A program made the position numbers and the translations under genes. 64,000 nt of DNA from positions 32,400 to 96,399 of the forward strand of contig DATLOM010000008.1 in assembly GCA_035536185.1 (NCBI GenBank), in the 5' to 3' direction. Of the stretch, positions 1 to 64,000 are shown in pieces. The notes under the pieces were generated by a model. The model was given only the letters and a program-made list of their open reading frames with translations, did not search any database and had not been told where the DNA came from. Origin of the DNA: Acidimicrobiales bacterium (lineage in GTDB: Bacteria > Actinomycetota > Acidimicrobiia > Acidimicrobiales > GCA-2861595). Positions within the stretch are counted from its first letter, which is position 1. Every line of letters begins with the position of its first letter.

Positions 1-628
1 GCGGGTTGCGCGAGGGCTTGAAGAACGGGTCGGTGGCCATCGTCCACCCGAGGGGGAGGCCCAGCTCCTCGACCAGAGCGTCCACCGCGGCCGTGGCCTC
101 GTCGAGGAAGACCCGGGCCTCGGCGGCGGTGCCCATGATCACGATCTCGCGCATGGTGAAGCTCCACTGGCGCTCCAGCGGGCGGTAGTGCTCCTCCCGC
201 CGGAAGCAGGTGGCCCTGGTGGTGAACCAGCGGGGGCCGGTGAAGACCTGGCCGCGGTAGTGGGCGTAGAGGTGGTAGCAGGCGGCCGGGGTGAGGACTT
301 CCGTCACCGGCGCCAGCTCGGTCAGTCGTAGAGATCCGTCAGCGCCCACCGGGTCGCCGGCGGTGAAGGTCTCCAGGTTGGCCTCTTCGGTGCCGAGGCA
401 GGCGGCGAAGGTGGCGAGGTGGGGGAAGGAGCGGAAGTAGTCGATGCGCTCCAGCTCGGCGGCGGCGATGAGCGGGGGGAACCTGAGCTCCTCGGCTCCC
501 CACGACCCGGACATGCTCACGAAGCGGCGGTCCAGGCGGTCGGCCAGATCCAGCAGCGGCCCCGACAGGGTGGCCTGGCCACTGAGCCGCCAGGTGAGGC
601 CGGCCGCCTCGATGGCGGTGGGGGTCAT
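1..628 (-). CDS. Amino acid:[carrier protein] ligase (class II aaRS/SerRS-like), 3' end runs off window
   Basis: Not in ORF track. Manual translation from ATG at 628 gives MTPTAIEAAG...FPPLIAAAELERIDYFRSFPHL...LTPAACYHLY...TCFRREEHYRPLERQWSFTMREIV...ATDPFF, an open frame to base 1. Start overlaps the ACP stop (ATGA, 625-628). Confidence 0.85.
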   Translation of the reverse strand, partial: MTPTAIEAAGLTWRLSGQATLSGPLLDLADRLDRRFVSMSGSWGAEELRFPPLIAAAELERIDYFRSFPHLATFAACLGTEEANLETFTAGDPVGADGSLRLTELAPVTEVLTPAACYHLYAHYRGQVFTGPRWFTTRATCFRREEHYRPLERQWSFTMREIVIMGTAAEARVFLDEATAAVDALVEELGLPLGWTMATDPFFKPSRNP

Positions 629-903
629 GGCGCCGGCGCTGACGGAGAGGACGGGGAGAGGAAGGTGGCGTAGATGGTGTCGATGTCCCGGAAGACGCCG
701 GGCCGGAGGGAGGCCGGATCGAGTGGGGCGTTGCGCATCTCCTCGACGAACAGGAGAAGGTCCGTCACCTGAAGCGAGGTGAGGTGCCCCGATGCGATCA
801 GCGGGGTGGTGTCGGCGAAGTCCTCGCCCGGCGGGGCCGGTGAGTGCTCTATGACCCAACGCCGGAGCGCCCGGCGGGCCTCGTCCTCGGACAGGAGGGT
901 CAC
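625..903 (-). CDS. Acyl/aminoacyl carrier protein (92 aa)
   Basis: C-terminal part of track ORF 625..1158 from GTG at 903: ...DTTPLIASGHLTSLQVTDLLLFVEE...FRDIDTI, an ACP-like pattern with a Ser in TSL. Overlaps both neighbours by 4 nt. Confidence 0.8.
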   Translation of the reverse strand: MTLLSEDEARRALRRWVIEHSPAPPGEDFADTTPLIASGHLTSLQVTDLLLFVEEMRNAPLDPASLRPGVFRDIDTIYATFLSPSSPSAPAP

Positions 904-1763
904 GCCTCCGCCTCCTCCTCGAGCACGCCGGCGGTGGTGAGAAAGCGGAGGCACGCCCGGCTCAGAGTCTCTCGATGGGCGCGTGCCACAGGGTGGGCCC
1001 ATGCCTCGCGCGCCGGGCCGTAGGGGTCGGCGAAGGCGGTGTCGCGGTACACCTCCGGGTTGTAGTACTCCCGCCAGGTCGCGTCCAGGTAGCCGGTGAG
1101 ATACGAGCGCATGCCGGCCACGGTCTCCGCCGTCCAGGAGGGCGAGTGGCGCTGCCACAGGTGCTCGACGATGCGCCGGCCGAACACGAGGTGGCGGGTC
1201 TCCTCGGCGTGGTGGTTGGCGTTTATCCGACGGGCCAGTGGATCCAACCGCTCGTCCCGGCCCATGACCACGTTGTAGCGGTCCACGATCTCCTCAAAGA
1301 TGGCGACCTTGGCGAAGAACAGTAGATCCTCCTCGCCTTCGGCGTACTCCCGTGGGAACACCACCTTCCGGTCCGGGTAGATCTTGCCGGCGTAGCGCAG
1401 GCAGAAGGTGGCGAACCAGACGCTGTGCTTGTTCTCCTCGTCCAGGAAGTGGTGCAGGTACTCTGATACCTCCTCCAGCCCAGGGCGGTAGAGGCGACGG
1501 GCCAACCCCTCGATGAGCGCCTTCTCGCCGTGGATGTTGAGGCTGAAGAAGTTCACAGCCTCCCAGAAGCCGAGCAGCCGCTGCCTCTCCTCGGTCAGCT
1601 CGTCCCACAGTGGCGTTCCGAAGATCGAGATGAGCTCGGGGCTCATGAACCACTGCGACCGGTCGAGCGACTCCGGCCAGGAGATGGCCTCGTAGGGGTT
1701 CTGGTAGCTCCTCCGCGAGGATGCCGACAGCCTGGCCGCCGTAACCGCCACGTCCTCGCTCAC
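900..1763 (-). CDS. AurF/CmlI-family ferritin-like diiron oxygenase
   Basis: Motifs NIHGE, DEENKH, FEE and HHAEETRH (H-x2-E-E-x2-H, matching the AurF extra-His spacing), plus an N-terminal P-ELISIFGTPLWDEL segment. Confidence 0.8.
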   Translation of the reverse strand: MSEDVAVTAARLSASSRRSYQNPYEAISWPESLDRSQWFMSPELISIFGTPLWDELTEERQRLLGFWEAVNFFSLNIHGEKALIEGLARRLYRPGLEEVSEYLHHFLDEENKHSVWFATFCLRYAGKIYPDRKVVFPREYAEGEEDLLFFAKVAIFEEIVDRYNVVMGRDERLDPLARRINANHHAEETRHLVFGRRIVEHLWQRHSPSWTAETVAGMRSYLTGYLDATWREYYNPEVYRDTAFADPYGPAREAWAHPVARAHRETLSRACLRFLTTAGVLEEEAEA

Positions 1764-1767
1764 GCCC

Positions 1768-2724
1768 TCACACCTTCTCCAGGAGGAGAGCCTGCCAGTT
1801 CATGCCGTAGCCGGCCATGGCCAGCAGCACCTTCTCGCCGGGGCGCACGAGATCACGGCTCTCGAGGTACGCCATGTTGACGATGTTGTCGCCACTGATC
1901 ACGTGGGCGACATCGGGGAGCGACGCGCAGAAGACGCGCTCCTCGTCGATGCGCAGGAGCCGGGACAGGATCTGCCACGCCTTGACGTTGGTGTTCTGCG
2001 GAACGACCCAGTCGACGTCACCGGTGGCGAGCCCTGCCTTGGCCAGCAGCTCGGTGACGAGGCGGTGGGTGTAGGAGAAGTAGGCGCCAACCGTCTCGTC
2101 GTCGTCGGCCGAGACCATGGCGCCGTTGGTGATGTGGTGAGCGGCCAGCAGGCGGTAGCCCCCCGGCCGGCGGGAGACGGTGCAGGCGGCCGCTCCGTCG
2201 GAGATGAGGCTGTAGGCCTGCTCGTAGCTGGCGCCCGGCGGGAAGCGGTCGGCGGTGAGGCACACCACCCGCTCCATCTCCGGCTCGGAGGCCAGCAGGG
2301 CGCCGGCCATCCGCACGGAGCCGAGCATGCTCGTGCAGGCCTGCTGGTTGAGGCCGACGACGATGGCGTCGTCGAGGCCGAGGGCGGCCTGGAGGCGACT
2401 GGCCGGGTAGTCCATGAGGTCCTTGACGTCGCCGCTCCTCTCGAAGCGACCGGGCTCGGCCACGTTGGCGTTGAGCGGGATGCAGGTGGCGTAGACGAGG
2501 GCGCCGGCGCCGGCCACGGCGTCGCCCATGGAACCGGCCGCCGCTTCGGCCAGTTCGTAGGCGGTGTCAGCCTCCTCGCAAACGTGGTGGTACCGGAACC
2601 CGGCCTCGAGGAGATCGGCGGCGCCGGTTCGAGTACGGCCCGCCTCCACGCTCTCCTCCACAGTCAGCTTCCGGCTGCCGAGAGCGAAGGCGAAGTGGTC
2701 GACGAAGCATGCCTGCGCAGTCAT
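1768..2724 (-). CDS. 3-oxoacyl-ACP synthase III (FabH)-like condensing enzyme/acyltransferase
   Basis: From ATG 2724 (MTAQACFV). Contains QQACTS (catalytic Cys), SDGAAA, PQNTN, AHVISGD and AGYGMNW. ATGA overlap with the upstream ligase stop. Confidence 0.8.
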   Translation of the reverse strand: MTAQACFVDHFAFALGSRKLTVEESVEAGRTRTGAADLLEAGFRYHHVCEEADTAYELAEAAAGSMGDAVAGAGALVYATCIPLNANVAEPGRFERSGDVKDLMDYPASRLQAALGLDDAIVVGLNQQACTSMLGSVRMAGALLASEPEMERVVCLTADRFPPGASYEQAYSLISDGAAACTVSRRPGGYRLLAAHHITNGAMVSADDDETVGAYFSYTHRLVTELLAKAGLATGDVDWVVPQNTNVKAWQILSRLLRIDEERVFCASLPDVAHVISGDNIVNMAYLESRDLVRPGEKVLLAMAGYGMNWQALLLEKV

Positions 2725-4253
2725 ATTCGTCCCTCCTCGACCATCCTGGCCACCTCGGTGTGCCGGGGGCTGCCCTTGAGTGTCCGGGGCAGGGGGCCGT
2801 CGTGGACCTTGACCACGGTGGGCCGCTTGTAGCTGCTGAGCGATGAGGTGAGGCGGCCGACCTCGGCGACGGCGGCCTCGTGCCGGCTCGTGGGATCGGG
2901 TTGAGCAGCGGCCCTGTCCGGACTGATGACCACCACCGCGCACACCTGCTCCGGGGTCTGGCCAGCCTTGTTCCTCCTGGCCAGCCGAACGCCGACAACG
3001 CACACCTCGGAGAAGCAGCCGCCCGCGCTCAGGGCCCTCTCTACCTCCTCGGGCTGGACCTTCTTCCCGCTCTCCAGCACCACCAGGCGCTTGGAGCGTC
3101 CGGTCACGAAGAGGTAGCCGTCCTCGTCGACGTGCCCGAGGTCGCCGGTGTGCAGCCAGCCCTCGGCGTCGACGGCGGCGGCGGTGAGGGCCTCGTCCTC
3201 CCAGTACCGCAGCATCACCGCCGGAGAGCGTACGAGGATCTCCCCGTCGCCGGTGTCGGAGGGCCGGTCGATCCGGACCTCGGTACCGGGCAAGGGCCGG
3301 CCGACCGAGCCCGCCCGGCTGTGCTCCGGCGTGTTCATGGAGACGGTGGGAGCGACCTCGGTCAGCCCGTACCCCGGGTAGACGGCGATGCCCATCGCCG
3401 CGTAGCGCTCGACCACCGCGGGATCGAGCGGGGCGCCGCCGCAGTAGGCGGTCTCGAGGCCGGGCCCCTTCAGCACCGGCTCCAGGATCCGCAGGAGGAG
3501 CGGGACGGCCACCATCTTGGTGATCCGCTGCTCGCGGACGATGTCGGCGATCTCCTTGGGCATCAGCGTGCGGGCGAACCACACACTGCCACCGGACGCC
3601 AGCGCCGGCAGCAGCCCGCAACAGAGCTCGAGCAGGTGGTGGGCGGGGAGAACCGACAGCCAGCGGTCATCAGCTGCAGGCTTCTGGCCGGCCAGCACCT
3701 GCTCCACGCCGTAGGCGATGTTGGCGAAGGTGAGGGTGACTCCCTTCGGCGCGCCCGTAGTGCCCGAGGTCCACACGACCATGGCCGGCTCGTCGAGGGC
3801 CCGGAGGTTGGCGATGCCGGCGGCGCGGTGAGAAGACGCGACGTCTCCACCGGCGAACAGATCAGCCAGCTCCGGCTCGCCCACGACGAACGCCGGCGCG
3901 CTCCGCTCGACCATCGGCTCCATCTCCGACTTCGTCAGTGCCGGGTCCAGCGGCACGGCCACGCCGCCACAACGGAGAATCCCCAGCAGCACGCCCAGCC
4001 ATCCGCCTCCCGGTTCCGCGGCCAGGACGACCCGGTCCCCCGGTCCCACCCCTAGCGCGGGCAAGCGGGCAGCTACCCCGTCGACGCACCGGCGGAGCTC
4101 GCCGTAGGTGAGCTGATCCCAAGCGTCACCCCTTCTGGTGGCGACAGCCACGGTGTCGTCGGTACCGGGCCCGGCCGGGAGGAAGGCGTCCACGAACTGG
4201 CCGGATCTGGCCGGTCTCTGCAGCACCCGGACAGTGTGCCTCCTCGCGGTCAC
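2721..4253 (-). CDS. AMP-dependent acyl-CoA/acyl-ACP synthetase (long-chain fatty acid ligase family)
   Basis: ANL motifs WTSGTTGAPKGV, GYGLTE, TGDLG and GRSKRLVVLESGKKVQPEEVE. Confidence 0.88.
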   Translation of the reverse strand: MTARRHTVRVLQRPARSGQFVDAFLPAGPGTDDTVAVATRRGDAWDQLTYGELRRCVDGVAARLPALGVGPGDRVVLAAEPGGGWLGVLLGILRCGGVAVPLDPALTKSEMEPMVERSAPAFVVGEPELADLFAGGDVASSHRAAGIANLRALDEPAMVVWTSGTTGAPKGVTLTFANIAYGVEQVLAGQKPAADDRWLSVLPAHHLLELCCGLLPALASGGSVWFARTLMPKEIADIVREQRITKMVAVPLLLRILEPVLKGPGLETAYCGGAPLDPAVVERYAAMGIAVYPGYGLTEVAPTVSMNTPEHSRAGSVGRPLPGTEVRIDRPSDTGDGEILVRSPAVMLRYWEDEALTAAAVDAEGWLHTGDLGHVDEDGYLFVTGRSKRLVVLESGKKVQPEEVERALSAGGCFSEVCVVGVRLARRNKAGQTPEQVCAVVVISPDRAAAQPDPTSRHEAAVAEVGRLTSSLSSYKRPTVVKVHDGPLPRTLKGSPRHTEVARMVEEGRI

Positions 4254-4279
4254 ACGTCAGTCACCTCTACAGTTCCGAC

Positions 4280-4591
4280 ATGGCTGCAACCGCCGGGGAG
4301 ATCCTCCGCTTCATCGGGCGGAGCTCGAAACGGGTAGCGGTCACCGTGGTGGGCGCGGCATTCGTGCTCGGCGGGCTGGCCATGCTCGTCCTGCCGGGGC
4401 CAGGGATCCTGGTAGTGGCAGTGGGTTTCGCCATCCTCGGCACGGAGTACGCGTGGGCGGCCGCGGCGCTGGAACGCACGAAGCGAACGGCAGCCCAGGC
4501 CGCAGGCATCGCTCGGGCCGGCGCCGGCCAGGTGGCCAAGGGGGCCAAAGGCACGGCCCGATCGGCCGGCCGCCGCTTCGGCCGCCGCTGA
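4280..4591 (+). CDS. PGPGW-domain small membrane protein
   Basis: LVLPGPGILVVAVGFAILGTEYAWA pattern with hydrophobic helices. Confidence 0.75.
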   Translation: MAATAGEILRFIGRSSKRVAVTVVGAAFVLGGLAMLVLPGPGILVVAVGFAILGTEYAWAAAALERTKRTAAQAAGIARAGAGQVAKGAKGTARSAGRRFGRR

Positions 4592-4664
4592 GCGGGCACC
4601 GGCATCACGTGCGGCAGCGAGGCGCCACCCCTATCATCGTGGCTGGAACTTCTGGAGGTGGCAG

Positions 4665-5042
4665 GTGGGCTCGATCAGGGTTCTGTTGGTGGACGACGAG
4701 GCGGAGTTCCGTGCCGTGATGCGGTCGTCCTTCGACAGCGACGATCGTTTCGACGTCGTGGACGAGGCCGCCGACGGGCACCAGGCGATCGCCTTGGCCG
4801 CTTATCACCAACCCGATGTCGTCGTGCTCGACCTGATGATGCCGGAAATGGACGGCTTGGCCGCCGCGACCAGGATCCGGAAGGAGGCGCCCGAGGCCCT
4901 CATCGCCATGCTCTCGTCGCGGGAGGCCCGGGCGGCACAGCGTCCGGCCGTCACGGCCGGCGCCGACGTCTTCATCGAGAAGCACGACATCGCGGGCGTG
5001 GCCGACCAGATCTTCGACCTCGTCGAGAGTCGTCGCGGTTGA
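4665..5042 (+). CDS. Stand-alone response regulator receiver protein
   Basis: VLLVDD, DVVVLDLMMPEMDG (phospho-Asp), MLSS and FIEK motifs; no output domain. Confidence 0.88.
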   Translation: MGSIRVLLVDDEAEFRAVMRSSFDSDDRFDVVDEAADGHQAIALAAYHQPDVVVLDLMMPEMDGLAAATRIRKEAPEALIAMLSSREARAAQRPAVTAGADVFIEKHDIAGVADQIFDLVESRRG

Positions 5043-5075
5043 CTCTGCCGGCGGCGTGGCCGTAGGCGGCCGCCC

Positions 5076-6227
5076 ATGAGGCCGGCCGGCAAGAGCTCCC
5101 CCACCCGGACAACTCTTCCGGACGCGCGCGAGGACCGACTGTTCTTCGCCCAGGTGCGCGAAGACCCTTGCGTCGAGCTGGAAGCACTGCAGGTCAAGCC
5201 GACGGACACGGTCGTGGTCGTCAGCTCCGGCGGCTGCACGGCGCTGTCCCTTCTCGCCGCCGGCGCAGGCCGCGTGGTGGCCGTCGACCTCAATGCCGCC
5301 CAGAACCACCTGGTGGAGCTGAAGGCCGCTGCCCTGGCGGAGCTGGAACCCGCCGAAGCCGTCGCCTTCCTCGGTGGATGGAAAGCCACGTCCGCCTCCC
5401 GGCTCTCCTCCTACGAGGAGCTGCGCCACCGGCTGTCCCCTGTCGCCGCCGCCTATTGGGACGGGCGCCGCTCCAACATCGCGGGAGGGGTGCTGAACGC
5501 CGGAGTGAGCGAGCGCTTCATCTCCGTCATCACCGCGGTGATCCGGAAGGCCATCCACCGGCCGCCCCGGATCCGCCGGCTCCTCTCGTGCCGGTCCCTC
5601 GACGAGCAGAAGCAGCTGTACGAACTCGAGTGGGACAACCGGCGCTGGCGGCTTCTGTTCAAGGCCCTGCTCAACCGCGCCGTCTTCCGCCACACCTACG
5701 ACCCGGCCTTCTTCCGCCACGTCGACAACCCAAGCTTCGCCACGCACTTCCACGGCCTGATCGAGCACGTTCTCGTCGACGTTCCCGTCAAGGACAACTA
5801 CTTCGTCCACCACATGCTCACCGGGTCGTACCCGAAGGACGAGCCGAACGGCCTGCCCCCCTACCTCCAGGCCGAAGGCGCATCGACCGCCGCAGGCCGG
5901 CTCGACCGCCTCACGCTGGTGGACGGCGCCTACCTCACATACCTGCAGTCGTGCCCCGACGCCGGCATCGACGCCTTCACGCTCTCCAACATCTGCGAGT
6001 GGCTGGACGCCGCCCAGCTGGACGAGCTGTTCGGCGAGATCGTCCGAACCGCGGCACCCGGAGCCCGCCTGGTGTTCCGAAACTTCGTGGGCTGGACGGA
6101 GGTGCCCGAGCGGTGGAGGGACCTCGTCGTCGAAGATCGCGCCCGCGGGGAGGAGCTGATCGCCGGCGACCGCAGCGGGGTGCAGCGGCGGGTGGCCGTG
6201 TGCCGGATCGTCTCGCCGGATCGCTGA
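5076..6227 (+). CDS. DUF3419/BtaA-family SAM-dependent 3-amino-3-carboxypropyl transferase-like protein
   Basis: FAQVREDP, SSGGCTALSLL, VAVDLNAAQ-HL-ELK and LSNICEWL patterns typical of DUF3419. Confidence 0.78.
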   Translation: MRPAGKSSPTRTTLPDAREDRLFFAQVREDPCVELEALQVKPTDTVVVVSSGGCTALSLLAAGAGRVVAVDLNAAQNHLVELKAAALAELEPAEAVAFLGGWKATSASRLSSYEELRHRLSPVAAAYWDGRRSNIAGGVLNAGVSERFISVITAVIRKAIHRPPRIRRLLSCRSLDEQKQLYELEWDNRRWRLLFKALLNRAVFRHTYDPAFFRHVDNPSFATHFHGLIEHVLVDVPVKDNYFVHHMLTGSYPKDEPNGLPPYLQAEGASTAAGRLDRLTLVDGAYLTYLQSCPDAGIDAFTLSNICEWLDAAQLDELFGEIVRTAAPGARLVFRNFVGWTEVPERWRDLVVEDRARGEELIAGDRSGVQRRVAVCRIVSPDR

Positions 6228-6235
6228 GCACGTCC

Positions 6236-7360
6236 GTGGCCACCGACCCCGCCGCGGCTTTCCCCGTCCGTAGTGCCACACCGGGTGACAACGCCGCCCT
6301 CCTCGCCCTCACCGCCGCCTGCCCCATGGAGGGCGATGTCGGATTGTGCATGGAGCGTGAGCCCGACTTCTTCACCCTGAACCGGCTGGAGGGGGACCGC
6401 TTCGAGGTGGGCGTGGTGGACGGTCCCGACGGCCGGCCGGTGGGCTGCATCGCCGTGGCCGAACGCCGGGTGCACCTGCACGGCCAGCCGACCGACACCA
6501 TGTACGTGGGGGATCTCAAGGTCCATCCCGATCATCGGGGGACGGGAGTGGCCGACGCCCTCACCGCCTACGCCCGCGACCTCTGCCGGGCCAGGGGAGG
6601 CGACGAGGTCCCCACCCTGGCCACCGTCCTCGCCGGCAACCGATCGATGCAGCGGCGCCTCGCCGGCGGGCGCGGTCTCCCCCACCTCCACCGTTTCGCC
6701 ACCATCCGCTCATACTCGATCAGCCTGTTGTGGCGCCGACGCGTGCCGGCCTCGGAGCTGAAGGTGGCCCGGGCCGGGGCGTCGGACCTGGACGAGATGG
6801 CGGACCTGTGGCAGCGGGTCGCGCCGGCCCGCCAGTTCGCACCCGTCCACGACGCCGCCTCACTCCGGGCCTGGATCGCAGCGGCGCCGGCGCTCGACCT
6901 TCCGTCCTACCTGCTGGCCCGCACCGCCGACGGCCGCCTGGCCGGCTTCCTCGCCCTCTGGGACCAGGAGCCGTTCAAGCAGCTGCGAGTGACCTCCTAC
7001 TCGCGGCGGCTGTCGGGCTTCCGTCTCGGGTTCAACGCCGTGGCCCCGGCGATGGGAGCGACCCGTCTCCCGCCGCCCGGGGGCCTTATACGCCATCTCA
7101 CCGCCGTGCAGGTGTGCGTGCCGTCGGACCAGCCGGGCGTCCTGCGCTCGCTCCTGGTCCACGCCTACAACGAGCTTCGTGGCCGCGGCTACTCGTTCTT
7201 CACCATCGGCCTCGACGTCACCGACCCCCTCACCGCCGCCTGCTCGGGGCTACTGGCCCAGCCGACGGACGTGTGGGCCTTCCAGGCCACCCTGTCGGAG
7301 GAACGGGCCGGCCCGCCGCTGGACGACCGCCCCCTGCACCACGAGATCGCCCTCGTCTGA
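6236..7360 (+). CDS. GNAT-family N-acyltransferase (probable tandem GNAT fold)
   Basis: Real part of track ORF 5168..7360, from GTG near 6236 (start approximate). Contains RSATPGDNAALL and YVGDLKVHPDHRGTG (acyl-CoA-binding motif A). Confidence 0.72.
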   Translation: MATDPAAAFPVRSATPGDNAALLALTAACPMEGDVGLCMEREPDFFTLNRLEGDRFEVGVVDGPDGRPVGCIAVAERRVHLHGQPTDTMYVGDLKVHPDHRGTGVADALTAYARDLCRARGGDEVPTLATVLAGNRSMQRRLAGGRGLPHLHRFATIRSYSISLLWRRRVPASELKVARAGASDLDEMADLWQRVAPARQFAPVHDAASLRAWIAAAPALDLPSYLLARTADGRLAGFLALWDQEPFKQLRVTSYSRRLSGFRLGFNAVAPAMGATRLPPPGGLIRHLTAVQVCVPSDQPGVLRSLLVHAYNELRGRGYSFFTIGLDVTDPLTAACSGLLAQPTDVWAFQATLSEERAGPPLDDRPLHHEIALV

Positions 7361-7395
7361 CCGTTTTTTCACGTCACGCCCAACCCCCAGGCCTG

Positions 7396-7440
7396 TTGCG
7401 AGTACATAGCGGGCGGAAACGGCCCGCTATGTACTCGCAA
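7396..7440. repeat. Perfect 19-bp inverted repeat (REP-like element or bidirectional terminator)
   Basis: TTGCGAGTACATAGCGGGC-ggaaacg-GCCCGCTATGTACTCGCAA, lying between convergent GNAT and deaD genes. Confidence 0.8.
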
Positions 7441-7488
7441 GCAAGGGGGGTAGGTGGTTGTGGCGGCGGGCGGCGGGCGGCGGGGCGG

Positions 7489-9225
7489 TCAGTGGGACTT
7501 GTCGCGGTCGCGGCGGACGGTCGCCCGCTTCCCCTTGATGGTGCTGTTCTTCAGCGCGGAGATCACCGCGTCGGCCGCGGAGTCGGGCACCTCCACCAGG
7601 GAGAAGTTCTCGGTGATCTCGATGGCGCCGATGTCGCGCCCCTTGAGGCCGGCCTCGTTGGCGATGGCCCCGACGAGGTCGGCGGGGCGGATGCCGGCAC
7701 CGCGACCGGCGCCCACCCACAGTCGGGTCATGGCGCCGGAAGGAGGGCGCCGGCGGCCCTTGTCGCCAGGCTGTCGGGACGGGCGGCCGCGGCCCTGTGC
7801 CCCGAAAGCCTTGGGACCGGTGGCGGCCTTCTCCTCCTGGACATGCGGGACAGGTATCTCCTCCTCGTCCCCGCCGGCGCCAGTTGCCTCGTGGGCCAGC
7901 TTCACGGCGGCGAGGGCCACCTCCATCACGTCGAACTCGTCGGTGAGGGTGTCCACCACCACGCGGAAGTGGTCGAGGTCGTCGGCCAGGATGCTCTCGT
8001 GCAGCGCCGCCCGGGTGAGCTCCAGGCGGCGGGCCCGCAGGTCGGCCACGGTCGGGACCTTCTCGATGGAGATGCGCTGCCTGGTCACCCGCTCGAGGGT
8101 CTTGAGCATGCGGTGCTCCCTGGGCTCGGCCAGGGTGATGGCGACACCCTCACGACCGGCCCGGCCGACCCGCCCGATCCGGTGGACGTAGGCGTCGGGG
8201 GCGGCGGGCACGTTGTAGTTGATGACGTGGGTCAGCTGGTCGATGTCGAGGCCGCGGGCGGCGACGTCGGTGGCGACGAGGAGGTCGGCGGTACCGCCGC
8301 GTAGGCGGCCCATCACCCGCTCCCGCTGCTCCTGGGTCATGCCGCCGTGAAGAGCCTCGGCCCGGTAGCCGCGCCCGTTCAGGGTCTCGGTGAGAGTGTC
8401 GACCTCCTCCCGGGTGCGGCAGAAGACGATGGCGGCGGCCGGCGACTCCACGTCGAGCACCCGGCCCAGGGCGGCCGGCTTGTGGGCTCGGGGTATGACA
8501 TAGGCGCTCTGGCGCACCAGGGGCGTCTCGCCCGGCGGGAGCGTCTCCCGGCCGAGCTCGATGCGGACGGGGTCGCTGAGGTGGCGCTTGGCGATGGCGT
8601 TGATGCGCCCCGGCATGGTGGCCGAGAACAACACCGTCTGGCGAGGAGCCGGCGCCGCTTCGAGGATGGCCTCGATGTCCTCGGCGAAGCCCATGTCGAG
8701 CATCTCGTCGGCCTCGTCGAGCACGACCATCTGGAGGCCGCTGAGGTTCAGCGTCCTGCGGCTGATGTGATCGAGGGCCCGGCCCGGCGTGGCCACCACC
8801 ACGTCGACACCCCGCTCCAGGGCCCGGAGCTGGCGGACGATGGGCTGGCCACCGTAGATGGGCAGCACCCGCGCCGACAGGTGGCGCCCGTAGCGGTGGA
8901 CGGCCTCGCTCACCTGGACGGCCAGCTCCCGTGTGGGCACGAGGACCAGTGCCATGGGCACGGTCGCCCTGTCGCCCTTGCTCATCCGCTCGAGCACGGG
9001 CATGGCAAAAGCGGCGGTCTTGCCCGTTCCGGTGGCGGCCTGGCCGAGCAGGTCCCGCCCCTCGAGCAGTGGCGGGATGGCCTCCCGCTGGATCGGCGTG
9101 GGTTCCTCGTACCCGAGGGCGGTGACGGCCTGCAGCAGCTCAGCCCCGAGGCCGAGGTCGGCGAAGGTGCTCAGCTCCCCGGCGGCCGCGGTGCCGGTCG
9201 GATGATCGTCGGGCGGCAGGGTCAT
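7489..9225 (-). CDS. deaD: DEAD-box RNA helicase with C-terminal DbpA RNA-binding domain (DeaD/CsdA)
   Basis: Q motif, AATGTGKT, PTRELA, DEAD, SAT, HRIGRVGRAG and a DbpA-type C-terminus. Confidence 0.92.
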   Translation of the reverse strand: MTLPPDDHPTGTAAAGELSTFADLGLGAELLQAVTALGYEEPTPIQREAIPPLLEGRDLLGQAATGTGKTAAFAMPVLERMSKGDRATVPMALVLVPTRELAVQVSEAVHRYGRHLSARVLPIYGGQPIVRQLRALERGVDVVVATPGRALDHISRRTLNLSGLQMVVLDEADEMLDMGFAEDIEAILEAAPAPRQTVLFSATMPGRINAIAKRHLSDPVRIELGRETLPPGETPLVRQSAYVIPRAHKPAALGRVLDVESPAAAIVFCRTREEVDTLTETLNGRGYRAEALHGGMTQEQRERVMGRLRGGTADLLVATDVAARGLDIDQLTHVINYNVPAAPDAYVHRIGRVGRAGREGVAITLAEPREHRMLKTLERVTRQRISIEKVPTVADLRARRLELTRAALHESILADDLDHFRVVVDTLTDEFDVMEVALAAVKLAHEATGAGGDEEEIPVPHVQEEKAATGPKAFGAQGRGRPSRQPGDKGRRRPPSGAMTRLWVGAGRGAGIRPADLVGAIANEAGLKGRDIGAIEITENFSLVEVPDSAADAVISALKNSTIKGKRATVRRDRDKSH

Positions 9226-11444
9226 GGCCCCTGCACGGTACGCGGATCCCCGCCGGCCCGAGCCGAGCTAATAGGGGCAGGCGAGAGGCCGGCGTGTTCC
9301 CAGAGGCGGTCGCGGAGCCCCGAGGCCCGGGCGATGGGCCGGCCCACGGCAGCCCGGACGGCCTCTTCGGTGCCGGCCAGGATCAGGCCCTGGCGGGCAC
9401 GGGTGACTGCCGTATAGAGGAGCTCCCGGGTGAGGATCGGCGAAGTGGGATCGGGGAGCAGGACGACGACGGTGTCGAACTGCGAGCCCTGGCTCTTGTG
9501 GATGGTCATGGCGTGCACGGTGTCCACCGCAGAGAGCCTGGTGGGGCTGAGCTCGAGCAGCTCGCCCCTCCGCTCGAACACCGCAGAGACCCTGCCGCTG
9601 CCGGCGGCGTCGGCGACGACCACGCCGGTGTCGCCGTTGTAGAGGCGCAGGCCGTAGTCGTTCTCGGTTACGAGCAGGGGCCGGCCCGGGTACCACTCAC
9701 CCTCGCCGGCGAAGGCGTCGGTGCCCGCCGCCAGCCAGCGCTCCACCCTCTGCATCCAGGTGGCGACGCCGTACGGGCCGTGACGGTGGGCGCACAGGAT
9801 CCGGAAGGCACCCAGGGCGGCGATGGCTTCCCTTCCCCGCCCGGCGCGGGCGGCGGTGACGACGTTCTGGGCAGCCTCCACTGCGGCGGCACGAACGGGC
9901 TCGATGGCGGCGCCGGCGGCGCCGCCGGCAGGTCGAGTGCTGTCGGCCAGGTCGGCGTCGATCCACGTGAGGCCGTCGGGCGGCGCGGCCAGCAGGGCCA
10001 CGGCCGCCTCCACGTCTCCGGTGCGCACGGCCTCGGCCAGCGCGGCGATGCCCCCGCCGAAGCGGTGCACGTGACGGAGCACGACGATGCCGTCACCGAT
10101 GCCGGCACCGGCGCCGGCCGGGGGTCCGGAGGCCGGCACCGCCTGCCCCGTCGCCTCGGCCAGCAGGCGCCGTGCCGGCTCCCGGACCAGGAGCCCGCCG
10201 GTGGCGGGCCCGACGATGTCGCCCAGCACCGCCCCCGCCTCCACCGAAGCCAGCTGCTCGGGGTCGCCCACCAGCACCAGGCGGGCCGCCGGGCGGACCG
10301 CTTCCACCAGCCTGGCCATGAGCGACAGAGACACCATCGACGTCTCGTCGACCACGACCACCTCGTGGGGCAGGCGGTTCCACCGGTGGTGGCGGAACCG
10401 GCTGCGGTTGCCGGGTCGCCAGCCCAGCAGCCGGTGGAGGGTCGATGCCTCCATGGCCAGCAGGCGGTCCCGGATGGCATCGCTCACGTCGAGGGTGGCC
10501 GCCTCCTGGTGCACGGCCTCCTCCAGGCGAGCCGCTGCCTTGCCGGTGGGCGCGGCGAGGGCAACGAGCGGGGGCGGCATGCCGGCCGCAGCGGCCTGCT
10601 CGTGGAGCAGGGCGAGGATGCGGGCGACGGTGGTGGTCTTTCCCGTACCCGGCCCCCCGGCAACAACCGAGAACCGGCGCAGAACGGACGCCGCGGCAGC
10701 CAGCCGCTGGAGGTCAGTCGGCCGCTCGGCCACGTCTGGAGCCCTGAAGAGGCGGGCGAGGCCCTCCCGCAGGACGACGCCATCGACACCTTCGGCCGCG
10801 TCCTCGGCGCGGGTCAGCAGCTCGCCGGCCACCAGCGCCTCCTCCCGCCAGTAGCGGTCCAGGTACAGCAGGGTGCCGGCGAGGCGCAGGGGCCGGTCGG
10901 GGTGTTGGTCGCCGCCGTCGCCTCCGGCGACCAGGTTGCTGGCGGCCAGCTGCTCGAGCCACCGACGCGGCTCGGGCCACGGGAGGAGCGCAGCATCCAC
11001 GGGAAGTTCGGAGTCGAGGGCGACGGTGCCGGCGATGGTGGCCAGGTCCGTGCAGACGTGGCCGAGACGCGGTGCCCGCACGGCGAGCGCGGTGGCCAGC
11101 AGCACGGCGTCGGCGTCACCTTCGCCGGCGGCGCCGGAGGCGTCGGTCGGGCCGGCGGCGGCGGTCGGGGCGGCGGCCTCGGTCGGGGTGGCGGCGGCGG
11201 TCGAGCCGGCGCCGCTTTCGTGGTTGGCCGGGTCACCGGTGCCGGCATCACCCGCAAGGCCATTGCCGTTCGCGGTGCCGAGGCGGACGAGACAGAGGGC
11301 GACGTGGACGTCCGCCGCGGTGAGGACTCCTGCCCGGTTGAAGTCGCGCAGTGCCGCCGGCGCCCGGCGGGCCAGCCGGGGCGAGAAAGGGTCGCCCTCC
11401 TCGGCGGGTGGCACCACCGCGTCGAGCGCCGGTTCCACCGTCAT
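9222..11444 (-). CDS. recD: Exodeoxyribonuclease V alpha subunit
   Basis: GGPGTGKT, APTGKAAARL, VVVDETSMV, GDPEQLASV and AMTIHKSQGSQF motifs. ATG at 11444 overlaps the recB stop. Confidence 0.93.
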   Translation of the reverse strand: MTVEPALDAVVPPAEEGDPFSPRLARRAPAALRDFNRAGVLTAADVHVALCLVRLGTANGNGLAGDAGTGDPANHESGAGSTAAATPTEAAAPTAAAGPTDASGAAGEGDADAVLLATALAVRAPRLGHVCTDLATIAGTVALDSELPVDAALLPWPEPRRWLEQLAASNLVAGGDGGDQHPDRPLRLAGTLLYLDRYWREEALVAGELLTRAEDAAEGVDGVVLREGLARLFRAPDVAERPTDLQRLAAAASVLRRFSVVAGGPGTGKTTTVARILALLHEQAAAAGMPPPLVALAAPTGKAAARLEEAVHQEAATLDVSDAIRDRLLAMEASTLHRLLGWRPGNRSRFRHHRWNRLPHEVVVVDETSMVSLSLMARLVEAVRPAARLVLVGDPEQLASVEAGAVLGDIVGPATGGLLVREPARRLLAEATGQAVPASGPPAGAGAGIGDGIVVLRHVHRFGGGIAALAEAVRTGDVEAAVALLAAPPDGLTWIDADLADSTRPAGGAAGAAIEPVRAAAVEAAQNVVTAARAGRGREAIAALGAFRILCAHRHGPYGVATWMQRVERWLAAGTDAFAGEGEWYPGRPLLVTENDYGLRLYNGDTGVVVADAAGSGRVSAVFERRGELLELSPTRLSAVDTVHAMTIHKSQGSQFDTVVVLLPDPTSPILTRELLYTAVTRARQGLILAGTEEAVRAAVGRPIARASGLRDRLWEHAGLSPAPISSARAGGDPRTVQGP

Positions 11445-14400
11445 GCCGGCGTCCCCTGGTCGAGCAGGTCGCTCAGGGCTTCGACCAGCGCCGGCGGCGG
11501 ATGCCACGCGAACACGCCGCAGGGCCGGCCGTCGACACGTGGGGTGGCCTCGCCGCTCATGCCCCGCACGAACAGGTAGAGCACCCCGGCCAGGTTGTCC
11601 TCGGCGCTGTACCCGGGCAGCCGCCAGCGGAGGTAGCGGTGCAGGGCGGCCGTGTACAGAAGAGCCTGGAGCGGGTAGTGCGAGCGGTACATGGCCTCGA
11701 CGAGAGCGGCGGGCCGGTAGTGCCACGCCGACAGGTCCTCACCAGAGCCGCCGAGCCGGTTGGTCTTGTAGTCCACCACCGCGAAACGGGGTATGCCCCC
11801 GGCCGAGCTGGTGCGGAAGACAAGGTCGAGGCTGCCCGACAGGTAGCCCCGCAGGCCGTCCTCCAGGGAGGGGTCCTCGAGGAGATCGGCGTACCCGGCG
11901 AGAGCGTCGCCCGGCGCCAGATGCGCCCGCAGGAGAGCGGCGATCTGGATCACCGACAGCCCACCCGTCGGAGCATCGCCACCCACCAGCGGGAGCTCGA
12001 AGGCCAGCTCGTCGATCCGGTCACCGCGGGCGATGTCACGCAGGCGGATGTCGCCCACCAGAGGCCCCAGAGGAGTGTCGATGGCCGCCCGCAGCCCTTC
12101 CGCCACCTGCGCAGGGTCTCCTATCTCGATGGCGCTACCGGCTCGCTCCCGCTCGACACATGCCGCGAGGTCCCCGTCGAGCTCGGCAGAGGTGAAGTCA
12201 AGCCCTTCGAGCACGCTGTGCACGAAGGTGCCAGGGCCCACGCCGCCCGGCATGGCCGCCAGCAGGGAGGGGACCGCCCGGAGCCGGAGCTCCTCCGCCG
12301 AGGTGCCGGGCCCACCCCCGTCGACAGCAGCGCCCGCCCTCACCGGCCCCACCAGCACCTCGTCCGTCATCGCCGGCTCCTCCGGCTCGCTGGCCACCGC
12401 CGGTAGCTCCTCGTGGGCGCGCGCCGTGATGCCGCTGTAGGACGTGCGCCTCCACAGCGGGTCGAGAGCCCGATCGAAGGCGGCGGCTTCCAGCTCGCCC
12501 GGCTCGACCGTGTCCCCCGCCCAACCGGCGGCCGCGCCGCCTCCGCTCCGCTCGACGCTGATGCAGCCCGGCGCCTGCTCCGCCAGCTCTGAGAACCTCT
12601 GGACGACGGCTCTGTCCTCGGGAGTCTCGTCAGCCGCCGCCGCCACCTCGCCCGTCTCCGAAGCGCAGAAGAGCAGCCGGCACAGTGCCGAGCTCCCGCT
12701 CTCCCAGGTGCCGGCCCACCACACCACCGCCTGGTGCTCGGCCCTGGTGAGGGCGACGTACACGAGCCGCAGCTCCTCGCCCCGCCTCTCGGTGGCGTGC
12801 CTCCACAGGTGGTCGAGGAAGCGGGGCGCGTCCGGCCCGCCCACGTCGAGCGTGCGCCGGTCGCCGGCACCGGGGTCGTGGTACATGGGCGGCTCCCGCG
12901 GGTCGTTCCAGCCCGGGTCCCACAGGTAGGGGCAGTAGACGACGGGGAACTCCAGGCCTTTGCTGCGGTGGATGGTGAGCACCTGAACGGCCTCGGCGTC
13001 CGACTCCAACCGCCGGGCCCGGTCCTCGGCATCGCCGTCGGTGGCCGCCCCGGCGATGCGCTGGCGCAGCCAGCCGGTGAGAGCGGTGACCCCGAGCTGT
13101 TCGGCGGTGGCCTCCGCGTGCAGCAGCTGGCCGACGTGACGCAGGTCGGTGAGCTCCCGCTCGCCGCCGGTGCGGGCCAGCATCCGTGCCGGCAACCCCT
13201 CGGCATGGGTGACGGTCTGGAGGAGGGAGGCGACGCCCCGCCGGCGCAGCACCCCGGCCCAGCGGTGGAGGCGGGAGTGGAGCGACTCCCACTCCTCGTC
13301 GGCCGCGGTGGCCACACGCTCGGCCCGCCAGCCCAGGAAGACGGTGAGGGCGGCGGCGTGCGCGGGATAGGCGGCCGTCGGGCGCTCCAGGGCCTCCAGG
13401 AACCGCAACCACTCGGTGGCCATCGGCGTGGCGAAGACGCTGCCGGCGCCGTTGATCACCGCCGGAACACCCACCGCCTGCAGGGCGTCGCGCACCAGGG
13501 CGGCGTCACGGTGGCGGGGGACGAGAACGGCGACATGGCCCGGTCGCACCGGGACTGCTGCCTCTTCTGCGGCCCCTGCGGGCCCTGCAGCCCTCGGCTC
13601 CCCTGCCACCCCTGCCTCCCGTTCCGCCCGGCGCCTCAGGTGGGCGCCCGAGGCGAGGAGGCGGACGACGTCGCCGGCCAGGTCGTCGGCCACGTGCTCC
13701 CGGGCCGCCTTCACCTTGAGGTAGCCCTTCGGCGTGAGCGCCACCCCCGAGCTGGCCCGATGCACGATGCGCACCCGCAAGGCCGCACCCGGGGCTCCAA
13801 CGAGACGTGGCTCCTGGTTGAGCGGCGCCGCCCTCACCCGCCGGTAGGAGATCTCGTCGTGGCCGAGCCGGGCGCCGCCGAAGAGGGCGTCGTAGGCGTC
13901 GATCAGGGCCTGGTCGCTGCGCCAGTTGACGGCGAGGGTGGCGCGGGAGCCGGCCTCACGCGCCGCCTGCAGATAGGCGTAGACGTCTGCGCCCCGAAAG
14001 GCGTAGATGGCCTGTTTGGGATCACCGATGAGCACGAGGGTCGAGGCACCGCCGGCGAAGGCCCTCCTCAGGATCTCCCACTGGACCGGATCGGTGTCCT
14101 GGAACTCATCGACGAGGGCAACCCGGTAGCGCTCACTGAGGCGCCGGCAGGCGATCTCACCCCGGACGGGATCGGCCAGGGTGGCCCGCAGCCGGGTGAG
14201 CAGGTCGTCGTAGGTGAGCACGGCGGCGAGCCGGCGGCGGCGGTCGACCTCCTGCCTCACGGCCGTGGCCAGCCGCCGGCGCATGTCGGCCACGCTGCCG
14301 GGAGGGGCGCCGGTGGGCTCGAGGAAGGCGTCGTGATTGGCCACCGCGGTGTGGGCGATCCGCAACGCTTCACGGAGGTCGAACGGCGGGTTGCCGGCGC

Positions 14401-14929
14401 CGTGGAACTTGCGGACGTAGAAGTCGGCCACCACCGCGTCCACCACGTCCCTCGGGTCCTCGACGAAGGTGACGTCCCGGTCGACGTCGCCGGCCACGCC
14501 CAGGCCGTTGAGGACGTGGTGGCAGAACTCATGGGTGGTGGCGATGGTGGCGGCGTCGAAATCGGCGAGTGCCGCGGCCAGCCTCCGCCGGCGCACCTCG
14601 ACCTCGGCCGGGGGCGCGGTGGCGAGCAGGGCCACCACGCCGTCGTCCTCGTCGGGAAGGGCGCCCGTAGCTGCCGATGCCAGCCCCCTCTCCGTCCTCA
14701 CCAGCCGCTCACGGACCCGGTCGCGGAGCTCCCCCGTGGCCATGCGGGTGAAGGTCATGACCAGGAGGTGCTCGAGCGGGGTTCCCTCGGCCACGTAGCG
14801 GGCGGCGAGGGCGGCGATGGTGAAGGTCTTGCCCGTGCCGGCGCTGGCTTCGAGGACGGTCACGCCGGTGGGGAGGCGGCCGCAGACATCGAACTCCTCC
14901 ACCGCCTCGATGTGGGGCGGAGCGGTCAC
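11441..14929 (-). CDS. recB: Exodeoxyribonuclease V beta subunit
   Basis: EASAGTGKT, LVDEFQDTD, IGDPKQAIYAFRGAD and TIHRSKGLEF, plus C-terminal nuclease motifs GSLDL and DYKTN. GTG start at 14929. Confidence 0.95.
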   Translation of the reverse strand: MTAPPHIEAVEEFDVCGRLPTGVTVLEASAGTGKTFTIAALAARYVAEGTPLEHLLVMTFTRMATGELRDRVRERLVRTERGLASAATGALPDEDDGVVALLATAPPAEVEVRRRRLAAALADFDAATIATTHEFCHHVLNGLGVAGDVDRDVTFVEDPRDVVDAVVADFYVRKFHGAGNPPFDLREALRIAHTAVANHDAFLEPTGAPPGSVADMRRRLATAVRQEVDRRRRLAAVLTYDDLLTRLRATLADPVRGEIACRRLSERYRVALVDEFQDTDPVQWEILRRAFAGGASTLVLIGDPKQAIYAFRGADVYAYLQAAREAGSRATLAVNWRSDQALIDAYDALFGGARLGHDEISYRRVRAAPLNQEPRLVGAPGAALRVRIVHRASSGVALTPKGYLKVKAAREHVADDLAGDVVRLLASGAHLRRRAEREAGVAGEPRAAGPAGAAEEAAVPVRPGHVAVLVPRHRDAALVRDALQAVGVPAVINGAGSVFATPMATEWLRFLEALERPTAAYPAHAAALTVFLGWRAERVATAADEEWESLHSRLHRWAGVLRRRGVASLLQTVTHAEGLPARMLARTGGERELTDLRHVGQLLHAEATAEQLGVTALTGWLRQRIAGAATDGDAEDRARRLESDAEAVQVLTIHRSKGLEFPVVYCPYLWDPGWNDPREPPMYHDPGAGDRRTLDVGGPDAPRFLDHLWRHATERRGEELRLVYVALTRAEHQAVVWWAGTWESGSSALCRLLFCASETGEVAAAADETPEDRAVVQRFSELAEQAPGCISVERSGGGAAAGWAGDTVEPGELEAAAFDRALDPLWRRTSYSGITARAHEELPAVASEPEEPAMTDEVLVGPVRAGAAVDGGGPGTSAEELRLRAVPSLLAAMPGGVGPGTFVHSVLEGLDFTSAELDGDLAACVERERAGSAIEIGDPAQVAEGLRAAIDTPLGPLVGDIRLRDIARGDRIDELAFELPLVGGDAPTGGLSVIQIAALLRAHLAPGDALAGYADLLEDPSLEDGLRGYLSGSLDLVFRTSSAGGIPRFAVVDYKTNRLGGSGEDLSAWHYRPAALVEAMYRSHYPLQALLYTAALHRYLRWRLPGYSAEDNLAGVLYLFVRGMSGEATPRVDGRPCGVFAWHPPPALVEALSDLLDQGTPA

Positions 14930-17900
14930 TCGTCGACCACCGCCTCGCACGACAACAGCCCTTGCCACAACTTGACGGCGTAGCCCCCGAAGCGGCTGGT
15001 CTCACCGGCGGGCCAGAGCTCGTCCTGCTCGTCCGGGCGGGGCGGAGCCTCCAGGACGTCGTCCAGGGTACGGACGCCGCCGAGCACCAGGACGTGGGCA
15101 GGGTCCTTGTCCTCCTTGTCGAACTTGGCCGATGTCCACGCCTCGGCCGCCGCCGCCCGGGCCCCGGACCCGGTGTCGCCAGAGCCGCCAGAGGCGGCCG
15201 CCCTGGCGGCGGCCGCATAGGCCGCAGACGTGGCGCAGTAGATCGGCAGGGGCTCACGCATCCCCCGGTCGTAGAGGTCCACCAGCGCCACCAGGTGCTC
15301 CAGGGCCCGCTGGCGGCGGGCAGCGGGCGTTCCCTCGAAGGCGGCGACGGCTGATCTGGTGATGGAGCATCTCCAGCTGGCGCCGACCCGGCGCCGGCCG
15401 AGGGTGAGGGCCTCACGAGCGGCGCCGGGCACGGCCGCGGTGAGGGCGAGGTACTGCGCCCATGCGGCCAGGCGGTGCTTCGGACCGACGCGGGAGAAGG
15501 TGACGGCCCGCAGAACGTTGCCGGTGACGCCGGCGACGGTGCCGCTCAGCAGGCGCCCGTCCGGGAGCGGGAGGTGGATCTCCACCGAGGTCGGCTCCGT
15601 GGCCGGCGAGCCGGGGCCGGTGCTGGCAGCGGCGACGAGCATCTCGACGGCGGGGCCGAGGGCGTCGAGGACGGTGGCGGCCAGGGCGCCGGGGGGCAGG
15701 GCGCCCCGGGCCACTTCGGCGGCCACGCACTGCTCCGGGCCGGCGCCGGTGAGGCGAGCCTGGAGGAGGCGCTCCCCCACCCCCCATCTCTCCAGCGCAT
15801 CGAGCTCGACCGGTAGCTCGTCGTGAAGGTCCTGGGACCGGTCGCCCATGGCGACGCCGAGGCGCTGGCGCAGGAAGGCCTTCACCGGGTGCTGGAGGAA
15901 GCGAACGAGCTGCTCCAGCTCGACGACCGGCACCGGCGGCACCGGCAGGGGGCCGGCCACGAAAGCAGCTGGCTCGACCCGGTCGTTCTGGAGGGCGCGC
16001 GCGCCGGCCAGCGAGACCGTGTCGAAGCTCCAGCTTCGATCCGGGACGAGCCGCCCGACGGCGAAGTTCCGGGCGTCGAAAGGCTGCAGCGGATGGTGCG
16101 TCACGACCTGGCGGCGGGCCGCCGGCGCCGCCGTGGCGTCCACCAGATCGAGCAGCTCGCCCACCGGCACCGCGGGCGGGCGCTCGGCGTTGGTGCGCTC
16201 GTCACGGCCGGTGTAGGTGATGACGAGGTGGTCGGTGGCGGCGAGCAGGGCGTCGAGCAGGAGCTGGCGATCCTCGCTACGGGCGTCACGGTCGCCGACG
16301 TACGGATCGTCGAGGATGAGGTCGTCGCCGTCGCGGGTCGTGCGCCGGGGGAACATGCCGTCGTCGAGGCCGAGCAGGCAGACCACGCGGTGGGGCACGG
16401 AGCGCATCGGTACGAGCGTGCAGACGGTGAGATGGCCCGTGCGGAAGTTGGCCCGGGTCGGGCGGCCCCGGAGCCTGTCGGCCAGCAGCGCCCGCACCTC
16501 GGGCAGGGTCAGCTCCGCCGTACTCGTCGCCCCCTCGGCCGTGGCCTCGCCGACCACCTCGTCGAGGAGCCGCCGGAGCTGTACCCGCTGCCAGGAGTCG
16601 TCCTCGGAGGTGTCGGTCAGCTCGTCGACGGCGGCGGTGATGGCCTCGGTCCAGTCGTGCAGGAGCTGCGGCCCGCCGAGGCCGGCGAGGCACGCCTGCA
16701 GGCGGTCGAGGAGCTCGGCGAGACGGCCTGCGAGGCCGATGACGCCGCTGTCCACGTCGTCGAGGGGCAGGACGTGGCCGAACAGGCGCTGGCCGTCCTC
16801 CGCCATGGCCGCCCCCACCAGCACCCGGTCGAGGCCGGCCCGCCACGTGTTGGCCGCGACACCCTCGAGCTTGAACGGCGCTCGATGGGCGGCGTCCAGC
16901 CCCCACCGGACGCCGGACGCCACCACCCATTCCTCGATGCGGGCAAGGTCCTCGTCGTCGAAGCCGAAGCGCCGGCGGACAGGATCCCGGCCGGCCAGGT
17001 CGAGCACCTGGGAAGCGGTCACTCGGGCGTCGGCCAGGGCCAGGAGCTCCGACACCGTGGCCAGTACCGGGTTGGTCTGCCGCAGGGACCGGTCGGCCAG
17101 GCGCACCCGCAGGTCGGCCCCGTGGTGCCCGCCGGCCTCACCCTCCTCCTCGATGGTGGCGCCGCCGGCGCCGGTCCCGGTCCCGAAGGTGGCATGGACC
17201 AGCGGCGCGAAGGTCTCGATGTCAGGGCACATGACGATGACGTCCCGAGCCTCGAGCGTCTCGTCCTCGGCCAGCAGGTGCAGGATGGCGTCCCGGACGA
17301 CCTCGACCTGCCGGGCCCGCCCATGGCAGGCGTGGACCTGGATGCTCCGGTCGTCCGGCAGGAGCGGCGCCCGGGCATCCTCCTCGCCGGGAAGCGGAGC
17401 CCCGGGCGGGGCGCGGTCCGCCCGGATGTCGGCCTGGACACGCTGGAGGAGGGTTCCTACGGGAATCTCGAGCCCGTGGTGGTGGTCGACCGGATCGACA
17501 GGGTGGCCACCGGTGAGCACGAGCTGCATCTCCCGGGCATCACGGCCCCACGAGGCGAGCAGGGGATGCGCCGGCAGGGCGGTGGTGTGGTCGTCCCGGC
17601 GTCGTACCACCGGTGCCTCGACCCGCGCCTGCTCGGCGATGCGCTCCCACAGCACCGGTGACGGGTGGAGCAGGAACAGATGGACGTCCCGCTCCTCGGC
17701 CAGGGCCCGCAGGACCTGGAGGGAGCTGGTCGCCAGGCGGGTCAGGCCGAACAGCGACAACCGGTCTGGCAGGTCGCACAGCGAGGGCTCGGCCCGTAGG
17801 CGGGCACAGGCGGCTTCGAGCCGCTCAGCCGCGCTGTCGGAACCGATGCGGGAGCGAAGGCACCGCCACAGCTGGGCCTGCCAGGCGGTGTCGTCCGGGA

Positions 17901-18429
17901 GGGGCCGACCGGCACCGTCGAGGTCGTCGCCGACCGCCCACCACCGCAGCATCTCGGGACGGTGCACGGAGTAGCGGTCGAAGAGGTCGGCTATGTGGCG
18001 GACGGCGCTGAACCGCCGGATGCGCCTGCTGTCGCCGGCGCCGTTGTCCGGGCCGGCCCCGCCGAGGTGGGCAGCCAGCGGCGCCAGCCACGGCTCGGGC
18101 AGCGCTTCGTCCACCACTTCGAGCAGCGGCCAGACCGACCGCTCGGGCAGCCACGGGTCAGCCTCGGGGTCGACCCCGGTTGCCGCAGCCACCGCCCCGC
18201 CCACGAGGCGGCCGGGGAAGGGGAGCTCGAGGTTGGCGCACACGCCGTCGGAGCGGCCGGGGGTCACGCCCAGGCGGGCGGACAGCCGCTGGGTGAGCCA
18301 TCTCTCGACCCCACGGGTGGGGACGGCGACGACCTCGGTCTCCATGGGGTCCGCCAGCGGCTCGGACAGAAGGCCGGCGAGGCCCTCCACGAGCCCGTCG
18401 GCCCGCTCCGCCCGGTGGATGTGCAGCAT
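14926..18429 (-). CDS. recC: Exodeoxyribonuclease V gamma subunit
   Basis: From ATG 18429 (MLHIHRAERAD). Contains HACHGRARQVEV, VMCPDIETFAP, TLVPMRSVPHRVVCLLG and HPLQPFD. Confidence 0.93.
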   Translation of the reverse strand: MLHIHRAERADGLVEGLAGLLSEPLADPMETEVVAVPTRGVERWLTQRLSARLGVTPGRSDGVCANLELPFPGRLVGGAVAAATGVDPEADPWLPERSVWPLLEVVDEALPEPWLAPLAAHLGGAGPDNGAGDSRRIRRFSAVRHIADLFDRYSVHRPEMLRWWAVGDDLDGAGRPLPDDTAWQAQLWRCLRSRIGSDSAAERLEAACARLRAEPSLCDLPDRLSLFGLTRLATSSLQVLRALAEERDVHLFLLHPSPVLWERIAEQARVEAPVVRRRDDHTTALPAHPLLASWGRDAREMQLVLTGGHPVDPVDHHHGLEIPVGTLLQRVQADIRADRAPPGAPLPGEEDARAPLLPDDRSIQVHACHGRARQVEVVRDAILHLLAEDETLEARDVIVMCPDIETFAPLVHATFGTGTGAGGATIEEEGEAGGHHGADLRVRLADRSLRQTNPVLATVSELLALADARVTASQVLDLAGRDPVRRRFGFDDEDLARIEEWVVASGVRWGLDAAHRAPFKLEGVAANTWRAGLDRVLVGAAMAEDGQRLFGHVLPLDDVDSGVIGLAGRLAELLDRLQACLAGLGGPQLLHDWTEAITAAVDELTDTSEDDSWQRVQLRRLLDEVVGEATAEGATSTAELTLPEVRALLADRLRGRPTRANFRTGHLTVCTLVPMRSVPHRVVCLLGLDDGMFPRRTTRDGDDLILDDPYVGDRDARSEDRQLLLDALLAATDHLVITYTGRDERTNAERPPAVPVGELLDLVDATAAPAARRQVVTHHPLQPFDARNFAVGRLVPDRSWSFDTVSLAGARALQNDRVEPAAFVAGPLPVPPVPVVELEQLVRFLQHPVKAFLRQRLGVAMGDRSQDLHDELPVELDALERWGVGERLLQARLTGAGPEQCVAAEVARGALPPGALAATVLDALGPAVEMLVAAASTGPGSPATEPTSVEIHLPLPDGRLLSGTVAGVTGNVLRAVTFSRVGPKHRLAAWAQYLALTAAVPGAAREALTLGRRRVGASWRCSITRSAVAAFEGTPAARRQRALEHLVALVDLYDRGMREPLPIYCATSAAYAAAARAAASGGSGDTGSGARAAAAEAWTSAKFDKEDKDPAHVLVLGGVRTLDDVLEAPPRPDEQDELWPAGETSRFGGYAVKLWQGLLSCEAVVDE

Positions 18430-18526
18430 TTTCGACCTGACCTCCAGCTCCCGCGGAACCATACAGACGAGCCGTGACACCAACCGGCTGCGCGCCGCCG
18501 CCGGATGCGCTGCTGGAGGTGGTGCG

Positions 18527-19492
18527 TCAGCCCGCGCCGGCGGCCCCGGCGGCGCCATCGAGGCCCTTGAACAGCTCCTTGATCCCGCCGAGCGCCCCGA
18601 ACATGGCGGTGGACTCGGTCGGCAGGAAGATCTTCGTGGCCCGGCCGTCAGCCACGATGCCCAAGGTCTCCAGGTACTTGATGGCGATGAGGTCGGCCGA
18701 TGGGTTCCCGTCGTGAATGGCACCGAACACGTTGCGGATGGCCTCGGCCTCACCCTCGGCCACCGCCACCTGGCGGAACCGCTCGGCATCGGCCGCTGTC
18801 CTGGTCGCCTCGGCGTCGCCCTGGGCGCCGAGGATGGCGCTCTGCTTGAGGCCTTCGGCGGAAAGGATGGCCGCCTGCTTCTCGCCCTCGGCCCTGGTGA
18901 TGGCGGCCTCGCGAGCGCCCTGGGCCTCGGTCACCACCGCCCGCCGCGTCCGCTCGGCCTTCATCTGCTCGTGCATGGCGTGCATGACGTCCACCGGCGG
19001 GTCGATCCGCTGGATCTCCACCCGCACCACCCGCGTGCCCCACTTGTCGGTGGCGTCGTCGAGGATGTCGCGCAGCCTGGTGTTGATGGTGTCCCGGGAG
19101 GTGAGCGCCTGGTCGAGCTGCATGTCGCCCACGACGTTGCGGAGGTTGGTCTGGGCCAGCTTGCTGACCGCCAGGTAGAAGTCGACCACGTTGTAGACCA
19201 GGCGCTGGGGGTCGGTGGCCTCGTAGTAGATGACGGCGTCCACCGACACGACGACGTTGTCGGAGGTGATGACCTCCTGGGGCGGCACGTCCACCACCCG
19301 CTCGCGCATGTCCACCCGCTCCATGCGTTCGATGAAGGGGATGATCACCCGCAGGCCGGGCTGGACGGTGTCGCGGTACTTGCCCAGCCGCTCGACGAGG
19401 CCCCGCTCATAGGGGCGGATGATCTTGACGCCGCTGACCACCACCACGAACAGCACGAAGGCGAGGGCGGCGAGCACTATTACGAAGGCCAT
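18527..19492 (-). CDS. SPFH/stomatin-like protein (QmcA family)
   Basis: N-terminal [29 protein letters not shown] coiled coil. Confidence 0.9.
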
Positions 19493-19495
19493 GTC

Positions 19496-19990
19496 TCAGG
19501 CTCCTTTGTCTTCAAGGCCCAGATCGGGCGGGTCCTCGAGCGGCACGACGACCAGACGGGTGCCGTCGACGCGGCTGACGAGAACGGCGGAGCCGGCCTT
19601 GATCGGTAGCCCCATCAGGCTCTCGGCCCGCCACTCCTCACGGTCGAGACGGATGAGCCCGGTGTCGCCCCGGCCACCAGGGATGTCACGCAGCACGTAG
19701 CCCTCACGCCCGACCCACCGGTTGGCGCCGGTGGCGGAGCTGGGAGCATTGCGATCGAGACGCTTTCCCAGCGGCCACAGGACGGCCGAGCAGGCGGCGG
19801 AGACGATGACGAAGGCCAGCCAGCTGACGGCTACCGACGCGCCTAGAAAGGCCAGGGTGCCGGCGATCAGCGCCCCGCCGGCGAAGGGGAGAAGGAAGAA
19901 CGAACCGGCCACGGCGATCTCGCCCACGGCGAACACAACGGCGGCCGACAGCCAGATCCAACGCCAGGTGTCAGGCGAACTCACATCCAT
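19496..19990 (-). CDS. NfeD-like membrane protein (partner of stomatin)
   Basis: From ATG 19990: three TM helices then an OB-fold with EEWRAES and VSRVDGTRLVV. Classic nfeD-SPFH pair. Confidence 0.85.
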   Translation of the reverse strand: MDVSSPDTWRWIWLSAAVVFAVGEIAVAGSFFLLPFAGGALIAGTLAFLGASVAVSWLAFVIVSAACSAVLWPLGKRLDRNAPSSATGANRWVGREGYVLRDIPGGRGDTGLIRLDREEWRAESLMGLPIKAGSAVLVSRVDGTRLVVVPLEDPPDLGLEDKGA

Positions 19991-20030
19991 CTGACCGACC
20001 ACCTCCTGTGACGAACGTACCTTGAACGCC

Positions 20031-21152
20031 ATGTCTCGACCTCGCACCCTCGCCCTCGTGCTCGCCGGCGGCGCCGGCAGCCGCATGGGCGTCCTCACCG
20101 AGCGGCGGGCCAAGCCGGCGCTCCCCTTCGGGGGCCTCTACCGGCTCATCGACTTCCCGCTCAGCAACTGCGCCAACAGCGGCATCGCCGACGTCTGGGT
20201 GCTGCAGCAGTACCAGCCCCACGCTCTGGAGGAGCACCTGGCCAACGGCCGGCCGTGGGACCTCGACCGCAGCGAGGGAGGGCTGCTGATCCTGCACCCT
20301 TTCACCGGTGGCGACGAGGGCGGTTTCAACGAGGGCAACGCCGACGCGCTGTGGCGCCAGCGCCGGTTGATCGCCGACCTCGATCCGGACATCGTTCTGG
20401 TCCTCAGCGCCGACGGGGTGTACACCTTCGACTACCGCGACCTGCTCGACGCCCACATGGCGCGGGGAGCGGACGTCACCATGGCCACCACCACGGCCGA
20501 CGATCCCGAGCGGTTCGGCGTGGTCGAGGTGGCCGAAGACGGCAAGGTCACCGGCTTCTGGTACAAGCCCGACGATCCCGCCACCTACACCGTGACCATG
20601 GAGGTGTTCGCCTTCCGCCCCGATGCCCTCCTCGGCACCCTCGAGGAGCTCGAGCAGGAGAACGAGGAGCTGGCCGACTTCGGGCACGGGCTACTCCCGA
20701 CCCTCGTCGGCCGGGGCAACTCGTACGAGTACCGCTTCGACCGGTACTGGCGAGATGTCGGAACACCCGACAGCTACTGGCAGGGCCACCAGGACCTGCT
20801 GCGCGCCCCGTGCCGCCTCCGTCTCGATGACCGCGCCTGGCCGATCCGGACCCGCGGCGGCTACCGCCCTCCAGCCCACATCGCGACGACAGCCGATGTC
20901 CGCGGCTCGATGGTCTCGCCCGCCTGCAAGGTCAGCGGCAAGGTTCTGAGCTCGGTGTTGTCGCCAGGCGTGGTCGTCGAGGAGGGGGCCGTCGTGGAGG
21001 ACGCGGTGGTGCTCCACGACGCGGTCGTCCGCCGGGGCGCGCACGTGCGTCGGGCCATCGTCGATACCGGCGTGGAGGTCACGGCGAGGACCCATGCCCG
21101 GTCCGAGGACGGCGAGCCCGTGGCCGTCATCGGCACCGACAAGGGGGACTGA
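20031..21152 (+). CDS. glgC: Glucose-1-phosphate adenylyltransferase family protein
   Basis: LVLAGGAGSRM, RAKPALPFGGLYRLIDF, YWRDVGT and a C-terminal beta-helix. Confidence 0.88.
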   Translation: MSRPRTLALVLAGGAGSRMGVLTERRAKPALPFGGLYRLIDFPLSNCANSGIADVWVLQQYQPHALEEHLANGRPWDLDRSEGGLLILHPFTGGDEGGFNEGNADALWRQRRLIADLDPDIVLVLSADGVYTFDYRDLLDAHMARGADVTMATTTADDPERFGVVEVAEDGKVTGFWYKPDDPATYTVTMEVFAFRPDALLGTLEELEQENEELADFGHGLLPTLVGRGNSYEYRFDRYWRDVGTPDSYWQGHQDLLRAPCRLRLDDRAWPIRTRGGYRPPAHIATTADVRGSMVSPACKVSGKVLSSVLSPGVVVEEGAVVEDAVVLHDAVVRRGAHVRRAIVDTGVEVTARTHARSEDGEPVAVIGTDKGD

Positions 21153-21387
21153 GGGGCGTCACCTGCGTCCTTGGGTGCGGCATCGGGCAAGTATGTGCGA
21201 GGCGCGCATCGGCGGGGCACGAAGTCAGCTTCGGGCTCCATGAAGATCACGTCGCCGTCCGTCCGACCCGTCGCCGGCCGGAGCTACGGGGCCGTTTCCG
21301 TGGCTCCTCCCTTTAGGGAAGCTCTCGAGGGGGAACGAGCCGCCAATCGCCCTCGCGAGCCCGGCTCGTCGCTGGAGGTGGCGGGAC

Positions 21388-21714
21388 CTACGGACGTGAC
21401 ATCGGTGCGTCCGTGAGCACCAGAGGCCAGGGCACAAGTGAGTCCGACTGCGCCCCTGGCGTCAGCAGAGAGGCGATCGATGATCCGGCCACGTTGTACT
21501 GGTCGGCGATGAGGTAGGTGACCACGACGTTCGAGCCGGGAACGAAGCATGGGAAGACAGGTGCAGCGATGCCGGGAACCGGCATGGCTTCTTGGGCGTA
21601 CGGGTCGCGAGCCAACGTGACGAGCCATCCACGAAGAGCGTCCCGCGCTTGTCGGTCCTTCGCTATGGCAAGCCACTCTTGTACCCGAGCAAGGCCCTGG
21701 AGCTGGTAGTCCAA
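21388..21714 (-). CDS. Small protein, possible RelE/ParE-fold toxin
   Basis: TTG start 3 nt after the upstream ORF stop. Helix-helix-beta layout ending VVVTYLIADQY. C-terminus uncertain. Confidence 0.4.
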   Translation of the reverse strand: MDYQLQGLARVQEWLAIAKDRQARDALRGWLVTLARDPYAQEAMPVPGIAAPVFPCFVPGSNVVVTYLIADQYNVAGSSIASLLTPGAQSDSLVPWPLVLTDAPMSRP

Positions 21715-21717
21715 CGC

Positions 21718-21969
21718 TCAGGCGTCGGTATCCAACGCAGCGACGAAGTCCTCCGCGGGGAGGGCGTCGGGATAACCGTGATCAGTGGCGACACGCTCCT
21801 GGTGGTCGCGCACTGCTTCTGCCACTACCGGGTCCTCTGCCTGCTCGAGCGCGTAGAGACGCAGGCGAAGCTCGTCTCGAGCTCTTTCGATGGTCACCGA
21901 CGTGTCCCGCACGAACTCCTTGACCGAGGTCACGTCCGTTGATCCCGCAGCTGGCTCTTGTACCGCCAT
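21718..21969 (-). CDS. Small acidic protein, possible antitoxin (83 aa)
   Basis: Strong RBS GAGGAGG before ATG 21969. Acidic C-terminus DALPAEDFVAALDTDA. Directly precedes the toxin-like ORF. Confidence 0.5.
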   Translation of the reverse strand: MAVQEPAAGSTDVTSVKEFVRDTSVTIERARDELRLRLYALEQAEDPVVAEAVRDHQERVATDHGYPDALPAEDFVAALDTDA

Positions 21970-22102
21970 TCGGACCTCCTCATCCCCGCCACGAGCCACG
22001 GGTCAGCGTTTAGTTTTAAGGCTCCAGGTCGACGCTTGGGCCAAGGTCGGTTGTCCTCAAAACAGGCAGTCCGGCTGACGAGGGCCCGAGTGATCGACCA
22101 GG

Positions 22103-22651
22103 TCAGACACCGCTCTGACCTGTGCTCTTACCGTCGTCGAACTCGGACCAGTCCTCGGGGTTGGACTCGACGAAGTGGGCCACTACGGAGCCGTCGATGC
22201 CGTCGACCAGCACGAGGCCTCGCTGCTCGGGTGGGTCCTCAGCGGAGTACAGCAGGATGCGCCAGGTGGGGCGGCTGCGGAGGCCGCGCCATCCCAACTG
22301 GGCCGAGGCGTGGCCCACGGGGAAGCCGATCTTCTTCGATGCCGAGACGAGGGCGTCGGTCTCGTGCACTTTCAGATGCCAGCCGGCGGCCCAGTGGTAC
22401 GCGCCGATGGCGCCGAGCAGCAGGGCCACGAACAAGAACCCGTCGTTGACGAGGACGCCGCCGTCGGCCCGGGTGACCCAGGCGGCGAAACAGAGGGCGG
22501 CGGTGAGGAGGTAGATCGTGCCGGGGATGCGCCGGCGGCTGTTGTCCGGGAAGGTGTAGGGGCCCCGGTAGCTGGTGACGTCGAGGTCAGCGGGGAGCTC
22601 GTCGCCTACCGGCGCCGCCTCCGCCGGAGCGGCCGTGGGCTCTTCGGGCAC
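22103..22651 (-). CDS. Hypothetical two-TM membrane protein
   Basis: High-GC codon usage, two hydrophobic helices, cotranscribed position after HIT. Confidence 0.7.
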   Translation of the reverse strand: MPEEPTAAPAEAAPVGDELPADLDVTSYRGPYTFPDNSRRRIPGTIYLLTAALCFAAWVTRADGGVLVNDGFLFVALLLGAIGAYHWAAGWHLKVHETDALVSASKKIGFPVGHASAQLGWRGLRSRPTWRILLYSAEDPPEQRGLVLVDGIDGSVVAHFVESNPEDWSEFDDGKSTGQSGV

Positions 22652-22660
22652 CGGTGAACC

Positions 22661-23170
22661 CTACGCGGGCCAGGCGGCGCGCAGTTTCTCGTAGGTGGTG
22701 GGCAGCGACTCGGGCAGCACCCGTACCTCCGCCACTGTCGTCATGAAGTTGGTGTCGCCGGTCCACCGGGGCAGCACGTGCAGATGGAGATGCCCGGGCA
22801 CGCCGGCACCGGCCGATTCGCCGAGGTTGGCACCCACGTTGATGCCGTCGGGGCCATAGGCCTCCTTCAGGGCCCGCACGGCCGCCTGCACGGTGGCCCA
22901 CAGCTCCGCGCTCTCGACTTCGTCAATGTCCTCCAGCTCGGCCACGTGGCGAGCGGGGACCAGCAGGAGGTGTCCGGTCGCGTACGGGTACGCGTTCAGG
23001 ACGGCGGCGCAACTGGTGCCGCGCCAGACGACGTAGCTGTCGGAGCGCAGGACCCGGCACATGGCGCAACCGTCGTCACCGTCACGATCGGCCGCCGGCG
23101 TGGCCACGTAGTCACTGCGCCACCCCGCCCACAACCTCTCCAGCCCGCCGGGCCGGTCCGGTGCGGTCAC
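22661..23170 (-). CDS. HIT-family nucleotide hydrolase (Ap4A phosphorylase-like)
   Basis: LNAYPYATGH and HLHLHVLPRW motifs. Actinobacterial thrS-HIT synteny with 4-nt overlap. Confidence 0.9.
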   Translation of the reverse strand: MTAPDRPGGLERLWAGWRSDYVATPAADRDGDDGCAMCRVLRSDSYVVWRGTSCAAVLNAYPYATGHLLLVPARHVAELEDIDEVESAELWATVQAAVRALKEAYGPDGINVGANLGESAGAGVPGHLHLHVLPRWTGDTNFMTTVAEVRVLPESLPTTYEKLRAAWPA

Positions 23171-25113
23171 GAGATGGCGCGGCTGTCGACCTCTCGGCGC
23201 AGCCGTTCGATTAGCTCCTCGACCGCCACTCCCCGCTCGGGGCGCTCGCTGCCGCGGGCGTTGACGCCCACTGTGCCGGCGGCGACGTCGTCGTCGCCCA
23301 CCACGAGGATGTACGGGAGCTTCTCCAGCTTGCCCCTCCGGATGCGGGCGCCCAGTGGCTCGTCGCCTTCGACCGTGTCAGCCCGGAAGCCCGCCTCCCG
23401 CAAACGCTGCGCAACCGACGCGGCGACCTCGTCGTGGTCGTTGCGAACGCCGAGGACACGGGCCTGCACGGGCGCCAGCCAGGTCGGGAAGGCGCCGGCG
23501 TAGTGCTCCACCAGGATCCCGAAGAAGCGCTCGATCGAGCCGAACAGCGCCCGGTGGATCATGAACGGCCGGTGGCGGGCGTTGTCGGCGCCGGTGAACT
23601 CCAGCTCGAAGCGCTGCGGTAGCTGGAAGTCCACCTGGAGGGTGGACATCTGCCAGCGCCGGCCGATGGCGTCGCGGATGTGCACGTCGATCTTCGGGGC
23701 GTAGAAGGCGCCCTCGCCCTCGGCCACCCGGAACGGGACACCAGCCCCCTCGAGGGCTTCACGAAGGGCGTCGGTCGCCACGTCCCACTCCTCGGGGTCC
23801 CCCACGTACTTCTCCGGGCGGGTGGCCAGCTCGGCCTCGAAGTCCTCGAACCCGAAGGCCTGCAGCAGGCGGATCACGAAGCCCAAAAGACTGGCCAGCT
23901 CGGCCGACAGCTGATCCGGGGTGCAGAAGATGTGGGCGTCGTCCTGGGTGAAGCCCCGGGCCCGCAGGATGCCGTGCAGCACCCCGGAGCGCTCGAAGCG
24001 GTAGACGGTGCCGAACTCGAAGAGCCTCAGGGGCAGGTCCCGGTACGAGCGCTGGCCGGCGGCGTAGATCAGGATGTGCATCGGGCAGTTCATGGGCTTG
24101 GGGTAGTACGTGGCCCCCTCCATCTCCATGGGCGGGTACATGCCTTCGGCGTACCAGGAGAGGTGCCCGGACTTCTCGAACAGGGTGGACTTGGCCAGGT
24201 GCGGCGTGTACACGAACTCGTAGCCGCCGGCTTCGTGCTCGGCCCGCGAGTAGTCCTCCATGATCTTGCGGACCAGGCCACCCTTCGGATGGAAGACGCA
24301 GAGCCCCCCGCCGATCTCCGGCGGGAAGTGGAACAGGTCGAGCTCCGCTCCGAGCTTGCGGTGGTCCCGCTTCTCGGCCTCCTCCAGCATCTGCAGATGG
24401 GCCTTGAGCGCCTTCTCCGACTCCCATGCCGTGCCGTAGATGCGCTGGAGCTGGCGCTTGTGCTCGTCACCGCGCCAGTAGGCGCCGGCCACCCGCATGA
24501 GCTTGAACCAACCCAGGCGGGAGGTCGACGGGACGTGGGGGCCGCGGCACAGGTCGATGAACTCAGGCGTGTTCCGGTAGGCGCTCACCGCACCGGGGGT
24601 CGCCCCTTCTTCGGGATCGACACCCTCGATGATCTCGATCTTGTAGGGCTGGTCGGAGAAGGTGTCGAGCCCCTCCTCGAGGGTCAGCTCCTCACGCACG
24701 AAGGGCTGGTCCTCACCCACGATCTGGCGCATCCGCTCCTCGATGCGACCGAGGTCCTCCTCGGAAAAGGCGGCGTCGCCGGGCAGGTCGAAGTCGTAGT
24801 AGAAGCCGTTCTCGATCGGTGGCCCTATGGCGAACTTGGCTCCCGGCCACAGCTGGAGCACGGCCTGGGCCAGCACGTGGGCGGTGGAGTGTCGGAGCAC
24901 CTTGCGACCGTCGTCGGTGGTGTCGGTGACGACCGCCACCTCGTCGCCGTCGGCCAGCGGAGTGGAGAGGTCGACCTCGGCGCCGTTGACCACGGCGGCC
25001 ACCGCAGCGCGCAAAAGCCGAGGCCCCACCGCTGCCGCAAGATCGGCGGCGGTGGAGCCTTCGGGAAGATCCTTGGTGGATCCGTCAGGGAGCCTGACGG
25101 TTAGACCGGCCAT
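23167..25113 (-). CDS. thrS: Threonine--tRNA ligase
   Basis: TGS domain, RHSTAH, DLCRGPHV, KPMNCP, RARGFTQDDAHIF and MIHRALFGSIERF. Confidence 0.97.
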   Translation of the reverse strand: MAGLTVRLPDGSTKDLPEGSTAADLAAAVGPRLLRAAVAAVVNGAEVDLSTPLADGDEVAVVTDTTDDGRKVLRHSTAHVLAQAVLQLWPGAKFAIGPPIENGFYYDFDLPGDAAFSEEDLGRIEERMRQIVGEDQPFVREELTLEEGLDTFSDQPYKIEIIEGVDPEEGATPGAVSAYRNTPEFIDLCRGPHVPSTSRLGWFKLMRVAGAYWRGDEHKRQLQRIYGTAWESEKALKAHLQMLEEAEKRDHRKLGAELDLFHFPPEIGGGLCVFHPKGGLVRKIMEDYSRAEHEAGGYEFVYTPHLAKSTLFEKSGHLSWYAEGMYPPMEMEGATYYPKPMNCPMHILIYAAGQRSYRDLPLRLFEFGTVYRFERSGVLHGILRARGFTQDDAHIFCTPDQLSAELASLLGFVIRLLQAFGFEDFEAELATRPEKYVGDPEEWDVATDALREALEGAGVPFRVAEGEGAFYAPKIDVHIRDAIGRRWQMSTLQVDFQLPQRFELEFTGADNARHRPFMIHRALFGSIERFFGILVEHYAGAFPTWLAPVQARVLGVRNDHDEVAASVAQRLREAGFRADTVEGDEPLGARIRRGKLEKLPYILVVGDDDVAAGTVGVNARGSERPERGVAVEELIERLRREVDSRAIS

Positions 25114-25139
25114 CGGGGGGCGACAGTACCGCCCCCCGA
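25113..25139. terminator. 10-bp GC hairpin between the CAP gene stop and the thrS start
   Basis: TCGGGGGGCG-acagtac-CGCCCCCCGA. Could be a terminator for the CAP gene or an operator. The loop holds TACTGT (-10-like) on the minus strand. Confidence 0.45.
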
Positions 25140-25155
25140 CCGGCCGGCGGATCGG

Positions 25156-25755
25156 CTAGCGGCGGGCGCGGGCCTTGCGGACCTTGACGGTGCGGCAGGT
25201 GACCTTGCCCTTGCGGGACTTGGTGCAGACCTTCCTGGTCCCCACGGCCGGGGCGGCCACAGCCTGGGCCACGGGCCCGGCGGCCTGGACGATCTGGGCG
25301 GCGGGGGCATGGGTGCGCATGAAGTTGACCGTCACGTAGATGATCCCGGGAGGACCGTTGACCACGCCGACGCCGACCCAGTCGAAGTTCGGGTCGATCA
25401 TGTTCTTGAAGTGCAGGGGGCTGGCGATGAAGGCCTCGTGCAGAGCCTGCACGCTCGGGCCGATGCCGACGTTCTCACCGAGGCGGGCCCAGTTGGCGGG
25501 AGCCTGGCCGGCGAGGTCGGGGTTGTGGGAGATGCCACCGGCGGCGGCCATGCGACCCGACCATCTGCGGGCCACCTCGAACAGCTCACCCTTGGTGCCG
25601 AGAGCGGAGAGGCCGTGAGCGGCCCGCAACTCGTTGAGCTTCTGCACGAAGGCCATCTCGTCGGACCCGGTGTCCGCCGCGGCCGGCCCGGCAAGTGCCG
25701 TGGCCCCCGAGAGAACGACACACATTGCGACTACGGGTGCCCAGAGCTTCTTCAC
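25156..25755 (-). CDS. Secreted CAP/SCP-domain protein with basic C-terminal tail
   Basis: GTG 25755 preceded by GGAGG. Signal peptide, NELRA, ISHNP, GENVG, SPLHFKNM and VGVGV motifs. Confidence 0.85.
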   Translation of the reverse strand: MKKLWAPVVAMCVVLSGATALAGPAAADTGSDEMAFVQKLNELRAAHGLSALGTKGELFEVARRWSGRMAAAGGISHNPDLAGQAPANWARLGENVGIGPSVQALHEAFIASPLHFKNMIDPNFDWVGVGVVNGPPGIIYVTVNFMRTHAPAAQIVQAAGPVAQAVAAPAVGTRKVCTKSRKGKVTCRTVKVRKARARR

Positions 25756-25761
25756 GTTTCC

Positions 25762-25868
25762 TCCATTCGGAAGCCCGGCTGCCTTGCGAGCTTTCGCTCC
25801 GTCAGGCCCGTGGCGTTGCGTACACCCGGCTTTCACCGAGGTTGCCGTTTCGTGGATTGCCCTTACAG
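25762..25868 (-). promoter_or_regulatory. c-di-GMP-I (GEMM-I)-like riboswitch
   Basis: Minus strand reads GGCAACCTCGGT-GAAA-GCCGGGTGT-ACGCAACGCCACGGGCCTGA...GGCAGCCGGGCTTCCGAA, matching GEMM-I hallmarks (GAAA-capped P2, ACGCAA, GCCACGGGCCT, GGCAGCCGGG, CCGAA). It ends at the RBS of the CAP gene. Confidence 0.72.
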
Positions 25869-25938
25869 CATCGGTGCGCCTCCCTCCGCACCCGATGACC
25901 ATTGGCGGAATAGCCCTTGCGGGCCAGGCACCGGGCGC

Positions 25939-27150
25939 TTAGCGGCGGGCCCAGCGCTCCTGCAGGTCGGAGAGGCTGACGCCCGCCACCTTCCGCAGAG
26001 TGGCATCCACCTGGTGGTCGGTGCTGCCCGGCTCCACTTGGACCTCGCCCAGGGCACGGAAGAAGGCCGTGGGTGCCCCCAGGCCCTTCTCGGCGGCCAG
26101 GACCGACATGGCCGCCCGGCTCTCCCGGTAGGAGCGCACGATGCTCTCGGACGCACCGGTGGAGAACTCGTGGTCCCGCGGCAGCTCGGTGTCGCCGCCA
26201 CGCGGCCGACGCTCGTTGGTCGGGCGGCCGGTGGCCACCCACTCCGAGACCCCTTCGTGCACCCATGTGGGGATGAACGGCCCGACCACGGGCGCGGCGG
26301 CGGCGTGACTCAGCTCGTGCACCAGGGTCGACACCTGGAAGGGCCGGGCGTAGCGCCCCAGGCGGTCGTCCTGGATGAAGATCCGGGGGGCGGTGGTCTG
26401 GTAGCGGTCGTCGTCGATGGCCGAGTAGGAGACGAAGGCCACGAACTTGTCGAGGTCGACCGTCGACTGGAGGATGCGCTGGAGCTCTTCGACCGAGCCA
26501 GGCAGCACGAGAGGGATGCGCCCCGACCACGGTTGGTCCCAGACCCGGCTCAACTCGCTCATGCCCTCCTCGGCGATGGCCCCGAGGGCGGCGGCCCGCT
26601 CGGCCTGCTCGGGGCGGCTCACGACCAGGAAGTGCTCCGTGGGCTGGAGGCGCACCGGTCCGAGATCCCACAGCTGGTGGGACGACTCGAGCCCCAGCTC
26701 CTCCAGGTCGCTGTCGGAGGCGACGTACCAGCCGTCCCCCCGCTCCACGAAGGTCAGCCAGAGGTGTTCGACGGCGTCGCGGTCGTCGTAGTCCCGCAGC
26801 CGGTACACCTGGCGTGTCTCGGGGAGGAACGTGCGACCATCGCCGTGGCGGCCGGCGGCGGCCCGTGAGAGGTCACCTGTGTCGAAGGTGCGGGCCTGGA
26901 GCGCGTAGGACGCCAGCGGCAGCGAGGAGAGCCCGTCGAAGGAGCGACGCTGCGCCTCGCGGAACTCAGCCGGCGCCCGTGGGTCGACGGTCGCCAGGAA
27001 GGAGTCACGGTCGCCGGAGCGGACGGCCCCAGCACGGCGGTCGAGCACCTTCTGCACCGCGGTCAGGGGGTCGTCGGCGCCCCGGGCCGGTGTGGTCGGG
27101 GCGAGCCCCAGGCCGACGAGCAGGAGAACGACGGGGACGAGGCGGCGCAT
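25939..27150 (-). CDS. Secreted zinc metallopeptidase-like protein (HExxH)
   Basis: Signal peptide MRRLVPVVLLLVGLGLAP, LVHELSHA, and a downstream HEGVSEW (third ligand Glu). Confidence 0.72.
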   Translation of the reverse strand: MRRLVPVVLLLVGLGLAPTTPARGADDPLTAVQKVLDRRAGAVRSGDRDSFLATVDPRAPAEFREAQRRSFDGLSSLPLASYALQARTFDTGDLSRAAAGRHGDGRTFLPETRQVYRLRDYDDRDAVEHLWLTFVERGDGWYVASDSDLEELGLESSHQLWDLGPVRLQPTEHFLVVSRPEQAERAAALGAIAEEGMSELSRVWDQPWSGRIPLVLPGSVEELQRILQSTVDLDKFVAFVSYSAIDDDRYQTTAPRIFIQDDRLGRYARPFQVSTLVHELSHAAAAPVVGPFIPTWVHEGVSEWVATGRPTNERRPRGGDTELPRDHEFSTGASESIVRSYRESRAAMSVLAAEKGLGAPTAFFRALGEVQVEPGSTDHQVDATLRKVAGVSLSDLQERWARR

Positions 27151-27215
27151 CGGCGCCCATTGTTGTCGCGGTATCCCCCTTCGCCGCATACGGCACCGGT
27201 ACCTTTTGGCCCACG

Positions 27216-28475
27216 GTGACGGTCACCCTCCTCTCCTCGCCGGCCGATCTGCCCGCCGATCCTCCGGACGGGCTGTTCGTCCTCGTTCGGGAAACGCCGG
27301 CAGAAGAGGCCTCCGCGCTTGCCGCCACCCTCGGATGCGGCCGTCCGGTCACCGCGGCGCAGGCCGCCCTGAACCTCTCCGCCCGGGCGAGCGCCACCGC
27401 CCCCGAAGAGGTCGCTGCCGAGGCGGCCGAGCAGCGGGAGGCGGCACTCGATCTGGCCCGGGAGAGGGCGGCCGAGGCGCTCGATCGCGTGCCCACCCGC
27501 GCCCGCGGCGTCCCCCGAGAACGGCTCCAGAACGCCTCCGCGGCCGTCAGGGCGGCGGAGGCGGCGGTCCTGGACGCAAGGGCGCAGCTCGGCGAGCGGC
27601 CCGAACTGCCCGCCGAGGCCGCCCAGGCCGCCCTCGCCGCCGAGGAGGCGGTGACCGGCGCCCGTCAACAGCGGTCGGTGGGTGTCGACCGGTCGTCGAA
27701 GCTGCTGCTGGCCGCCAACGCGGCGGGCATTCTCATCGTCGCCGGCCGCATCCGCACGCCGGCACTCGATCCCCTCTTCGTGCTTGTTGCCGCGCTCCCG
27801 CTCACGGCGCTCCTCCACCTCGTGGTCACCTTGGGCGCCAACACCTGGACGGCCCGGACCGCCGCCAGTTTGCGGGCGGCGGCACTGCGTGACGCCGGCA
27901 TGGCCACCATGACCGGGCTCGTCGCCAGGAACGCCCGGGTGAAGGCCTGGACTGCACGGGCCGATGCGCTGGCCGCCGCCGAGGCCGGGCTGGCCGAGGC
28001 CCGCCGGCGGTGGACCGGCCTCACCGGAGCATCAGCCGGACCGTCGTCGATCGCCGCCCTGCTGAGGACGGTGGAAGAGGCGGAGCGGACGGCAGCCGGA
28101 CTCGCCCGGCTCGAGGCCGAGGCCGAGGCCGAAGGTGCGGCCGCGGCACCGATCGACGACCCCGCCGGCGCCCTGGTGATCCTCCTCGAAGGGGCGGCCG
28201 ACGACGCTCTGGACCAGGAGACGCTGGTGCTCCTCGAGCGCCTGCGCATGCAGGAGGTGCCCGCCCCCGTGGTGGTGGTGAGCGCGTCTTCCGACTTGGC
28301 CCGGTGGGCCGGCGCCGGGACGGTCGACACCGCGGTGGAGGGTGACGCCGAGGGCGCCGGCGCCCAGGTGCTGGACATCCGCGAGCGGGTCATGGCCAGC
28401 CTCGACCGCCTCCGGGCCCGGGCCGCCAGCTTCGGCGACCCAACCCCACCCGGCGACATGGCCGCCGAGGGCTGA
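27216..28475 (+). CDS. Hypothetical Ala-rich coiled-coil protein with two TM helices
   Basis: Real part of track ORF 26814..28475 from GTG 27216 (start approximate). Typical codon usage. Confidence 0.6.
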   Translation: MTVTLLSSPADLPADPPDGLFVLVRETPAEEASALAATLGCGRPVTAAQAALNLSARASATAPEEVAAEAAEQREAALDLARERAAEALDRVPTRARGVPRERLQNASAAVRAAEAAVLDARAQLGERPELPAEAAQAALAAEEAVTGARQQRSVGVDRSSKLLLAANAAGILIVAGRIRTPALDPLFVLVAALPLTALLHLVVTLGANTWTARTAASLRAAALRDAGMATMTGLVARNARVKAWTARADALAAAEAGLAEARRRWTGLTGASAGPSSIAALLRTVEEAERTAAGLARLEAEAEAEGAAAAPIDDPAGALVILLEGAADDALDQETLVLLERLRMQEVPAPVVVVSASSDLARWAGAGTVDTAVEGDAEGAGAQVLDIRERVMASLDRLRARAASFGDPTPPGDMAAEG

Positions 28476-28537
28476 CCCGCCCGATCCACCTCGCCCGCCG
28501 AGCCTTCTCCGGGTCGGGCCCGGTGCGATGATGCCGG

Positions 28538-29158
28538 GTGCCCCCTCGGTTCGAGTACCGCCAGGTCCGGGTGGACGGCGACGAGGGGCCCATCGTCATC
28601 GGCTTCGATGCCATCATCCCGGCTGAGGGGCTGACGGTCATGGTGGGGCCGTCGGGATCCGGCAAGACCACGCTGCTGCGCCTGCTCAACCGCCTCGACG
28701 ACCCGGACGACGGTGCGGTGCTGCTCGACGGCGTCGACGTTCGTGAGCTCGACGTCCTCGCCCTCCGCCGGCGGGTCCAGCACGTGGGCCAGGTGCCCGT
28801 GACGTTCCCGGGCACCGTGGCCGAGAACATGGCCGAGGCCGGCGCCGCCGGCCAGGAGGTGGGCGAGCTGCTCCGACGGGTGGGGCTTCCCGCCGCCCTC
28901 GAGAGCCGGGAGGCCGACCGCCTGTCGGTCGGTGAGGCGCAGCGCCTCTGCCTGGCCCGGGCCCTGGCCGTCCGGCCCGACGTGCTGGTCCTCGACGAGC
29001 CCACCTCCGCTCTCGACGCCGGGTCCAAGGCGGGTATCGAGGGCCTGGTCCGCTCGGTGGCCGGCGACGGGCTCACCGTCGTGATGGTCACCCACGAGGT
29101 GCGCCACGCTTCGGAACTGGCCGATCACGTGGTGGAGGTGCGGCCGTGCAGGACCTGA
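28538..29158 (+). CDS. ABC transporter ATP-binding protein (FetA/YbbL-like)
   Basis: GPSGSGKT, LSVGEAQR, VLVLDEPT and VTH motifs. Confidence 0.9.
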   Translation: MPPRFEYRQVRVDGDEGPIVIGFDAIIPAEGLTVMVGPSGSGKTTLLRLLNRLDDPDDGAVLLDGVDVRELDVLALRRRVQHVGQVPVTFPGTVAENMAEAGAAGQEVGELLRRVGLPAALESREADRLSVGEAQRLCLARALAVRPDVLVLDEPTSALDAGSKAGIEGLVRSVAGDGLTVVMVTHEVRHASELADHVVEVRPCRT

Positions 29159-29934
29159 GCGGGACCGTCGGCTACCCCGAGGTCGCCCTCGCCCTCCTCC
29201 TCGTCGCTGTCGGGGCGCTCATCTCCCGCTACCGGCGCCTCGGCCTCGAAGGCGACGTAGTGGTGGCCACGGTGCGGTCCTTCGCTCAACTCCTGGCCGT
29301 CGGCTACGTCCTCGCCTTCGTGTTCGACGGCCACGGCGGGCTCACTGCGGTCGTGCTGGCTGCCATGGTCGGCGCCGCCGCCTTCACCGCCGGCGGCCGG
29401 GCCCGCTCCATCCCCGGTGCCCGCCTGGTGGCGGCCGCGGCGCTGGCCACCGCCTCCATCGGCACCCTCGGCGTCATTGTCGGCGTCGGCATCATCCCGC
29501 TTCGAGCCCGGGCGATCGTGCCCCTCGGCTCGATGGTCATCGCCAACGCCATGACCACCACGGCACTGGTGATGACCCGCCTGCGTGACGACCTGGGCGC
29601 CCATCGGCGGGAGGTGGAGGCCCGCCTGAGCCTGGGCCAGACGGCCAACGCCGCGTCCCTCCCCTGGCACCGGGCCGCCCTCCGTAGCGGGATGCTGCCG
29701 ATCGTCGACCAGACCAAGGTCGTCGGGCTCGTATCCCTGCCGGGCGCCATGACCGGCATGATCCTGGCCGGCGCGCCGCCGCTGGCGGCCATCCGCCTCC
29801 AGCTGGTGGTGATGTACATGATCCTCGCCGGCAACGCTTTCGCCGCCGTGGTCGCCGGCGAGCTCACCCGCCGGCGCCTCTTCACCCCTTCGCACCAGCT
29901 GGTGCGCAGCCTCCGCCGGCGCCGGGAGGTCTAG
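29146..29934 (+). CDS. ABC permease, FetB/YbbM (UPF0014) family
   Basis: VRSFAQLLAVGYVL, IVPLGSMVIAN and GLVSLPGAMTGMILAG motifs. Confidence 0.88.
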   Translation: MQDLSGTVGYPEVALALLLVAVGALISRYRRLGLEGDVVVATVRSFAQLLAVGYVLAFVFDGHGGLTAVVLAAMVGAAAFTAGGRARSIPGARLVAAAALATASIGTLGVIVGVGIIPLRARAIVPLGSMVIANAMTTTALVMTRLRDDLGAHRREVEARLSLGQTANAASLPWHRAALRSGMLPIVDQTKVVGLVSLPGAMTGMILAGAPPLAAIRLQLVVMYMILAGNAFAAVVAGELTRRRLFTPSHQLVRSLRRRREV

Positions 29935-29943
29935 CCCAGGGAG

Positions 29944-31056
29944 CTACAGGGCGACGCCGAGGAGGCGGGCGGCGGCCGATACTCCCCTGCCGGCGGCGGC
30001 CGCTTCGTCGATGGCGGCCAGCGCCGCCGGCGCATCGAGATCGTCGTCGAGAGCCGCCCGCACCTCGGTCAGGGCAGCCTCGCCCTCGCCCCCGGCACGC
30101 CACCTCTCGAGGCGGGCCCCCGCTTCGGCCATCAGCTCGTCGTGCCACTCCCAGGACGTGCGGTAGTGGTGGGCGAGGATGGACAGGCGTACCGCTGCTC
30201 CGTCCCACTCCTTCAGGAGATCGCTCACGAACACCAGGTTGCCGAGCGACTTGGACATCTTCTCCCCGCCGAGGCGAACCATCCCGACGTGCATCCAGTG
30301 GCGAACGAAGAGCTGCCCGGTGGCCGCTTCCGACTGCGCTGCCTCGCACTCGTGATGGGGGAAGATGAGGTCGGAGCCACCGCCGTGGAGGTCGATGGTC
30401 GGGGCCAGCTCCCGCATGGCCAGCGCCGAGCACTCGATGTGCCAGCCGGGGCGACCGGGCCCCCACAACGACTCCCAGAACGGCTCGCCGGGAGCCGAAG
30501 GCTGCCACAGGACGAAATCGAGAGGATCCCTCTTAGCCGGGTCGTCGGGGTTGCCACCCCGGCTGGCGGCCAGCTCCAGCATGGTCTCCCTGGAGTGGTG
30601 GCTCAGCTGCCCGAAGCGGGGAAAGGAGCCGACACTGAAGTACACCCCGCCGCCGGCCTCGTAGGCGTGGCCGGACTCCAGCACCATCCCGATGAACCCG
30701 AGGATGTCGGGGATGGCCGACGTGGCCCTGGGCTCGCTGAACGACGGAAGCAGCCCGAGGGCGTCCATGTTGGCGTCGAACCTGGCCATCTCCTCGGCCG
30801 CGAGGTCCAGGTAGTGGACACCCAGCTCCCGCGCCTTGCGCAGGATGTCGTCGTCGACGTCGGTGACGTTGCGCACGCAGCGGGTCTCGTGGCCGAGGTC
30901 GCGCAGGCGGCGCTGGAGGACGTCGTAGGTGACGTAGGTGGCGGCATGGCCGATGTGGGCGGCGTCGTACGGCGTGATGCCGCAGGTGTACATGCTGACG
31001 ACGGGACCGGGGCGGAAGGCGACGATCTCGCCGCGGGCGGTGTCGTGGAGGTTCAA
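29944..31056 (-). CDS. mshC: Cys:GlcN-Ins ligase (MshC), CysRS-like
   Basis: MYTCGITPYDAAHIGHAATY, PGWHIECSA, FPHHE and KMSKSLGN. At only 370 aa it lacks the CysRS anticodon-binding domain. Confidence 0.78.
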   Translation of the reverse strand: MNLHDTARGEIVAFRPGPVVSMYTCGITPYDAAHIGHAATYVTYDVLQRRLRDLGHETRCVRNVTDVDDDILRKARELGVHYLDLAAEEMARFDANMDALGLLPSFSEPRATSAIPDILGFIGMVLESGHAYEAGGGVYFSVGSFPRFGQLSHHSRETMLELAASRGGNPDDPAKRDPLDFVLWQPSAPGEPFWESLWGPGRPGWHIECSALAMRELAPTIDLHGGGSDLIFPHHECEAAQSEAATGQLFVRHWMHVGMVRLGGEKMSKSLGNLVFVSDLLKEWDGAAVRLSILAHHYRTSWEWHDELMAEAGARLERWRAGGEGEAALTEVRAALDDDLDAPAALAAIDEAAAAGRGVSAAARLLGVAL

Positions 31057-31709
31057 ATGTCGATGCCGGTGAGGCGGACCGCCGTCCGCGCCCGGTAACG
31101 GATGTTGAGCTGGAGCAGCACGGCGGTGAGCGACTCGATGGGGCCGGCGTTGGACATCGAGCCGGCGTTCAGCGGCCGGAGATCGGGGATCATGTCAACC
31201 AGCTCGGCGGTGGCGTCGTAGGCGGCGGGATGATCGGAGCAGATGAGCACGTCGCTCTCCACCGGGTGGTCGAGGTTGGCCAGAGCACGGGCCGGGAGGT
31301 GATGGAAGGCGGCGACCACCATCGAGTTCGGGACCGAGTGCTGGACGTGGGCGGCCACCGATCCCCGGGGCGGGACGAGGGGTTCGAAGTCGTCGCCGAC
31401 CTTGGCGAGAGCGTTGGCCATGGAGATGACCACCTTGCCCTCCAGGTGCTTGGCCACGGACCCAGCGGTGGCCGCGGCCGCCTCCCAGGGTGTGGCGATT
31501 ACGACCACGTCGGCCTCGGCAGCAGCGGTGTTGTCCCCCGCCTCGACCCGAAGGGTGCGACCGGGCCACTTGGCGACGATGGCGTCGCAGGCCTCCTGGG
31601 CCCGCTCGGCGGACCGGGAGCCGAGGACGACCTCGACCCCCACCGATGCCAGTCGGGCGGCGAGGGCGCGCCCGGCCGGTCCGGTGCCTCCGACTATCCC
31701 TAGGTGCAT
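31053..31709 (-). CDS. npdG: NADPH-dependent F420 reductase
   Basis: GIVGGTGPAGRALA Rossmann motif, VAAFHH, and IESLTAVLLQLNIRY C-terminus. Confidence 0.8.
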   Translation of the reverse strand: MHLGIVGGTGPAGRALAARLASVGVEVVLGSRSAERAQEACDAIVAKWPGRTLRVEAGDNTAAAEADVVVIATPWEAAAATAGSVAKHLEGKVVISMANALAKVGDDFEPLVPPRGSVAAHVQHSVPNSMVVAAFHHLPARALANLDHPVESDVLICSDHPAAYDATAELVDMIPDLRPLNAGSMSNAGPIESLTAVLLQLNIRYRARTAVRLTGIDI

Positions 31710-31761
31710 CTGCACGACGCTACCGGCTGCGGTTCAGGCCCAGGATCTGCCCGTTGCGGGG

Positions 31762-32820
31762 TCAGCAGTAGCGGGCGACCGTCGGGAAAGGGTTGACCGG
31801 CCCGCCGCCACCGGGATGGATCTCGAAGTGCAGGTGCGGCGAGCTGGCGCTGGCGTTGCCGCTGCTCCCCACGTAGCCGACGACGGTACCCGCACCGACC
31901 CGGCCGGATGCGCCGCTGAGGCGGTCGAGGTGGGTGCCGAAGTAGGTGTTGCCGTCGGCCCCTGACAGGTAATACGAGATCCCTCCCCGGCTCGAGTTGT
32001 GGCCCCGCACGGTGCCGGCCACGCTGGCCACCACCGGGGTGCCCCGGCTGGCGAAGATGTCGTTCCCCTGGTGCCGGCGCCCGCCCGACCGGGGTTGGCC
32101 CCAGTCGTTGCTGAAGGCCCGGGCCCCCTGAACCGGGCAGATCCAGTCGCCTGAGCCGAGCACCCGACTTACCTCAGCCACGGACTTGTTCACGGCGGCC
32201 GAGCCGGAGCTGCGGGTCGGCCGGGCCCTGGCCGCCGCCGCCCTGGCCGCCGCCGCCTTCTCGGCCGCCACACGCGCCTCGTAGGCCTTTTGCGCGGCGG
32301 CGAGGCGGGACAGCTCGGCCGATATCCGCGTGCGCTCCTTGCGGAGCTCGCCCACCGCCTTGCGCCGGGCGTCCAGCTGTTCTCCGAGCGCCTCCCTGGT
32401 CTCTCCCAGCTCGGCCCGGGTGGCTCGGTAGCCGTCGATGGCATCCGCCTGCTGCTGGGTCACCGAACGCAGCAGGGCCTGGCCCCGCACCCTGTTGGTG
32501 AAGTCCGCCTCGCCCATCCACGACTCAGGGGCTCCGCTGCGCAGGTACTGGCGGACCGCCATCTGGCGGACCTGGTTCTCGAGGGAGGACAGGCGGGCCT
32601 TGGTCTGCTCGGCCCGCGACTCCAGCTCGACGATCCCGTCCTGAGCCCTCGCCAGGGCGCTCTCGGCCCGGCCCAGGTTGGCCGCGGCCCGGTTGGCCTT
32701 GGCCTGCACCTTGCCCAGTTCGGCCGCGGAAGGGCCCTTTTCGGCGCCCTCCGCCGGAGTGATGGATGTCGCCGCTGCGCCCAGCACCAGGGCGGCAACC
32801 GCTGTCACGGCTCGCCGCAT
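31762..32820 (-). CDS. M23 peptidase with coiled-coil N-terminus (EnvC-like)
   Basis: Signal peptide, coiled coil, HQGND, HLD and HLHFE motifs. Confidence 0.9.
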   Translation of the reverse strand: MRRAVTAVAALVLGAAATSITPAEGAEKGPSAAELGKVQAKANRAAANLGRAESALARAQDGIVELESRAEQTKARLSSLENQVRQMAVRQYLRSGAPESWMGEADFTNRVRGQALLRSVTQQQADAIDGYRATRAELGETREALGEQLDARRKAVGELRKERTRISAELSRLAAAQKAYEARVAAEKAAAARAAAARARPTRSSGSAAVNKSVAEVSRVLGSGDWICPVQGARAFSNDWGQPRSGGRRHQGNDIFASRGTPVVASVAGTVRGHNSSRGGISYYLSGADGNTYFGTHLDRLSGASGRVGAGTVVGYVGSSGNASASSPHLHFEIHPGGGGPVNPFPTVARYC

Positions 32821-32831
32821 GGCAGGTAACG

Positions 32832-34511
32832 CTACGACGGCCGGTCCTTCGTGGCCAGATAGGGACCCATCACCAGAGCGTCCATGTCGCTGCCGAGGTA
32901 GTCGGCGACGGCCTCGGCGGGACGGTGCACCATGGGTTCACCGCGCACGTTGAAGCTCGTGTTCAGGACCACCGGTACGCCGGTGAGGCGGTCGAACTCC
33001 TCGATCAGGTGATGGAACTCCTGGTTGAAGGCCCGGGTGACGCTCTGGAGGCGGCCCGTGCCGTCGACGTGGGTGACAGCTGGGATGACGTCCCGCTTCT
33101 CGGCCCGCACCGTCTGCACGTGGAGCATGAACGGGGTCGGGTAGTACGACTCGAAGTACTCGGCGCCCCGCTCGTGCAGGATGCTGGGGGCGAAGGGGCG
33201 GAAGCCCTCCCGGCGCTTGATGCGGGCGTTGACGGCGTCCTTCATCTCGGCTTTTCTCGGGTCGGCGAGGATCGAGCGGGCGCCCAGGGCGCGAGGCCCC
33301 ATCTCGGCCCTCCCCTGAAACCAGCCGACGATCTTGCCGTCGGCCAGGAGCTGGGCCGCCGCCGCCGCGGGATCGCGGACCTCTTCGAAGGCCAGCCCCT
33401 GCGCCGACAGGGCCTCAGCCTGCTCCTTGGCCCCGAAGGAGGCTCCCAGGAAGGCGTGCTCGATGCTCCAAGCCCGGGGATGCCCCAGCTCCTGGTGCCA
33501 CACCCACAGGGCGGCGCCGAGAGCGTTGCCCGCGTCCGATGCCGCCGGCTGGACGAAGACGTGCTCGAAACCCGCCTCACGCAGCAGCCGGGTGTTCATC
33601 ACCGAGTTCAGGGCGACGCCGCCGGCCACACAGAGGTTGGTGGCGCCGGTGGCCAGCTGCAAGCCGCGGGCTACGTGCAGCGCCGCCTCCTCGATGAGGT
33701 TCTGCACGGCGAAGGCCATGTCCTCGTGGCGCTCGGTGATCTCCGACTCGGGGACCCGCGCCGGGCCGAAGCGGTCGAGGAACCGCGAAGACAGGAGCCG
33801 GCCCTCCCGCTGGTACCCGAACCAGTCGAGGTTGACCTCGAACAGCCCGTCGGGCCGGAAGTCCACCAGGTCGCGGAGCTCGGAGGTGAGCCGTTTGGTG
33901 CCGTACGGAGCCAGGCCCATGACCTTGCCCTCGTCGGCGTTCGGCCGGAACCCGAGGTACCAGGTGAGGGCGGTGTAGACCTCGCCTAGCGAATGGGGGT
34001 TGGCCACCTCGGCCATCGTCTTGATCCGGTTGCCCTCGCCGGCGTTGAGCGTGGTGGAGAGGAAGTCGCCGCCGCGGTCGAGGGTGAGGACGGCCGCCCT
34101 GTCGAACGGGCCGGGGAAGAAGGCACTGGCGGCGTGGGCCTTGTGGTGGCCCACGTGGAAGACCGGGCCCCGGTAGCCCCAGCGCCGGCGGAAGGCCTGC
34201 TCACGGAGCAGCAGGCGGCCATCGACGAAGGCCTGGGCGGCTAGGCGTTTGGGAGCAGCCCGGCGAATGGCGTCCTTGGCGCCGCGGGCGAAGTCCACGA
34301 CGGCGTCGTGGCCAAAGGCGACGCCTTCGAGCTCGCCGGCACTGATCCCCGCCTCCGCCAGGCAGAACCCGATGGCGTCGTCGGGGAAGGCCTTGGTGTG
34401 CTGATCCCGGTTGAAACGCTCCTGCTCGGCGAAGGACGCGGCGATCCCGTCGACCAGCAGGCACGCCGACGTGTCGTGGCTGAAGCAGTTGATTCCGAGG
34501 ACCGCACCCAT
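32832..34511 (-). CDS. Carbamoyltransferase (NodU/CmcH family)
   Basis: SHDTSACL, HHKAHAASAF, EGKVMGLAPYG, GPRALGARSIL, FRPFAP and LNTSFN motifs. Confidence 0.92.
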   Translation of the reverse strand: MGAVLGINCFSHDTSACLLVDGIAASFAEQERFNRDQHTKAFPDDAIGFCLAEAGISAGELEGVAFGHDAVVDFARGAKDAIRRAAPKRLAAQAFVDGRLLLREQAFRRRWGYRGPVFHVGHHKAHAASAFFPGPFDRAAVLTLDRGGDFLSTTLNAGEGNRIKTMAEVANPHSLGEVYTALTWYLGFRPNADEGKVMGLAPYGTKRLTSELRDLVDFRPDGLFEVNLDWFGYQREGRLLSSRFLDRFGPARVPESEITERHEDMAFAVQNLIEEAALHVARGLQLATGATNLCVAGGVALNSVMNTRLLREAGFEHVFVQPAASDAGNALGAALWVWHQELGHPRAWSIEHAFLGASFGAKEQAEALSAQGLAFEEVRDPAAAAAQLLADGKIVGWFQGRAEMGPRALGARSILADPRKAEMKDAVNARIKRREGFRPFAPSILHERGAEYFESYYPTPFMLHVQTVRAEKRDVIPAVTHVDGTGRLQSVTRAFNQEFHHLIEEFDRLTGVPVVLNTSFNVRGEPMVHRPAEAVADYLGSDMDALVMGPYLATKDRPS

Positions 34512-34588
34512 GGCGTCATGATCGTGGCCAGGGCCCCCGGACCGCCACCTCGGCTCGCTCCCGGCGCCGATGCGGGCATACTGCTCGG

Positions 34589-35629
34589 ATGCGCCGCTCA
34601 CCCCTGCTGGTCCTGATCACCGTCCTTTCCCTCGGCCTCGCCGCCTGTGGCGGTGGTGACGACGACGACGAGGCCGGGCCCACGACGACCGCGGCGGGGC
34701 CCACCACCACACCTCCGGGTCAGCCTGGTTTCCCCGCCGACGCCGCTCCCCTGACGGCGCTCACGCAACCCGACGCCGCTCTGCGCCAACGGGTGGCGCT
34801 GGTCGTCAAGATCGACAACGCGCCGCAGGGCCGTCCTCAGAGCGGGCTCAACCAGGCCGACATCGTCTACGTCGTGATGGTCGAGGGCGGCGTGACCCGG
34901 CTGGCCGCCGTCTTCCAGTCCACCGATGCCGACCCGGTGGGCCCGGTCCGCTCCGCCCGCTCCACCGATATCGGCTTCCTCTCCGCCCTCAACCGGCCCC
35001 TGTTCGCCTACGCCGGCACCAACGCCGACACCCAGAAGGCGGTGGCCGCCGCTCCCCTCGTCGACCTCAGCTCCGGGCCTGGCTACCGGCGCGACCCGAA
35101 GCGACCGGCGCCCTACAACCTGTTCAGCTCCACCTCGGCGCTGTACTCCCGTGCCCCGAAGGACGCCGGCCCGCCGCCCCCGCAGTTCGCCTACCGGCCG
35201 GCGAACGCACCGCTGGCCTCGGCCGGAGCGGCGCCGGCGACCAAGGCCCACGTCGTGTACAAGCGCAACGTGACGACCGACATCAACTACGAGTGGAACG
35301 GGTCGGGCTGGGCCCGCAAGCAGAACGGCACGCCCCACGTCGACGCCGCCGGCACCCTGGTGGCCCCCCCGAACGTGATCATCCAGTTCGTCACCTACAA
35401 GGACAGCGGGCTGGTGGACCGCTCGAACAGCGGGGTGCCCGAGGGCCAGCTCATCGGTGATGGCGAGGCGTGGGTGCTGAGCGACGGCAAGATCGTCAAG
35501 GGGAAGTGGGCCAAGGCCAACCCGACCGAGCCCACCCGGTTCACCGACCCGGCGGGCGCACCCATCCCACTCACCCCGGGCCGCACCTGGATCGAGCTGG
35601 CTCAGCCAGGTACCGCCACGGCCGGCTGA
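34589..35629 (+). CDS. DUF3048 lipoprotein, copy 1
   Basis: Lipobox LAAC, VVKIDN-PQGRPQSGL, VEGGVTRL and GPVRSAR motifs. Confidence 0.85.
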   Translation: MRRSPLLVLITVLSLGLAACGGGDDDDEAGPTTTAAGPTTTPPGQPGFPADAAPLTALTQPDAALRQRVALVVKIDNAPQGRPQSGLNQADIVYVVMVEGGVTRLAAVFQSTDADPVGPVRSARSTDIGFLSALNRPLFAYAGTNADTQKAVAAAPLVDLSSGPGYRRDPKRPAPYNLFSSTSALYSRAPKDAGPPPPQFAYRPANAPLASAGAAPATKAHVVYKRNVTTDINYEWNGSGWARKQNGTPHVDAAGTLVAPPNVIIQFVTYKDSGLVDRSNSGVPEGQLIGDGEAWVLSDGKIVKGKWAKANPTEPTRFTDPAGAPIPLTPGRTWIELAQPGTATAG

Positions 35630-35667
35630 GCTTTGGGCGGGGCACCGCCCTCTGCCAGAATGCGGGG

Positions 35668-36729
35668 ATGCCCCTGAAGTCAACTCCCCTGCCCCGGCGC
35701 GCCCTGGCTCTGCTGGCCATGGTCGCCCTGGCGGTCCCCGCCTGCTCGAGCGACAGCGACGAGCCGTCGGCCACTCCCGGCGGCGACGGGGACAAGGGCG
35801 AGAAGCCGGTCCCCACCACGGTCGCTCCCCGGCCGGCGCCGCTCACGGGCCTGATCCTCTCGGACGGCACCATCGCCGACCGACCGGCGGTGGTGGTCAA
35901 GGTGGACAACAGCCCGTCGGCCCGCCCCCAGGCCGGCCTCGACAAGGCCGACGTGGTCATCGAGGAGAAGGTCGAGGGAGCGATCACCCGTTTCCTGGCT
36001 GTGTTCCACTCGGAGGACGCCGAGCTGGTGGGCCCGGTGCGCTCGGTGCGCTCCACCGATGCGCCCGTCGTTTCGGCCTTCGGCGGTGTCTTCGCCTTTG
36101 CCGGCGGCATCCCGCCCTTCGTAGCCATGGCCAACAGCGCGCCGGTGACGGTGATCACAGAGCAGGCCCGGCCGGACGCCTTCAAGCTGCGGGCCGACAA
36201 GCGCCGCCCGTTCAAGACCTACGCCTCCACCGAGCGGCTGCGGGGCCTGGCCGGCAGCCGATCCCAGCCACCGCCCCGGCTGTTCGAGCTGCGGGCCGAG
36301 GGCGAGCCCTTCACCCCCGCCGGCGCCGTGCCGGCCACCCACGCCACCGTCGTATTCGGTGGGCTGACGAAGTCCGACTGGGACTTCGATGTCGCCTCCA
36401 ACCAGTGGCGCCGGTCGACCAATGGCACGCCCCACGTCATCGAAGGGGGCGGCCAGCTCTCGTTCGCCAACGTCATCATCCAGCGCACGCCCTATCAGGG
36501 GACCCGGTTCACCGACACCAGTGGGGCGAAGGTCGACGAGGCGGTGGTCGTAGGTAGCGGCGACGCGGTGATCCTCTCCGGCGGCAGCCAGGTGGCGGCG
36601 AAGTGGTCGAAGCCTTCGGCCAGTGCCGTCACCACCTACCGCGACAGCGCCGGCGCTCCGATCAAGCTGGCGCCCGGCCGCACGTGGATCTCCCTCCCAC
36701 CGACGGCCGCGGCCATCACCGTTCGCTGA
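35668..36729 (+). CDS. DUF3048 lipoprotein, copy 2
   Basis: Lipobox VPAC, VVKVDN-PSARPQAGL, VEGAITRF and GPVRSVR motifs. Confidence 0.85.
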   Translation: MPLKSTPLPRRALALLAMVALAVPACSSDSDEPSATPGGDGDKGEKPVPTTVAPRPAPLTGLILSDGTIADRPAVVVKVDNSPSARPQAGLDKADVVIEEKVEGAITRFLAVFHSEDAELVGPVRSVRSTDAPVVSAFGGVFAFAGGIPPFVAMANSAPVTVITEQARPDAFKLRADKRRPFKTYASTERLRGLAGSRSQPPPRLFELRAEGEPFTPAGAVPATHATVVFGGLTKSDWDFDVASNQWRRSTNGTPHVIEGGGQLSFANVIIQRTPYQGTRFTDTSGAKVDEAVVVGSGDAVILSGGSQVAAKWSKPSASAVTTYRDSAGAPIKLAPGRTWISLPPTAAAITVR

Positions 36730-36760
36730 GCGGTCGGCGGCGCGCAGACTTCCCGCAGGC

Positions 36761-38224
36761 CTACAGCTGGAGCGCCTTGGTCGTCATGAACTCCTCGACG
36801 CCGTGGCGCCCGAGCTCCCGGCCGTGGCCGGACTGCTTGAAGCCGCCGAAGGGCGCCAGCGGGTTGAAGGCCCCGCCGTTGACCGCCACCTGGCCGCTGC
36901 GGAGCCGCCGGGCCACCCTCTGAGCCCGCTCGGCGTCGGCTGACCACACGGCGCCGGAGAGCCCGAAGGCCGTGCCATTGGCGATGGCCACGGCGTCCTC
37001 CTCGGAGTCATAGGGGATCATGGCCAGCACGGGCCCGAAGATCTCCTCCTGGGCGATGGACATCCGCGGATCGACATCGGAGAAGATGGTCGGTCGCACG
37101 AACCATCCCCGCTCCTGACCTTCGGGGGCGCCCGATCCGCCGGCGACCAGGCGGGCGCCATCGGCGAGCCCCTGCTCGATGAAGTCCCACACCCGCCGGC
37201 GCTGGCGCTCGGACACCAGCGGGCCCAGCCGTGTCGTCGGCTCGAAAGGGTCACCGGGGGTGTACTGGCCGGCGGCGGCGGCGGCCAGCGCCTCGGCCTC
37301 CTCCAGCCGACCGCGTGGGACGAGCATCCGCGTGAGCGCAGAACAGGTCTGTCCGGAGTTGAGGAAGGCGCCGGTCACGCCGGCGGAAACGGCACTGGGC
37401 AGGTCCGCGTCGTCGAGGATCACCGTCGCCGACTTCCCGCCCAGCTCCAGGGCCACGGGCTTCACCGATGCCGCCGCCAGCTCGGTCACCCGGCGCCCTG
37501 TCGCGACCGAACCGGTGAAGGAGACGAGGTCGACCTCGGGGTGGACGACCAGCGCCTCGCCGACCTCCGGACCGGTCCCGGAGACGAGGTTGAAGACGCC
37601 CGGCGGGAGCCCGACCTCATGGACCACGTCGGCGAGGATAAATGCGCTCAACGGCGCCAGCTCGCTCGGCTTGGCGACCATCGTGCAGCCGGCGGCCAGA
37701 GCCGGCGCGACCTTGGCCGCCAGCTGGTGGAGCGGGTAGTTCCAGGGAGTGATGCCGGCCACCACGCCCACCGGCTCCAGCAGCACGAGCGAGTTCCCCA
37801 CCCGCTCCTCGAAGGTGATCTCGGCGAGGATCTGGGGCATGACGCTGAAGGTCATGACGGGCAGCCCCCCGTGCACCAGGGCGGAGAAGTTGACCGGCGT
37901 CCCGACCTCCTCGGCCACGACGGCGGCAATGTCGGCGATACGTTCCTGAAGGCCGGCGCCGATGGCGGCGAGGTAGCGCCCTCTCTCCGCGGGGGGCGTG
38001 GCGCTCCAGTCCTCGAAGGCGGCCCGGGCGGCGCGAACGGCGGCGTCGGCGTCGGCGGCCGCACCCTCCGGGACCGAGCCCGTCGCTTCCTCGGTGGCCG
38101 GGTTGAAAACCTCGATGTGGGTGCCGGGCTTGGAGGCGGCCGCCCACGTCCCGTCGATGTACAGGCGGTCGCGATGGCGGATGGACGGGGCGTCTGAGCC
38201 CGCGCCGGCCCCGGCGCCGGCCAC
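36761..38224 (-). CDS. Aldehyde dehydrogenase family protein
   Basis: [24 protein letters not shown] (catalytic Cys) and EEIFGPV motifs. Confidence 0.93.
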
Positions 38225-38227
38225 GGC

Positions 38228-38680
38228 TCAGGCCCCAGCAGCCGTGGTGAGGCGCTCCTCCAGGCGCGCCCCGGCCCGGCGGACCTCCTCACGGAGAAGG
38301 GACTCGACACCGGGGACGCTGAGGTTGCCTCCGTAGTGGAGGTCCATGGTGAACAGCGACCCGGACCCGCTCACCTCCACCTCGGCCACGAGAACCCATG
38401 GCGAATGTTCCTCTCCGTCGTGCTCCATCCGCTCGAACCGGGCCAGCTTCGGGGTGACCTTCTCGGTGCGCACCATCCGCACCCGCTTGGTCTTCTTGAA
38501 CGGGCCGATGACGATGCCCAGGTCCACCATCCACGCCGGGCCAGGATCCTCGTCGTGGGGGGCGGCCGGCTCGGCTCCGTGAACGAGACCGAGCCACTCC
38601 GGGTAGGTCCCCAGGTCGATCAGCTCGGCGAAGACACGCTGCGGATCGGCGGTGAGGGGGGCAGAGGCGGTGAAGTCCAC
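38228..38680 (-). CDS. SRPBCC/START-fold protein
   Basis: ADPQRVFAELIDLGTYPEWL N-terminus and a C-terminal amphipathic helix. Confidence 0.7.
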   Translation of the reverse strand: MDFTASAPLTADPQRVFAELIDLGTYPEWLGLVHGAEPAAPHDEDPGPAWMVDLGIVIGPFKKTKRVRMVRTEKVTPKLARFERMEHDGEEHSPWVLVAEVEVSGSGSLFTMDLHYGGNLSVPGVESLLREEVRRAGARLEERLTTAAGA

Positions 38681-38733
38681 GGCCGGATCCTACGGGAGCA
38701 GGCTGGTGGCCCCACCCCGAAGGGAGCCTTTCC

Positions 38734-39261
38734 TCAGGCCCTGAACGGCGGCCATCCGGGACGGAAGATGTTCCTGCCGTCGAGGCCGGCCACCAACCAG
38801 GTCCCGCCCGAGCGGCGCAGGGCGAGGCGGCGGAACACCTCGGGCGGGCCTGGCTTGGTCTCCAGGGCAGGAAGGCGCGGCTCGGCGAAGGTCACGATGG
38901 CCACGTCGGGGACCGGCGACTCGGTCCGGCGCACCTTCCAGGTTCGGGTGCTGAACTTGCCCCAGTACTCCCGCCACCGAAGGAGCCTCTCCTTGGCGAA
39001 GCGGTCCCACAACGGGTGGCTCGAGGGGTCAGCGGCAAGCCCCTGGGCGAGCATGTCCCAACCGGGCTGCGGGCCGATGAGCTCGGAGCCGATCTCGGCG
39101 TGGGAGAGGACCCAATGCTGGGCCAGCACGAGCCGCAGGTCACGCTCCATGAGCGGCCACGCCGCCCGCAGGTCCTTGCGGTCCATCACCGCGTCGACCC
39201 AGGCCACGGCGACGGCGACGGCGTCGTCCGGTGCAGCCTCGGCCTCAGATGACGAGGTCAC
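38734..39261 (-). CDS. Hypothetical protein (possible NTF2-like fold)
   Basis: From GTG 39261: AVAWVDAVMDRKDLRAAWPLM...LRRSGGTWLVAGLD. Confidence 0.55.
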   Translation of the reverse strand: MTSSSEAEAAPDDAVAVAVAWVDAVMDRKDLRAAWPLMERDLRLVLAQHWVLSHAEIGSELIGPQPGWDMLAQGLAADPSSHPLWDRFAKERLLRWREYWGKFSTRTWKVRRTESPVPDVAIVTFAEPRLPALETKPGPPEVFRRLALRRSGGTWLVAGLDGRNIFRPGWPPFRA

Positions 39262-39586
39262 CCGGGCCCACCGGAGCGTCGTCGTCCCACATGTCCGAGT
39301 CGTCCTCGCCGTCACCGACGAGCCGGCCGTAGGTGGCCAGAAGGCTGAGAGAGAACTGGATGTCGTCCAGTAGCGAGGCACGGTCCTCGTCCGGCAATGA
39401 CGTCGCCTCCAGCAGCTCCGCCATCTCGTGGGCCTGCAGGTCCTCCATGCGGTAGGCCACGCCCACCAGGAAACGTTGAAGTGCCTGCTGTGTGGCCGTC
39501 TTGTCACCCGTGCTCATGGCGGCGGCGAACGCCTCCCACTCCTGTCGCGCCCATCGCGAGATCACGGCCCCAGCGTTACACAACAC
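39245..39586 (-). CDS. Hypothetical acidic helical protein
   Basis: Coding-like GC3 bias, acidic tail DGEDDSDMWDDD, 17-nt overlap with the downstream ORF. Start uncertain. Confidence 0.5.
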   Translation of the reverse strand: MLCNAGAVISRWARQEWEAFAAAMSTGDKTATQQALQRFLVGVAYRMEDLQAHEMAELLEATSLPDEDRASLLDDIQFSLSLLATYGRLVGDGEDDSDMWDDDAPVGPGDLVI

Positions 39587-39628
39587 GCTCAGCCCCGGCT
39601 CAACACGGGGGGAGCGTTCTCACAGTCA

Positions 39629-39654
39629 GAACCTCGCACCAGAGTGCGAGTTTC
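39629..39654. terminator. Hairpin downstream of the metallophosphoesterase gene
   Basis: GAACCTCGCAC-caga-GTGCGAGTTTC (11 bp, one mismatch). Confidence 0.4.
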
Positions 39655-39681
39655 TCACTGCCGGAACGGGAAGAGACGCGG

Positions 39682-41070
39682 CTAGGCCTGGAAGCGCAGC
39701 GTCTCGGCCGACTCGGCCGAGGAGTTCCACGCCAGCAGGCGGGCCGAGGAGGGCTGGCCGTCCTTGGCCGGGACGATGTGGACGAAGGTCGGCCTGATGG
39801 TGCGAAGGGTCTCCGCCGCCGGCGGCGCCAGGCACGACCACGTGCCGGTGTTGAGGTACTGGGGGGCGCCGGCCCCGAACTCGAGCGGCAGATGCTGGGC
39901 CGCGTGCGTGTGGGCGAAGACGTAGTAGGGCACGCCCACCCCCTCCGCCGTGAGCAGCTCGTGGATGCGTACGGCCGCCTTCTGGAGGTAGCTGACGTGG
40001 CGGCCCGTGGGTGACAGGGGCAGTCCCTTCCTCACGTGGCTGATGACGGCGGCCGCCGTACCGGCCATGCCCAGCGATCTGGTGGCGCCTCGCTTCGAAG
40101 CCATGTACCCGAGCGTGAGCAGCACCACCGCCGGCCCCGAGCGGCGGGTGTTGATCTTCACCGCCTCCTTCATCAGCAACGAGAACGGGCTCTCGGACGC
40201 GGACGACATCTCGTCGATGGCCAGCACGGTCTCGTGGCTGAGGTCCACCTCCTTGGCGTAGGGCTCCAGCAGGTTCGAGCGGTAGGCCTCCCGCCGGGCC
40301 GCCCACGCCGGACCCGAGATGGACCTGGCGTGGCGGGCCAGGTCCCCGAAGATCCCCACTTGCCGGCGCAGCGCCTCCAGCGCCGGACCGCGCTGGCGGC
40401 GAGCTGCCAGCGCGTAGTAGCGGAGCGGAGAGCTGGCGTGGTCGGGGCAGGGGTCGATGTCGTACAGCAGGCGCTCTACGGCCTCGAACAGGAACGTGCC
40501 GATGGGCCGCTCGAGGGGCCCCGGCGGGGCGTCCGAGTACGGGTCGAGCACGGTGCTGAAGCAGTTGAAGCCGTCGTGCTGGCTGCCGTGCTCGGCGTAG
40601 AGCACGCCAGGAAGGTGGTAGATCCAGGGGAAGAAGCGGACCACACCGGCGCCGCTGCCGGCGTCAGCCAGGATCGAGCACAGGCGCTCCTGAAGGGCCG
40701 GGCGCATGAGCTCGGCATCGTGGTTGCCGACGACAATGTCGATCGGGAAGCCGGCGGCGAGAAAGCGGGCCAATCCCCGGAAGACCTCCGGGTGGTTGTC
40801 CACCACCCGCTCGAGAGTGGCCATGGCGACCTGTTCGCTGGGAGCGCCACCCTCCTCGTTGGTGACCAGTTCGCAGCGCAGGAAGTCGAGGAAATCCCCC
40901 AGGATCACGAGCCGCCAGGAGCGGCCTTCAGGCTCGGCCCGCTGCACGAGAGTGTCCAGGAACCGGCAGAGCTCCGAGTCGTGGAAGAAGGTCTCGACAC
41001 AGTGGAGAGCGCCGGGGCCGAGGTGCAGATCGCTGACCAGGACGATGTCCTCGGCACGATGATCGGTCAT
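39682..41070 (-). CDS. Calcineurin-like metallophosphoesterase
   Basis: All five metal-binding motifs present: SDLHLG, GDFLD, GNHD, EHG and AHTH. Confidence 0.85.
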   Translation of the reverse strand: MTDHRAEDIVLVSDLHLGPGALHCVETFFHDSELCRFLDTLVQRAEPEGRSWRLVILGDFLDFLRCELVTNEEGGAPSEQVAMATLERVVDNHPEVFRGLARFLAAGFPIDIVVGNHDAELMRPALQERLCSILADAGSGAGVVRFFPWIYHLPGVLYAEHGSQHDGFNCFSTVLDPYSDAPPGPLERPIGTFLFEAVERLLYDIDPCPDHASSPLRYYALAARRQRGPALEALRRQVGIFGDLARHARSISGPAWAARREAYRSNLLEPYAKEVDLSHETVLAIDEMSSASESPFSLLMKEAVKINTRRSGPAVVLLTLGYMASKRGATRSLGMAGTAAAVISHVRKGLPLSPTGRHVSYLQKAAVRIHELLTAEGVGVPYYVFAHTHAAQHLPLEFGAGAPQYLNTGTWSCLAPPAAETLRTIRPTFVHIVPAKDGQPSSARLLAWNSSAESAETLRFQA

Positions 41071-41259
41071 CGGCACGGGCCGGACCAGTGCCGCCGAAGT
41101 GCGCAGCCAGCCGGGTTCGGATGCGGGAGCACCAGCAAGGCTAACCCGTGGAGTGGTCCCCGAAGGCAGCAGGGGGCGGGACTAGGGGCGCCATTGCTCG
41201 GGTAGGAGGGTCCCTTGGCGCGAGGCCATGCCGGCAACACGCCTGGACAGGAGCATCCG

Positions 41260-41913
41260 ATGAAGAACTTGCAGAGGGCCGAAGACGCCTTGATGTCGAA
41301 GATGGTGAAGGAGGGGTCGGCCAAGGGCGCCACCAGGTTCGGCAGGGCCGCCGACATGCTGAAGCGCCCACCCATGTGGGCGGTCATCGCCGGTGGGCTG
41401 GCCCTCCGGGGCGGGCCGAGCCGTCACGCCGCTGTGCGGGGAACGGTCTGCTACCTCGCCACCGCCCTGGCGCACCTCCCGATCAAGGCACTAGTGGGAC
41501 GGGAGCACCCCAAGAGGTCGAGCAAGGTCGCCAAGATCGGGCCGATCACCTCCTCGTTCCCCTCCGGCCATACGGCCAGCCAGTAGGCCTTCTCGCTCGG
41601 CGCGGCCCAGGAGCTTCCGCTGCTCTTCCCGCCGTTGTACGCGGCTACCGCCGCCGGCGAGTGGTCATTGATCCGGGCCCGCAGCCACTACCCCTCCGAC
41701 GTGGTCGCCGGCGGCGTCCTCGCCGTGGCGGTGGCGGCGGTGGCGTGGAAGCTGTGGCCGACACACCGCTCTTCGGCACGGGAGCAGGGCCAAAAGGCGC
41801 CGCAGGGCACGCAGCCGGGCACGGCGACAACCAACGGCCCCGGCGTGGTTCAGCAACCACAGGCCAGAGAGGCCCCGCCGGCGATCGTCAACCGGGTATC
41901 GAGCGGGACCTGA
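41260..41913 (+). pseudogene. PAP2-family phosphatase interrupted by an in-frame TAG at 41584-41586
   Basis: AGGAG RBS, ATG 41260. Reads ...SSFPSGHTASQ*AFSLG...SLIRARSHYPSDVVAGG in one frame. Confidence 0.8.
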
Positions 41914-41941
41914 CGCCGTGTCTTGGCAAAGGATGGTTGAG

Positions 41942-42352
41942 ATGACAAGGAAGCCCTACACCGCCCACTACCGCTTCGAGGACGGCGACTGGATCGTCGA
42001 GGTGGACGAGATCCCCCAGGTGCACACCTTCGCCACGAGCCTTGCCAAGGCGCAGGCACACATCCGCGAAGCCTTGGCCCTGTGGCTGCAGGTCGAGGAC
42101 ACCACGTCCCTCAGTCTCGATGAGCGTTACGAAGGGCTCCCGGAGAACCTGCTGGACGTCGTGGCCCAAGCGAATGCGGCTCGTGCTCAGGCGAGCGAGC
42201 TTTCAGACCGCGCTCAGCAGCTGACCGCCTCGCCCGCCCGGAGCCTCATCGTCGACCTCGGCATGAGCGGCCGCGGCGCTGCTCGGCTGCTCGGTGTCTC
42301 CCACCAACGGGTCCACCAGCTCGTCCATCAGGACCAGGCCAGATCCGCATAG
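41942..42352 (+). CDS. HicB-family antitoxin with C-terminal HTH
   Basis: YTAHYRFEDGDWIVEVDEIPQVHTFATSLAKAQAHIREAL (HicB fold) plus AARLLGVSHQRVHQL (HTH). Confidence 0.82.
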   Translation: MTRKPYTAHYRFEDGDWIVEVDEIPQVHTFATSLAKAQAHIREALALWLQVEDTTSLSLDERYEGLPENLLDVVAQANAARAQASELSDRAQQLTASPARSLIVDLGMSGRGAARLLGVSHQRVHQLVHQDQARSA

Positions 42353-42382
42353 CCACCGAACCCGCGATTCCTGTCTTAACCG

Positions 42383-42456
42383 TGGGCGTAACAGGACTCG
42401 AACCTGTGACCTCAGCCGTGTGAAGGCTGCGCTCTAACCAACTGAGCCATACGCCC
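42383..42456 (-). tRNA. tRNA-Val (anticodon CAC), CCA not encoded
   Basis: GGGCGTA acceptor, D arm GCTC/GAGC, anticodon stem CAGCC-TTCACAC-GGCTG, T arm ACAGG-TTCGAGT-CCTGT, TACGCCC-A. Confidence 0.96.
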
Positions 42457-43192
42457 GAAGCTCGGTCATGGTAGCGGTCGCCGCCGCCGGCTCCGGGCCC
42501 GGCCCGAGATGAGGGACCCTCAGGGGGATGCTGGAGAGGAGGCCGGCGGGGCGGCGGGGAGGGTGGGCCACCATGCTCAGGCCGGTCGATACCGCGCCGA
42601 GATGGCGCCCCGCAAGGGCCGCCAGCCGATCGGTGGCCGGCACCTGCAGCTCGACGACGGCCAGCCGCAGTCGTGCTCTCAGGCGCCGGGGGATCACCAG
42701 AGGCCCCGACGGACCGGTCTGCAGCGACCGCAGGGGGGCCATGAGCGGCAGCCGGGGGCCCTTCGGCCGTCCCCGCAGCACGAGAGCCCTGTCCTCCCAC
42801 ACCAGCGAACGCTCCTCACCCTCGCCGGACCAGGACATGGAGGCCAGATCCGCCGGCAGGTCCCAGCGCTGCCGGCAGAGCTCGCGAGCCGGTGCCGAGG
42901 TGACAGCCATGCTCGTGACGCACAGCCCGCTGCGCAGGCCCAGGCGGGCCGGCTCGGCCACCGAGAGCTCAAGGTAGGGACCGACCGGTGAGGTCTCGTA
43001 CCGCGCACCGATAACCACGACCGGGCCCGGCAGGGACGACAGCACCGAGGGCAGGCCGCTGGGCCAACCGTCCCCCCGGCGGGCGAAACCGACCACACAC
43101 TCGCCGGTCAGTCGCCACAGGTCGTCCACCGGGGCCCACGCTAGGGCGCTGCCTGCCACCTCTCGAAGAGATCCGATGCCCGGCCGAGCCAC
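42434..43192 (-). CDS. Acetoacetate decarboxylase-like (ADC superfamily) protein
   Basis: ARYETSPVGPYLELSV and RELCRQRWDLP (cf. G-x-WG-P) patterns. Start uncertain; stop lies inside the tRNA gene. Confidence 0.55.
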   Translation of the reverse strand: MARPGIGSLREVAGSALAWAPVDDLWRLTGECVVGFARRGDGWPSGLPSVLSSLPGPVVVIGARYETSPVGPYLELSVAEPARLGLRSGLCVTSMAVTSAPARELCRQRWDLPADLASMSWSGEGEERSLVWEDRALVLRGRPKGPRLPLMAPLRSLQTGPSGPLVIPRRLRARLRLAVVELQVPATDRLAALAGRHLGAVSTGLSMVAHPPRRPAGLLSSIPLRVPHLGPGPEPAAATATMTELRAYGSVG

Positions 43193-43281
43193 CCGGGCCG
43201 AGCGGCGACAGGATCCCGCGACCGTCGGGCTGCGCTATTGGCAGATTGCAGCCGCCGCACCCTCGGATGTTCACTAAGGCA

Positions 43282-44295
43282 ATGCGCATCGCCGTGATCG
43301 CTCCGCCCTGGACCCCCGTGCCCCCGACCCGCTATGGCGGGACAGAGCTCGTGGTGGACATGCTCGCCACTGGATTTCAGGACGCCGGCCACGAGGTCCT
43401 GCTCTACACCACAGGTGACTCCACCTGCCCCGTGCCCAAGGCTTGGGTGCTGCCGACTGCGCCCGAGCCGATCGGCTCCTCGGTCGCCGAGCTCCGCCAC
43501 GTGATGAATGCCTACGACCTGGCCAAGGACTTCGACATCGTCCATGACCACACCGTGATGGGACCGGTCTTCTCAGAGCGCTTCGAGGGCCTCAAGGTCG
43601 TCACCACCATGCACGGCCCCTTCGTGGAGGAGCTGGCCGACATCTACCGCCGTATCGCCGTGACCATCCCGGTCATCGGGATCTCCGAGGCGCAGCGCAA
43701 GCCCGTGCCCGACATCCCGATCAGGCGGGTCATCCACCATGGCGTACCGGTCAGCGCCTTTCCCTACGGCGACGGCAAGGGCGGGTACTGCCTGTTCCTC
43801 GGGCGGATGTCGGCGGACAAGGGCGCCCATCGCGCCACCGAAGCGGCCTACAAGGCGGGCGCTCCGCTCATCATCGCGGCCAAGATGCGCGAGCAGCCCG
43901 AGATCGACTACTTCGAGGCCAACGTCAAGCCCTACCTGAACGAGGACATCCGCTACGTCGGAGAGGTTTCCCACGAGGAGAAGCTGGAGCTTCTGGCCAA
44001 CGCAAGGTGCCTGTTGTTCCCGATCCGCTGGAACGAGCCGTTCGGCATGGTGATGGTGGAAGCGCTGGCCTGCGGGACACCGGTCATCGCCTTCCCCGAA
44101 GGTGCCGCTCCCGAGGTCATCGAGGAGGGCGTCACGGGGTTCCTCTGTGACAACGTCGACGATATGGCCGCCACCATCTCCCGCCTCGACAGCATCGACC
44201 GGGCCGACTGCCGGGCCGCCGTCGAGGGCTACTTCTCGGCCAGAAGGATGGTCGAGGAGCACCTGGAGCTGTTCGAAGAGATCATCCAGAGCTGA
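43282..44295 (+). CDS. Glycosyltransferase family 4
   Basis: MRIAVIAPPW-PVPP-RYGGTE, LGRMSADKG and EPFGMVMVEALACGTPV motifs. Confidence 0.92.
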   Translation: MRIAVIAPPWTPVPPTRYGGTELVVDMLATGFQDAGHEVLLYTTGDSTCPVPKAWVLPTAPEPIGSSVAELRHVMNAYDLAKDFDIVHDHTVMGPVFSERFEGLKVVTTMHGPFVEELADIYRRIAVTIPVIGISEAQRKPVPDIPIRRVIHHGVPVSAFPYGDGKGGYCLFLGRMSADKGAHRATEAAYKAGAPLIIAAKMREQPEIDYFEANVKPYLNEDIRYVGEVSHEEKLELLANARCLLFPIRWNEPFGMVMVEALACGTPVIAFPEGAAPEVIEEGVTGFLCDNVDDMAATISRLDSIDRADCRAAVEGYFSARRMVEEHLELFEEIIQS

Positions 44296-44300
44296 TCGGC

Positions 44301-44328
44301 GGTTTCGGGGGCGGGCGCCGCCGGGTAC
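44301..44328 (+). promoter_or_regulatory. SigB/SigF-type general stress promoter
   Basis: GGTTT-N17-GGGTAC, ending 10 nt before the csbD ATG. Matches the actinobacterial SigF consensus GGWWT-N16/17-GGGTAY. Confidence 0.6.
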
Positions 44329-44338
44329 GCCTCTCACT

Positions 44339-44506
44339 ATGAGCAACTTCGACGACATCAAGGGCAGGGCCAAGGAAGCAGCCGGGGACCTCACCGACGA
44401 CGAGGATCTCCAGCGCGAGGGCAAGGTCGACCAGGCCACCGGCACGGTGAAGGACAAGGTCGGCGACGTGGCCGACAAGGTCAAGGACGTCATCAACAGG
44501 GATTAG
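44339..44506 (+). CDS. CsbD-family stress protein (55 aa)
   Basis: DDIKGRAKEAAGDLTDDEDLQREGKVDQATGTVKDKVG is the CsbD consensus. Confidence 0.9.
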   Translation: MSNFDDIKGRAKEAAGDLTDDEDLQREGKVDQATGTVKDKVGDVADKVKDVINRD

Positions 44507-45510
44507 AGGCCCGAGCTCTCGTCCACCTCTGCCGGTGCTGCGCCTTCCGGGGGCAGCGCCGGCGGGGGCGGCGAGCCGGCATCGCTGGACGTGCTGACCA
44601 CGACCGTCTGGCCAGGACCCCGCACTCCCTCTCTGCGCAGCCGGTCGGTGATCCGGCCTCGGAGCTCCCGTGCCACCGCGTACTGCTGACGCGGGGCGGT
44701 CTTGACCACCAGGCGGATGGTCACTCCGTCCGCACCCATGGCTTGGACACCCCACACCTCGGGCGGTTCCAGGACGAACTCCCGCCAGGTCTCCTCCTCG
44801 GAGAAGGCCGCGGCGACCTCTTTCAGCGATCGGGTGACCAAAGCCACGTCGTTGTCGTAGGCGACCAGGACGTCGATCAGGGCCCTCGACCACTCCATCG
44901 AGCTGTTGCCCACCTGCTTGATCTCGCTGTTGGGAATGAACCAGACCGTGCCGTCGGTGGACCGCAGCCGGGTCACCCTCAGGGTCAGGTCTTCCACGGT
45001 GCCCGTGACCTCGCCCAGGTTGATCACGTCACCGACCCCGTACTGGTCCTCCAGCAGGATGAACAGGCCGGACAGGAAGTCCTTCACCAGGCTCTGGGCC
45101 CCGAAGCCGATGGCGACTCCGGCGATGCCGGCTCCCGCCAGCAGCGGCGCCAGGTTGACGCCGATCTCGCCCAGGACGAGCAACGCCACCACCACGGCGA
45201 TGGCCACCCGCGCCATGCCGGCCAGGACATTGCCCACCGTGCCCATCCGCTGCTCGGCCCGCAGCGATCCACTGCGGACAGGCGAGCGGGAATGAAGCGT
45301 CTTTACGAACCGGCGGGCCGTCCGCGCCGCCAGGCGCCCGATGACAAGCCCAGCCAATATCAGTAGAAACACCCGAAAGGGACGAACGAGAACGACCTCT
45401 CCGGTGCTGGCCCCGAAGTCGCTCAAGCCGAGCTTGCGCAGCAGGTCGTAGAGATACCCGTGCTCGTTCACCGGGCCAGCCTCGCGCGCCGCACGAGCAT
45501 GCTTTGGCAC
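44503..45510 (-). CDS. Small-conductance mechanosensitive channel (MscS family)
   Basis: LLAGAGIAGVAIGFGAQSLVKDFLSG, EDQYGVGD and IPNSEI motifs. Confidence 0.92.
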   Translation of the reverse strand: MPKHARAAREAGPVNEHGYLYDLLRKLGLSDFGASTGEVVLVRPFRVFLLILAGLVIGRLAARTARRFVKTLHSRSPVRSGSLRAEQRMGTVGNVLAGMARVAIAVVVALLVLGEIGVNLAPLLAGAGIAGVAIGFGAQSLVKDFLSGLFILLEDQYGVGDVINLGEVTGTVEDLTLRVTRLRSTDGTVWFIPNSEIKQVGNSSMEWSRALIDVLVAYDNDVALVTRSLKEVAAAFSEEETWREFVLEPPEVWGVQAMGADGVTIRLVVKTAPRQQYAVARELRGRITDRLRREGVRGPGQTVVVSTSSDAGSPPPPALPPEGAAPAEVDESSGL

Positions 45511-45544
45511 GGTACCGTTGGCGCGGTGAGTGGTGAGGTTGGGG

Positions 45545-45566
45545 AGCGGTTGAATATTCGACCGCT
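45545..45566. promoter_or_regulatory. Near-perfect 22-bp palindrome in the divergent mscS/ECF intergenic region
   Basis: AGCGGTTGAAT|ATTCGACCGCT (one mismatch). Confidence 0.45.
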
Positions 45567-45596
45567 TTCGGTCGTCTTTTCTGGGGTAGGAGCGTC

Positions 45597-46088
45597 TTGG
45601 ACGCCCTGACCTCTTTCGAGGACTTCCACAGACAGAGAGCCAAGCATGCCCTTCACTACGCCCGCGCCATCCTTGGTTCAGATGCCGCCGAGGACGTCTG
45701 CCAGGAGGCCTGGTTCAAGGCGTGGCGGGCTTGGGGATCGGCTGATCCGGCCAAGCTCGACCCGTGGCTCATCGCCATCGTGCGCAACTGCTGCTTCGAG
45801 CGCCTCCGGGCGACCCGCCCCGTCTCCACTCTCGACGAGCACGATCTCGCGCCCGTCCCGCCGGCCGACGAGGTCGTGGTCGCCGCCCTCGAGCTGGCGG
45901 CCGCCTGGGTCCTGCTGCAGCGTCTCGCACCCCCCCTGCGAGAGGTGCTGTGGCTGCGCGAGGTCATGGACCTGTCGTACGAGGAGATCGCCAACGTCCA
46001 GCAGGTCCCCAAGGGGACGGTGATGTCTCGCCTCCATACCGCCCGTAAGAAGGCGGTCCGCCTGCTGGGTGAACGGAACGCACCGTGA
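45597..46088 (+). CDS. ECF (sigma-24 type) RNA polymerase sigma factor
   Basis: AEDVCQEAWFKAW, WLIAIVRNCC, LSYEEIA and GTVMSRLHTARKK motifs. Confidence 0.9.
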   Translation: MDALTSFEDFHRQRAKHALHYARAILGSDAAEDVCQEAWFKAWRAWGSADPAKLDPWLIAIVRNCCFERLRATRPVSTLDEHDLAPVPPADEVVVAALELAAAWVLLQRLAPPLREVLWLREVMDLSYEEIANVQQVPKGTVMSRLHTARKKAVRLLGERNAP

Positions 46089-47497
46089 TCCGGCGCCATC
46101 CCCACAAGTTCGCCATCGCCGCCTGGTTCGACGGCGAAGGCTCCGAGAGCGTCGGCGGCCATGTCGCCCGCTGCGGCCGCTGCCGGCGTCACGCCGCTGA
46201 GCTGGCCCGTGTGAGGTCATGGCTACGGGCTCAGCCTTTCGTCGCCATGACCGACGACGTAGACGAGCCTGGCCGGTCGAAGCACCGCTGGCGGCCGGTG
46301 ATGGTCGTGGCCCTGCTGCTGTTCGCCTACCTGATCGCCCCCAGCCGGGACGACGGCAACCTCGGTCGCTCCCCCCGTGGCCCGATGGGTGCCTTGGGCG
46401 GTGGCGGCCCGGAATCCGGGTCTCCCCCGCCGCCGGCGGCCGATGAGCCGGGCGACCCCGGCGCCTCCGGTACCCCCGAGGGCGACGCGCCCGCCCCACC
46501 CGCCGCTACCCGCAGCGCCAGCGGTCCCACCGCCGACAACGAGGTCGCCGCCGGGGTGGTCCGCCGCTCCGCCGCCAACTCACCGCTCACGCTCGGCCTG
46601 ATCGTCCCCACGTCGGGGCCTCTGGGCCGTGAGGGCGTCGAGGTCCGCGAGGTGGTCCAGCGCCGGGTTCAGGCCGCGAACGCGTCGGGCGGTGTGGCGG
46701 GTCTGCCCGTCGAGCTGGTCGTCGCCTCCGCTGAGGACCCCAAGGCCATCGGGGCCATGGCCGGTGCGGTCGACGCCATCGTCGGTGGCTTCGGCGCCGA
46801 CGTCACGACGGCGACTCCGTGGATCTTCCCCGCCGACCCATTGGTCGCGGGAACGAACGTGGTTCCCGCCGAAGCTCCGGCCCGGGCCGTCGGGGCCCAG
46901 CTGGCCGCCGAGCTCAGGGACCAGGGGCCGTTCGGCCTGGTGGGGGTGGTCGTCGGAACGGGCCCCGACTCGGCCATGGCCGCCGGCCTGGCGTCCAAGG
47001 CCAGCGTCACCACCGTGACGGCGAAGAAGAACACCTCGTGCCTGGGTGAGATCGCCACCTTGCGCCGCTCGGGGGCCATGATCCTCGCCGTGGCCGGCGA
47101 CAGCGATCTCGCCGCCAACTGCATCCGTGCCGCGGCCCGCTCACCCTGGCACGCACGCCTGGGGCCGCTCGTCGCTCCCTCTGCCGCCTACGCCGGCGTC
47201 GCCTCGCTTCCCGAGGCCACCGGTGCCCGCACGGTGCTCGCCCTGCCGTGGCCCACGTCGTCGGCCCCAGGCGCAGCCCGCTTCCGGGCCACCACCAGCT
47301 CCGAGTCCTACCGGGCCCTCGTCTCCTATGCCGCCACCGAGCTGGCCATCGACGTGGCCCGCCAGACCGGCACCGTGTCGCCGGCTTCGATGGCCGGTCG
47401 CACCTGGCACAGCGACCTGGTCGAGCTGAACGGTGTCGTGAACAGGCCGGGCAGCATCGCCTCGGCCCTGTTCGGAGCCTGGATCGCCTCTCCCTAG
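46085..47497 (+). CDS. Zinc-finger anti-sigma factor fused to an extracytoplasmic type I periplasmic-binding-protein-like domain
   Basis: ZAS motif HVARCGRC, one TM helix, Pro-rich linker, then LGLIVPTSGPL...NASGGVAGLPVELVV (Leu/Ile/Val-binding-protein-like start). Overlaps the sigma stop. Confidence 0.7.
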   Translation: MIRRHPHKFAIAAWFDGEGSESVGGHVARCGRCRRHAAELARVRSWLRAQPFVAMTDDVDEPGRSKHRWRPVMVVALLLFAYLIAPSRDDGNLGRSPRGPMGALGGGGPESGSPPPPAADEPGDPGASGTPEGDAPAPPAATRSASGPTADNEVAAGVVRRSAANSPLTLGLIVPTSGPLGREGVEVREVVQRRVQAANASGGVAGLPVELVVASAEDPKAIGAMAGAVDAIVGGFGADVTTATPWIFPADPLVAGTNVVPAEAPARAVGAQLAAELRDQGPFGLVGVVVGTGPDSAMAAGLASKASVTTVTAKKNTSCLGEIATLRRSGAMILAVAGDSDLAANCIRAAARSPWHARLGPLVAPSAAYAGVASLPEATGARTVLALPWPTSSAPGAARFRATTSSESYRALVSYAATELAIDVARQTGTVSPASMAGRTWHSDLVELNGVVNRPGSIASALFGAWIASP

Positions 47498-47588
47498 CAT
47501 CGGGGACCGGCGCCGGCGCCGGTCGCCGAGCGGGTCAGGCCCCGGTCAGGCCGGGAAGCCAAGCGGTCCGTTGCGGTAGACAGAAGCC

Positions 47589-49973
47589 ATGATCGGTGAC
47601 GCCCTGGACGGCGCGCGCATCGCCATCACCGGCGCCACCGGCTTCCTCGGCACCGCCCTGGTCGAACGCCTCTTGCGGTGCGTGCCGGGCTGCCAGCTGG
47701 TGCTGCTCATCCGTCCCGGCCGGCGTACACCGGCCGCCGAGCGGGCCAGGCGAGAGGTTTTCCGCAACGACTGCTTCGACCGGCTGCGAGCCGAGCACGG
47801 AGAGAACTTCGACGCCGAGATCAAGCGCCGGGTCGTGGTCGTGGGTGGCGACGTGGCCACCGACGGGCTGGGGCTCGACGACGAGGGGCGCTCGCAGATC
47901 GCCGCCTGTGACGTCGTGATCCACGTCGCCGCCGCCGTCAGCTTCGACTCACCGCTCGACGCCGCCGTCGAGGTCAACCTCCTCGGCCCCGCCCGCGTAG
48001 CCGGCGCCATCGCCGCCACCGGGTCCAAGGCCCATCTCGTGGCCGTGTCCACCGCCTACGTCGCCGGCACCAGACGGGGCCGTTCGCCCGAGGCCCTGCT
48101 GGCCGATACGCCCTTCGCGTCGGAGGTGAGCTGGCAGGGCGAGGTGGACGCCGCCCGGCGCGCCCGGGGCGACGCCGACGCGGCCAGCCGCGCACCGAAG
48201 CGCCTGGCCGGCTTCGCCAAGAAGGCGCGGAGCGAACTGGGTGCCGCGGGATCGCCGCTGTTGGCCGAGAAGCTGGAGAAGCTGCGCGTGGCGTGGGTGA
48301 CCGACACCATGGTCGAAGCCGGGCGGGCCCGGGCCAAGGGCCTCGGCTGGCCCGACGTGTACGCCTACACCAAGGCGCTGGGCGAACGGGCTCTCCAGGA
48401 CGCCTGCACCGAGGGTGGCGTGGCCTTCACCATCGTGCGCCCGTCGATCATCGAGTCCGCCCTCTCGGAGCCGAAAGCCGGGTGGATCCGGGGGTTCCGG
48501 ATGGCCGAGCCCGTGATCATCTCCTACGGGAGGGGGCTGCTGAAGCAGTTCCCTGGGATCCCGGAGGGCGTGGTCGACGTGATCCCTGTCGACCTCGTCG
48601 TGGCCATATTGATCGCCGTGGCCGCCCGCGGCCCTGCGCCGGAGGGCCCCGACGTCTTCCAGGTGGCTTCCGGCGAGCGCAATCCTCTCCGCTACCGCCG
48701 GCTCGTCAACCTCGTGCACACCTGGTTCCGGGAGAACCCGCTGGACGACACCTCGGGCCCGCCGATAGTCGTGCCCGAGTGGTCCGTCCCCGCCCGCGGG
48801 CGGGTGCCGCGCCAGCTGGTCCGCGCCACCCGGGCCCTCTCTGCGGCCGAGCGGGTCGTCGGTGCCCTTCCCATCCGCGGCCGCCAGGCCGAGCTGTCCT
48901 CCAAGTTCGAAGAGCGACGATCAGAGGCCGAGCGGGCGCTGGGTTACGTCCAGCTCTACGGCGCCTACGCCGAGACAGAGGCCGTCTTCGCCGTCGACCG
49001 CCTCGTCGCTCTGTGGGAGTCCCAGTCCCCCGAGGACCAGGCCATGTTCGGGTTCGACCCGGCCGTCATCGACTGGGCCCACTACGTGCGCAACGTGCAC
49101 CTGCCCTCCATCGTGTCCAACTCGCGGGTCCGCACCACGGCCGGCCGCAAGACCACCGCCACCCGCCAGGAGCGGGGCCGCAAGGCGGTACTCGCCCCGG
49201 CCCGCCACATGGCCGCCTTCGACCTGGAGAACACCCTCATCGCCTCCAACGTGGTCGAGTCGTACGCCTGGCTGGCCACCCGCCACCTGCCGGTGGACGA
49301 GCGGGTGCAGTTCAGCCTGCGCACCCTGCGCGAAGGTCCCTCCCTTCTCGCCCTGGACCGCCGGGACCGGGGCGACTTCCTGCGCCACTTCTACCGTCGC
49401 TACGAGGGGGCGTCGGCCGAGCAGCTGTTCACCGACTCCTGGGAGATGTTCAGCTCGCTGATCCTGGCCCGCTCCTTTCCCGCCGGGATCCGCCGTATCC
49501 GTGAGCACCGGGCGCTGGGCCACCGCACCGTCCTGATCACCGGGGCCCTCGACTTCGTGGTCGCTCCCCTGCGCCCGCGGTTCGACGACATCGTGTGCGC
49601 CAGCCTCGGCCAGGATGCCGACGGGCGCCTGACCGGCGAGCTGCTGGCCGGCCCGCCCACGGGCGAGGCCCGCACCCTGGTCATGGCCGCCTATGCCGAA
49701 GCCGAGGGGCTGCGGCTGGAGGAATCGGTGGCCTACGCCGACTCCGCTTCGGACCTGCCGATGCTCGAGGCCGTCGGGTTCCCCGTGGCCGTCAACCCCG
49801 AGGCCAAGCTGGCCACCATCGCCCGCAAGCGGGGCTGGCACGTGGAACACTGGGCCTCGGCTCCGGGCTTCGCCAAGCAGCGGCTGCCGATCGGGCCCCT
49901 TCTCCGCCCGGGGGCCAACAGCCGGCGCACGTCGCCCGTCCTGCACTCGGGCAACGCCGGAGGCGAACGTTGA
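47589..49973 (+). CDS. Fatty acyl-CoA reductase (male-sterility extended SDR) fused to a HAD-IB hydrolase
   Basis: TGATGFLG, HVAAAVSFD, VSTAYV, YAYTKALGE and VRPSII in the N-terminal part. AFDLENTL, LITGA and AYADSASDLPML in the C-terminal part. Confidence 0.85.
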   Translation: MIGDALDGARIAITGATGFLGTALVERLLRCVPGCQLVLLIRPGRRTPAAERARREVFRNDCFDRLRAEHGENFDAEIKRRVVVVGGDVATDGLGLDDEGRSQIAACDVVIHVAAAVSFDSPLDAAVEVNLLGPARVAGAIAATGSKAHLVAVSTAYVAGTRRGRSPEALLADTPFASEVSWQGEVDAARRARGDADAASRAPKRLAGFAKKARSELGAAGSPLLAEKLEKLRVAWVTDTMVEAGRARAKGLGWPDVYAYTKALGERALQDACTEGGVAFTIVRPSIIESALSEPKAGWIRGFRMAEPVIISYGRGLLKQFPGIPEGVVDVIPVDLVVAILIAVAARGPAPEGPDVFQVASGERNPLRYRRLVNLVHTWFRENPLDDTSGPPIVVPEWSVPARGRVPRQLVRATRALSAAERVVGALPIRGRQAELSSKFEERRSEAERALGYVQLYGAYAETEAVFAVDRLVALWESQSPEDQAMFGFDPAVIDWAHYVRNVHLPSIVSNSRVRTTAGRKTTATRQERGRKAVLAPARHMAAFDLENTLIASNVVESYAWLATRHLPVDERVQFSLRTLREGPSLLALDRRDRGDFLRHFYRRYEGASAEQLFTDSWEMFSSLILARSFPAGIRRIREHRALGHRTVLITGALDFVVAPLRPRFDDIVCASLGQDADGRLTGELLAGPPTGEARTLVMAAYAEAEGLRLEESVAYADSASDLPMLEAVGFPVAVNPEAKLATIARKRGWHVEHWASAPGFAKQRLPIGPLLRPGANSRRTSPVLHSGNAGGER

Positions 49974-51139
49974 GGGCGCTGCTGTTCGAGCGCTCCCTTC
50001 CCCGCTTCGCCGCGGCCAAGCTGGCGTCCGCCGTCGCCGCCGGCCGTGGAGCCCGCGTCGGGCCGCTCCGGCTGGCCGAGGTGGAACCGCCGGCGCTTCC
50101 CGGCCCGGGATGGCACCGCCTCACTCCCCGCCTGGCCGGGATCTGCGGGTCCGACCTGGCCACGGTCGACGCCCGCAGCAGTCGCTGGTTCGAGCCCATC
50201 GTCAGCTTCCCGTTCGTGCCCGGTCACGAGGTGGTGGGTGACCTGGAGGACGGCCGGCGGGTCGTGCTCGAGCCGGTGCTCTCCTGCGCGGCCCGAAACA
50301 TCGTGCCGCCCTGCCCCGGCTGCGCCCGGGGCGACAACGGCTGCTGTGAGCGGATCGCCTTCGGGTGCCTGCAGCCCGGTCTCCAGACCGGCTACTGCGC
50401 CGACACCGGTGGTGGGTGGTCCGCCGCCCTGGTGGCCCACGAGAGCCAGCTCCACGAAGTGCCGGAGGACACGAGCGACGAGGCCGCGGTCATGGTCGAG
50501 CCGGCGGCCTGCGCCGTCCACGCCGTGCAGGCGGCGGCCATCACCGACACCGACACCGTCGTCGTGCTCGGTGCCGGCACCCTCGGCCTGTGCACCGTCG
50601 CCGCCGTTCGCCATCTCGCCAGTCCCGGCGCCGTGATAGCCAGCGCCAAGCACCCCGAGCAGCGCCGCTTGGCCGTGGAGCTGGGTGCCGGCGCCGTGGC
50701 CGCCCCCTCCGAGGTGCGCCGGGCCGTTCGCCGCCAGACGCGGTCGCTGGCCATGGACGGCCGCCTCACCGGCGGCGCCGACATCGTCATCGACTGCGTC
50801 GGCAGCGAGTCGTCGCTCGCCGATGCCCTCGCCGTCGTCCGCCCCCGCGGGACCGTGGTGCTCGTGGGAATGCCCGGACCGGTGAACGTCGACCTCACTC
50901 CCCTGTGGCAACGGGAGATCCGCCTCGTGGGCTCCTACGCCTACCGCCACTCCACCTTCGCCACGGCCTTCGAGCTGGTGGCCTCGGCGAAGCTCGAGCG
51001 CCTGGTCTCGGCGGTCTACCCGCTGGAGGAGTGGCGGGACGCCCTCGACCACGCCGTGCACTCCGGACCGCGAGGCGCGGTGAAGATCGCTTTCGACCTC
51101 CGCCTCCGCCCCCCCAGAAAGGCCGTTTCAACCTCCTAA
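49970..51139 (+). CDS. Zinc-dependent medium-chain dehydrogenase
   Basis: TTG 49970 overlapping the upstream stop. GICGSD, GHE, structural Cys cluster C..CPGC..C, EPAAC and GAGTLG. Confidence 0.87.
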   Translation: MRALLFERSLPRFAAAKLASAVAAGRGARVGPLRLAEVEPPALPGPGWHRLTPRLAGICGSDLATVDARSSRWFEPIVSFPFVPGHEVVGDLEDGRRVVLEPVLSCAARNIVPPCPGCARGDNGCCERIAFGCLQPGLQTGYCADTGGGWSAALVAHESQLHEVPEDTSDEAAVMVEPAACAVHAVQAAAITDTDTVVVLGAGTLGLCTVAAVRHLASPGAVIASAKHPEQRRLAVELGAGAVAAPSEVRRAVRRQTRSLAMDGRLTGGADIVIDCVGSESSLADALAVVRPRGTVVLVGMPGPVNVDLTPLWQREIRLVGSYAYRHSTFATAFELVASAKLERLVSAVYPLEEWRDALDHAVHSGPRGAVKIAFDLRLRPPRKAVSTS

Positions 51140-52725
51140 TGTCCAGGCCCGGGTTCGTCCTCGACGTGGATCGGTCCACGCCCCCACTGCTGTTCTGGCA
51201 CGGTGAGAAGTTCAAGATGGAGCGGCTGCCGGCCGGGTCCAGGGTGATCTACCCGCCTGAGCCGGTGAAGGCGCTGGATGATCCCGACGCCGCCATCCGC
51301 CACGCCCTGCTCAACCCCACCGGCGACAGCGCACCCCTGCCGGTGCTGCTGAAGCCCGGGATGCGCCTCACCATCTGCTTCGACGACGTTTCGCTCCCGC
51401 TGCCGCCCATGCGGCGCCCCGACGTGCGCCAGCGGGTGATCGAGGCCGTCCTCGACCTGGCCGCCGATGCCGGCGTGGACGACGTCGTCCTCATCGCCGC
51501 CCTCGCCCTCCACCGGCGCATGACCGAAGCCGAGCTGCGCCACGCCCTCGGCGACCGCGTCTACGACGCCTTCGCCCCCTCCGGCCACCTCACCCAGCTC
51601 GACGCCGAGGACCCCGAGGCGATGATGCACCTCGGCACCACCGATCGCGGCGAGGACGTGGAGATCAGCAAGCGGGCGGCCACCAGCGACCTCATCGTGT
51701 ACGTCAACATCAACCTGGTGGCCATGGACGGGGGCCACAAGAGCGTGGCCACCGGCCTCGCCTCCTACCGGTCGCTCAAGCACCACCACAACGTGGCCAC
51801 CATGTTGAAGAGCAAGTCCTTCATGGACCAGCACCACTCCGAGCTGCACTCGAGCAACTGGCGGATGGGCCGCCACATCGCCGCCTCCGGGATCAAGATC
51901 TTCCAGATCGAGACCACCCTCAACACCGACACCTTCCCCGAGCAGTTCTCCTTCCTGCAGCGCCGGGAATGGGAGTGGGGGGCCAAGGACCGGGCGACCT
52001 TCCTCGGCGTCAGCCGAGCCCTGGACCGCACGCCCGCCCGCCTGGCCCGGTCCATCTTCCACGGGATCAAGTCGCCCCACCAGATGGCCAGTGTCCAGGC
52101 CGGCGAGGTGGAGGCCGTTCACAAGCTGACCACCGAGAACCTCTACCGCCAGCAGCTGGTGGAGGTGCAGGGCCAGACCGACGTGCTGATGATGGGCCTG
52201 CCCTACATCAGCCCGTACAACGTGAACTCGATCATGAACCCGATCCTGGTGGCCTGCCTGGGCCTCGGCTACTTCTTCAACCTCTACCGGGGAAAGCCGC
52301 TCGTTCGGGAAGGCGGCGTGCTGATCCTGCGCCACCCGACACCGTGGGCCTTCCACCCGGTGCACCACCCCAGCTACATCGACTTCTTCGAGGAGGTGCT
52401 GGCCGAGACGACCGATCCCCTCAAGATCGAAGCCGACTTCGAGGAGCGTTTCGCCACCGACCCCTGGTACATCCACCTCTACCGCACGAGCTACGCCTAC
52501 CACGGCGTCCACCCCTTCTACATGTGGTACTGGTGCGCCCACGCCCTGTCCCATCTGGGTGGAGTCATCGTGGTCGGGGGCGACGTGAAAGCCGTGCGCC
52601 GCATGGGCTTCAAGCCGGCATCCACGATGCAGGACGCCCTGGAGATGGCCGGCGACGTGGTGGGACGGGACCCGTCGATCACCTACCTGCACGCCCCGCC
52701 GCTGCTCATGGCCGACGTGAAGTGA
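51139..52725 (+). CDS. Lactate racemase (LarA/DUF2088) domain protein
   Basis: ATG 51139 overlapping TAA. ICFDDVSLP, ALALHRRMT and DGGHKSVATG align with LarA N-terminal motifs. Confidence 0.75.
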   Translation: MSRPGFVLDVDRSTPPLLFWHGEKFKMERLPAGSRVIYPPEPVKALDDPDAAIRHALLNPTGDSAPLPVLLKPGMRLTICFDDVSLPLPPMRRPDVRQRVIEAVLDLAADAGVDDVVLIAALALHRRMTEAELRHALGDRVYDAFAPSGHLTQLDAEDPEAMMHLGTTDRGEDVEISKRAATSDLIVYVNINLVAMDGGHKSVATGLASYRSLKHHHNVATMLKSKSFMDQHHSELHSSNWRMGRHIAASGIKIFQIETTLNTDTFPEQFSFLQRREWEWGAKDRATFLGVSRALDRTPARLARSIFHGIKSPHQMASVQAGEVEAVHKLTTENLYRQQLVEVQGQTDVLMMGLPYISPYNVNSIMNPILVACLGLGYFFNLYRGKPLVREGGVLILRHPTPWAFHPVHHPSYIDFFEEVLAETTDPLKIEADFEERFATDPWYIHLYRTSYAYHGVHPFYMWYWCAHALSHLGGVIVVGGDVKAVRRMGFKPASTMQDALEMAGDVVGRDPSITYLHAPPLLMADVK

Positions 52726-53606
52726 GGCCGCTCCCGTTCCCGTTCACCGCTCCTACGTGGCCGCGGCAGATCCCCAAGCCGCCGCCGGTGCGGAACACCG
52801 GGGTCGATTACGACACGGCCTGGGCTCGCACGTACCCGGCCCGCTTCGCCCGGGCCCTCATCCTCGACGGCGTCACCCGGCCACTGGTGCACGCCCTGGC
52901 CGCGCCCAAGGTGGAGGGGCTGGACCGGATAGAGGCGATCCCCACCCCCGTCATCTTCGCCGTCAACCACAACAGCCACATCGACACGCCACTGGTGATG
53001 ACGTCGCTGCCCGAGAGGTTCCGCCACCGCACCGCCGTCGCCGCCGGCGCCGACTACTTCTTCGACAAGCGGGCCAAGGGTGCCGTCTGGGCCCTGTCCA
53101 TCAACGCCATCCCGATCGAGCGGGTCCGCGTCAGCCCCCAGTCGACCCGCCTGGCCACCGAGCTGCTCCGTGACGACTGGAGCCTCATCATCTTTCCCGA
53201 GGGTGGCCGCAGCCCCGACGGCTGGGGCCAGGCACACCGGGCCGGCGCCGGCTACCTATCGGTTCGCACCGGCATCCCCGTCGTGCCCGTTCATCTGGAG
53301 GGGACGAGGCGCATCCTCAAGAAGGGCGGCACCGGTGTCCGCCCGTCGTCCACCCGCGTAACCTTCGGTCATCCCCTGACTCCGGCCGAAGGTGAGGACG
53401 CCCGGGCCCTGGCCACCCGCATCGAGAACGCCATCTCCGTGCTGGCCGACGAGCAGGCCCATGGCTGGTGGGCGGCCCGCCAGCGGGCGGCCAGCGGCGC
53501 CACCCCCGCCCTGACCGGCCCCACCGGCCCCAGCTGGCGCCGCACCTGGGCCTTGAGCGAAGGCCGGCGCCGCACCACCCGCGAACACCGCTGGCCGCCC
53601 TCCTGA
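52722..53606 (+). CDS. Lysophospholipid/glycerolipid acyltransferase (PlsC family)
   Basis: NHNSHID (HX4D) and FPEGGRS motifs. GTGA overlap with the upstream stop. Confidence 0.9.
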   Translation: MRPLPFPFTAPTWPRQIPKPPPVRNTGVDYDTAWARTYPARFARALILDGVTRPLVHALAAPKVEGLDRIEAIPTPVIFAVNHNSHIDTPLVMTSLPERFRHRTAVAAGADYFFDKRAKGAVWALSINAIPIERVRVSPQSTRLATELLRDDWSLIIFPEGGRSPDGWGQAHRAGAGYLSVRTGIPVVPVHLEGTRRILKKGGTGVRPSSTRVTFGHPLTPAEGEDARALATRIENAISVLADEQAHGWWAARQRAASGATPALTGPTGPSWRRTWALSEGRRRTTREHRWPPS

Positions 53607-53775
53607 CCCCTAGTCAGCATCGGCGGGCGGCGCTACACTCCTCGTTCAGCAAGACCGGGGCGGTACCCGTGGCAATGGCGCCTCCTCCCGCTCGACTTCC
53701 TTCAATGGAGAAGGTGCCCCGGTGAATCCCAACCCGACCAGCCCGAACCGTCCCACTGAAAGTTCGAGGTGACCC

Positions 53776-58190
<4,415 letters not shown>

Positions 58191-58194
<4 letters not shown>

Positions 58195-60467
58195 GCGCCT
58201 CAGAGGCGACGTCGACCCCGGTGGAGGTGGAGGCGGCCCACCGCCGCCTGGCTGCCGGCGTGGCCGTGCTCCGCCGCGATCTGGCCCGCCCGCTGACTCT
58301 CACCGAGAAGATCCTCGGCGGCCACCTGGTGGATCCCTCGGCCTGCCCCAAGTCGCGGGGTACGTCGTACTGCGAGCTGATGCCGGACCGGGTGGCGATG
58401 CAGGACGCCACCGCCCAGATGGCGCTGCTGCAGTTCATGACCGCGGGCCTTCCCGAGGTGGCGGTACCGACCACGGTCCACTGCGACCATCTCATCGCCG
58501 CCCGTTCCGGCGCCCACGCCGATCTGCTGGCCGCCGTGGAGACCAACGAGGAGGTCTACGACTTCCTGCGGACCGTGTCGGCCAAGTACGGCATCGGCTT
58601 CTGGAAGCCGGGCTCGGGCATCATCCACCAGGTCGTCCTGGAGCAGTACGCCTACCCCGGAGGCCTGCTGATCGGGACGGACTCCCACACTCCCAACGCC
58701 GGCGGGCTGGCCATGCTCGCCATCGGCGTGGGCGGAGCAGACGCCGTGGACGTCATGGTGGGAACGCCGTTCGGCTTGCGCTGGCCCACCATCATCGGCG
58801 TGCACCTCACCGGCTCCCTCAACGGCTGGGCCGCGCCGAAGGACGTGATCCTGAAGGTCGCCGATCTTCTCTCGGTGAGCGGCGGCACCGGAGCCATCGT
58901 CGAGTACTTCGGCGAGGGGACCGAGTCCATCAGCGCCACCGGCAAGGCGACCATCTGCAACATGGGCGCCGAGGTGGGCGCCACCACCTCGGTCTTCCCC
59001 TACGACCGGAAGACGGCGGGGTATCTCGCGTCCACCGGCCGCAGGGCGATCGCCGACCTGTGCGACCTGGCCCCCGAGGACCTGCGCCCGGACCCCGAGA
59101 TCGCCGGCGACCCCGAGCGCTACTTCGAGCGGGTGGTCGAGATCGACCTCACCACCCTCGAGCCCCACATCAACGGCCCCCACACCCCCGACCTGGCCCG
59201 CCCCGTCTCCGAGATCGGCGACGAAGCCAGGAAGAGCGGCTGGCCCCTGCACATCAGCTCGGCCCTGGTCGGCTCGTGCACCAACTCCTCCTACGAGGAC
59301 ATCACCCGCGCCGCCCATGTGGCCCGCCAGGCCGGCGCCAGGGGCCTACGGGTGAAGACCCCGCTCCTGGTGACCCCCGGCTCGGAGCGGGTCCGGGCGA
59401 CCATCGAGCGCGATGGCCTGCTCGCCGACCTGGAGGGCATCGGGGCCACCGTCCTGGCCAACGCCTGCGGCCCCTGCATCGGCCAGTGGAAGCGAGAGGA
59501 CGTGGCCGAGGGCGAGGCCAACGTGATCGTCACCTCGTACAACCGCAACTTCCCCCGCCGCAACGACGGCATGGCCAGCACGCTGGCCTTCGTGGCGTCA
59601 CCCGAGACCGTCGTGGCCTACGCCCTTGCCGGCACGCTCGACTTCAACCCCCTCCTGGACGGCCTCGACGGCGAAGGCAACGGGATCCACCTCGACGCCC
59701 CCGACGGGCAGGAGCTGCCCGCCCTCGGGTTCGAGCCGGCGGGAACAGGGTTCGAGGCGCCAGCGGCGAACAGCTGGGCGGTGGAGGTCGTCGTCAAACC
59801 CGACAGCGACCGCCTCCAGCTGCTCGAGCCCTTCCCGGCCTGGGACGGCAACGACTTCGTGGACCTTCCCGTCCTGCTCAAGGCATCGGGCAAGTGCACC
59901 ACCGACCACATCTCGGCTGCCGGCCCGTGGTTGCGTTACCGGGGCCATCTCGAGAACATCTCCCGCAACCTCTTCCTCGGCGCCGTCAACGCCTTCACGT
60001 CCGAGCCCGGCACCGGCTACTGCCCGGTGCACGCCGGGGCCGTCGAGCCACTTCCCGATGCCGCCCGCCATTGCCGCGATGCCGGCGTGGCCTGGGCCGC
60101 GGTGGGCGACGCCAACTACGGGGAAGGGTCCTCCCGCGAGCACGCGGCCATGGAGCCCCGGCACCTCAACGCCAAGGCCGTCCTGGTGCGGTCGTTCGCC
60201 CGGATCCACGAGACCAATCTGAAGAAGCAGGGCGTCCTCCCGCTCACCTTCGCCGACGAGACCTCCTACGACCTCATCGGCCCTCACGACCGGCTCTCCA
60301 TTCTCGACCTCGCCAGCCTTGCTCCCGGCCGTCCCGTGCGCTGCATGGTCACCCGGCCCGGTGGCGAACAGGTCGGCTTCGAATGCACCCACACCATGTC
60401 GGAGGAGCACCTCGATTGGTTCCGGGCCGGCGGGGCCCTGAACGTCATCCGGGCCCGGCAGAGCTGA
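58191..60467 (+). CDS. Aconitate hydratase (short, mitochondrial-like type)
   Basis: DRVAMQDATAQMA, HCDHLI, GSCTNSS, ANACGPCIGQW and KCTTDHISAAG motifs; 758 aa. Confidence 0.92.
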
Positions 60468-60529
60468 CTGTTCCCGCCTATAGCACTGCGATCTTGGCTG
60501 CCCGCGAACCGCCCCGTTAGTGTCGAGCC

Positions 60530-61078
60530 ATGACATTCAAGAGCGGTTCTCACAGCATCGGTCCCGAAGCGGGAAGCCTCACCGTCCACACATTCCGAGC
60601 CGGAATGGGCGCCAAGATCGGGCACGACCTGGTGCTCGAGGCCAAGAAGTGGAGCGGCACCGTGAACGTCGATGCCGACAACCCGTCGGCCAGCAGCGTG
60701 GAGGTGACGGTGGACCTGAGCTCCCTGGAGATCGTCAGCGCCACCGGCGGCGTCAAGCCCCTGAGCGACAAGGACAGGGTCGACATCGCCAAGAACATCG
60801 AGAAGACGCTCGACACCGGCAAGCACCCCAACGTGACGTTCAAGTCCACCAGCGTCAGTGGGAGCGAGCCCACGGTGACCGTGAACGGCGATCTCACCAT
60901 CAAGGGCCAGACCAAGCCCGCCACCCTCACCGTCACCGCCAATGGCGACAAGCTCACCGGCAAGACGAGCGTGGTTCAGAGCGAGTTCGGCATCAAGCCT
61001 TACTCGGCCATGATGGGCGCCCTGAAGGTCCGCGACAGCATCGATCTCGAGCTGAACTGCACGCTGCCCTCGGCCTAG
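60530..61078 (+). CDS. YceI-family lipid/polyisoprenoid-binding protein
   Basis: Beta-rich; TFKSTSV, VNGDLTIKGQTKP and SEFGIKP motifs. Confidence 0.85.
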   Translation: MTFKSGSHSIGPEAGSLTVHTFRAGMGAKIGHDLVLEAKKWSGTVNVDADNPSASSVEVTVDLSSLEIVSATGGVKPLSDKDRVDIAKNIEKTLDTGKHPNVTFKSTSVSGSEPTVTVNGDLTIKGQTKPATLTVTANGDKLTGKTSVVQSEFGIKPYSAMMGALKVRDSIDLELNCTLPSA

Positions 61079-61320
61079 ACATCTCTCGGATCGCAAGCGG
61101 AGCTTGCTCCCCGAACCAGCAAGGTGCTCCGGGCGACCGGCGAAGCCGGCTCGCCCTCCGCCGTTCCTCTTGCCGGCATCCGAGAGAGGCCGCCTCCGGC
61201 GGCGGGAGCGGCCGCCGGCGAAACTGCCTCAACTTGGCGAGGTGGCGCCTGAGCAGACAAAATCGGCCCGGCCGCACCACCGCGAGGGGGTGTGACCGGG
61301 CCGTTCTCGTTCAACCGTGG

Positions 61321-61509
61321 TCAGCCGTGCTGGCTGACGCCGTCGATATCCGACTGGGAATAACCGACCGGCACCGAGAAGTCGTCGGGTTCGTACACCG
61401 GGGCGGCGTGGCAGTGGGTGCACTCGTGCGGCCTCGGCTCCGGCGGGGGCATGTCGACGCCGGCGGAGAACTCCCGGCCGCAGGACTTGCAGTTCAGGTA
61501 CAGCGGCAT
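61321..61509 (-). CDS. Small zinc-ribbon protein (62 aa)
   Basis: GGGAG RBS, ATG 61509. Contains CKSC...CTHC. Confidence 0.65.
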   Translation of the reverse strand: MPLYLNCKSCGREFSAGVDMPPPEPRPHECTHCHAAPVYEPDDFSVPVGYSQSDIDGVSQHG

Positions 61510-61511
61510 CG

Positions 61512-61787
61512 TCAGCTCCCTGACGGGCCGGAGGACTTGGCGTAGCGGGTCTCCATGCGGCGAAAGCCGACTTCGTCGATCCCGATACCACCTGTCTCGA
61601 TCCTGGGCTCCGGCTCTGGCTCCCAGACCGGCGCGGTGGGGCGGGGCCGCCCCCGCAGGTCGGCCCAGCACTCGCTGAGCAGACTCGACTTGCGCGGGCT
61701 GCGCTCCGGCTTCGCCGGGGCGGCGGCCGTGGCCTCCTCGGAACTGGCCTCTTCGGCCTCGGGAGCCTTCGTGCGAACGCGCTTCAT
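61512..61787 (-). CDS. Small hypothetical, likely disordered protein (91 aa)
   Basis: Strong AAGGAGG RBS before the ATG. Ends 2 nt before the zinc-ribbon gene. Confidence 0.55.
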   Translation of the reverse strand: MKRVRTKAPEAEEASSEEATAAAPAKPERSPRKSSLLSECWADLRGRPRPTAPVWEPEPEPRIETGGIGIDEVGFRRMETRYAKSSGPSGS

Positions 61788-61812
61788 GGAACCTCCTTGT
61801 AGTCAGGTGTCC

Positions 61813-61825
61813 CGCAACTTCTAGA
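61813..61825. repeat. Left copy of a 13-bp inverted repeat flanking the sigma gene
   Basis: CGCAACTTCTAGA; exact reverse complement at 62850-62862. Confidence 0.75.
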
Positions 61826-61865
61826 CCACCAGGAGGGCCGCTTCAATAAGTGTGTTCGTCACCTA

Positions 61866-61888
61866 GCTGCTGCCCCGGAGGCAGCAGC
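61866..61888 (-). terminator. Hairpin just after the sigma factor stop
   Basis: GCTGCTGCC-ccgga-GGCAGCAGC (9 bp). Confidence 0.55.
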
Positions 61889-61893
61889 GCCGA

Positions 61894-62832
61894 TCAGCCG
61901 GTGAGGAGCTCGAGGGCGCCGGTGTCGATCGAGGGGTGGCGCAGCTTGGACATGGCCCGGGCCTCGATCTGGCGGATCCGCTCCCTGCTCAGGTTGAAGC
62001 GCATGGCCACCTGCTCGACGCCCATGGGCTCACCGCCGTCGAGGCCGAAGCGCATGCGCAGGATGGCGCCCTCACGGCCGTCGAGGAACGAGAGCAGCCG
62101 GGAGATCTCCTCGGGCATGACCGCGGCGACGGCCTCGTCCAGGGGGGAAGCGGCCCCGCGGTCCTCGATGACGTCCGCCAGCTCGGCATCGCCGTCCTCG
62201 CCCAGGGGCTCGAACAGCGAACGCGTGTCGGCTGGGAAGCCGAGGGCCTCCACGACCTTCTCCGGGGTGGTGCCCAGCTCCTTGGCCACCTCGGCGATGG
62301 TGGGCGGGCGAGCCAGCTCCATCTGGAGGCGGGTCTCCGTCTTGAGCACCCGGGCGACGGCGTCGCCGGCGTGGACGGGCAGGCGGATGGTGCGGGCCGT
62401 GTTGGCCACGCCGCGCTGGATGGCCTGGCGGATCCACCACGTGGCGTAGGTGGAGAACTTGAAGCCCTTCTTGTGGTCGAACTTGTCGACCGCGTGCATC
62501 AGGCCGAGGTTGCCCTCCTGGACGAGGTCGAGAAGGGGCAGGCCGGAGGCCTGGTACTTCTTGGCCACCGAGACCACCAGGCGGAGGTTGGCCTGGACGA
62601 ACTGCTTGCGGGCCCGCTCGCCCTCGGCGATCTCGGCCTTCAGCTCACGCTTGCGGGAAGGGGACAGCCCGGTCGGCGATCCACTCATGACCTCACCGGC
62701 CGCGACCCCGGCCTCGATCACCTCGCCGAGGTGCTGCTCGTCGGCCTTGGTGAGGAGGGGGTAGCGGCCGATCTCGTTCAGATAGATCCGAAGGAGATCC
62801 TCGTGGGCCTCGTGATCATTTCTGGATGCCAT
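61894..62832 (-). CDS. Sigma-70 family factor, RpoD/SigB-like (regions 1.2-4, no region 1.1)
   Basis: YLNEIGRYPLLT, ANLRLVVSVAKKY, DLVQEGNLGLM, GFKFSTYATWWIRQAI and RERIRQIE motifs. Confidence 0.95.
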   Translation of the reverse strand: MASRNDHEAHEDLLRIYLNEIGRYPLLTKADEQHLGEVIEAGVAAGEVMSGSPTGLSPSRKRELKAEIAEGERARKQFVQANLRLVVSVAKKYQASGLPLLDLVQEGNLGLMHAVDKFDHKKGFKFSTYATWWIRQAIQRGVANTARTIRLPVHAGDAVARVLKTETRLQMELARPPTIAEVAKELGTTPEKVVEALGFPADTRSLFEPLGEDGDAELADVIEDRGAASPLDEAVAAVMPEEISRLLSFLDGREGAILRMRFGLDGGEPMGVEQVAMRFNLSRERIRQIEARAMSKLRHPSIDTGALELLTG

Positions 62833-62849
62833 AGTTCACACGTGTCTCT

Positions 62850-62862
62850 TCTAGAAGTTGCG
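62850..62862. repeat. Right copy of a 13-bp inverted repeat flanking the sigma gene
   Basis: TCTAGAAGTTGCG, 17 nt upstream of the sigma ATG. Confidence 0.75.
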
Positions 62863-63004
62863 TCAGGGGCCACCGGCCGAGCAACGGCCGTGTAGGAAGG
62901 AGACAACTGGAACACGATTCCTGTTTCCCATGCAACTCCGCTCCATGAAAATCCCGGAGCAGTGCCGACTGCCTGCGGCAACAGGCGCTTCCTGCGGTCC
63001 ACTT

Positions 63005-63027
63005 CGTGACCATTGTAGCCGGTCACG
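63005..63027 (-). promoter_or_regulatory. Putative sigma-gene promoter (-10 TACAAT) embedded in a 7-9-7 palindrome
   Basis: CGTGACC-attgtagcc-GGTCACG; TACAAT on the minus strand at 63012-63017. Confidence 0.45.
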
Positions 63028-63096
63028 GTACACTTCGCGTCGTATAGGGAAATACGCACGCGGACCATGGGTGGGCCGATCAAAGGATGAGTACCC

Positions 63097-63774
63097 ATGG
63101 GGTTTGCCGGCCGAGGCGACGACGGCGAGGAGCCTGCCGTCCAGAAGCGCGATCCCTTCGAGGTGCTGGGCGTACCGCCGACGGCTTCGCGCAAGGAGAT
63201 AACCGAGGCCTACCGGGCTCTCGCCCAGCGGTACCACCCCGACCGCCACCTCGAGAGCTCGGTGCGGCGCCGGCGCCATGCCGAGCGGCGGATGCGGGAG
63301 TTGAACGAGGCCTACAGCGAGGCCAAGAGCCGGCCGGCGCCGCCGGTCTACAAGGGGACCAGCACGGTCCCGAACGCCGCCCTGTGGCTGGGCACCGCCC
63401 CCGGCACGTGGGCCCGGACGGCGCGGCGGAACAACTCGGCGGCGGTCACCGAGGCGGAGCGACGGCTGTCGCTCGCCCAGATCGCCGAAGCGGCGACCGA
63501 ACACGACGCCCGGGTCCGGATGGCCAGGGAGGCCCGGCTCCAGGCCGAGCAACAGGCCGGCACGGGCCAGGCTCGCAGCCGGGCCAAAGGCCGGGTCGCT
63601 CACGGCGCGGGTCGCATGAAGGTGTTGGCCGGCCTGGGCCAGGCTCTGGCTACCAGTCAGATGCGCTGCATGGCCTGCCACAGCCTGCAGAGCCTCCCGC
63701 CGGGGTGGCAGCAGCGCCTGGACGACACCGAGTACGTCTGCTCGGCCTGCGATCGGGTCCTGCTGGCCCGCTGA
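63097..63774 (+). CDS. J-domain protein with C-terminal zinc ribbon
   Basis: DPFEVLGV, YHPDR and MRELNEAY (J-domain); CMAC...CSAC at the C-terminus. Confidence 0.8.
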   Translation: MGFAGRGDDGEEPAVQKRDPFEVLGVPPTASRKEITEAYRALAQRYHPDRHLESSVRRRRHAERRMRELNEAYSEAKSRPAPPVYKGTSTVPNAALWLGTAPGTWARTARRNNSAAVTEAERRLSLAQIAEAATEHDARVRMAREARLQAEQQAGTGQARSRAKGRVAHGAGRMKVLAGLGQALATSQMRCMACHSLQSLPPGWQQRLDDTEYVCSACDRVLLAR

Positions 63775-63802
63775 TCCCGAACGACGGGGCGGGCACGGTC
63801 AT

Positions 63803-64000
63803 CTAGGCGTTTGGAACGGGGGCGCTGCGCTCCTGCAGGAGACCGACGACCAGGTCGCGCATGGAGAAGACGCCGGCCAGGGCGCCCTGGTCGTCGACGA
63901 CCACGAGGTGGCGGAAACCCTTCTCCCGCATGACCCGAGCCGCTTCGACCACGTCGAGGTCCGGCCCCACCGTCTTCAGGCTCTTCAGGGCGCACTTCCC
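63803..64000 (-). CDS. CBS-domain protein, 5' end outside window
   Basis: Manual translation: ...TVGPDLDVVEAARVMREKGFRHLVVVDDQGALAGVFSMRDL...*; not in ORF track. Confidence 0.85.
   Translation of the reverse strand, partial: GKCALKSLKTVGPDLDVVEAARVMREKGFRHLVVVDDQGALAGVFSMRDLVVGLLQERSAPVPNA

What the first reader, a model, noticed from the sequence alone, without database searches (positions are those of the whole stretch)
25753..25897. Variant c-di-GMP-I riboswitch positioned to hide the RBS of a secreted CAP protein
Seen: GEMM-I-like P2 and P3 arms. The 5' segment TCCACG can pair with CG-AA-TGGA, which includes the start of the GGAGG SD. By-eye alignment to the Vibrio Vc2 aptamer keeps G20, A47 and C92 equivalents (suggesting c-di-GMP rather than cGAMP), but GACGCAAAG reads TACGCAACG and GGCAAAC reads GGCAAC. 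A second GGGCAATCC copy and a hairpin (25869-25897) lie just upstream. Known: this class is mostly reported from Firmicutes and Proteobacteria. Inference: a translational OFF switch linking cyclic-dinucleotide signalling to an extracellular protein in an actinobacterium, possibly with altered specificity.
Basis: partly seen in the sequence, partly recalled or inferred. Interest (0 to 1): 0.62.

Follow-up and report, generated by a model that had tools for sequence, protein, structure and literature searches.

The report
c-di-GMP riboswitch before secreted CAP gene
The leader of a secreted CAP-domain protein gene in this uncultured Acidimicrobiales bacterium holds a genuine, ordinary class-I c-di-GMP riboswitch whose closing helix includes part of the ribosome-binding site, so it most likely blocks translation when c-di-GMP is high.

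Summary
Rfam's c-di-GMP-I model (RF01051) matches window 25766-25856 on the minus strand over its full length, at 49.4 bits (gathering score 35, E 1.2e-6). The Shine-Dalgarno GGAGG (25760-25764) starts 2 nt after the aptamer, and the GTG start of a 199-aa CAP-domain gene with a signal peptide follows 10 nt after it.

The closing helix P1 (UCCACG with CG-AA-UGGA) takes in the first three SD bases. It is supported by compensatory changes in relatives. The likely mechanism is a translational OFF switch by direct SD occlusion, which is inferred and not shown.

The "variant / altered specificity" idea is not supported. The G20, A47 and C92 equivalents are canonical, and the odd bases fall within this lineage's natural variation. 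The "second GGGCAATCC copy" is not conserved.

There is no taxonomic surprise: RF01051 passes its cut-off in 170 of 401 sampled genomes of the phylum, and this genome has five copies.

About 40 of 90 copies in the family precede CAP genes. Most lie behind a WhiG/sigma-28-type promoter motif. The genome also encodes WhiG and RsiG.

Verdict: a new member of a known class, of modest interest.

The parts
25766..25856 (-). c-di-GMP-I (GEMM-I) aptamer. Includes the GAAA tetraloop (25834-25831), the G20 equivalent (G25846), A47 equivalent (A25817), C44 equivalent (C25820), G83 equivalent (G25779) and C92 equivalent (C25770).
   Evidence: Rfam RF01051, 49.4 bits against gathering score 35, E 1.2e-6, full model. 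89-96% identical among four species of the genus, against 79-85% for the CDS and 57-77% for the upstream 90 nt.
25851..25856 (-). P1 5' strand, UCCACG.
   Evidence: Pairs with 25762-25769. In 38 related leaders 82% of cells are paired, against 15-48% when the partner is slid. Three pairs show compensatory changes.
25762..25769 (-). P1 3' strand, CG-AA-UGGA. Its last three bases (GGA) are the first three of the SD.
   Evidence: Sequence. The outermost pair is C-G in 29 leaders and U-A in 3 leaders of this genus (G000, G001, G002), where the A is the A of GGAGG.
25760..25764 (-). Shine-Dalgarno GGAGG.
   Evidence: Conserved GGAGG, 4-5 nt before the conserved GTG, in all four orthologues of the genus.
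25156..25755 (-). CAP-domain (SCP/PR-1/YkwD-like) protein gene, 199 aa, GTG start. N-terminus VKKLWAPVVAMCVVLSGATALAGPAAA|D looks like a signal peptide. The C-terminal tail is basic and carries two Cys.
   Evidence: Pfam PF00188 E 1.4e-14. A weak TIGR02909 YkwD hit, below its cut-off. Orthologues at 69-80% identity in G001-G003. The signal peptide is judged by eye only.
25869..25897 (-). Upstream hairpin CAUCGG(G)UGCG-loop-CGCACCGAUG. Its 3' arm (25875-25869, ACCGATG) is a WhiG/sigma-28-type -10-like box.
   Evidence: -18 kcal/mol, z -3.45. The stem base is conserved, and the inner stem changes while staying paired in G003 (by eye). (G/A)CCGATG lies 14-15 nt before the aptamer in all four orthologues. 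No T-tract follows and the terminator scan found nothing.
25897..25915 (-). Conserved palindrome GGCTATT-N5-AATGGTC: an operator-like site or a small hairpin.
   Evidence: Conserved in all four loci of the genus, while the rest of the spacer is only 57-77% identical. Function unknown.
25939..27189 (-). Upstream gene. Encodes a secreted-looking protein of up to 416 aa with an HExxH (HELSH) motif and no Pfam family.
   Evidence: ORF list. No Pfam hit. A very weak flagellinolysin hit, E 0.0064, far below its cut-off. Synteny is conserved in the genus.
23167..25113 (-). thrS (threonyl-tRNA synthetase), 42 nt downstream of the CAP gene.
   Evidence: Pfam tRNA-synt_2b, TGS, HGTP_anticodon and tRNA_SAD. 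Synteny is conserved in the genus.

Best explanation
This is a standard class-I c-di-GMP riboswitch (GEMM-I, RF01051) acting as a compact translational OFF switch for a secreted CAP-domain protein.

Mechanism. The aptamer is closed by helix P1: 5' UCCACG pairs with 3' CG-AA-UGGA. The 3' strand of P1 runs straight into the Shine-Dalgarno sequence, so G25764, G25763 and A25762 of GGAGG are P1 base pairs. The folded aptamer ends only 10 nt before the GTG start.
- At low c-di-GMP, P1 is marginally stable, the SD is single-stranded and the CAP protein is made.
- At high c-di-GMP, the ligand binds: one guanine pairs with the C92 equivalent, the other contacts the G20 equivalent, and the A47 equivalent lies in the same pocket. 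This locks P1, hides part of the SD, and places a compact tertiary fold inside the 30S landing site. Translation falls.

Shown here: aptamer membership, the P1 geometry and its covariation, conservation above that of the coding sequence, and the presence of c-di-GMP enzymes in the genome.

Inferred: ligand binding, the direction of the switch (OFF), and its translational level.

Layout. This design looks like a shortened derivative of the family's usual 40-60-nt platform (P1 3' strand UGGGGGC, anti-SD GCCCUCC(GUGGG), then SD). In this genus the P1 3' strand itself has become the SD: UGGGGG has changed to UGGAGG, with a compensating C-to-U change on the 5' strand in three of the four species.
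For: - RF01051 at 49.4 bits against a gathering score of 35, full length.
- The G20, A47, C92, C44 and G83 equivalents and the GAAA tetraloop are present in the cmscan alignment. Their roles in the reference aptamer Vc2 are described in PMC5888326 and PMC11705072.
- P1: 82% of cells paired against 15-48% when slid, with three pairs showing compensatory change, including U-A at the SD position in this genus.
- Aptamer plus SD is 89-96% identical across four species, against 79-85% for the CDS.
- Only 10 nt separate the aptamer from the start codon, and no terminator-like site was found.
- With P1 enforced, folding reproduces P2 and P3, and the mean unpaired probability of the SD falls from 0.81-1.00 to 0.21-0.40 in the four orthologues. 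P1 is only about 1-2 kcal/mol better than the alternatives, so it is tunable by ligand.
- The genome has 17 GGDEF matches and four further GEMM-I copies, all before secreted-looking proteins.
- Vc2, before tfoY, is reported as a c-di-GMP off-switch (abstract of bioRxiv 10.1101/617340).
Against: - No experiment and no transcript data.
- Only three of the five SD bases lie in P1.
- The unconstrained minimum-free-energy fold of the leader is not the aptamer and is no better than shuffles (z -0.24). I take this to reflect a fold that depends on tertiary and ligand contacts.
- One pair next to the pocket is a C-U mismatch (C25815 with U25772). The score is the lowest of the five copies in the genome, so affinity may be reduced.
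- G003 has a C-A mismatch at the outermost P1 pair.
Confidence: 0.68

Rival explanations
1. The aptamer binds c-di-GMP, but control acts mainly on the transcript. Either Rho-dependent termination or RNA decay follows the loss of translation, or the upstream hairpin (25869-25897) attenuates read-through from the HExxH gene. The SD overlap would then be secondary.
For: The stable conserved hairpin lies between the upstream gene and the aptamer. The three genes are syntenic and on one strand. No clear -35 element exists for a promoter of the CAP gene's own.
Against: No terminator-like element lies between the aptamer and the start codon. The P1/SD overlap is conserved and covaries. Rho-dependent effects would be a consequence of translational repression, not an alternative to it.
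Confidence: 0.15
2. The aptamer has altered ligand specificity or strongly altered affinity (for example 3',3'-cGAMP or another dinucleotide) because of the A-to-C change in CGCAAAG, the U before C92 and the AAC bulge.
For: CGCAACG occurs in only 5 of 90 family copies and UUCCGAA in 4 of 90. The score of 49.4 bits is below the 53-63 bits of the other four copies in this genome. The C-U mismatch lies next to the pocket (NC line).
Against: The G20 equivalent is G, and from my own knowledge of the GEMM-Ib literature an A at this position goes with cGAMP selectivity. The C92 and A47 equivalents are canonical (roles in PMC5888326). The same-genus orthologue G001 has the consensus CGCAAAG and UACCGAA before the same gene, so the changes look like neutral or tuning drift. 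The position before C92 is variable across the family: A, G, C or U.
Confidence: 0.07
3. The element is a decaying relic that no longer switches, and the CAP gene is expressed constitutively from the strong SD.
For: It has the lowest score in the genome. There is a mismatch beside the pocket. The ancestral anti-SD platform has been lost.
Against: The aptamer is more conserved than the coding sequence across four species. The G-to-A change that created GGAGG is compensated by C-to-U on the other P1 strand in three of the four. All ligand-contact and tertiary-contact bases are kept.
Confidence: 0.08

Closest known systems
Vc2, the c-di-GMP-I riboswitch in the tfoY leader of Vibrio cholerae (structural reference of RF01051)
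   Same: Same aptamer class with the same pocket bases (G20, A47, C92). The P1 layout is the same: two pairs, a bulged A, then further pairs. Vc2 is reported to act as an off-switch (abstract of bioRxiv 10.1101/617340; PMC5888326; PMC11705072).
   Different: Here the P1 3' strand is itself the start of the SD, and the start codon is 10 nt from the aptamer. P1 has a two-base AA bulge. The tetraloop receptor reads CCUGAC...CAAGG. The host is an Acidimicrobiales actinobacterium and the target is a CAP-domain protein.
The other GEMM-I leaders of CAP genes in the same bacterial family (for example G000:C36:1206-1294 in this genome, L001)
   Same: A nearly identical aptamer (same P3 arm), the same gene family downstream, and the same predicted logic (c-di-GMP turns expression off).
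   Different: Those leaders carry a 40-60-nt platform: UGGGGGC, then anti-SD GCCCUCC(GUGGG), then the SD. They also have a clear CTCAAG-N15-GCCGA(T/A/C)A promoter motif. This locus has lost the platform, so the SD is fused to P1, and it keeps only the -10-like box.
Riboswitches whose SD is part of the aptamer helix (SAM-II, SAM-III/SMK box, preQ1-II; from my own knowledge, not tested here)
   Same: Direct occlusion of the SD by a ligand-stabilised helix, with no separate expression platform.
   Different: A different aptamer fold and ligand. Here only three of the five SD bases are paired.
The RsiG-(c-di-GMP)2-sigma-WhiG switch of Streptomyces venezuelae (Gallagher 2020, PMC7005675)
   Same: The genome encodes a FliA/WhiG sigma factor (TIGR02479, 276 bits) and an RsiG-like protein (PF22802, 86 bits) carrying the ExxxSxxRxxxQxxxD motif. 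Most family copies of the riboswitch lie behind a WhiG-type promoter with N16 spacing, the spacing reported for WhiG targets.
   Different: This is protein-level control of transcription initiation, not an RNA switch. At this particular locus the -35 element is missing, so the link is uncertain.

Membership tests
c-di-GMP-I riboswitch (GEMM-I, Rfam RF01051) | Covariance-model score at or above Rfam's gathering score, over the full model. | tested here: met
   49.4 bits against 35, E 1.2e-6, model positions 1-87 of 87. The same score was found in the whole-genome search.
c-di-GMP-I riboswitch (GEMM-I, Rfam RF01051) | Ligand-contact nucleotides G20, A47 and C92 (Vc2 numbering). | tested here: met
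   G25846, A25817 and C25770 align to the corresponding model positions. Their roles are described in PMC5888326 and PMC11705072. The mapping from Vc2 numbering to model positions rests on my own knowledge of the Vc2 sequence.
c-di-GMP-I riboswitch (GEMM-I, Rfam RF01051) | P2 helix capped by a GNRA tetraloop, and a P3 helix with a tetraloop-receptor internal loop. | tested here: inconclusive
   The GAAA loop (25834-25831) and both helices are present. The receptor reads CCUGAC...GCAAGG where the classical 11-nt receptor has CCUAAG...UAUGG. This form is the consensus of the whole family, but docking cannot be tested here.
c-di-GMP-I riboswitch (GEMM-I, Rfam RF01051) | Inter-helix pair C44-G83 and the GC pair closing P2. 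| tested here: met
   C25820 lies in UAC, and G25779 lies in the AG bulge. G25845-C25818 and C25844-G25819 are aligned as pairs.
c-di-GMP-I riboswitch (GEMM-I, Rfam RF01051) | P1 helix closing the three-way junction. | tested here: met
   Six pairs. 82% of cells paired against 15-48% when slid, three pairs with compensatory change, and 0 of 500 shuffles reach the observed covariation score.
c-di-GMP-I riboswitch (GEMM-I, Rfam RF01051) | Selective, high-affinity binding of c-di-GMP. | not testable with these tools
   Needs in-line probing, ITC or a gel shift.
Translational OFF riboswitch by SD occlusion | The SD or start codon lies within a ligand-stabilised helix, with no intrinsic terminator between aptamer and start. 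| tested here: met
   GGA of GGAGG lies in P1. The start codon is 10 nt after the aptamer. No terminator-like site was found. This layout is conserved in four species.
Translational OFF riboswitch by SD occlusion | Ligand-dependent drop in 30S binding or in translation. | not testable with these tools
   Needs toeprinting or a reporter fusion.
WhiG/sigma-28-type promoter (TAAA-N15/16-GCCGATAA) | A -10 box GCCGATAA-like and a -35 box TAAA/TCAA-like at N15-16. | tested here: not met
   At this locus only ACCGATG (25875-25869) is present, and no T[ACG]AA[GC] lies at N13-17. By contrast, 54 of 90 family copies have the full motif, against 0.9% of random genome windows.

The most novel reading that the evidence does not exclude
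In this non-flagellate Acidimicrobiales lineage, secreted CAP-domain proteins may belong to a c-di-GMP regulon that is gated twice by the same messenger. The first gate would be at transcription initiation, through sigma-WhiG held by an RsiG-type anti-sigma factor. The second would be at translation, through GEMM-I riboswitches. The locus studied here would be an evolutionary derivative in which both layers were streamlined: the platform deleted so that P1 itself became the SD, and the promoter remodelled with an added palindromic operator. If so, CAP proteins would be markers of the low-c-di-GMP state in these soil bacteria.
Probability: 0.3. Interest if true: 0.55.

Novelty: new member of a known kind. 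Interest (0 to 1): 0.3.

Why it matters
On its own this is one more GEMM-I riboswitch with a textbook way of hiding a ribosome-binding site.

Its value is as a clean, minimal example. The aptamer plus 10 nt forms the whole switch, which makes it convenient for testing c-di-GMP-dependent translational control in high-GC actinobacteria. It is also one data point in a wider pattern: about 40 of 90 GEMM-I copies in this bacterial family precede CAP-domain genes, usually behind WhiG-type promoters, in genomes that also encode RsiG.

No paper in the held library links c-di-GMP riboswitches to CAP/YkwD proteins. The function of bacterial CAP proteins is poorly known, so knowing that they are switched off by c-di-GMP would give a handle on it.

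Tried and rejected
- **Alternative 'apo' helix.** GGGCUUC (the aptamer 3' side including C92) could pair with GAAGCUC in codons 2-4, as seen in the minimum-free-energy fold. It is absent in G001, whose aptamer has the consensus A before C92, so I rejected it as a conserved anti-aptamer.
- **5' CACG pairing with CGUG at the start codon.** Only 4 bp, and not conserved in G001 or G002. Rejected.
- **Second GGGCAATCC as an alternative aptamer register.** Not conserved and not used by the covariance model. Rejected.
- **Equilibrium folding of the long platforms of relatives, to read the ON/OFF logic.** The anti-SD/SD hairpin dominates whether or not P1 is allowed. The switch there must be kinetic, so this analysis supports the OFF logic only through the complementarity pattern.
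- **Sigma-70 promoter and intrinsic terminator scans of 25600-26100.** Nothing found.
- **PMC5737381.** Searched for the c-di-GMP-I-GGC and -UAU variant motifs and found nothing usable.
- **Flagellin.** None in the genome, so the sigma factor is WhiG-like rather than flagellar.

Full report
**What is there**

A scan of the whole window against Rfam 15 gives two matches above gathering score. One is a tRNA. The other is RF01051 (c-di-GMP-I) at 25766-25856 on the minus strand: 49.4 bits against a cut-off of 35, E 1.2e-6, covering all 87 model positions.

Read on the minus strand, the RNA is UCCACGAAACGGCAAC-[P2, GAAA loop]-UGUACGCAACGCC-[P3]-GGGCUUCCGAA|UGGAGGAAACGUG. The SD GGAGG lies at 25764-25760 and the GTG start at 25755-25753.

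The gene behind it (25156-25755) encodes 199 aa with a CAP domain (PF00188, E 1.4e-14). Its N-terminus (VKKLWAPVVAMCVVLSGATALAGPAAA|D) looks like a Sec signal peptide. That is a judgement by eye, because no predictor was available.

**Is it a canonical aptamer?**

In the cmscan alignment, these bases stand at their expected model positions:
- the G before the G-C pair that closes P2 (G25846, the G20 equivalent)
- the first A after that pair (A25817, A47)
- the first C of CCGAA (C25770, C92)
- the C of the GAC triplet (C25820, C44)
- the G of the AG bulge (G25779, G83)
- the GAAA tetraloop

In the reference aptamer Vc2, one guanine of c-di-GMP pairs with C92, the other contacts G20, and A47 lies in the pocket (PMC5888326; PMC11705072). 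From my own knowledge, cGAMP-selective GEMM-Ib RNAs carry A at position 20. Here it is G.

Among 90 family copies:
- the three bases after G-C read AAC in 23
- the GAC triplet varies at its first base (CAC 9, UAC 2, and so on)
- CGCAACG occurs in 5 and CGCAAGG in 4
- the base before C92 can be A, G, C or U

The same-genus orthologue G001 has the consensus CGCAAAG and UACCGAA before the same gene. The one structural cost is a C-U mismatch (C25815 with U25772) at the base of P3. This mismatch, with the other deviations, probably explains why this is the lowest-scoring of the genome's five copies. I find no support for altered specificity, although affinity tuning cannot be excluded.

**P1 and the ribosome-binding site**

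The Rfam model does not include P1. In Vc2, P1a pairs G14-C93, C13-G94, then a bulged A95, then A12-U96 and onward. The involvement of G14, G94 and U96 in P1a is stated in PMC11705072.

The same layout here gives G25851-C25769, C25852-G25768, a bulged AA, then A25853-U25765, C25854-G25764, C25855-G25763 and U25856-A25762.

I tested this helix on an alignment of 38 non-identical CAP-type leaders from the family (A1):
- 82% of cells form standard pairs, against 15-48% when the 3' partner is slid by 1-3 columns.
- Three of the six pairs show changes on both sides.
- None of 500 shuffles reaches the observed covariation score.

The outermost pair is the informative one. It is C-G in 29 leaders and U-A in three (G000, G001, G002). 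All three belong to the genus of this window, and the A is the A of GGAGG. So the G-to-A change that turned UGGGGG into UGGAGG was matched by C-to-U on the 5' strand in three of the four species. G003 has a C-A mismatch at this pair.

The first three SD bases are therefore part of P1, and the aptamer ends 10 nt before the start codon.

**How it most likely works**

There is no room for a terminator, and none is found. The simplest mechanism is direct occlusion. Ligand binding locks P1, pairs GGA of the SD, and puts a compact folded domain inside the 30S landing site.

Nearest-neighbour folding is compatible with this but does not prove it:
- With P1 enforced, the rest folds into P2 and P3.
- The P1-containing structure is about 1-2 kcal/mol better than the best structure without P1 in the four orthologues, which is marginal and so tunable by ligand.
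- The mean unpaired probability of the SD falls from 0.81-1.00 to 0.21-0.40.

The unconstrained fold of a longer leader is not the aptamer and is no more stable than shuffles (z -0.24). I read that as neutral, because this fold depends on tertiary and ligand contacts.

Purifying selection is evident. Aptamer plus SD is 89-96% identical among four species. The first 450 nt of the CDS are 79-85% identical and the upstream 90 nt are 57-77% identical.

The direction of the switch (OFF) and its level (translation) are inferences. Vc2, before tfoY, is reported as an off-switch (abstract of bioRxiv 10.1101/617340).

**Context in the genome and lineage**

The window lies on contig C8 of a 3.04-Mb, 79-contig assembly. 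Its closest named relatives are 'Acidimicrobiales bacterium' MAGs.

The genome holds five RF01051 matches. One precedes a larger CAP paralogue. Three precede other proteins with signal-peptide-like N-termini. It also has 17 GGDEF matches.

In the same GTDB family nearly every genome has 2-7 copies. Of 90 copies fetched, about 40 lie before CAP-domain ORFs (blastp).

Across the phylum, 170 of 401 evenly drawn genomes have a match above the cut-off. A GEMM-I riboswitch in an actinobacterium is therefore not unusual in today's genome collections.

Most CAP leaders in the family have a 40-60-nt platform: the P1 3' strand extended to UGGGGGC, an anti-SD GCCCUCC often followed by GUGGG, then the SD. 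The anti-SD segment is complementary to both P1 strands (UGGGGGC and CCCACG). This suggests strand exchange: a free P1 captures the anti-SD and the gene is ON; a ligand-locked P1 releases it to pair with the SD and the gene is OFF. Equilibrium folding does not show this, because the anti-SD/SD hairpin wins in both states. The switch in those leaders would have to be kinetic.

The four species of this genus lack the platform entirely (start codon at +10 or +11). The locus looks like a deletion derivative that keeps the same logic with fewer parts.

**The upstream hairpin and the promoter question**

Upstream of 54 of the 90 family copies there is T[ACG]AA[GC]-N13-17-CCGA, typically CTCAAG-N15-GCCGATA, and 44 of the 54 share one spacing. 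The same pattern occurs in 0.9% of random 90-nt windows of this genome.

This matches the flagellar/WhiG sigma consensus. With N16 spacing it matches the spacing reported for sigma-WhiG targets in Streptomyces (PMC7005675).

The genome encodes:
- a FliA/WhiG-family sigma factor above NCBIfam's cut-off (276 bits against 189.6)
- an RsiG-like protein (PF22802, 86 bits) with the c-di-GMP-binding ExxxSxxRxxxQxxxD motif
- no flagellin

The other copies in this genome carry the motif well (C36, C18:184884) or approximately (C18:183008, C8:136143).

The locus under study does not. It has only (G/A)CCGATG, 14-15 nt before the aptamer. There is no -35 element at the right distance.

Instead, a palindrome GGCYATT-N5-AATGGTC and the hairpin (-18 kcal/mol, z -3.45) are conserved. 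In G003 the inner stem of the hairpin differs in sequence but still pairs, by eye. I cannot tell whether the hairpin is the terminator of the upstream HExxH gene, part of the leader, or a by-product of promoter and operator DNA.

**Comparison, novelty and earlier notes**

This is a member of RF01051 by score, pocket bases, tertiary-contact bases and P1. Ligand binding is untested.

It works like Vc2 and like SD-in-aptamer riboswitches generally. Papers in the held library do not link c-di-GMP riboswitches to CAP/YkwD proteins or to WhiG promoters.

Earlier AI notes of this scan describe the same riboswitch-CAP-WhiG pattern in other Acidimicrobiales genomes. I reached the promoter and CAP observations independently, before reading them. 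I tested the RsiG lead in this genome myself.

What is particular to this locus is the collapsed platform, with P1 fused to the SD, and the remodelled promoter region.

**Verdict**

It is a new member of a known kind, of modest interest.

Noticed in passing
window 25115-25137 (-): A perfect 8-bp G+C hairpin, GGGGGGCG-guacugu-CGCCCCCC, ends 1 nt before the thrS ATG (25113). It is conserved in the three other species of the genus. It could be the CAP gene's terminator or a thrS leader or operator. No obvious SD for thrS is visible.
   Followed up: partly
window 25897-25915 (-): A palindrome GGCTATT-N5-AATGGTC is conserved in all four loci of the genus, between the upstream gene's stop codon and the hairpin. 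It looks like an operator. Its function is unknown.
   Followed up: partly
own genome G000:C56:41864-42583 (-) and G000:C45:18742-19419 (+) (L091): An RsiG-like protein (PF22802, 86 bits, with an EGELSYLRRLVQGRLD motif) and a FliA/WhiG sigma factor (TIGR02479, 276 bits) in a genome with no flagellin match. Together these are the components of a WhiG/RsiG c-di-GMP switch outside Streptomyces.
   Followed up: partly
L001-L090 (90 GEMM-I copies of the family); in the own genome C36:1206-1294, C18:183008-183082, C18:184884-184958 and C8:136143-136217: A WhiG/sigma-28-type promoter motif, CTCAAG-N15-GCCGA(T/A/C)A, lies 11-41 nt before the aptamer in 54 of 90 copies, against 0.9% of random windows. 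About 40 of the 90 copies precede CAP-domain genes.
   Followed up: yes
L001 (G000:C36) and most CAP leaders with long platforms, e.g. L028, L020, L033: The anti-SD segment GCCCUCCGUGGG is complementary to both P1 strands (UGGGGGC and CCCACG), which suggests a strand-exchange platform. Equilibrium folding keeps the SD paired in both states, so the switch would be kinetic.
   Followed up: partly
window 25939-27189 (-), and 27195-27225 (-): The upstream gene encodes a secreted-looking protein with HELSH (an HExxH motif) and no Pfam family. Its likely true start is the second Met, before the hydrophobic segment. A weak WhiG-like motif, CCAAAAG-N17-GGCGAAGG, lies just upstream.
   Followed up: no
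L007, L011, L014, L015, L025, L034, L045, L050 and others: A second subgroup of family GEMM-I copies has the 5' strand UUCUGA/UCCUGA, a 3' end of CCUGG/CCUGA, and a long conserved downstream leader (...GGGCGAGCCCGA...). It lies behind a GGCGATA -10 box and is not linked to CAP genes. I did not examine its target genes.
   Followed up: no

Follow-up and report, generated by a model that had tools for sequence, protein, structure and literature searches.

In aerobic bacteria without AGPS, ElbD is known to be required for forming the ether bond of alkylglycerol lipids. In Myxococcus xanthus, ElbD is needed for the production of ether lipids, while disruption of AGPS has a minor effect (Lorenzen et al. 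2014, reviewed in PMC9131029). The effect of an insertion in elbB was ascribed to polarity, and attempts to show in vitro that ElbD acts as a reductase and an acyltransferase failed, fatty alcohol not being detected (PMC9131029); a knockout of elbC in M. xanthus was not found in the literature covered. The elbA-E locus of this organism (MXAN_1531-1527 region), in which the LarA/DUF2088 homologue ElbC (MXAN_1529) sits between the HAD protein ElbB and ElbD (MXAN_1528), was used here as the reference.

LarA enzymes are hydride-shuttling nickel-pincer enzymes, and we know of none that acts as an exchange catalyst. Among their homologues, LarAH group 14 includes Frankia Franean1_4168 ('LarAH14'), Ilumatobacter YM304_22240 and Rubrobacter Rxyl_2107; its members have the residue pattern D, L/I, H, no His174, K, H, and are tabulated with the neighbours COG0204, COG0560, COG1063 and COG3320, a gene context that the table does not tie to ether lipids (Desguin et al. 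2020, Sci Rep 10:18123). The Frankia protein had no activity on any of the hydroxy acids tried (Desguin et al. 2020). No paper joining lactate racemase or DUF2088 with ether lipids or ElbD was found in the literature. The LarA homologue of the locus described here belongs to this same family and has the same residue pattern, the operon has the same neighbours, and there is no essential difference between the two. Since this gene context was tabulated in 2020, the operon is of a type already on record, namely the common actinobacterial version of the elb gene set.

Layout and conservation of the operon

Four genes stand in tandem on the + strand at 47589-53606 of the window, the whole stretch of 64,000 nucleotides that was analysed (Table 1), and they overlap by TTGA, TAATG and GTGA. 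The first junction, cgTTGAgg, contains the TGA stop of gene 1 and the TTG start of gene 2 at 49970. The final A of the TAA stop of gene 2 (51137-51139) is the first base of the gene 3 ATG, and gene 4 begins with a GTG at 52722 that overlaps the TGA stop of gene 3 (52723-52725). The original prediction had placed these overlaps at 49970-49973, 51139 and 52722-52725, coordinates that were exact, and had read the genes as FAR-HAD, Zn dehydrogenase, LarA-like protein and acyltransferase, a domain content confirmed by the Pfam and NCBIfam matches. All four belong to a single, translationally coupled operon.

Table 1. Coordinates of the operon genes and of the features upstream of them, given as positions in the window
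Feature	Position	Strand	Description
ECF sigma factor gene	45597-46088		Upstream of the operon; Sigma70_r2/r4 domains
470-aa gene	46085-47497		Upstream of the operon; overlaps the ECF sigma factor gene
Leader of the operon	47498..47588	+	91-nt intergenic region 5' of gene 1
Gene 1 (P0001)	47589..49973	+	ATG start, 794 aa; fatty acyl-CoA/ACP reductase fused to a probable HAD-IB phosphatase
Gene 2 (P0002)	49970..51139	+	TTG start, 389 aa; Zn-dependent medium-chain dehydrogenase
Gene 3 (P0003)	51139..52725	+	528 aa; ElbC-type LarA homologue, LarAH group 14
Gene 4 (P0004)	52722..53606	+	GTG start, 294 aa; PlsC/LPLAT-type acyltransferase

A scan of 47200-54000 found no promoter-like or terminator-like sites, hence none inside the operon, which weakly suggests that the four genes are carried on one transcript. 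The leader is presumed to be the promoter region, and no sigma-70-like match was found in it. Control by a TetR regulator, which has been reported for relatives, was dropped as a candidate: no TetR gene stands beside the leader in the window, and the upstream genes are the ECF sigma factor gene and the 470-aa gene, neither of which is conserved in related loci.

The order FAR, HAD, Zn dehydrogenase, LarAH and acyltransferase was the same in all 63 Acidimicrobiales loci with enough sequence to either side, even as the genes around it varied, which argues that the arrangement is not due to chance. Together with the exact start and stop overlaps, this synteny rules out a chance adjacency or mis-called ORFs. 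Across the phylum, the order was kept in 16 of the 17 family codes sampled, and about a quarter of the sampled genomes (98/401) carry the LarAH family above the cut-off; the cultured carriers include Ilumatobacter coccineum, Kribbella flavida and Frankia EAN1pec.

The order Rubrobacterales is reported to have mainly mixed ether/ester lipids (Sinninghe Damste 2023, Syst Appl Microbiol 46:126404). Rubrobacter radiotolerans (CP007514.1, ~1.98-2.00 Mb) carries plsY-FAR/HAD-ZnADH-LarAH, with the same core order as in the window and with identities of 39% for the FAR-HAD fusion, 47% for the Zn dehydrogenase and 55% for the LarAH. Its acyltransferase is an upstream PlsY-type acyl-phosphate:G3P enzyme, whereas in the window a PlsC-type enzyme is encoded downstream. 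The Rubrobacterales lipid paper reportedly contains a statement on a putative operon.

Comparison of the encoded proteins with the Elb proteins

The first ~510 residues of the gene 1 protein form the reductase part, which has the features of a FAR: an NAD_binding_4 Rossmann domain (PF07993, 195.6 bits, 1.1e-57) with GxxGxxG (GATGFLG at 15) and YxxxK (YAYTK at 258), followed by a C-terminal match to Sterile (PF03015, 33.7 bits, 4.2e-8) just under the cut-off of 35.4. This protein also matched the fatty acyl-CoA reductase of PDB 7eoz (E 4.8e-61), and its FAR part is 30% identical to residues 9-539 of ElbD (E 2e-43). Residues ~540-752 form an ElbB-like, probable HAD-IB phosphatase part (Pfam HAD 4.4e-24; TIGR01490 96.6 bits, slightly short of the 98.3 cut-off) with 36% identity to ElbB (E 2e-36). 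Motif I reads FDLENT at 544, with the Asp nucleophile retained and Glu as the second acid; the latter position alternates between Asp and Glu among the orthologues, and the ElbB motif is DVDGT. Motif IV is DSASD at 718, and the DSxSD pattern is conserved.

The gene 2 protein, which had ADH_N and ADH_zinc_N matches in Pfam, carries the motifs GICGSD at 57, GHE at 85 and GAGTLG at 201, and the Cys cluster CPGCARGDNGCC at 115. The nearest NCBIfam models, among them L-idonate 5-dehydrogenase and scyllo-inosose 3-dehydrogenase, were all far below their cut-offs, and the nearest solved structures were ketose reductase, sorbitol dehydrogenase and threonine dehydrogenase. This enzyme is of the polyol/threonine dehydrogenase type, closest to the C2-specific polyol dehydrogenases. 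Within the operon it is conserved with identities of 44-75%, and the pairwise comparison gave no counterpart among ElbA-E of M. xanthus.

Gene 3 is 48% identical to ElbC over 523 aa, that is, over its full length. It matched Lar_N in Pfam and NF052592 (LarAH14/15/16) in NCBIfam with 894.7 bits (cut-off 740, model positions 1-520). The AlphaFold model (pLDDT 91.7, pTM 0.91) had the two-domain fold of LarA, and all 19 of its significant matches in the PDB were members of the LarA family, with 9q3k and 9q3j on top (TM 0.78/0.86). The residues that hold the nickel-pincer cofactor, Asp82/83, His125, Lys201 and His217 (Asp72, His108, Lys184 and His200 in LarA), are kept, and D, H125, K201 and H217 do not vary among 28 sequences of groups 14 and 15. 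At the position of the second catalytic His (His174 in LarA) gene 3 has Asn192, and the residue alignment shows that the carboxylate-binding residues are lost: Arg75 is replaced by Leu, Tyr294 by Asn and Lys298 by Asn. The literature on LarAH groups 14 and 15 describes the same losses. Judged from its residues, the gene 3 protein is unlikely to be a 2-hydroxy-acid racemase.

The solved structures closest to gene 3 are those of LarA_Sp and LarA_Bw (PDB 9q2u, 9q3k, 9q3j), single-histidine proteins that carry the nickel-pincer cofactor and to which no substrate has been assigned (bioRxiv 10.1101/2025.08.19.671153). As in gene 3 (sequence E 6e-34), they have ~500 aa and an Asn at the His174 position. 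In contrast to gene 3, with which they share 21-23% identity, they belong to a separate subfamily and have a carbohydrate rather than a lipid gene context.

The gene 4 protein matched the Acyltransferase family (PF01553, 2.8e-17) and contains NHNSHID, an HX4D motif, as well as FPEG at 158. It shares 37% identity with residues 1259-1389 of ElbD, where the acyltransferase domain lies (E 5e-19). HX4D is kept in ElbD and in 20 of 21 gene 4 orthologues, the exception, L138, having Asp at the second His.

Both elb and the operon of the window are thus co-directional, tightly packed clusters with a LarA homologue, a HAD protein, a FAR and a PlsC-type acyltransferase. Two differences stand out. ElbD is a multidomain protein with acyl-CoA synthetase and carrier domains, whereas neither an AMP-binding nor a PP-binding domain is encoded in the operon, which represents a minimal elb gene set of four genes; the best match of the ElbD synthetase in the host genome lies at 2685-4151 of the window, 45 kb from the operon. 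In addition, elb contains two SDR epimerase-type genes, ElbA and ElbE, instead of which the operon has the unrelated Zn medium-chain dehydrogenase; the SDRs had only weak matches elsewhere in the host genome. When the Elb proteins were searched in that genome, the operon genes were their only or best matches. The core of the original prediction, a rearranged elb-like operon, stands on homology to the Elb proteins, conserved order and wide co-occurrence. The HAD and LarA/DUF2088 neighbours that it had named are present as ElbB and ElbC, the search that it called for matched the operon proteins to the Elb proteins and, in the host genome, the Elb proteins to the operon genes, the four-gene order that it wanted checked was conserved, and the repartition that it described (reductase fused to HAD, free acyltransferase, no synthetase or carrier, added Zn dehydrogenase) was found as such.

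Cofactor supply and proposed pathway

The host genome encodes the complete nickel-pincer cofactor pathway, larB, larC and larE: LarB (232 bits) adjoins LarC1/C2 on contig C21 of the assembly, and LarE (289.9 bits) is on contig C55. The gene 3 product is the only Lar_N protein of this genome. In one sampled family, LarE-LarB-LarC directly follow the operon, and across the sampled genomes LarC was commoner among LarAH carriers (87/98) than among non-carriers (188/303; p = 2e-7). Note that 10 of the 98 carriers had neither LarB nor LarC, yet kept the operon intact and the cofactor-binding residues, which weakens the case for a strict dependence on the nickel-pincer cofactor.

Two other routes to ether lipids were searched in the same assembly, which is 95% complete. 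No match to FAD-oxidase_C (PF02913), expected of an AGPS-type alkyl-DHAP synthase, and no match to HGD-D (PF06050), expected of the PlsA/Ger type of the anaerobic route, was found in it. The eukaryotic/myxobacterial FAR1-GNPAT-AGPS-alkyl-DHAP reductase pathway shares with the operon a reductase, an acyltransferase for the glycerol backbone and a candidate keto-reductase, but it uses the flavoenzyme AGPS, in place of which the operon has a nickel-pincer enzyme.

Our results suggest, with moderate confidence, that the operon corresponds, in an actinobacterial (LarAH group 14) form, to elbB-elbC-elbD of M. xanthus and makes 1-O-alkyl-glycerol(-phosphate) ether lipids without AGPS. The homology to ElbC, ElbB and ElbD, the synteny, the lar genes of the host and the lack of AGPS-type or PlsA/Ger-type domains argue for this reading, which is weakened by the absence of the synthetase and carrier domains, by the replacement of the SDRs and by the failed in vitro assays of ElbD. 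The reductase domain would convert acyl-CoA or acyl-ACP to a fatty aldehyde or alcohol, and the PlsC-type acyltransferase (PlsY in Rubrobacter) would acylate glycerol-3-phosphate or a 1-alkyl intermediate. The tethered nickel-pincer nucleotide of the LarA homologue may take the C2 hydride of an intermediate derived from glycerol phosphate, leaving a transient 2-keto species on which chemistry at C1, toward the ether bond, could then take place. The polyol-type Zn dehydrogenase would reduce the 2-keto (alkyl-DHAP-like) intermediate, and the HAD domain would take off a phosphate. Phospholipid synthesis needs no phosphatase step, which is a point against this reading. Since the Zn dehydrogenase has polyol and threonine dehydrogenases as its nearest relatives, we consider a role as fatty-aldehyde reductase less likely for it than one in reducing a keto group at C2 of glycerol.

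The acyl-to-alkyl exchange ascribed to the LarA-fold protein in the original prediction is pure inference. That ElbC and LarAH14-15 are the ether-bond-forming enzymes of an aerobic, AGPS-independent pathway can be put forward only tentatively, as a possibility with the odds against it. Here, 1-acyl- (or free) glycerol-3-phosphate would be the substrate, the borrowed C2 hydride would give a 2-keto intermediate activated at C1, and exchange or condensation with the fatty alcohol or aldehyde supplied by the fused reductase would follow at C1; after ether formation, the hydride would be given back by LarAH or replaced via the Zn dehydrogenase. Were this so, the LarA family would have its first reaction other than hydroxy-acid racemisation, the flavoenzyme AGPS would have a non-homologous substitute, and about a quarter of the Actinomycetota would be likely sources of the non-isoprenoid alkylglycerols in soils and sediments. 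Confirmation of the product would place Acidimicrobiales and many other Actinomycetota among the candidate sources of the monoalkyl glycerol ethers that occur in the environment and serve as biomarkers, and would add them to the exceptions to the bacterial/archaeal lipid divide. The operon offers a compact set for heterologous reconstitution and, in its invariant and best-conserved partner, a LarA-type nickel-pincer enzyme without the residues for hydroxy-acid racemisation, a specific enzyme to assay.

Alternative functions

The strongest alternative, although we consider it unlikely, is that the operon makes another fatty-alcohol-derived or acylated lipid, one free of ether bonds, such as a wax ester or an acylated head group of the polyol-phosphate or hydroxy-acid kind. 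LarAH would then epimerise the polar part, and the polyol would be the substrate of the Zn dehydrogenase. FAR enzymes are classic members of wax-ester pathways, and gene 1 matches one in PDB 7eoz, but the operon has no wax synthase (WS/DGAT) gene, its acyltransferase is of the PlsC type with HX4D, like the domain in ElbD, and the Rubrobacter variant has plsY, a glycerol-3-phosphate acyltransferase. Similarly, the resemblance of the Zn dehydrogenase to sugar-alcohol dehydrogenases, the name of the NCBIfam family (hydroxyacid isomerase) and the fact that all characterised LarA homologues are racemases or epimerases fit an epimerised head group, whereas gene 3 lacks both the carboxylate-binding residues and the second catalytic His for two-sided proton transfer. 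Moreover, the homologous elb cluster is tied genetically to ether lipids (PMC9131029).

It is quite improbable that the LarA homologue is an epimerase that inverts C2 of the glycerol backbone, with glycerol phosphate or a lyso-lipid as its substrate, giving lipids of the opposite, sn-glycerol-1-phosphate-type configuration, while the other enzymes supply and trim this substrate. Abstraction and return of a hydride at a secondary alcohol carbon is the chemistry of LarA, the residue mapping clearly indicates that the substrate is no carboxylic acid, and the M. xanthus ether lipid TG-1 is named as a rac compound (PMC9131029). However, a single catalytic His is left, the Asn being unfit as acid/base on the second face, and the constant fusion or linkage to a fatty-acyl reductase would go unexplained.

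Least probable of all is that the LarA homologue takes no part in redox chemistry and is a scaffold or a binding subunit, or uses another ligand, any ether bond being made by the reductase and the acyltransferase alone: the carriers without LarB and LarC are in line with it, as is group 16, which has the same gene context and has lost the cofactor-tethering Lys (Desguin et al. 2020), but groups 14 and 15 share the cofactor residues without exception, even where overall identity is 48%, carriers are enriched in LarC, the lar genes are joined to the operon in one family, and no other gene of the operon is as well conserved as that of the LarA homologue (median identity 76%).

Operon layout and relation to the Myxococcus xanthus elb cluster

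The host assembly (approximately 3.0 Mb, 79 contigs, 95% complete) encodes four plus-strand genes whose positions match exactly those in the original prediction. The closest protein relatives of this assembly carry the Acidimicrobiales label. No promoter-like or terminator-like sites were found by a sequence scan within the four-gene block, which has a 91-nt leader ahead of gene 1 and is separated from the following gltB gene by 170 nt. We have hardly any doubt that the four genes form a genuine operon.

Features in and near the window
Feature	Position	Strand	Remarks
NAD_binding_4 reductase	G000:C8:31469-32149		just outside the window, to the left
AurF-like di-iron oxygenase	900-1763	-	
AMP-binding ligase	2721-4253	-	best match to the ElbD synthetase in the host genome, 32% identity
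DUF3419	5076-6227	+	
recD-recB-recC-type helicase/nuclease gene row	9222-18789	-	
ECF sigma factor gene	45597-46088		4-nt overlap with a 470-aa gene; the pair spans 45597-47497
Gene 1 (P0001)	47589-49973	+	794 aa; FAR + HAD-IB phosphatase; TGA stop within TTGA
Gene 2 (P0002)	49970-51139	+	389 aa; Zn medium-chain dehydrogenase; TTG start from the TTGA overlap
Gene 3 (P0003)	51139-52725	+	528 aa; LarA homologue (LarAH); ATG begins at the final A of the gene 2 TAA
Gene 4 (P0004)	52722-53606	+	294 aa; PlsC-type acyltransferase; GTG start overlaps the gene 3 TGA
Glutamate synthase large subunit gene	53776-58194		
Aconitase-family gene	58191-60467		758 aa

The reductase part of gene 1 matches NAD_binding_4 (1.1e-57) and PDB entry 7eoz (E 5e-61) and carries the motifs GATGFLG and YAYTK, with a Sterile-domain score of 33.7 bits, under the 35.4 cut-off; the phosphatase part matches PF12710 (4e-24). 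The nearest characterised relatives of gene 2 are ketose reductase and the sorbitol, threonine and L-idonate dehydrogenases, enzymes that attack polyols at a secondary hydroxyl group. Gene 3 scored 894.7 bits against NCBIfam NF052592, "LarAH14/15/16 family" (cut-off 740), and gene 4 has the HX4D and FPEG motifs.

In M. xanthus, elbD (MXAN_1528) lies between elbE and elbC, the latter described as having an "unknown function" (PMC9131029). The locus that we fetched reads SDR (ElbA), HAD (ElbB), Lar_N (ElbC), ElbD and SDR (ElbE), and ElbD has the architecture FAR-AMP-binding-PP-binding-acyltransferase. BLASTP matched P0003 with ElbC (48% identity over 523 aa), the HAD part of P0001 with ElbB (36%, E 2e-36), its FAR part with ElbD residues 9-539 (30%, E 2e-43) and P0004 with ElbD residues 1259-1389 (37%, E 5e-19); the Zn dehydrogenase P0002 had no match among the Elb proteins. 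In the reverse search of the host genome, ElbB, ElbC and the ElbD reductase gave one match each, the operon gene, and the best match of the ElbD acyltransferase domain was gene 4. Since locus content, BLASTP and reverse searches agree, the HAD and LarA/DUF2088-like neighbours that the original prediction named for elb are confirmed as ElbB and ElbC, and its description of a rearranged elb operon is correct, homology to ElbB, ElbC and the reductase and acyltransferase of ElbD being found in both directions. The operon is very probably the counterpart of elb. In a maximum-likelihood tree P0003 grouped with other Acidimicrobiales proteins and the ElbC clade was monophyletic, both being very distant from Lactobacillus plantarum LarA.

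The gene order was compared in 80 related loci of species genomes, whose labels are throughout either Acidimicrobiales or unclassified Actinomycetota. The order FAR, HAD, Zn dehydrogenase, LarAH, acyltransferase was present in all 63 loci having enough sequence on both sides, with variable flanking genes, and median identity was highest for the LarA homologue (76% vs 54-68% for the other genes). The window copy is one among thousands, as 6,267 related cluster representatives were obtained at E <= 1e-10. Moreover, 98 of 401 genomes drawn evenly from the phylum carry a LarAH scoring over the curated cut-off, and when one locus was taken for each of the 17 family codes the five-domain order was the same in 16. 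The 17th, a Rubrobacter-like locus, reads plsY-FAR/HAD-ZnADH, a gap, and then LarAH. Note that three further loci (L130, L140 and L141, of families f37, f30 and f36) encode a separate, well-supported LarAH14/15-like clade of about 40% identity, which scores approximately 420-540 bits, under the family cut-off, and has neighbours without FAR, Zn dehydrogenase or acyltransferase.

Ether lipids as the candidate product

Disruption of elbD strongly reduces the alkyl and vinyl ether lipids of M. xanthus, and disruption of AGPS has a minor effect (PMC9131029). Neither FAD-oxidase_C nor HGD-D domains occur in the host genome, which therefore lacks AGPS and PlsA/Ger, respectively; because of this, if ether lipids are made, the operon is the only recognisable candidate for their synthesis. 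We consider it probable that the operon makes ether lipids; that it makes another fatty-alcohol or acyl lipid instead appears unlikely.

Mixed ether/ester lipids are reported to predominate in the order Rubrobacterales, and a study of these lipids reportedly mentions a putative elb-like operon. In Rubrobacter radiotolerans the genes are plsY-FAR/HAD-ZnADH-LarAH. In this Rubrobacter form of the operon (locus L091, 3841-9581, of R. radiotolerans CP007514.1; also locus L128), plsY encodes an acyl-phosphate:G3P acyltransferase and precedes the FAR-HAD gene by 2 nt, whereas the downstream side lacks a gene for a PlsC-type acyltransferase. The presence of plsY suggests that the backbone substrate is glycerol-3-phosphate and not DHAP.

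In the route that we propose, the reductase would supply a fatty aldehyde or alcohol, and the acyltransferase, or PlsY in Rubrobacter, would acylate glycerol-3-phosphate or an alkyl intermediate. The LarA homologue may transiently oxidise C2 of the backbone, allowing chemistry at C1 toward the ether bond; the polyol-type Zn dehydrogenase would reduce a 2-keto intermediate, and the HAD would take off a phosphate. That the LarA homologue itself forms the ether bond is a tentative proposal.

The gene set is of an already known kind: elb has been on record since 2014, and published tables already cover the LarAH family together with its residue pattern and gene neighbourhood (Desguin et al. 2020, Sci Rep 10:18123). 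There, MXAN_1529 is assigned to group 15, with neighbours COG0451, COG0560 and COG1022 (supplement), and group 14 includes Frankia, Ilumatobacter, Kribbella and Rubrobacter members, with neighbours COG0204, COG0560, COG1063 and COG3320. Since no paper in the library that we searched joins lactate racemase or DUF2088 to ether lipids, the proposed functional link seems to have gone unpublished, or else to have attracted little notice; the interest lies in the mechanism of the elb-type operon.

The LarA homologue and its cofactor

P0003 is the sole Lar_N protein of the host, in which LarB and LarC adjoin on contig C21 and LarE lies on C55. LarC is commoner in LarAH carriers (87/98 vs 188/303, p = 2e-7). 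In one sampled family (locus L132, 10579-12856), with a LarAH that falls beside Frankia LarAH14 in the tree, the genes immediately after the acyltransferase gene are those for LarE, LarB and LarC, and cofactor synthesis is there joined to the lipid-type operon.

Every aligned group 14/15 protein retains Asp72, His108, Lys184 and His200 (L. plantarum LarA numbering); Asn replaces His174, in agreement with its published absence from both groups, Leu/Ile/Val replaces Arg75, and Tyr294, Gln295 and Lys298 are lost. The nearest solved structures, LarA_Sp and LarA_Bw (E 6e-34), are single-histidine, cofactor-binding proteins, on which the predicted P0003 model (pLDDT 91.7) superposes with confidence at TM 0.78/0.86. 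Purified Frankia LarAH14 was inactive on all hydroxy acids tested (Desguin et al. 2020, Sci Rep 10:18123). Together, the lar genes, the residue pattern, the structures and this inactivity argue for a nickel-pincer enzyme that takes hydride from a non-carboxylate substrate, and not for a two-base racemase. Inversion of the glycerol backbone by the LarA homologue is very improbable.

Ten of the 98 carriers had no LarC at E 0.01 and LarB matches of PurE level only: nine in family f28 (G014, G074, G116, G183, G222, G321, G376, G387 and G287) and G365 in f40. Several of these assemblies comprise only 1-10 contigs. Their LarAH14 proteins are full-scoring, and the one locus fetched (L129, from G014) has a complete operon with the cofactor-binding Asp/His/Lys/His all kept. 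Either these carriers obtain the cofactor by another route, or the clade is able to do without it. A non-redox role of the LarA homologue is a very improbable reading.

Other features in and near the window

Directly upstream of the operon lie the ECF sigma factor gene and its 470-aa partner, the latter weakly matching a periplasmic binding protein; related loci do not keep the pair, and the window has no TetR gene at this place. Downstream, the glutamate synthase large subunit gene has a 4-nt overlap with the aconitase-family gene, in place of a gltD-type small subunit. Finally, a possible second lipid-type group occupies window positions 900-6227 together with the reductase gene just left of the window.
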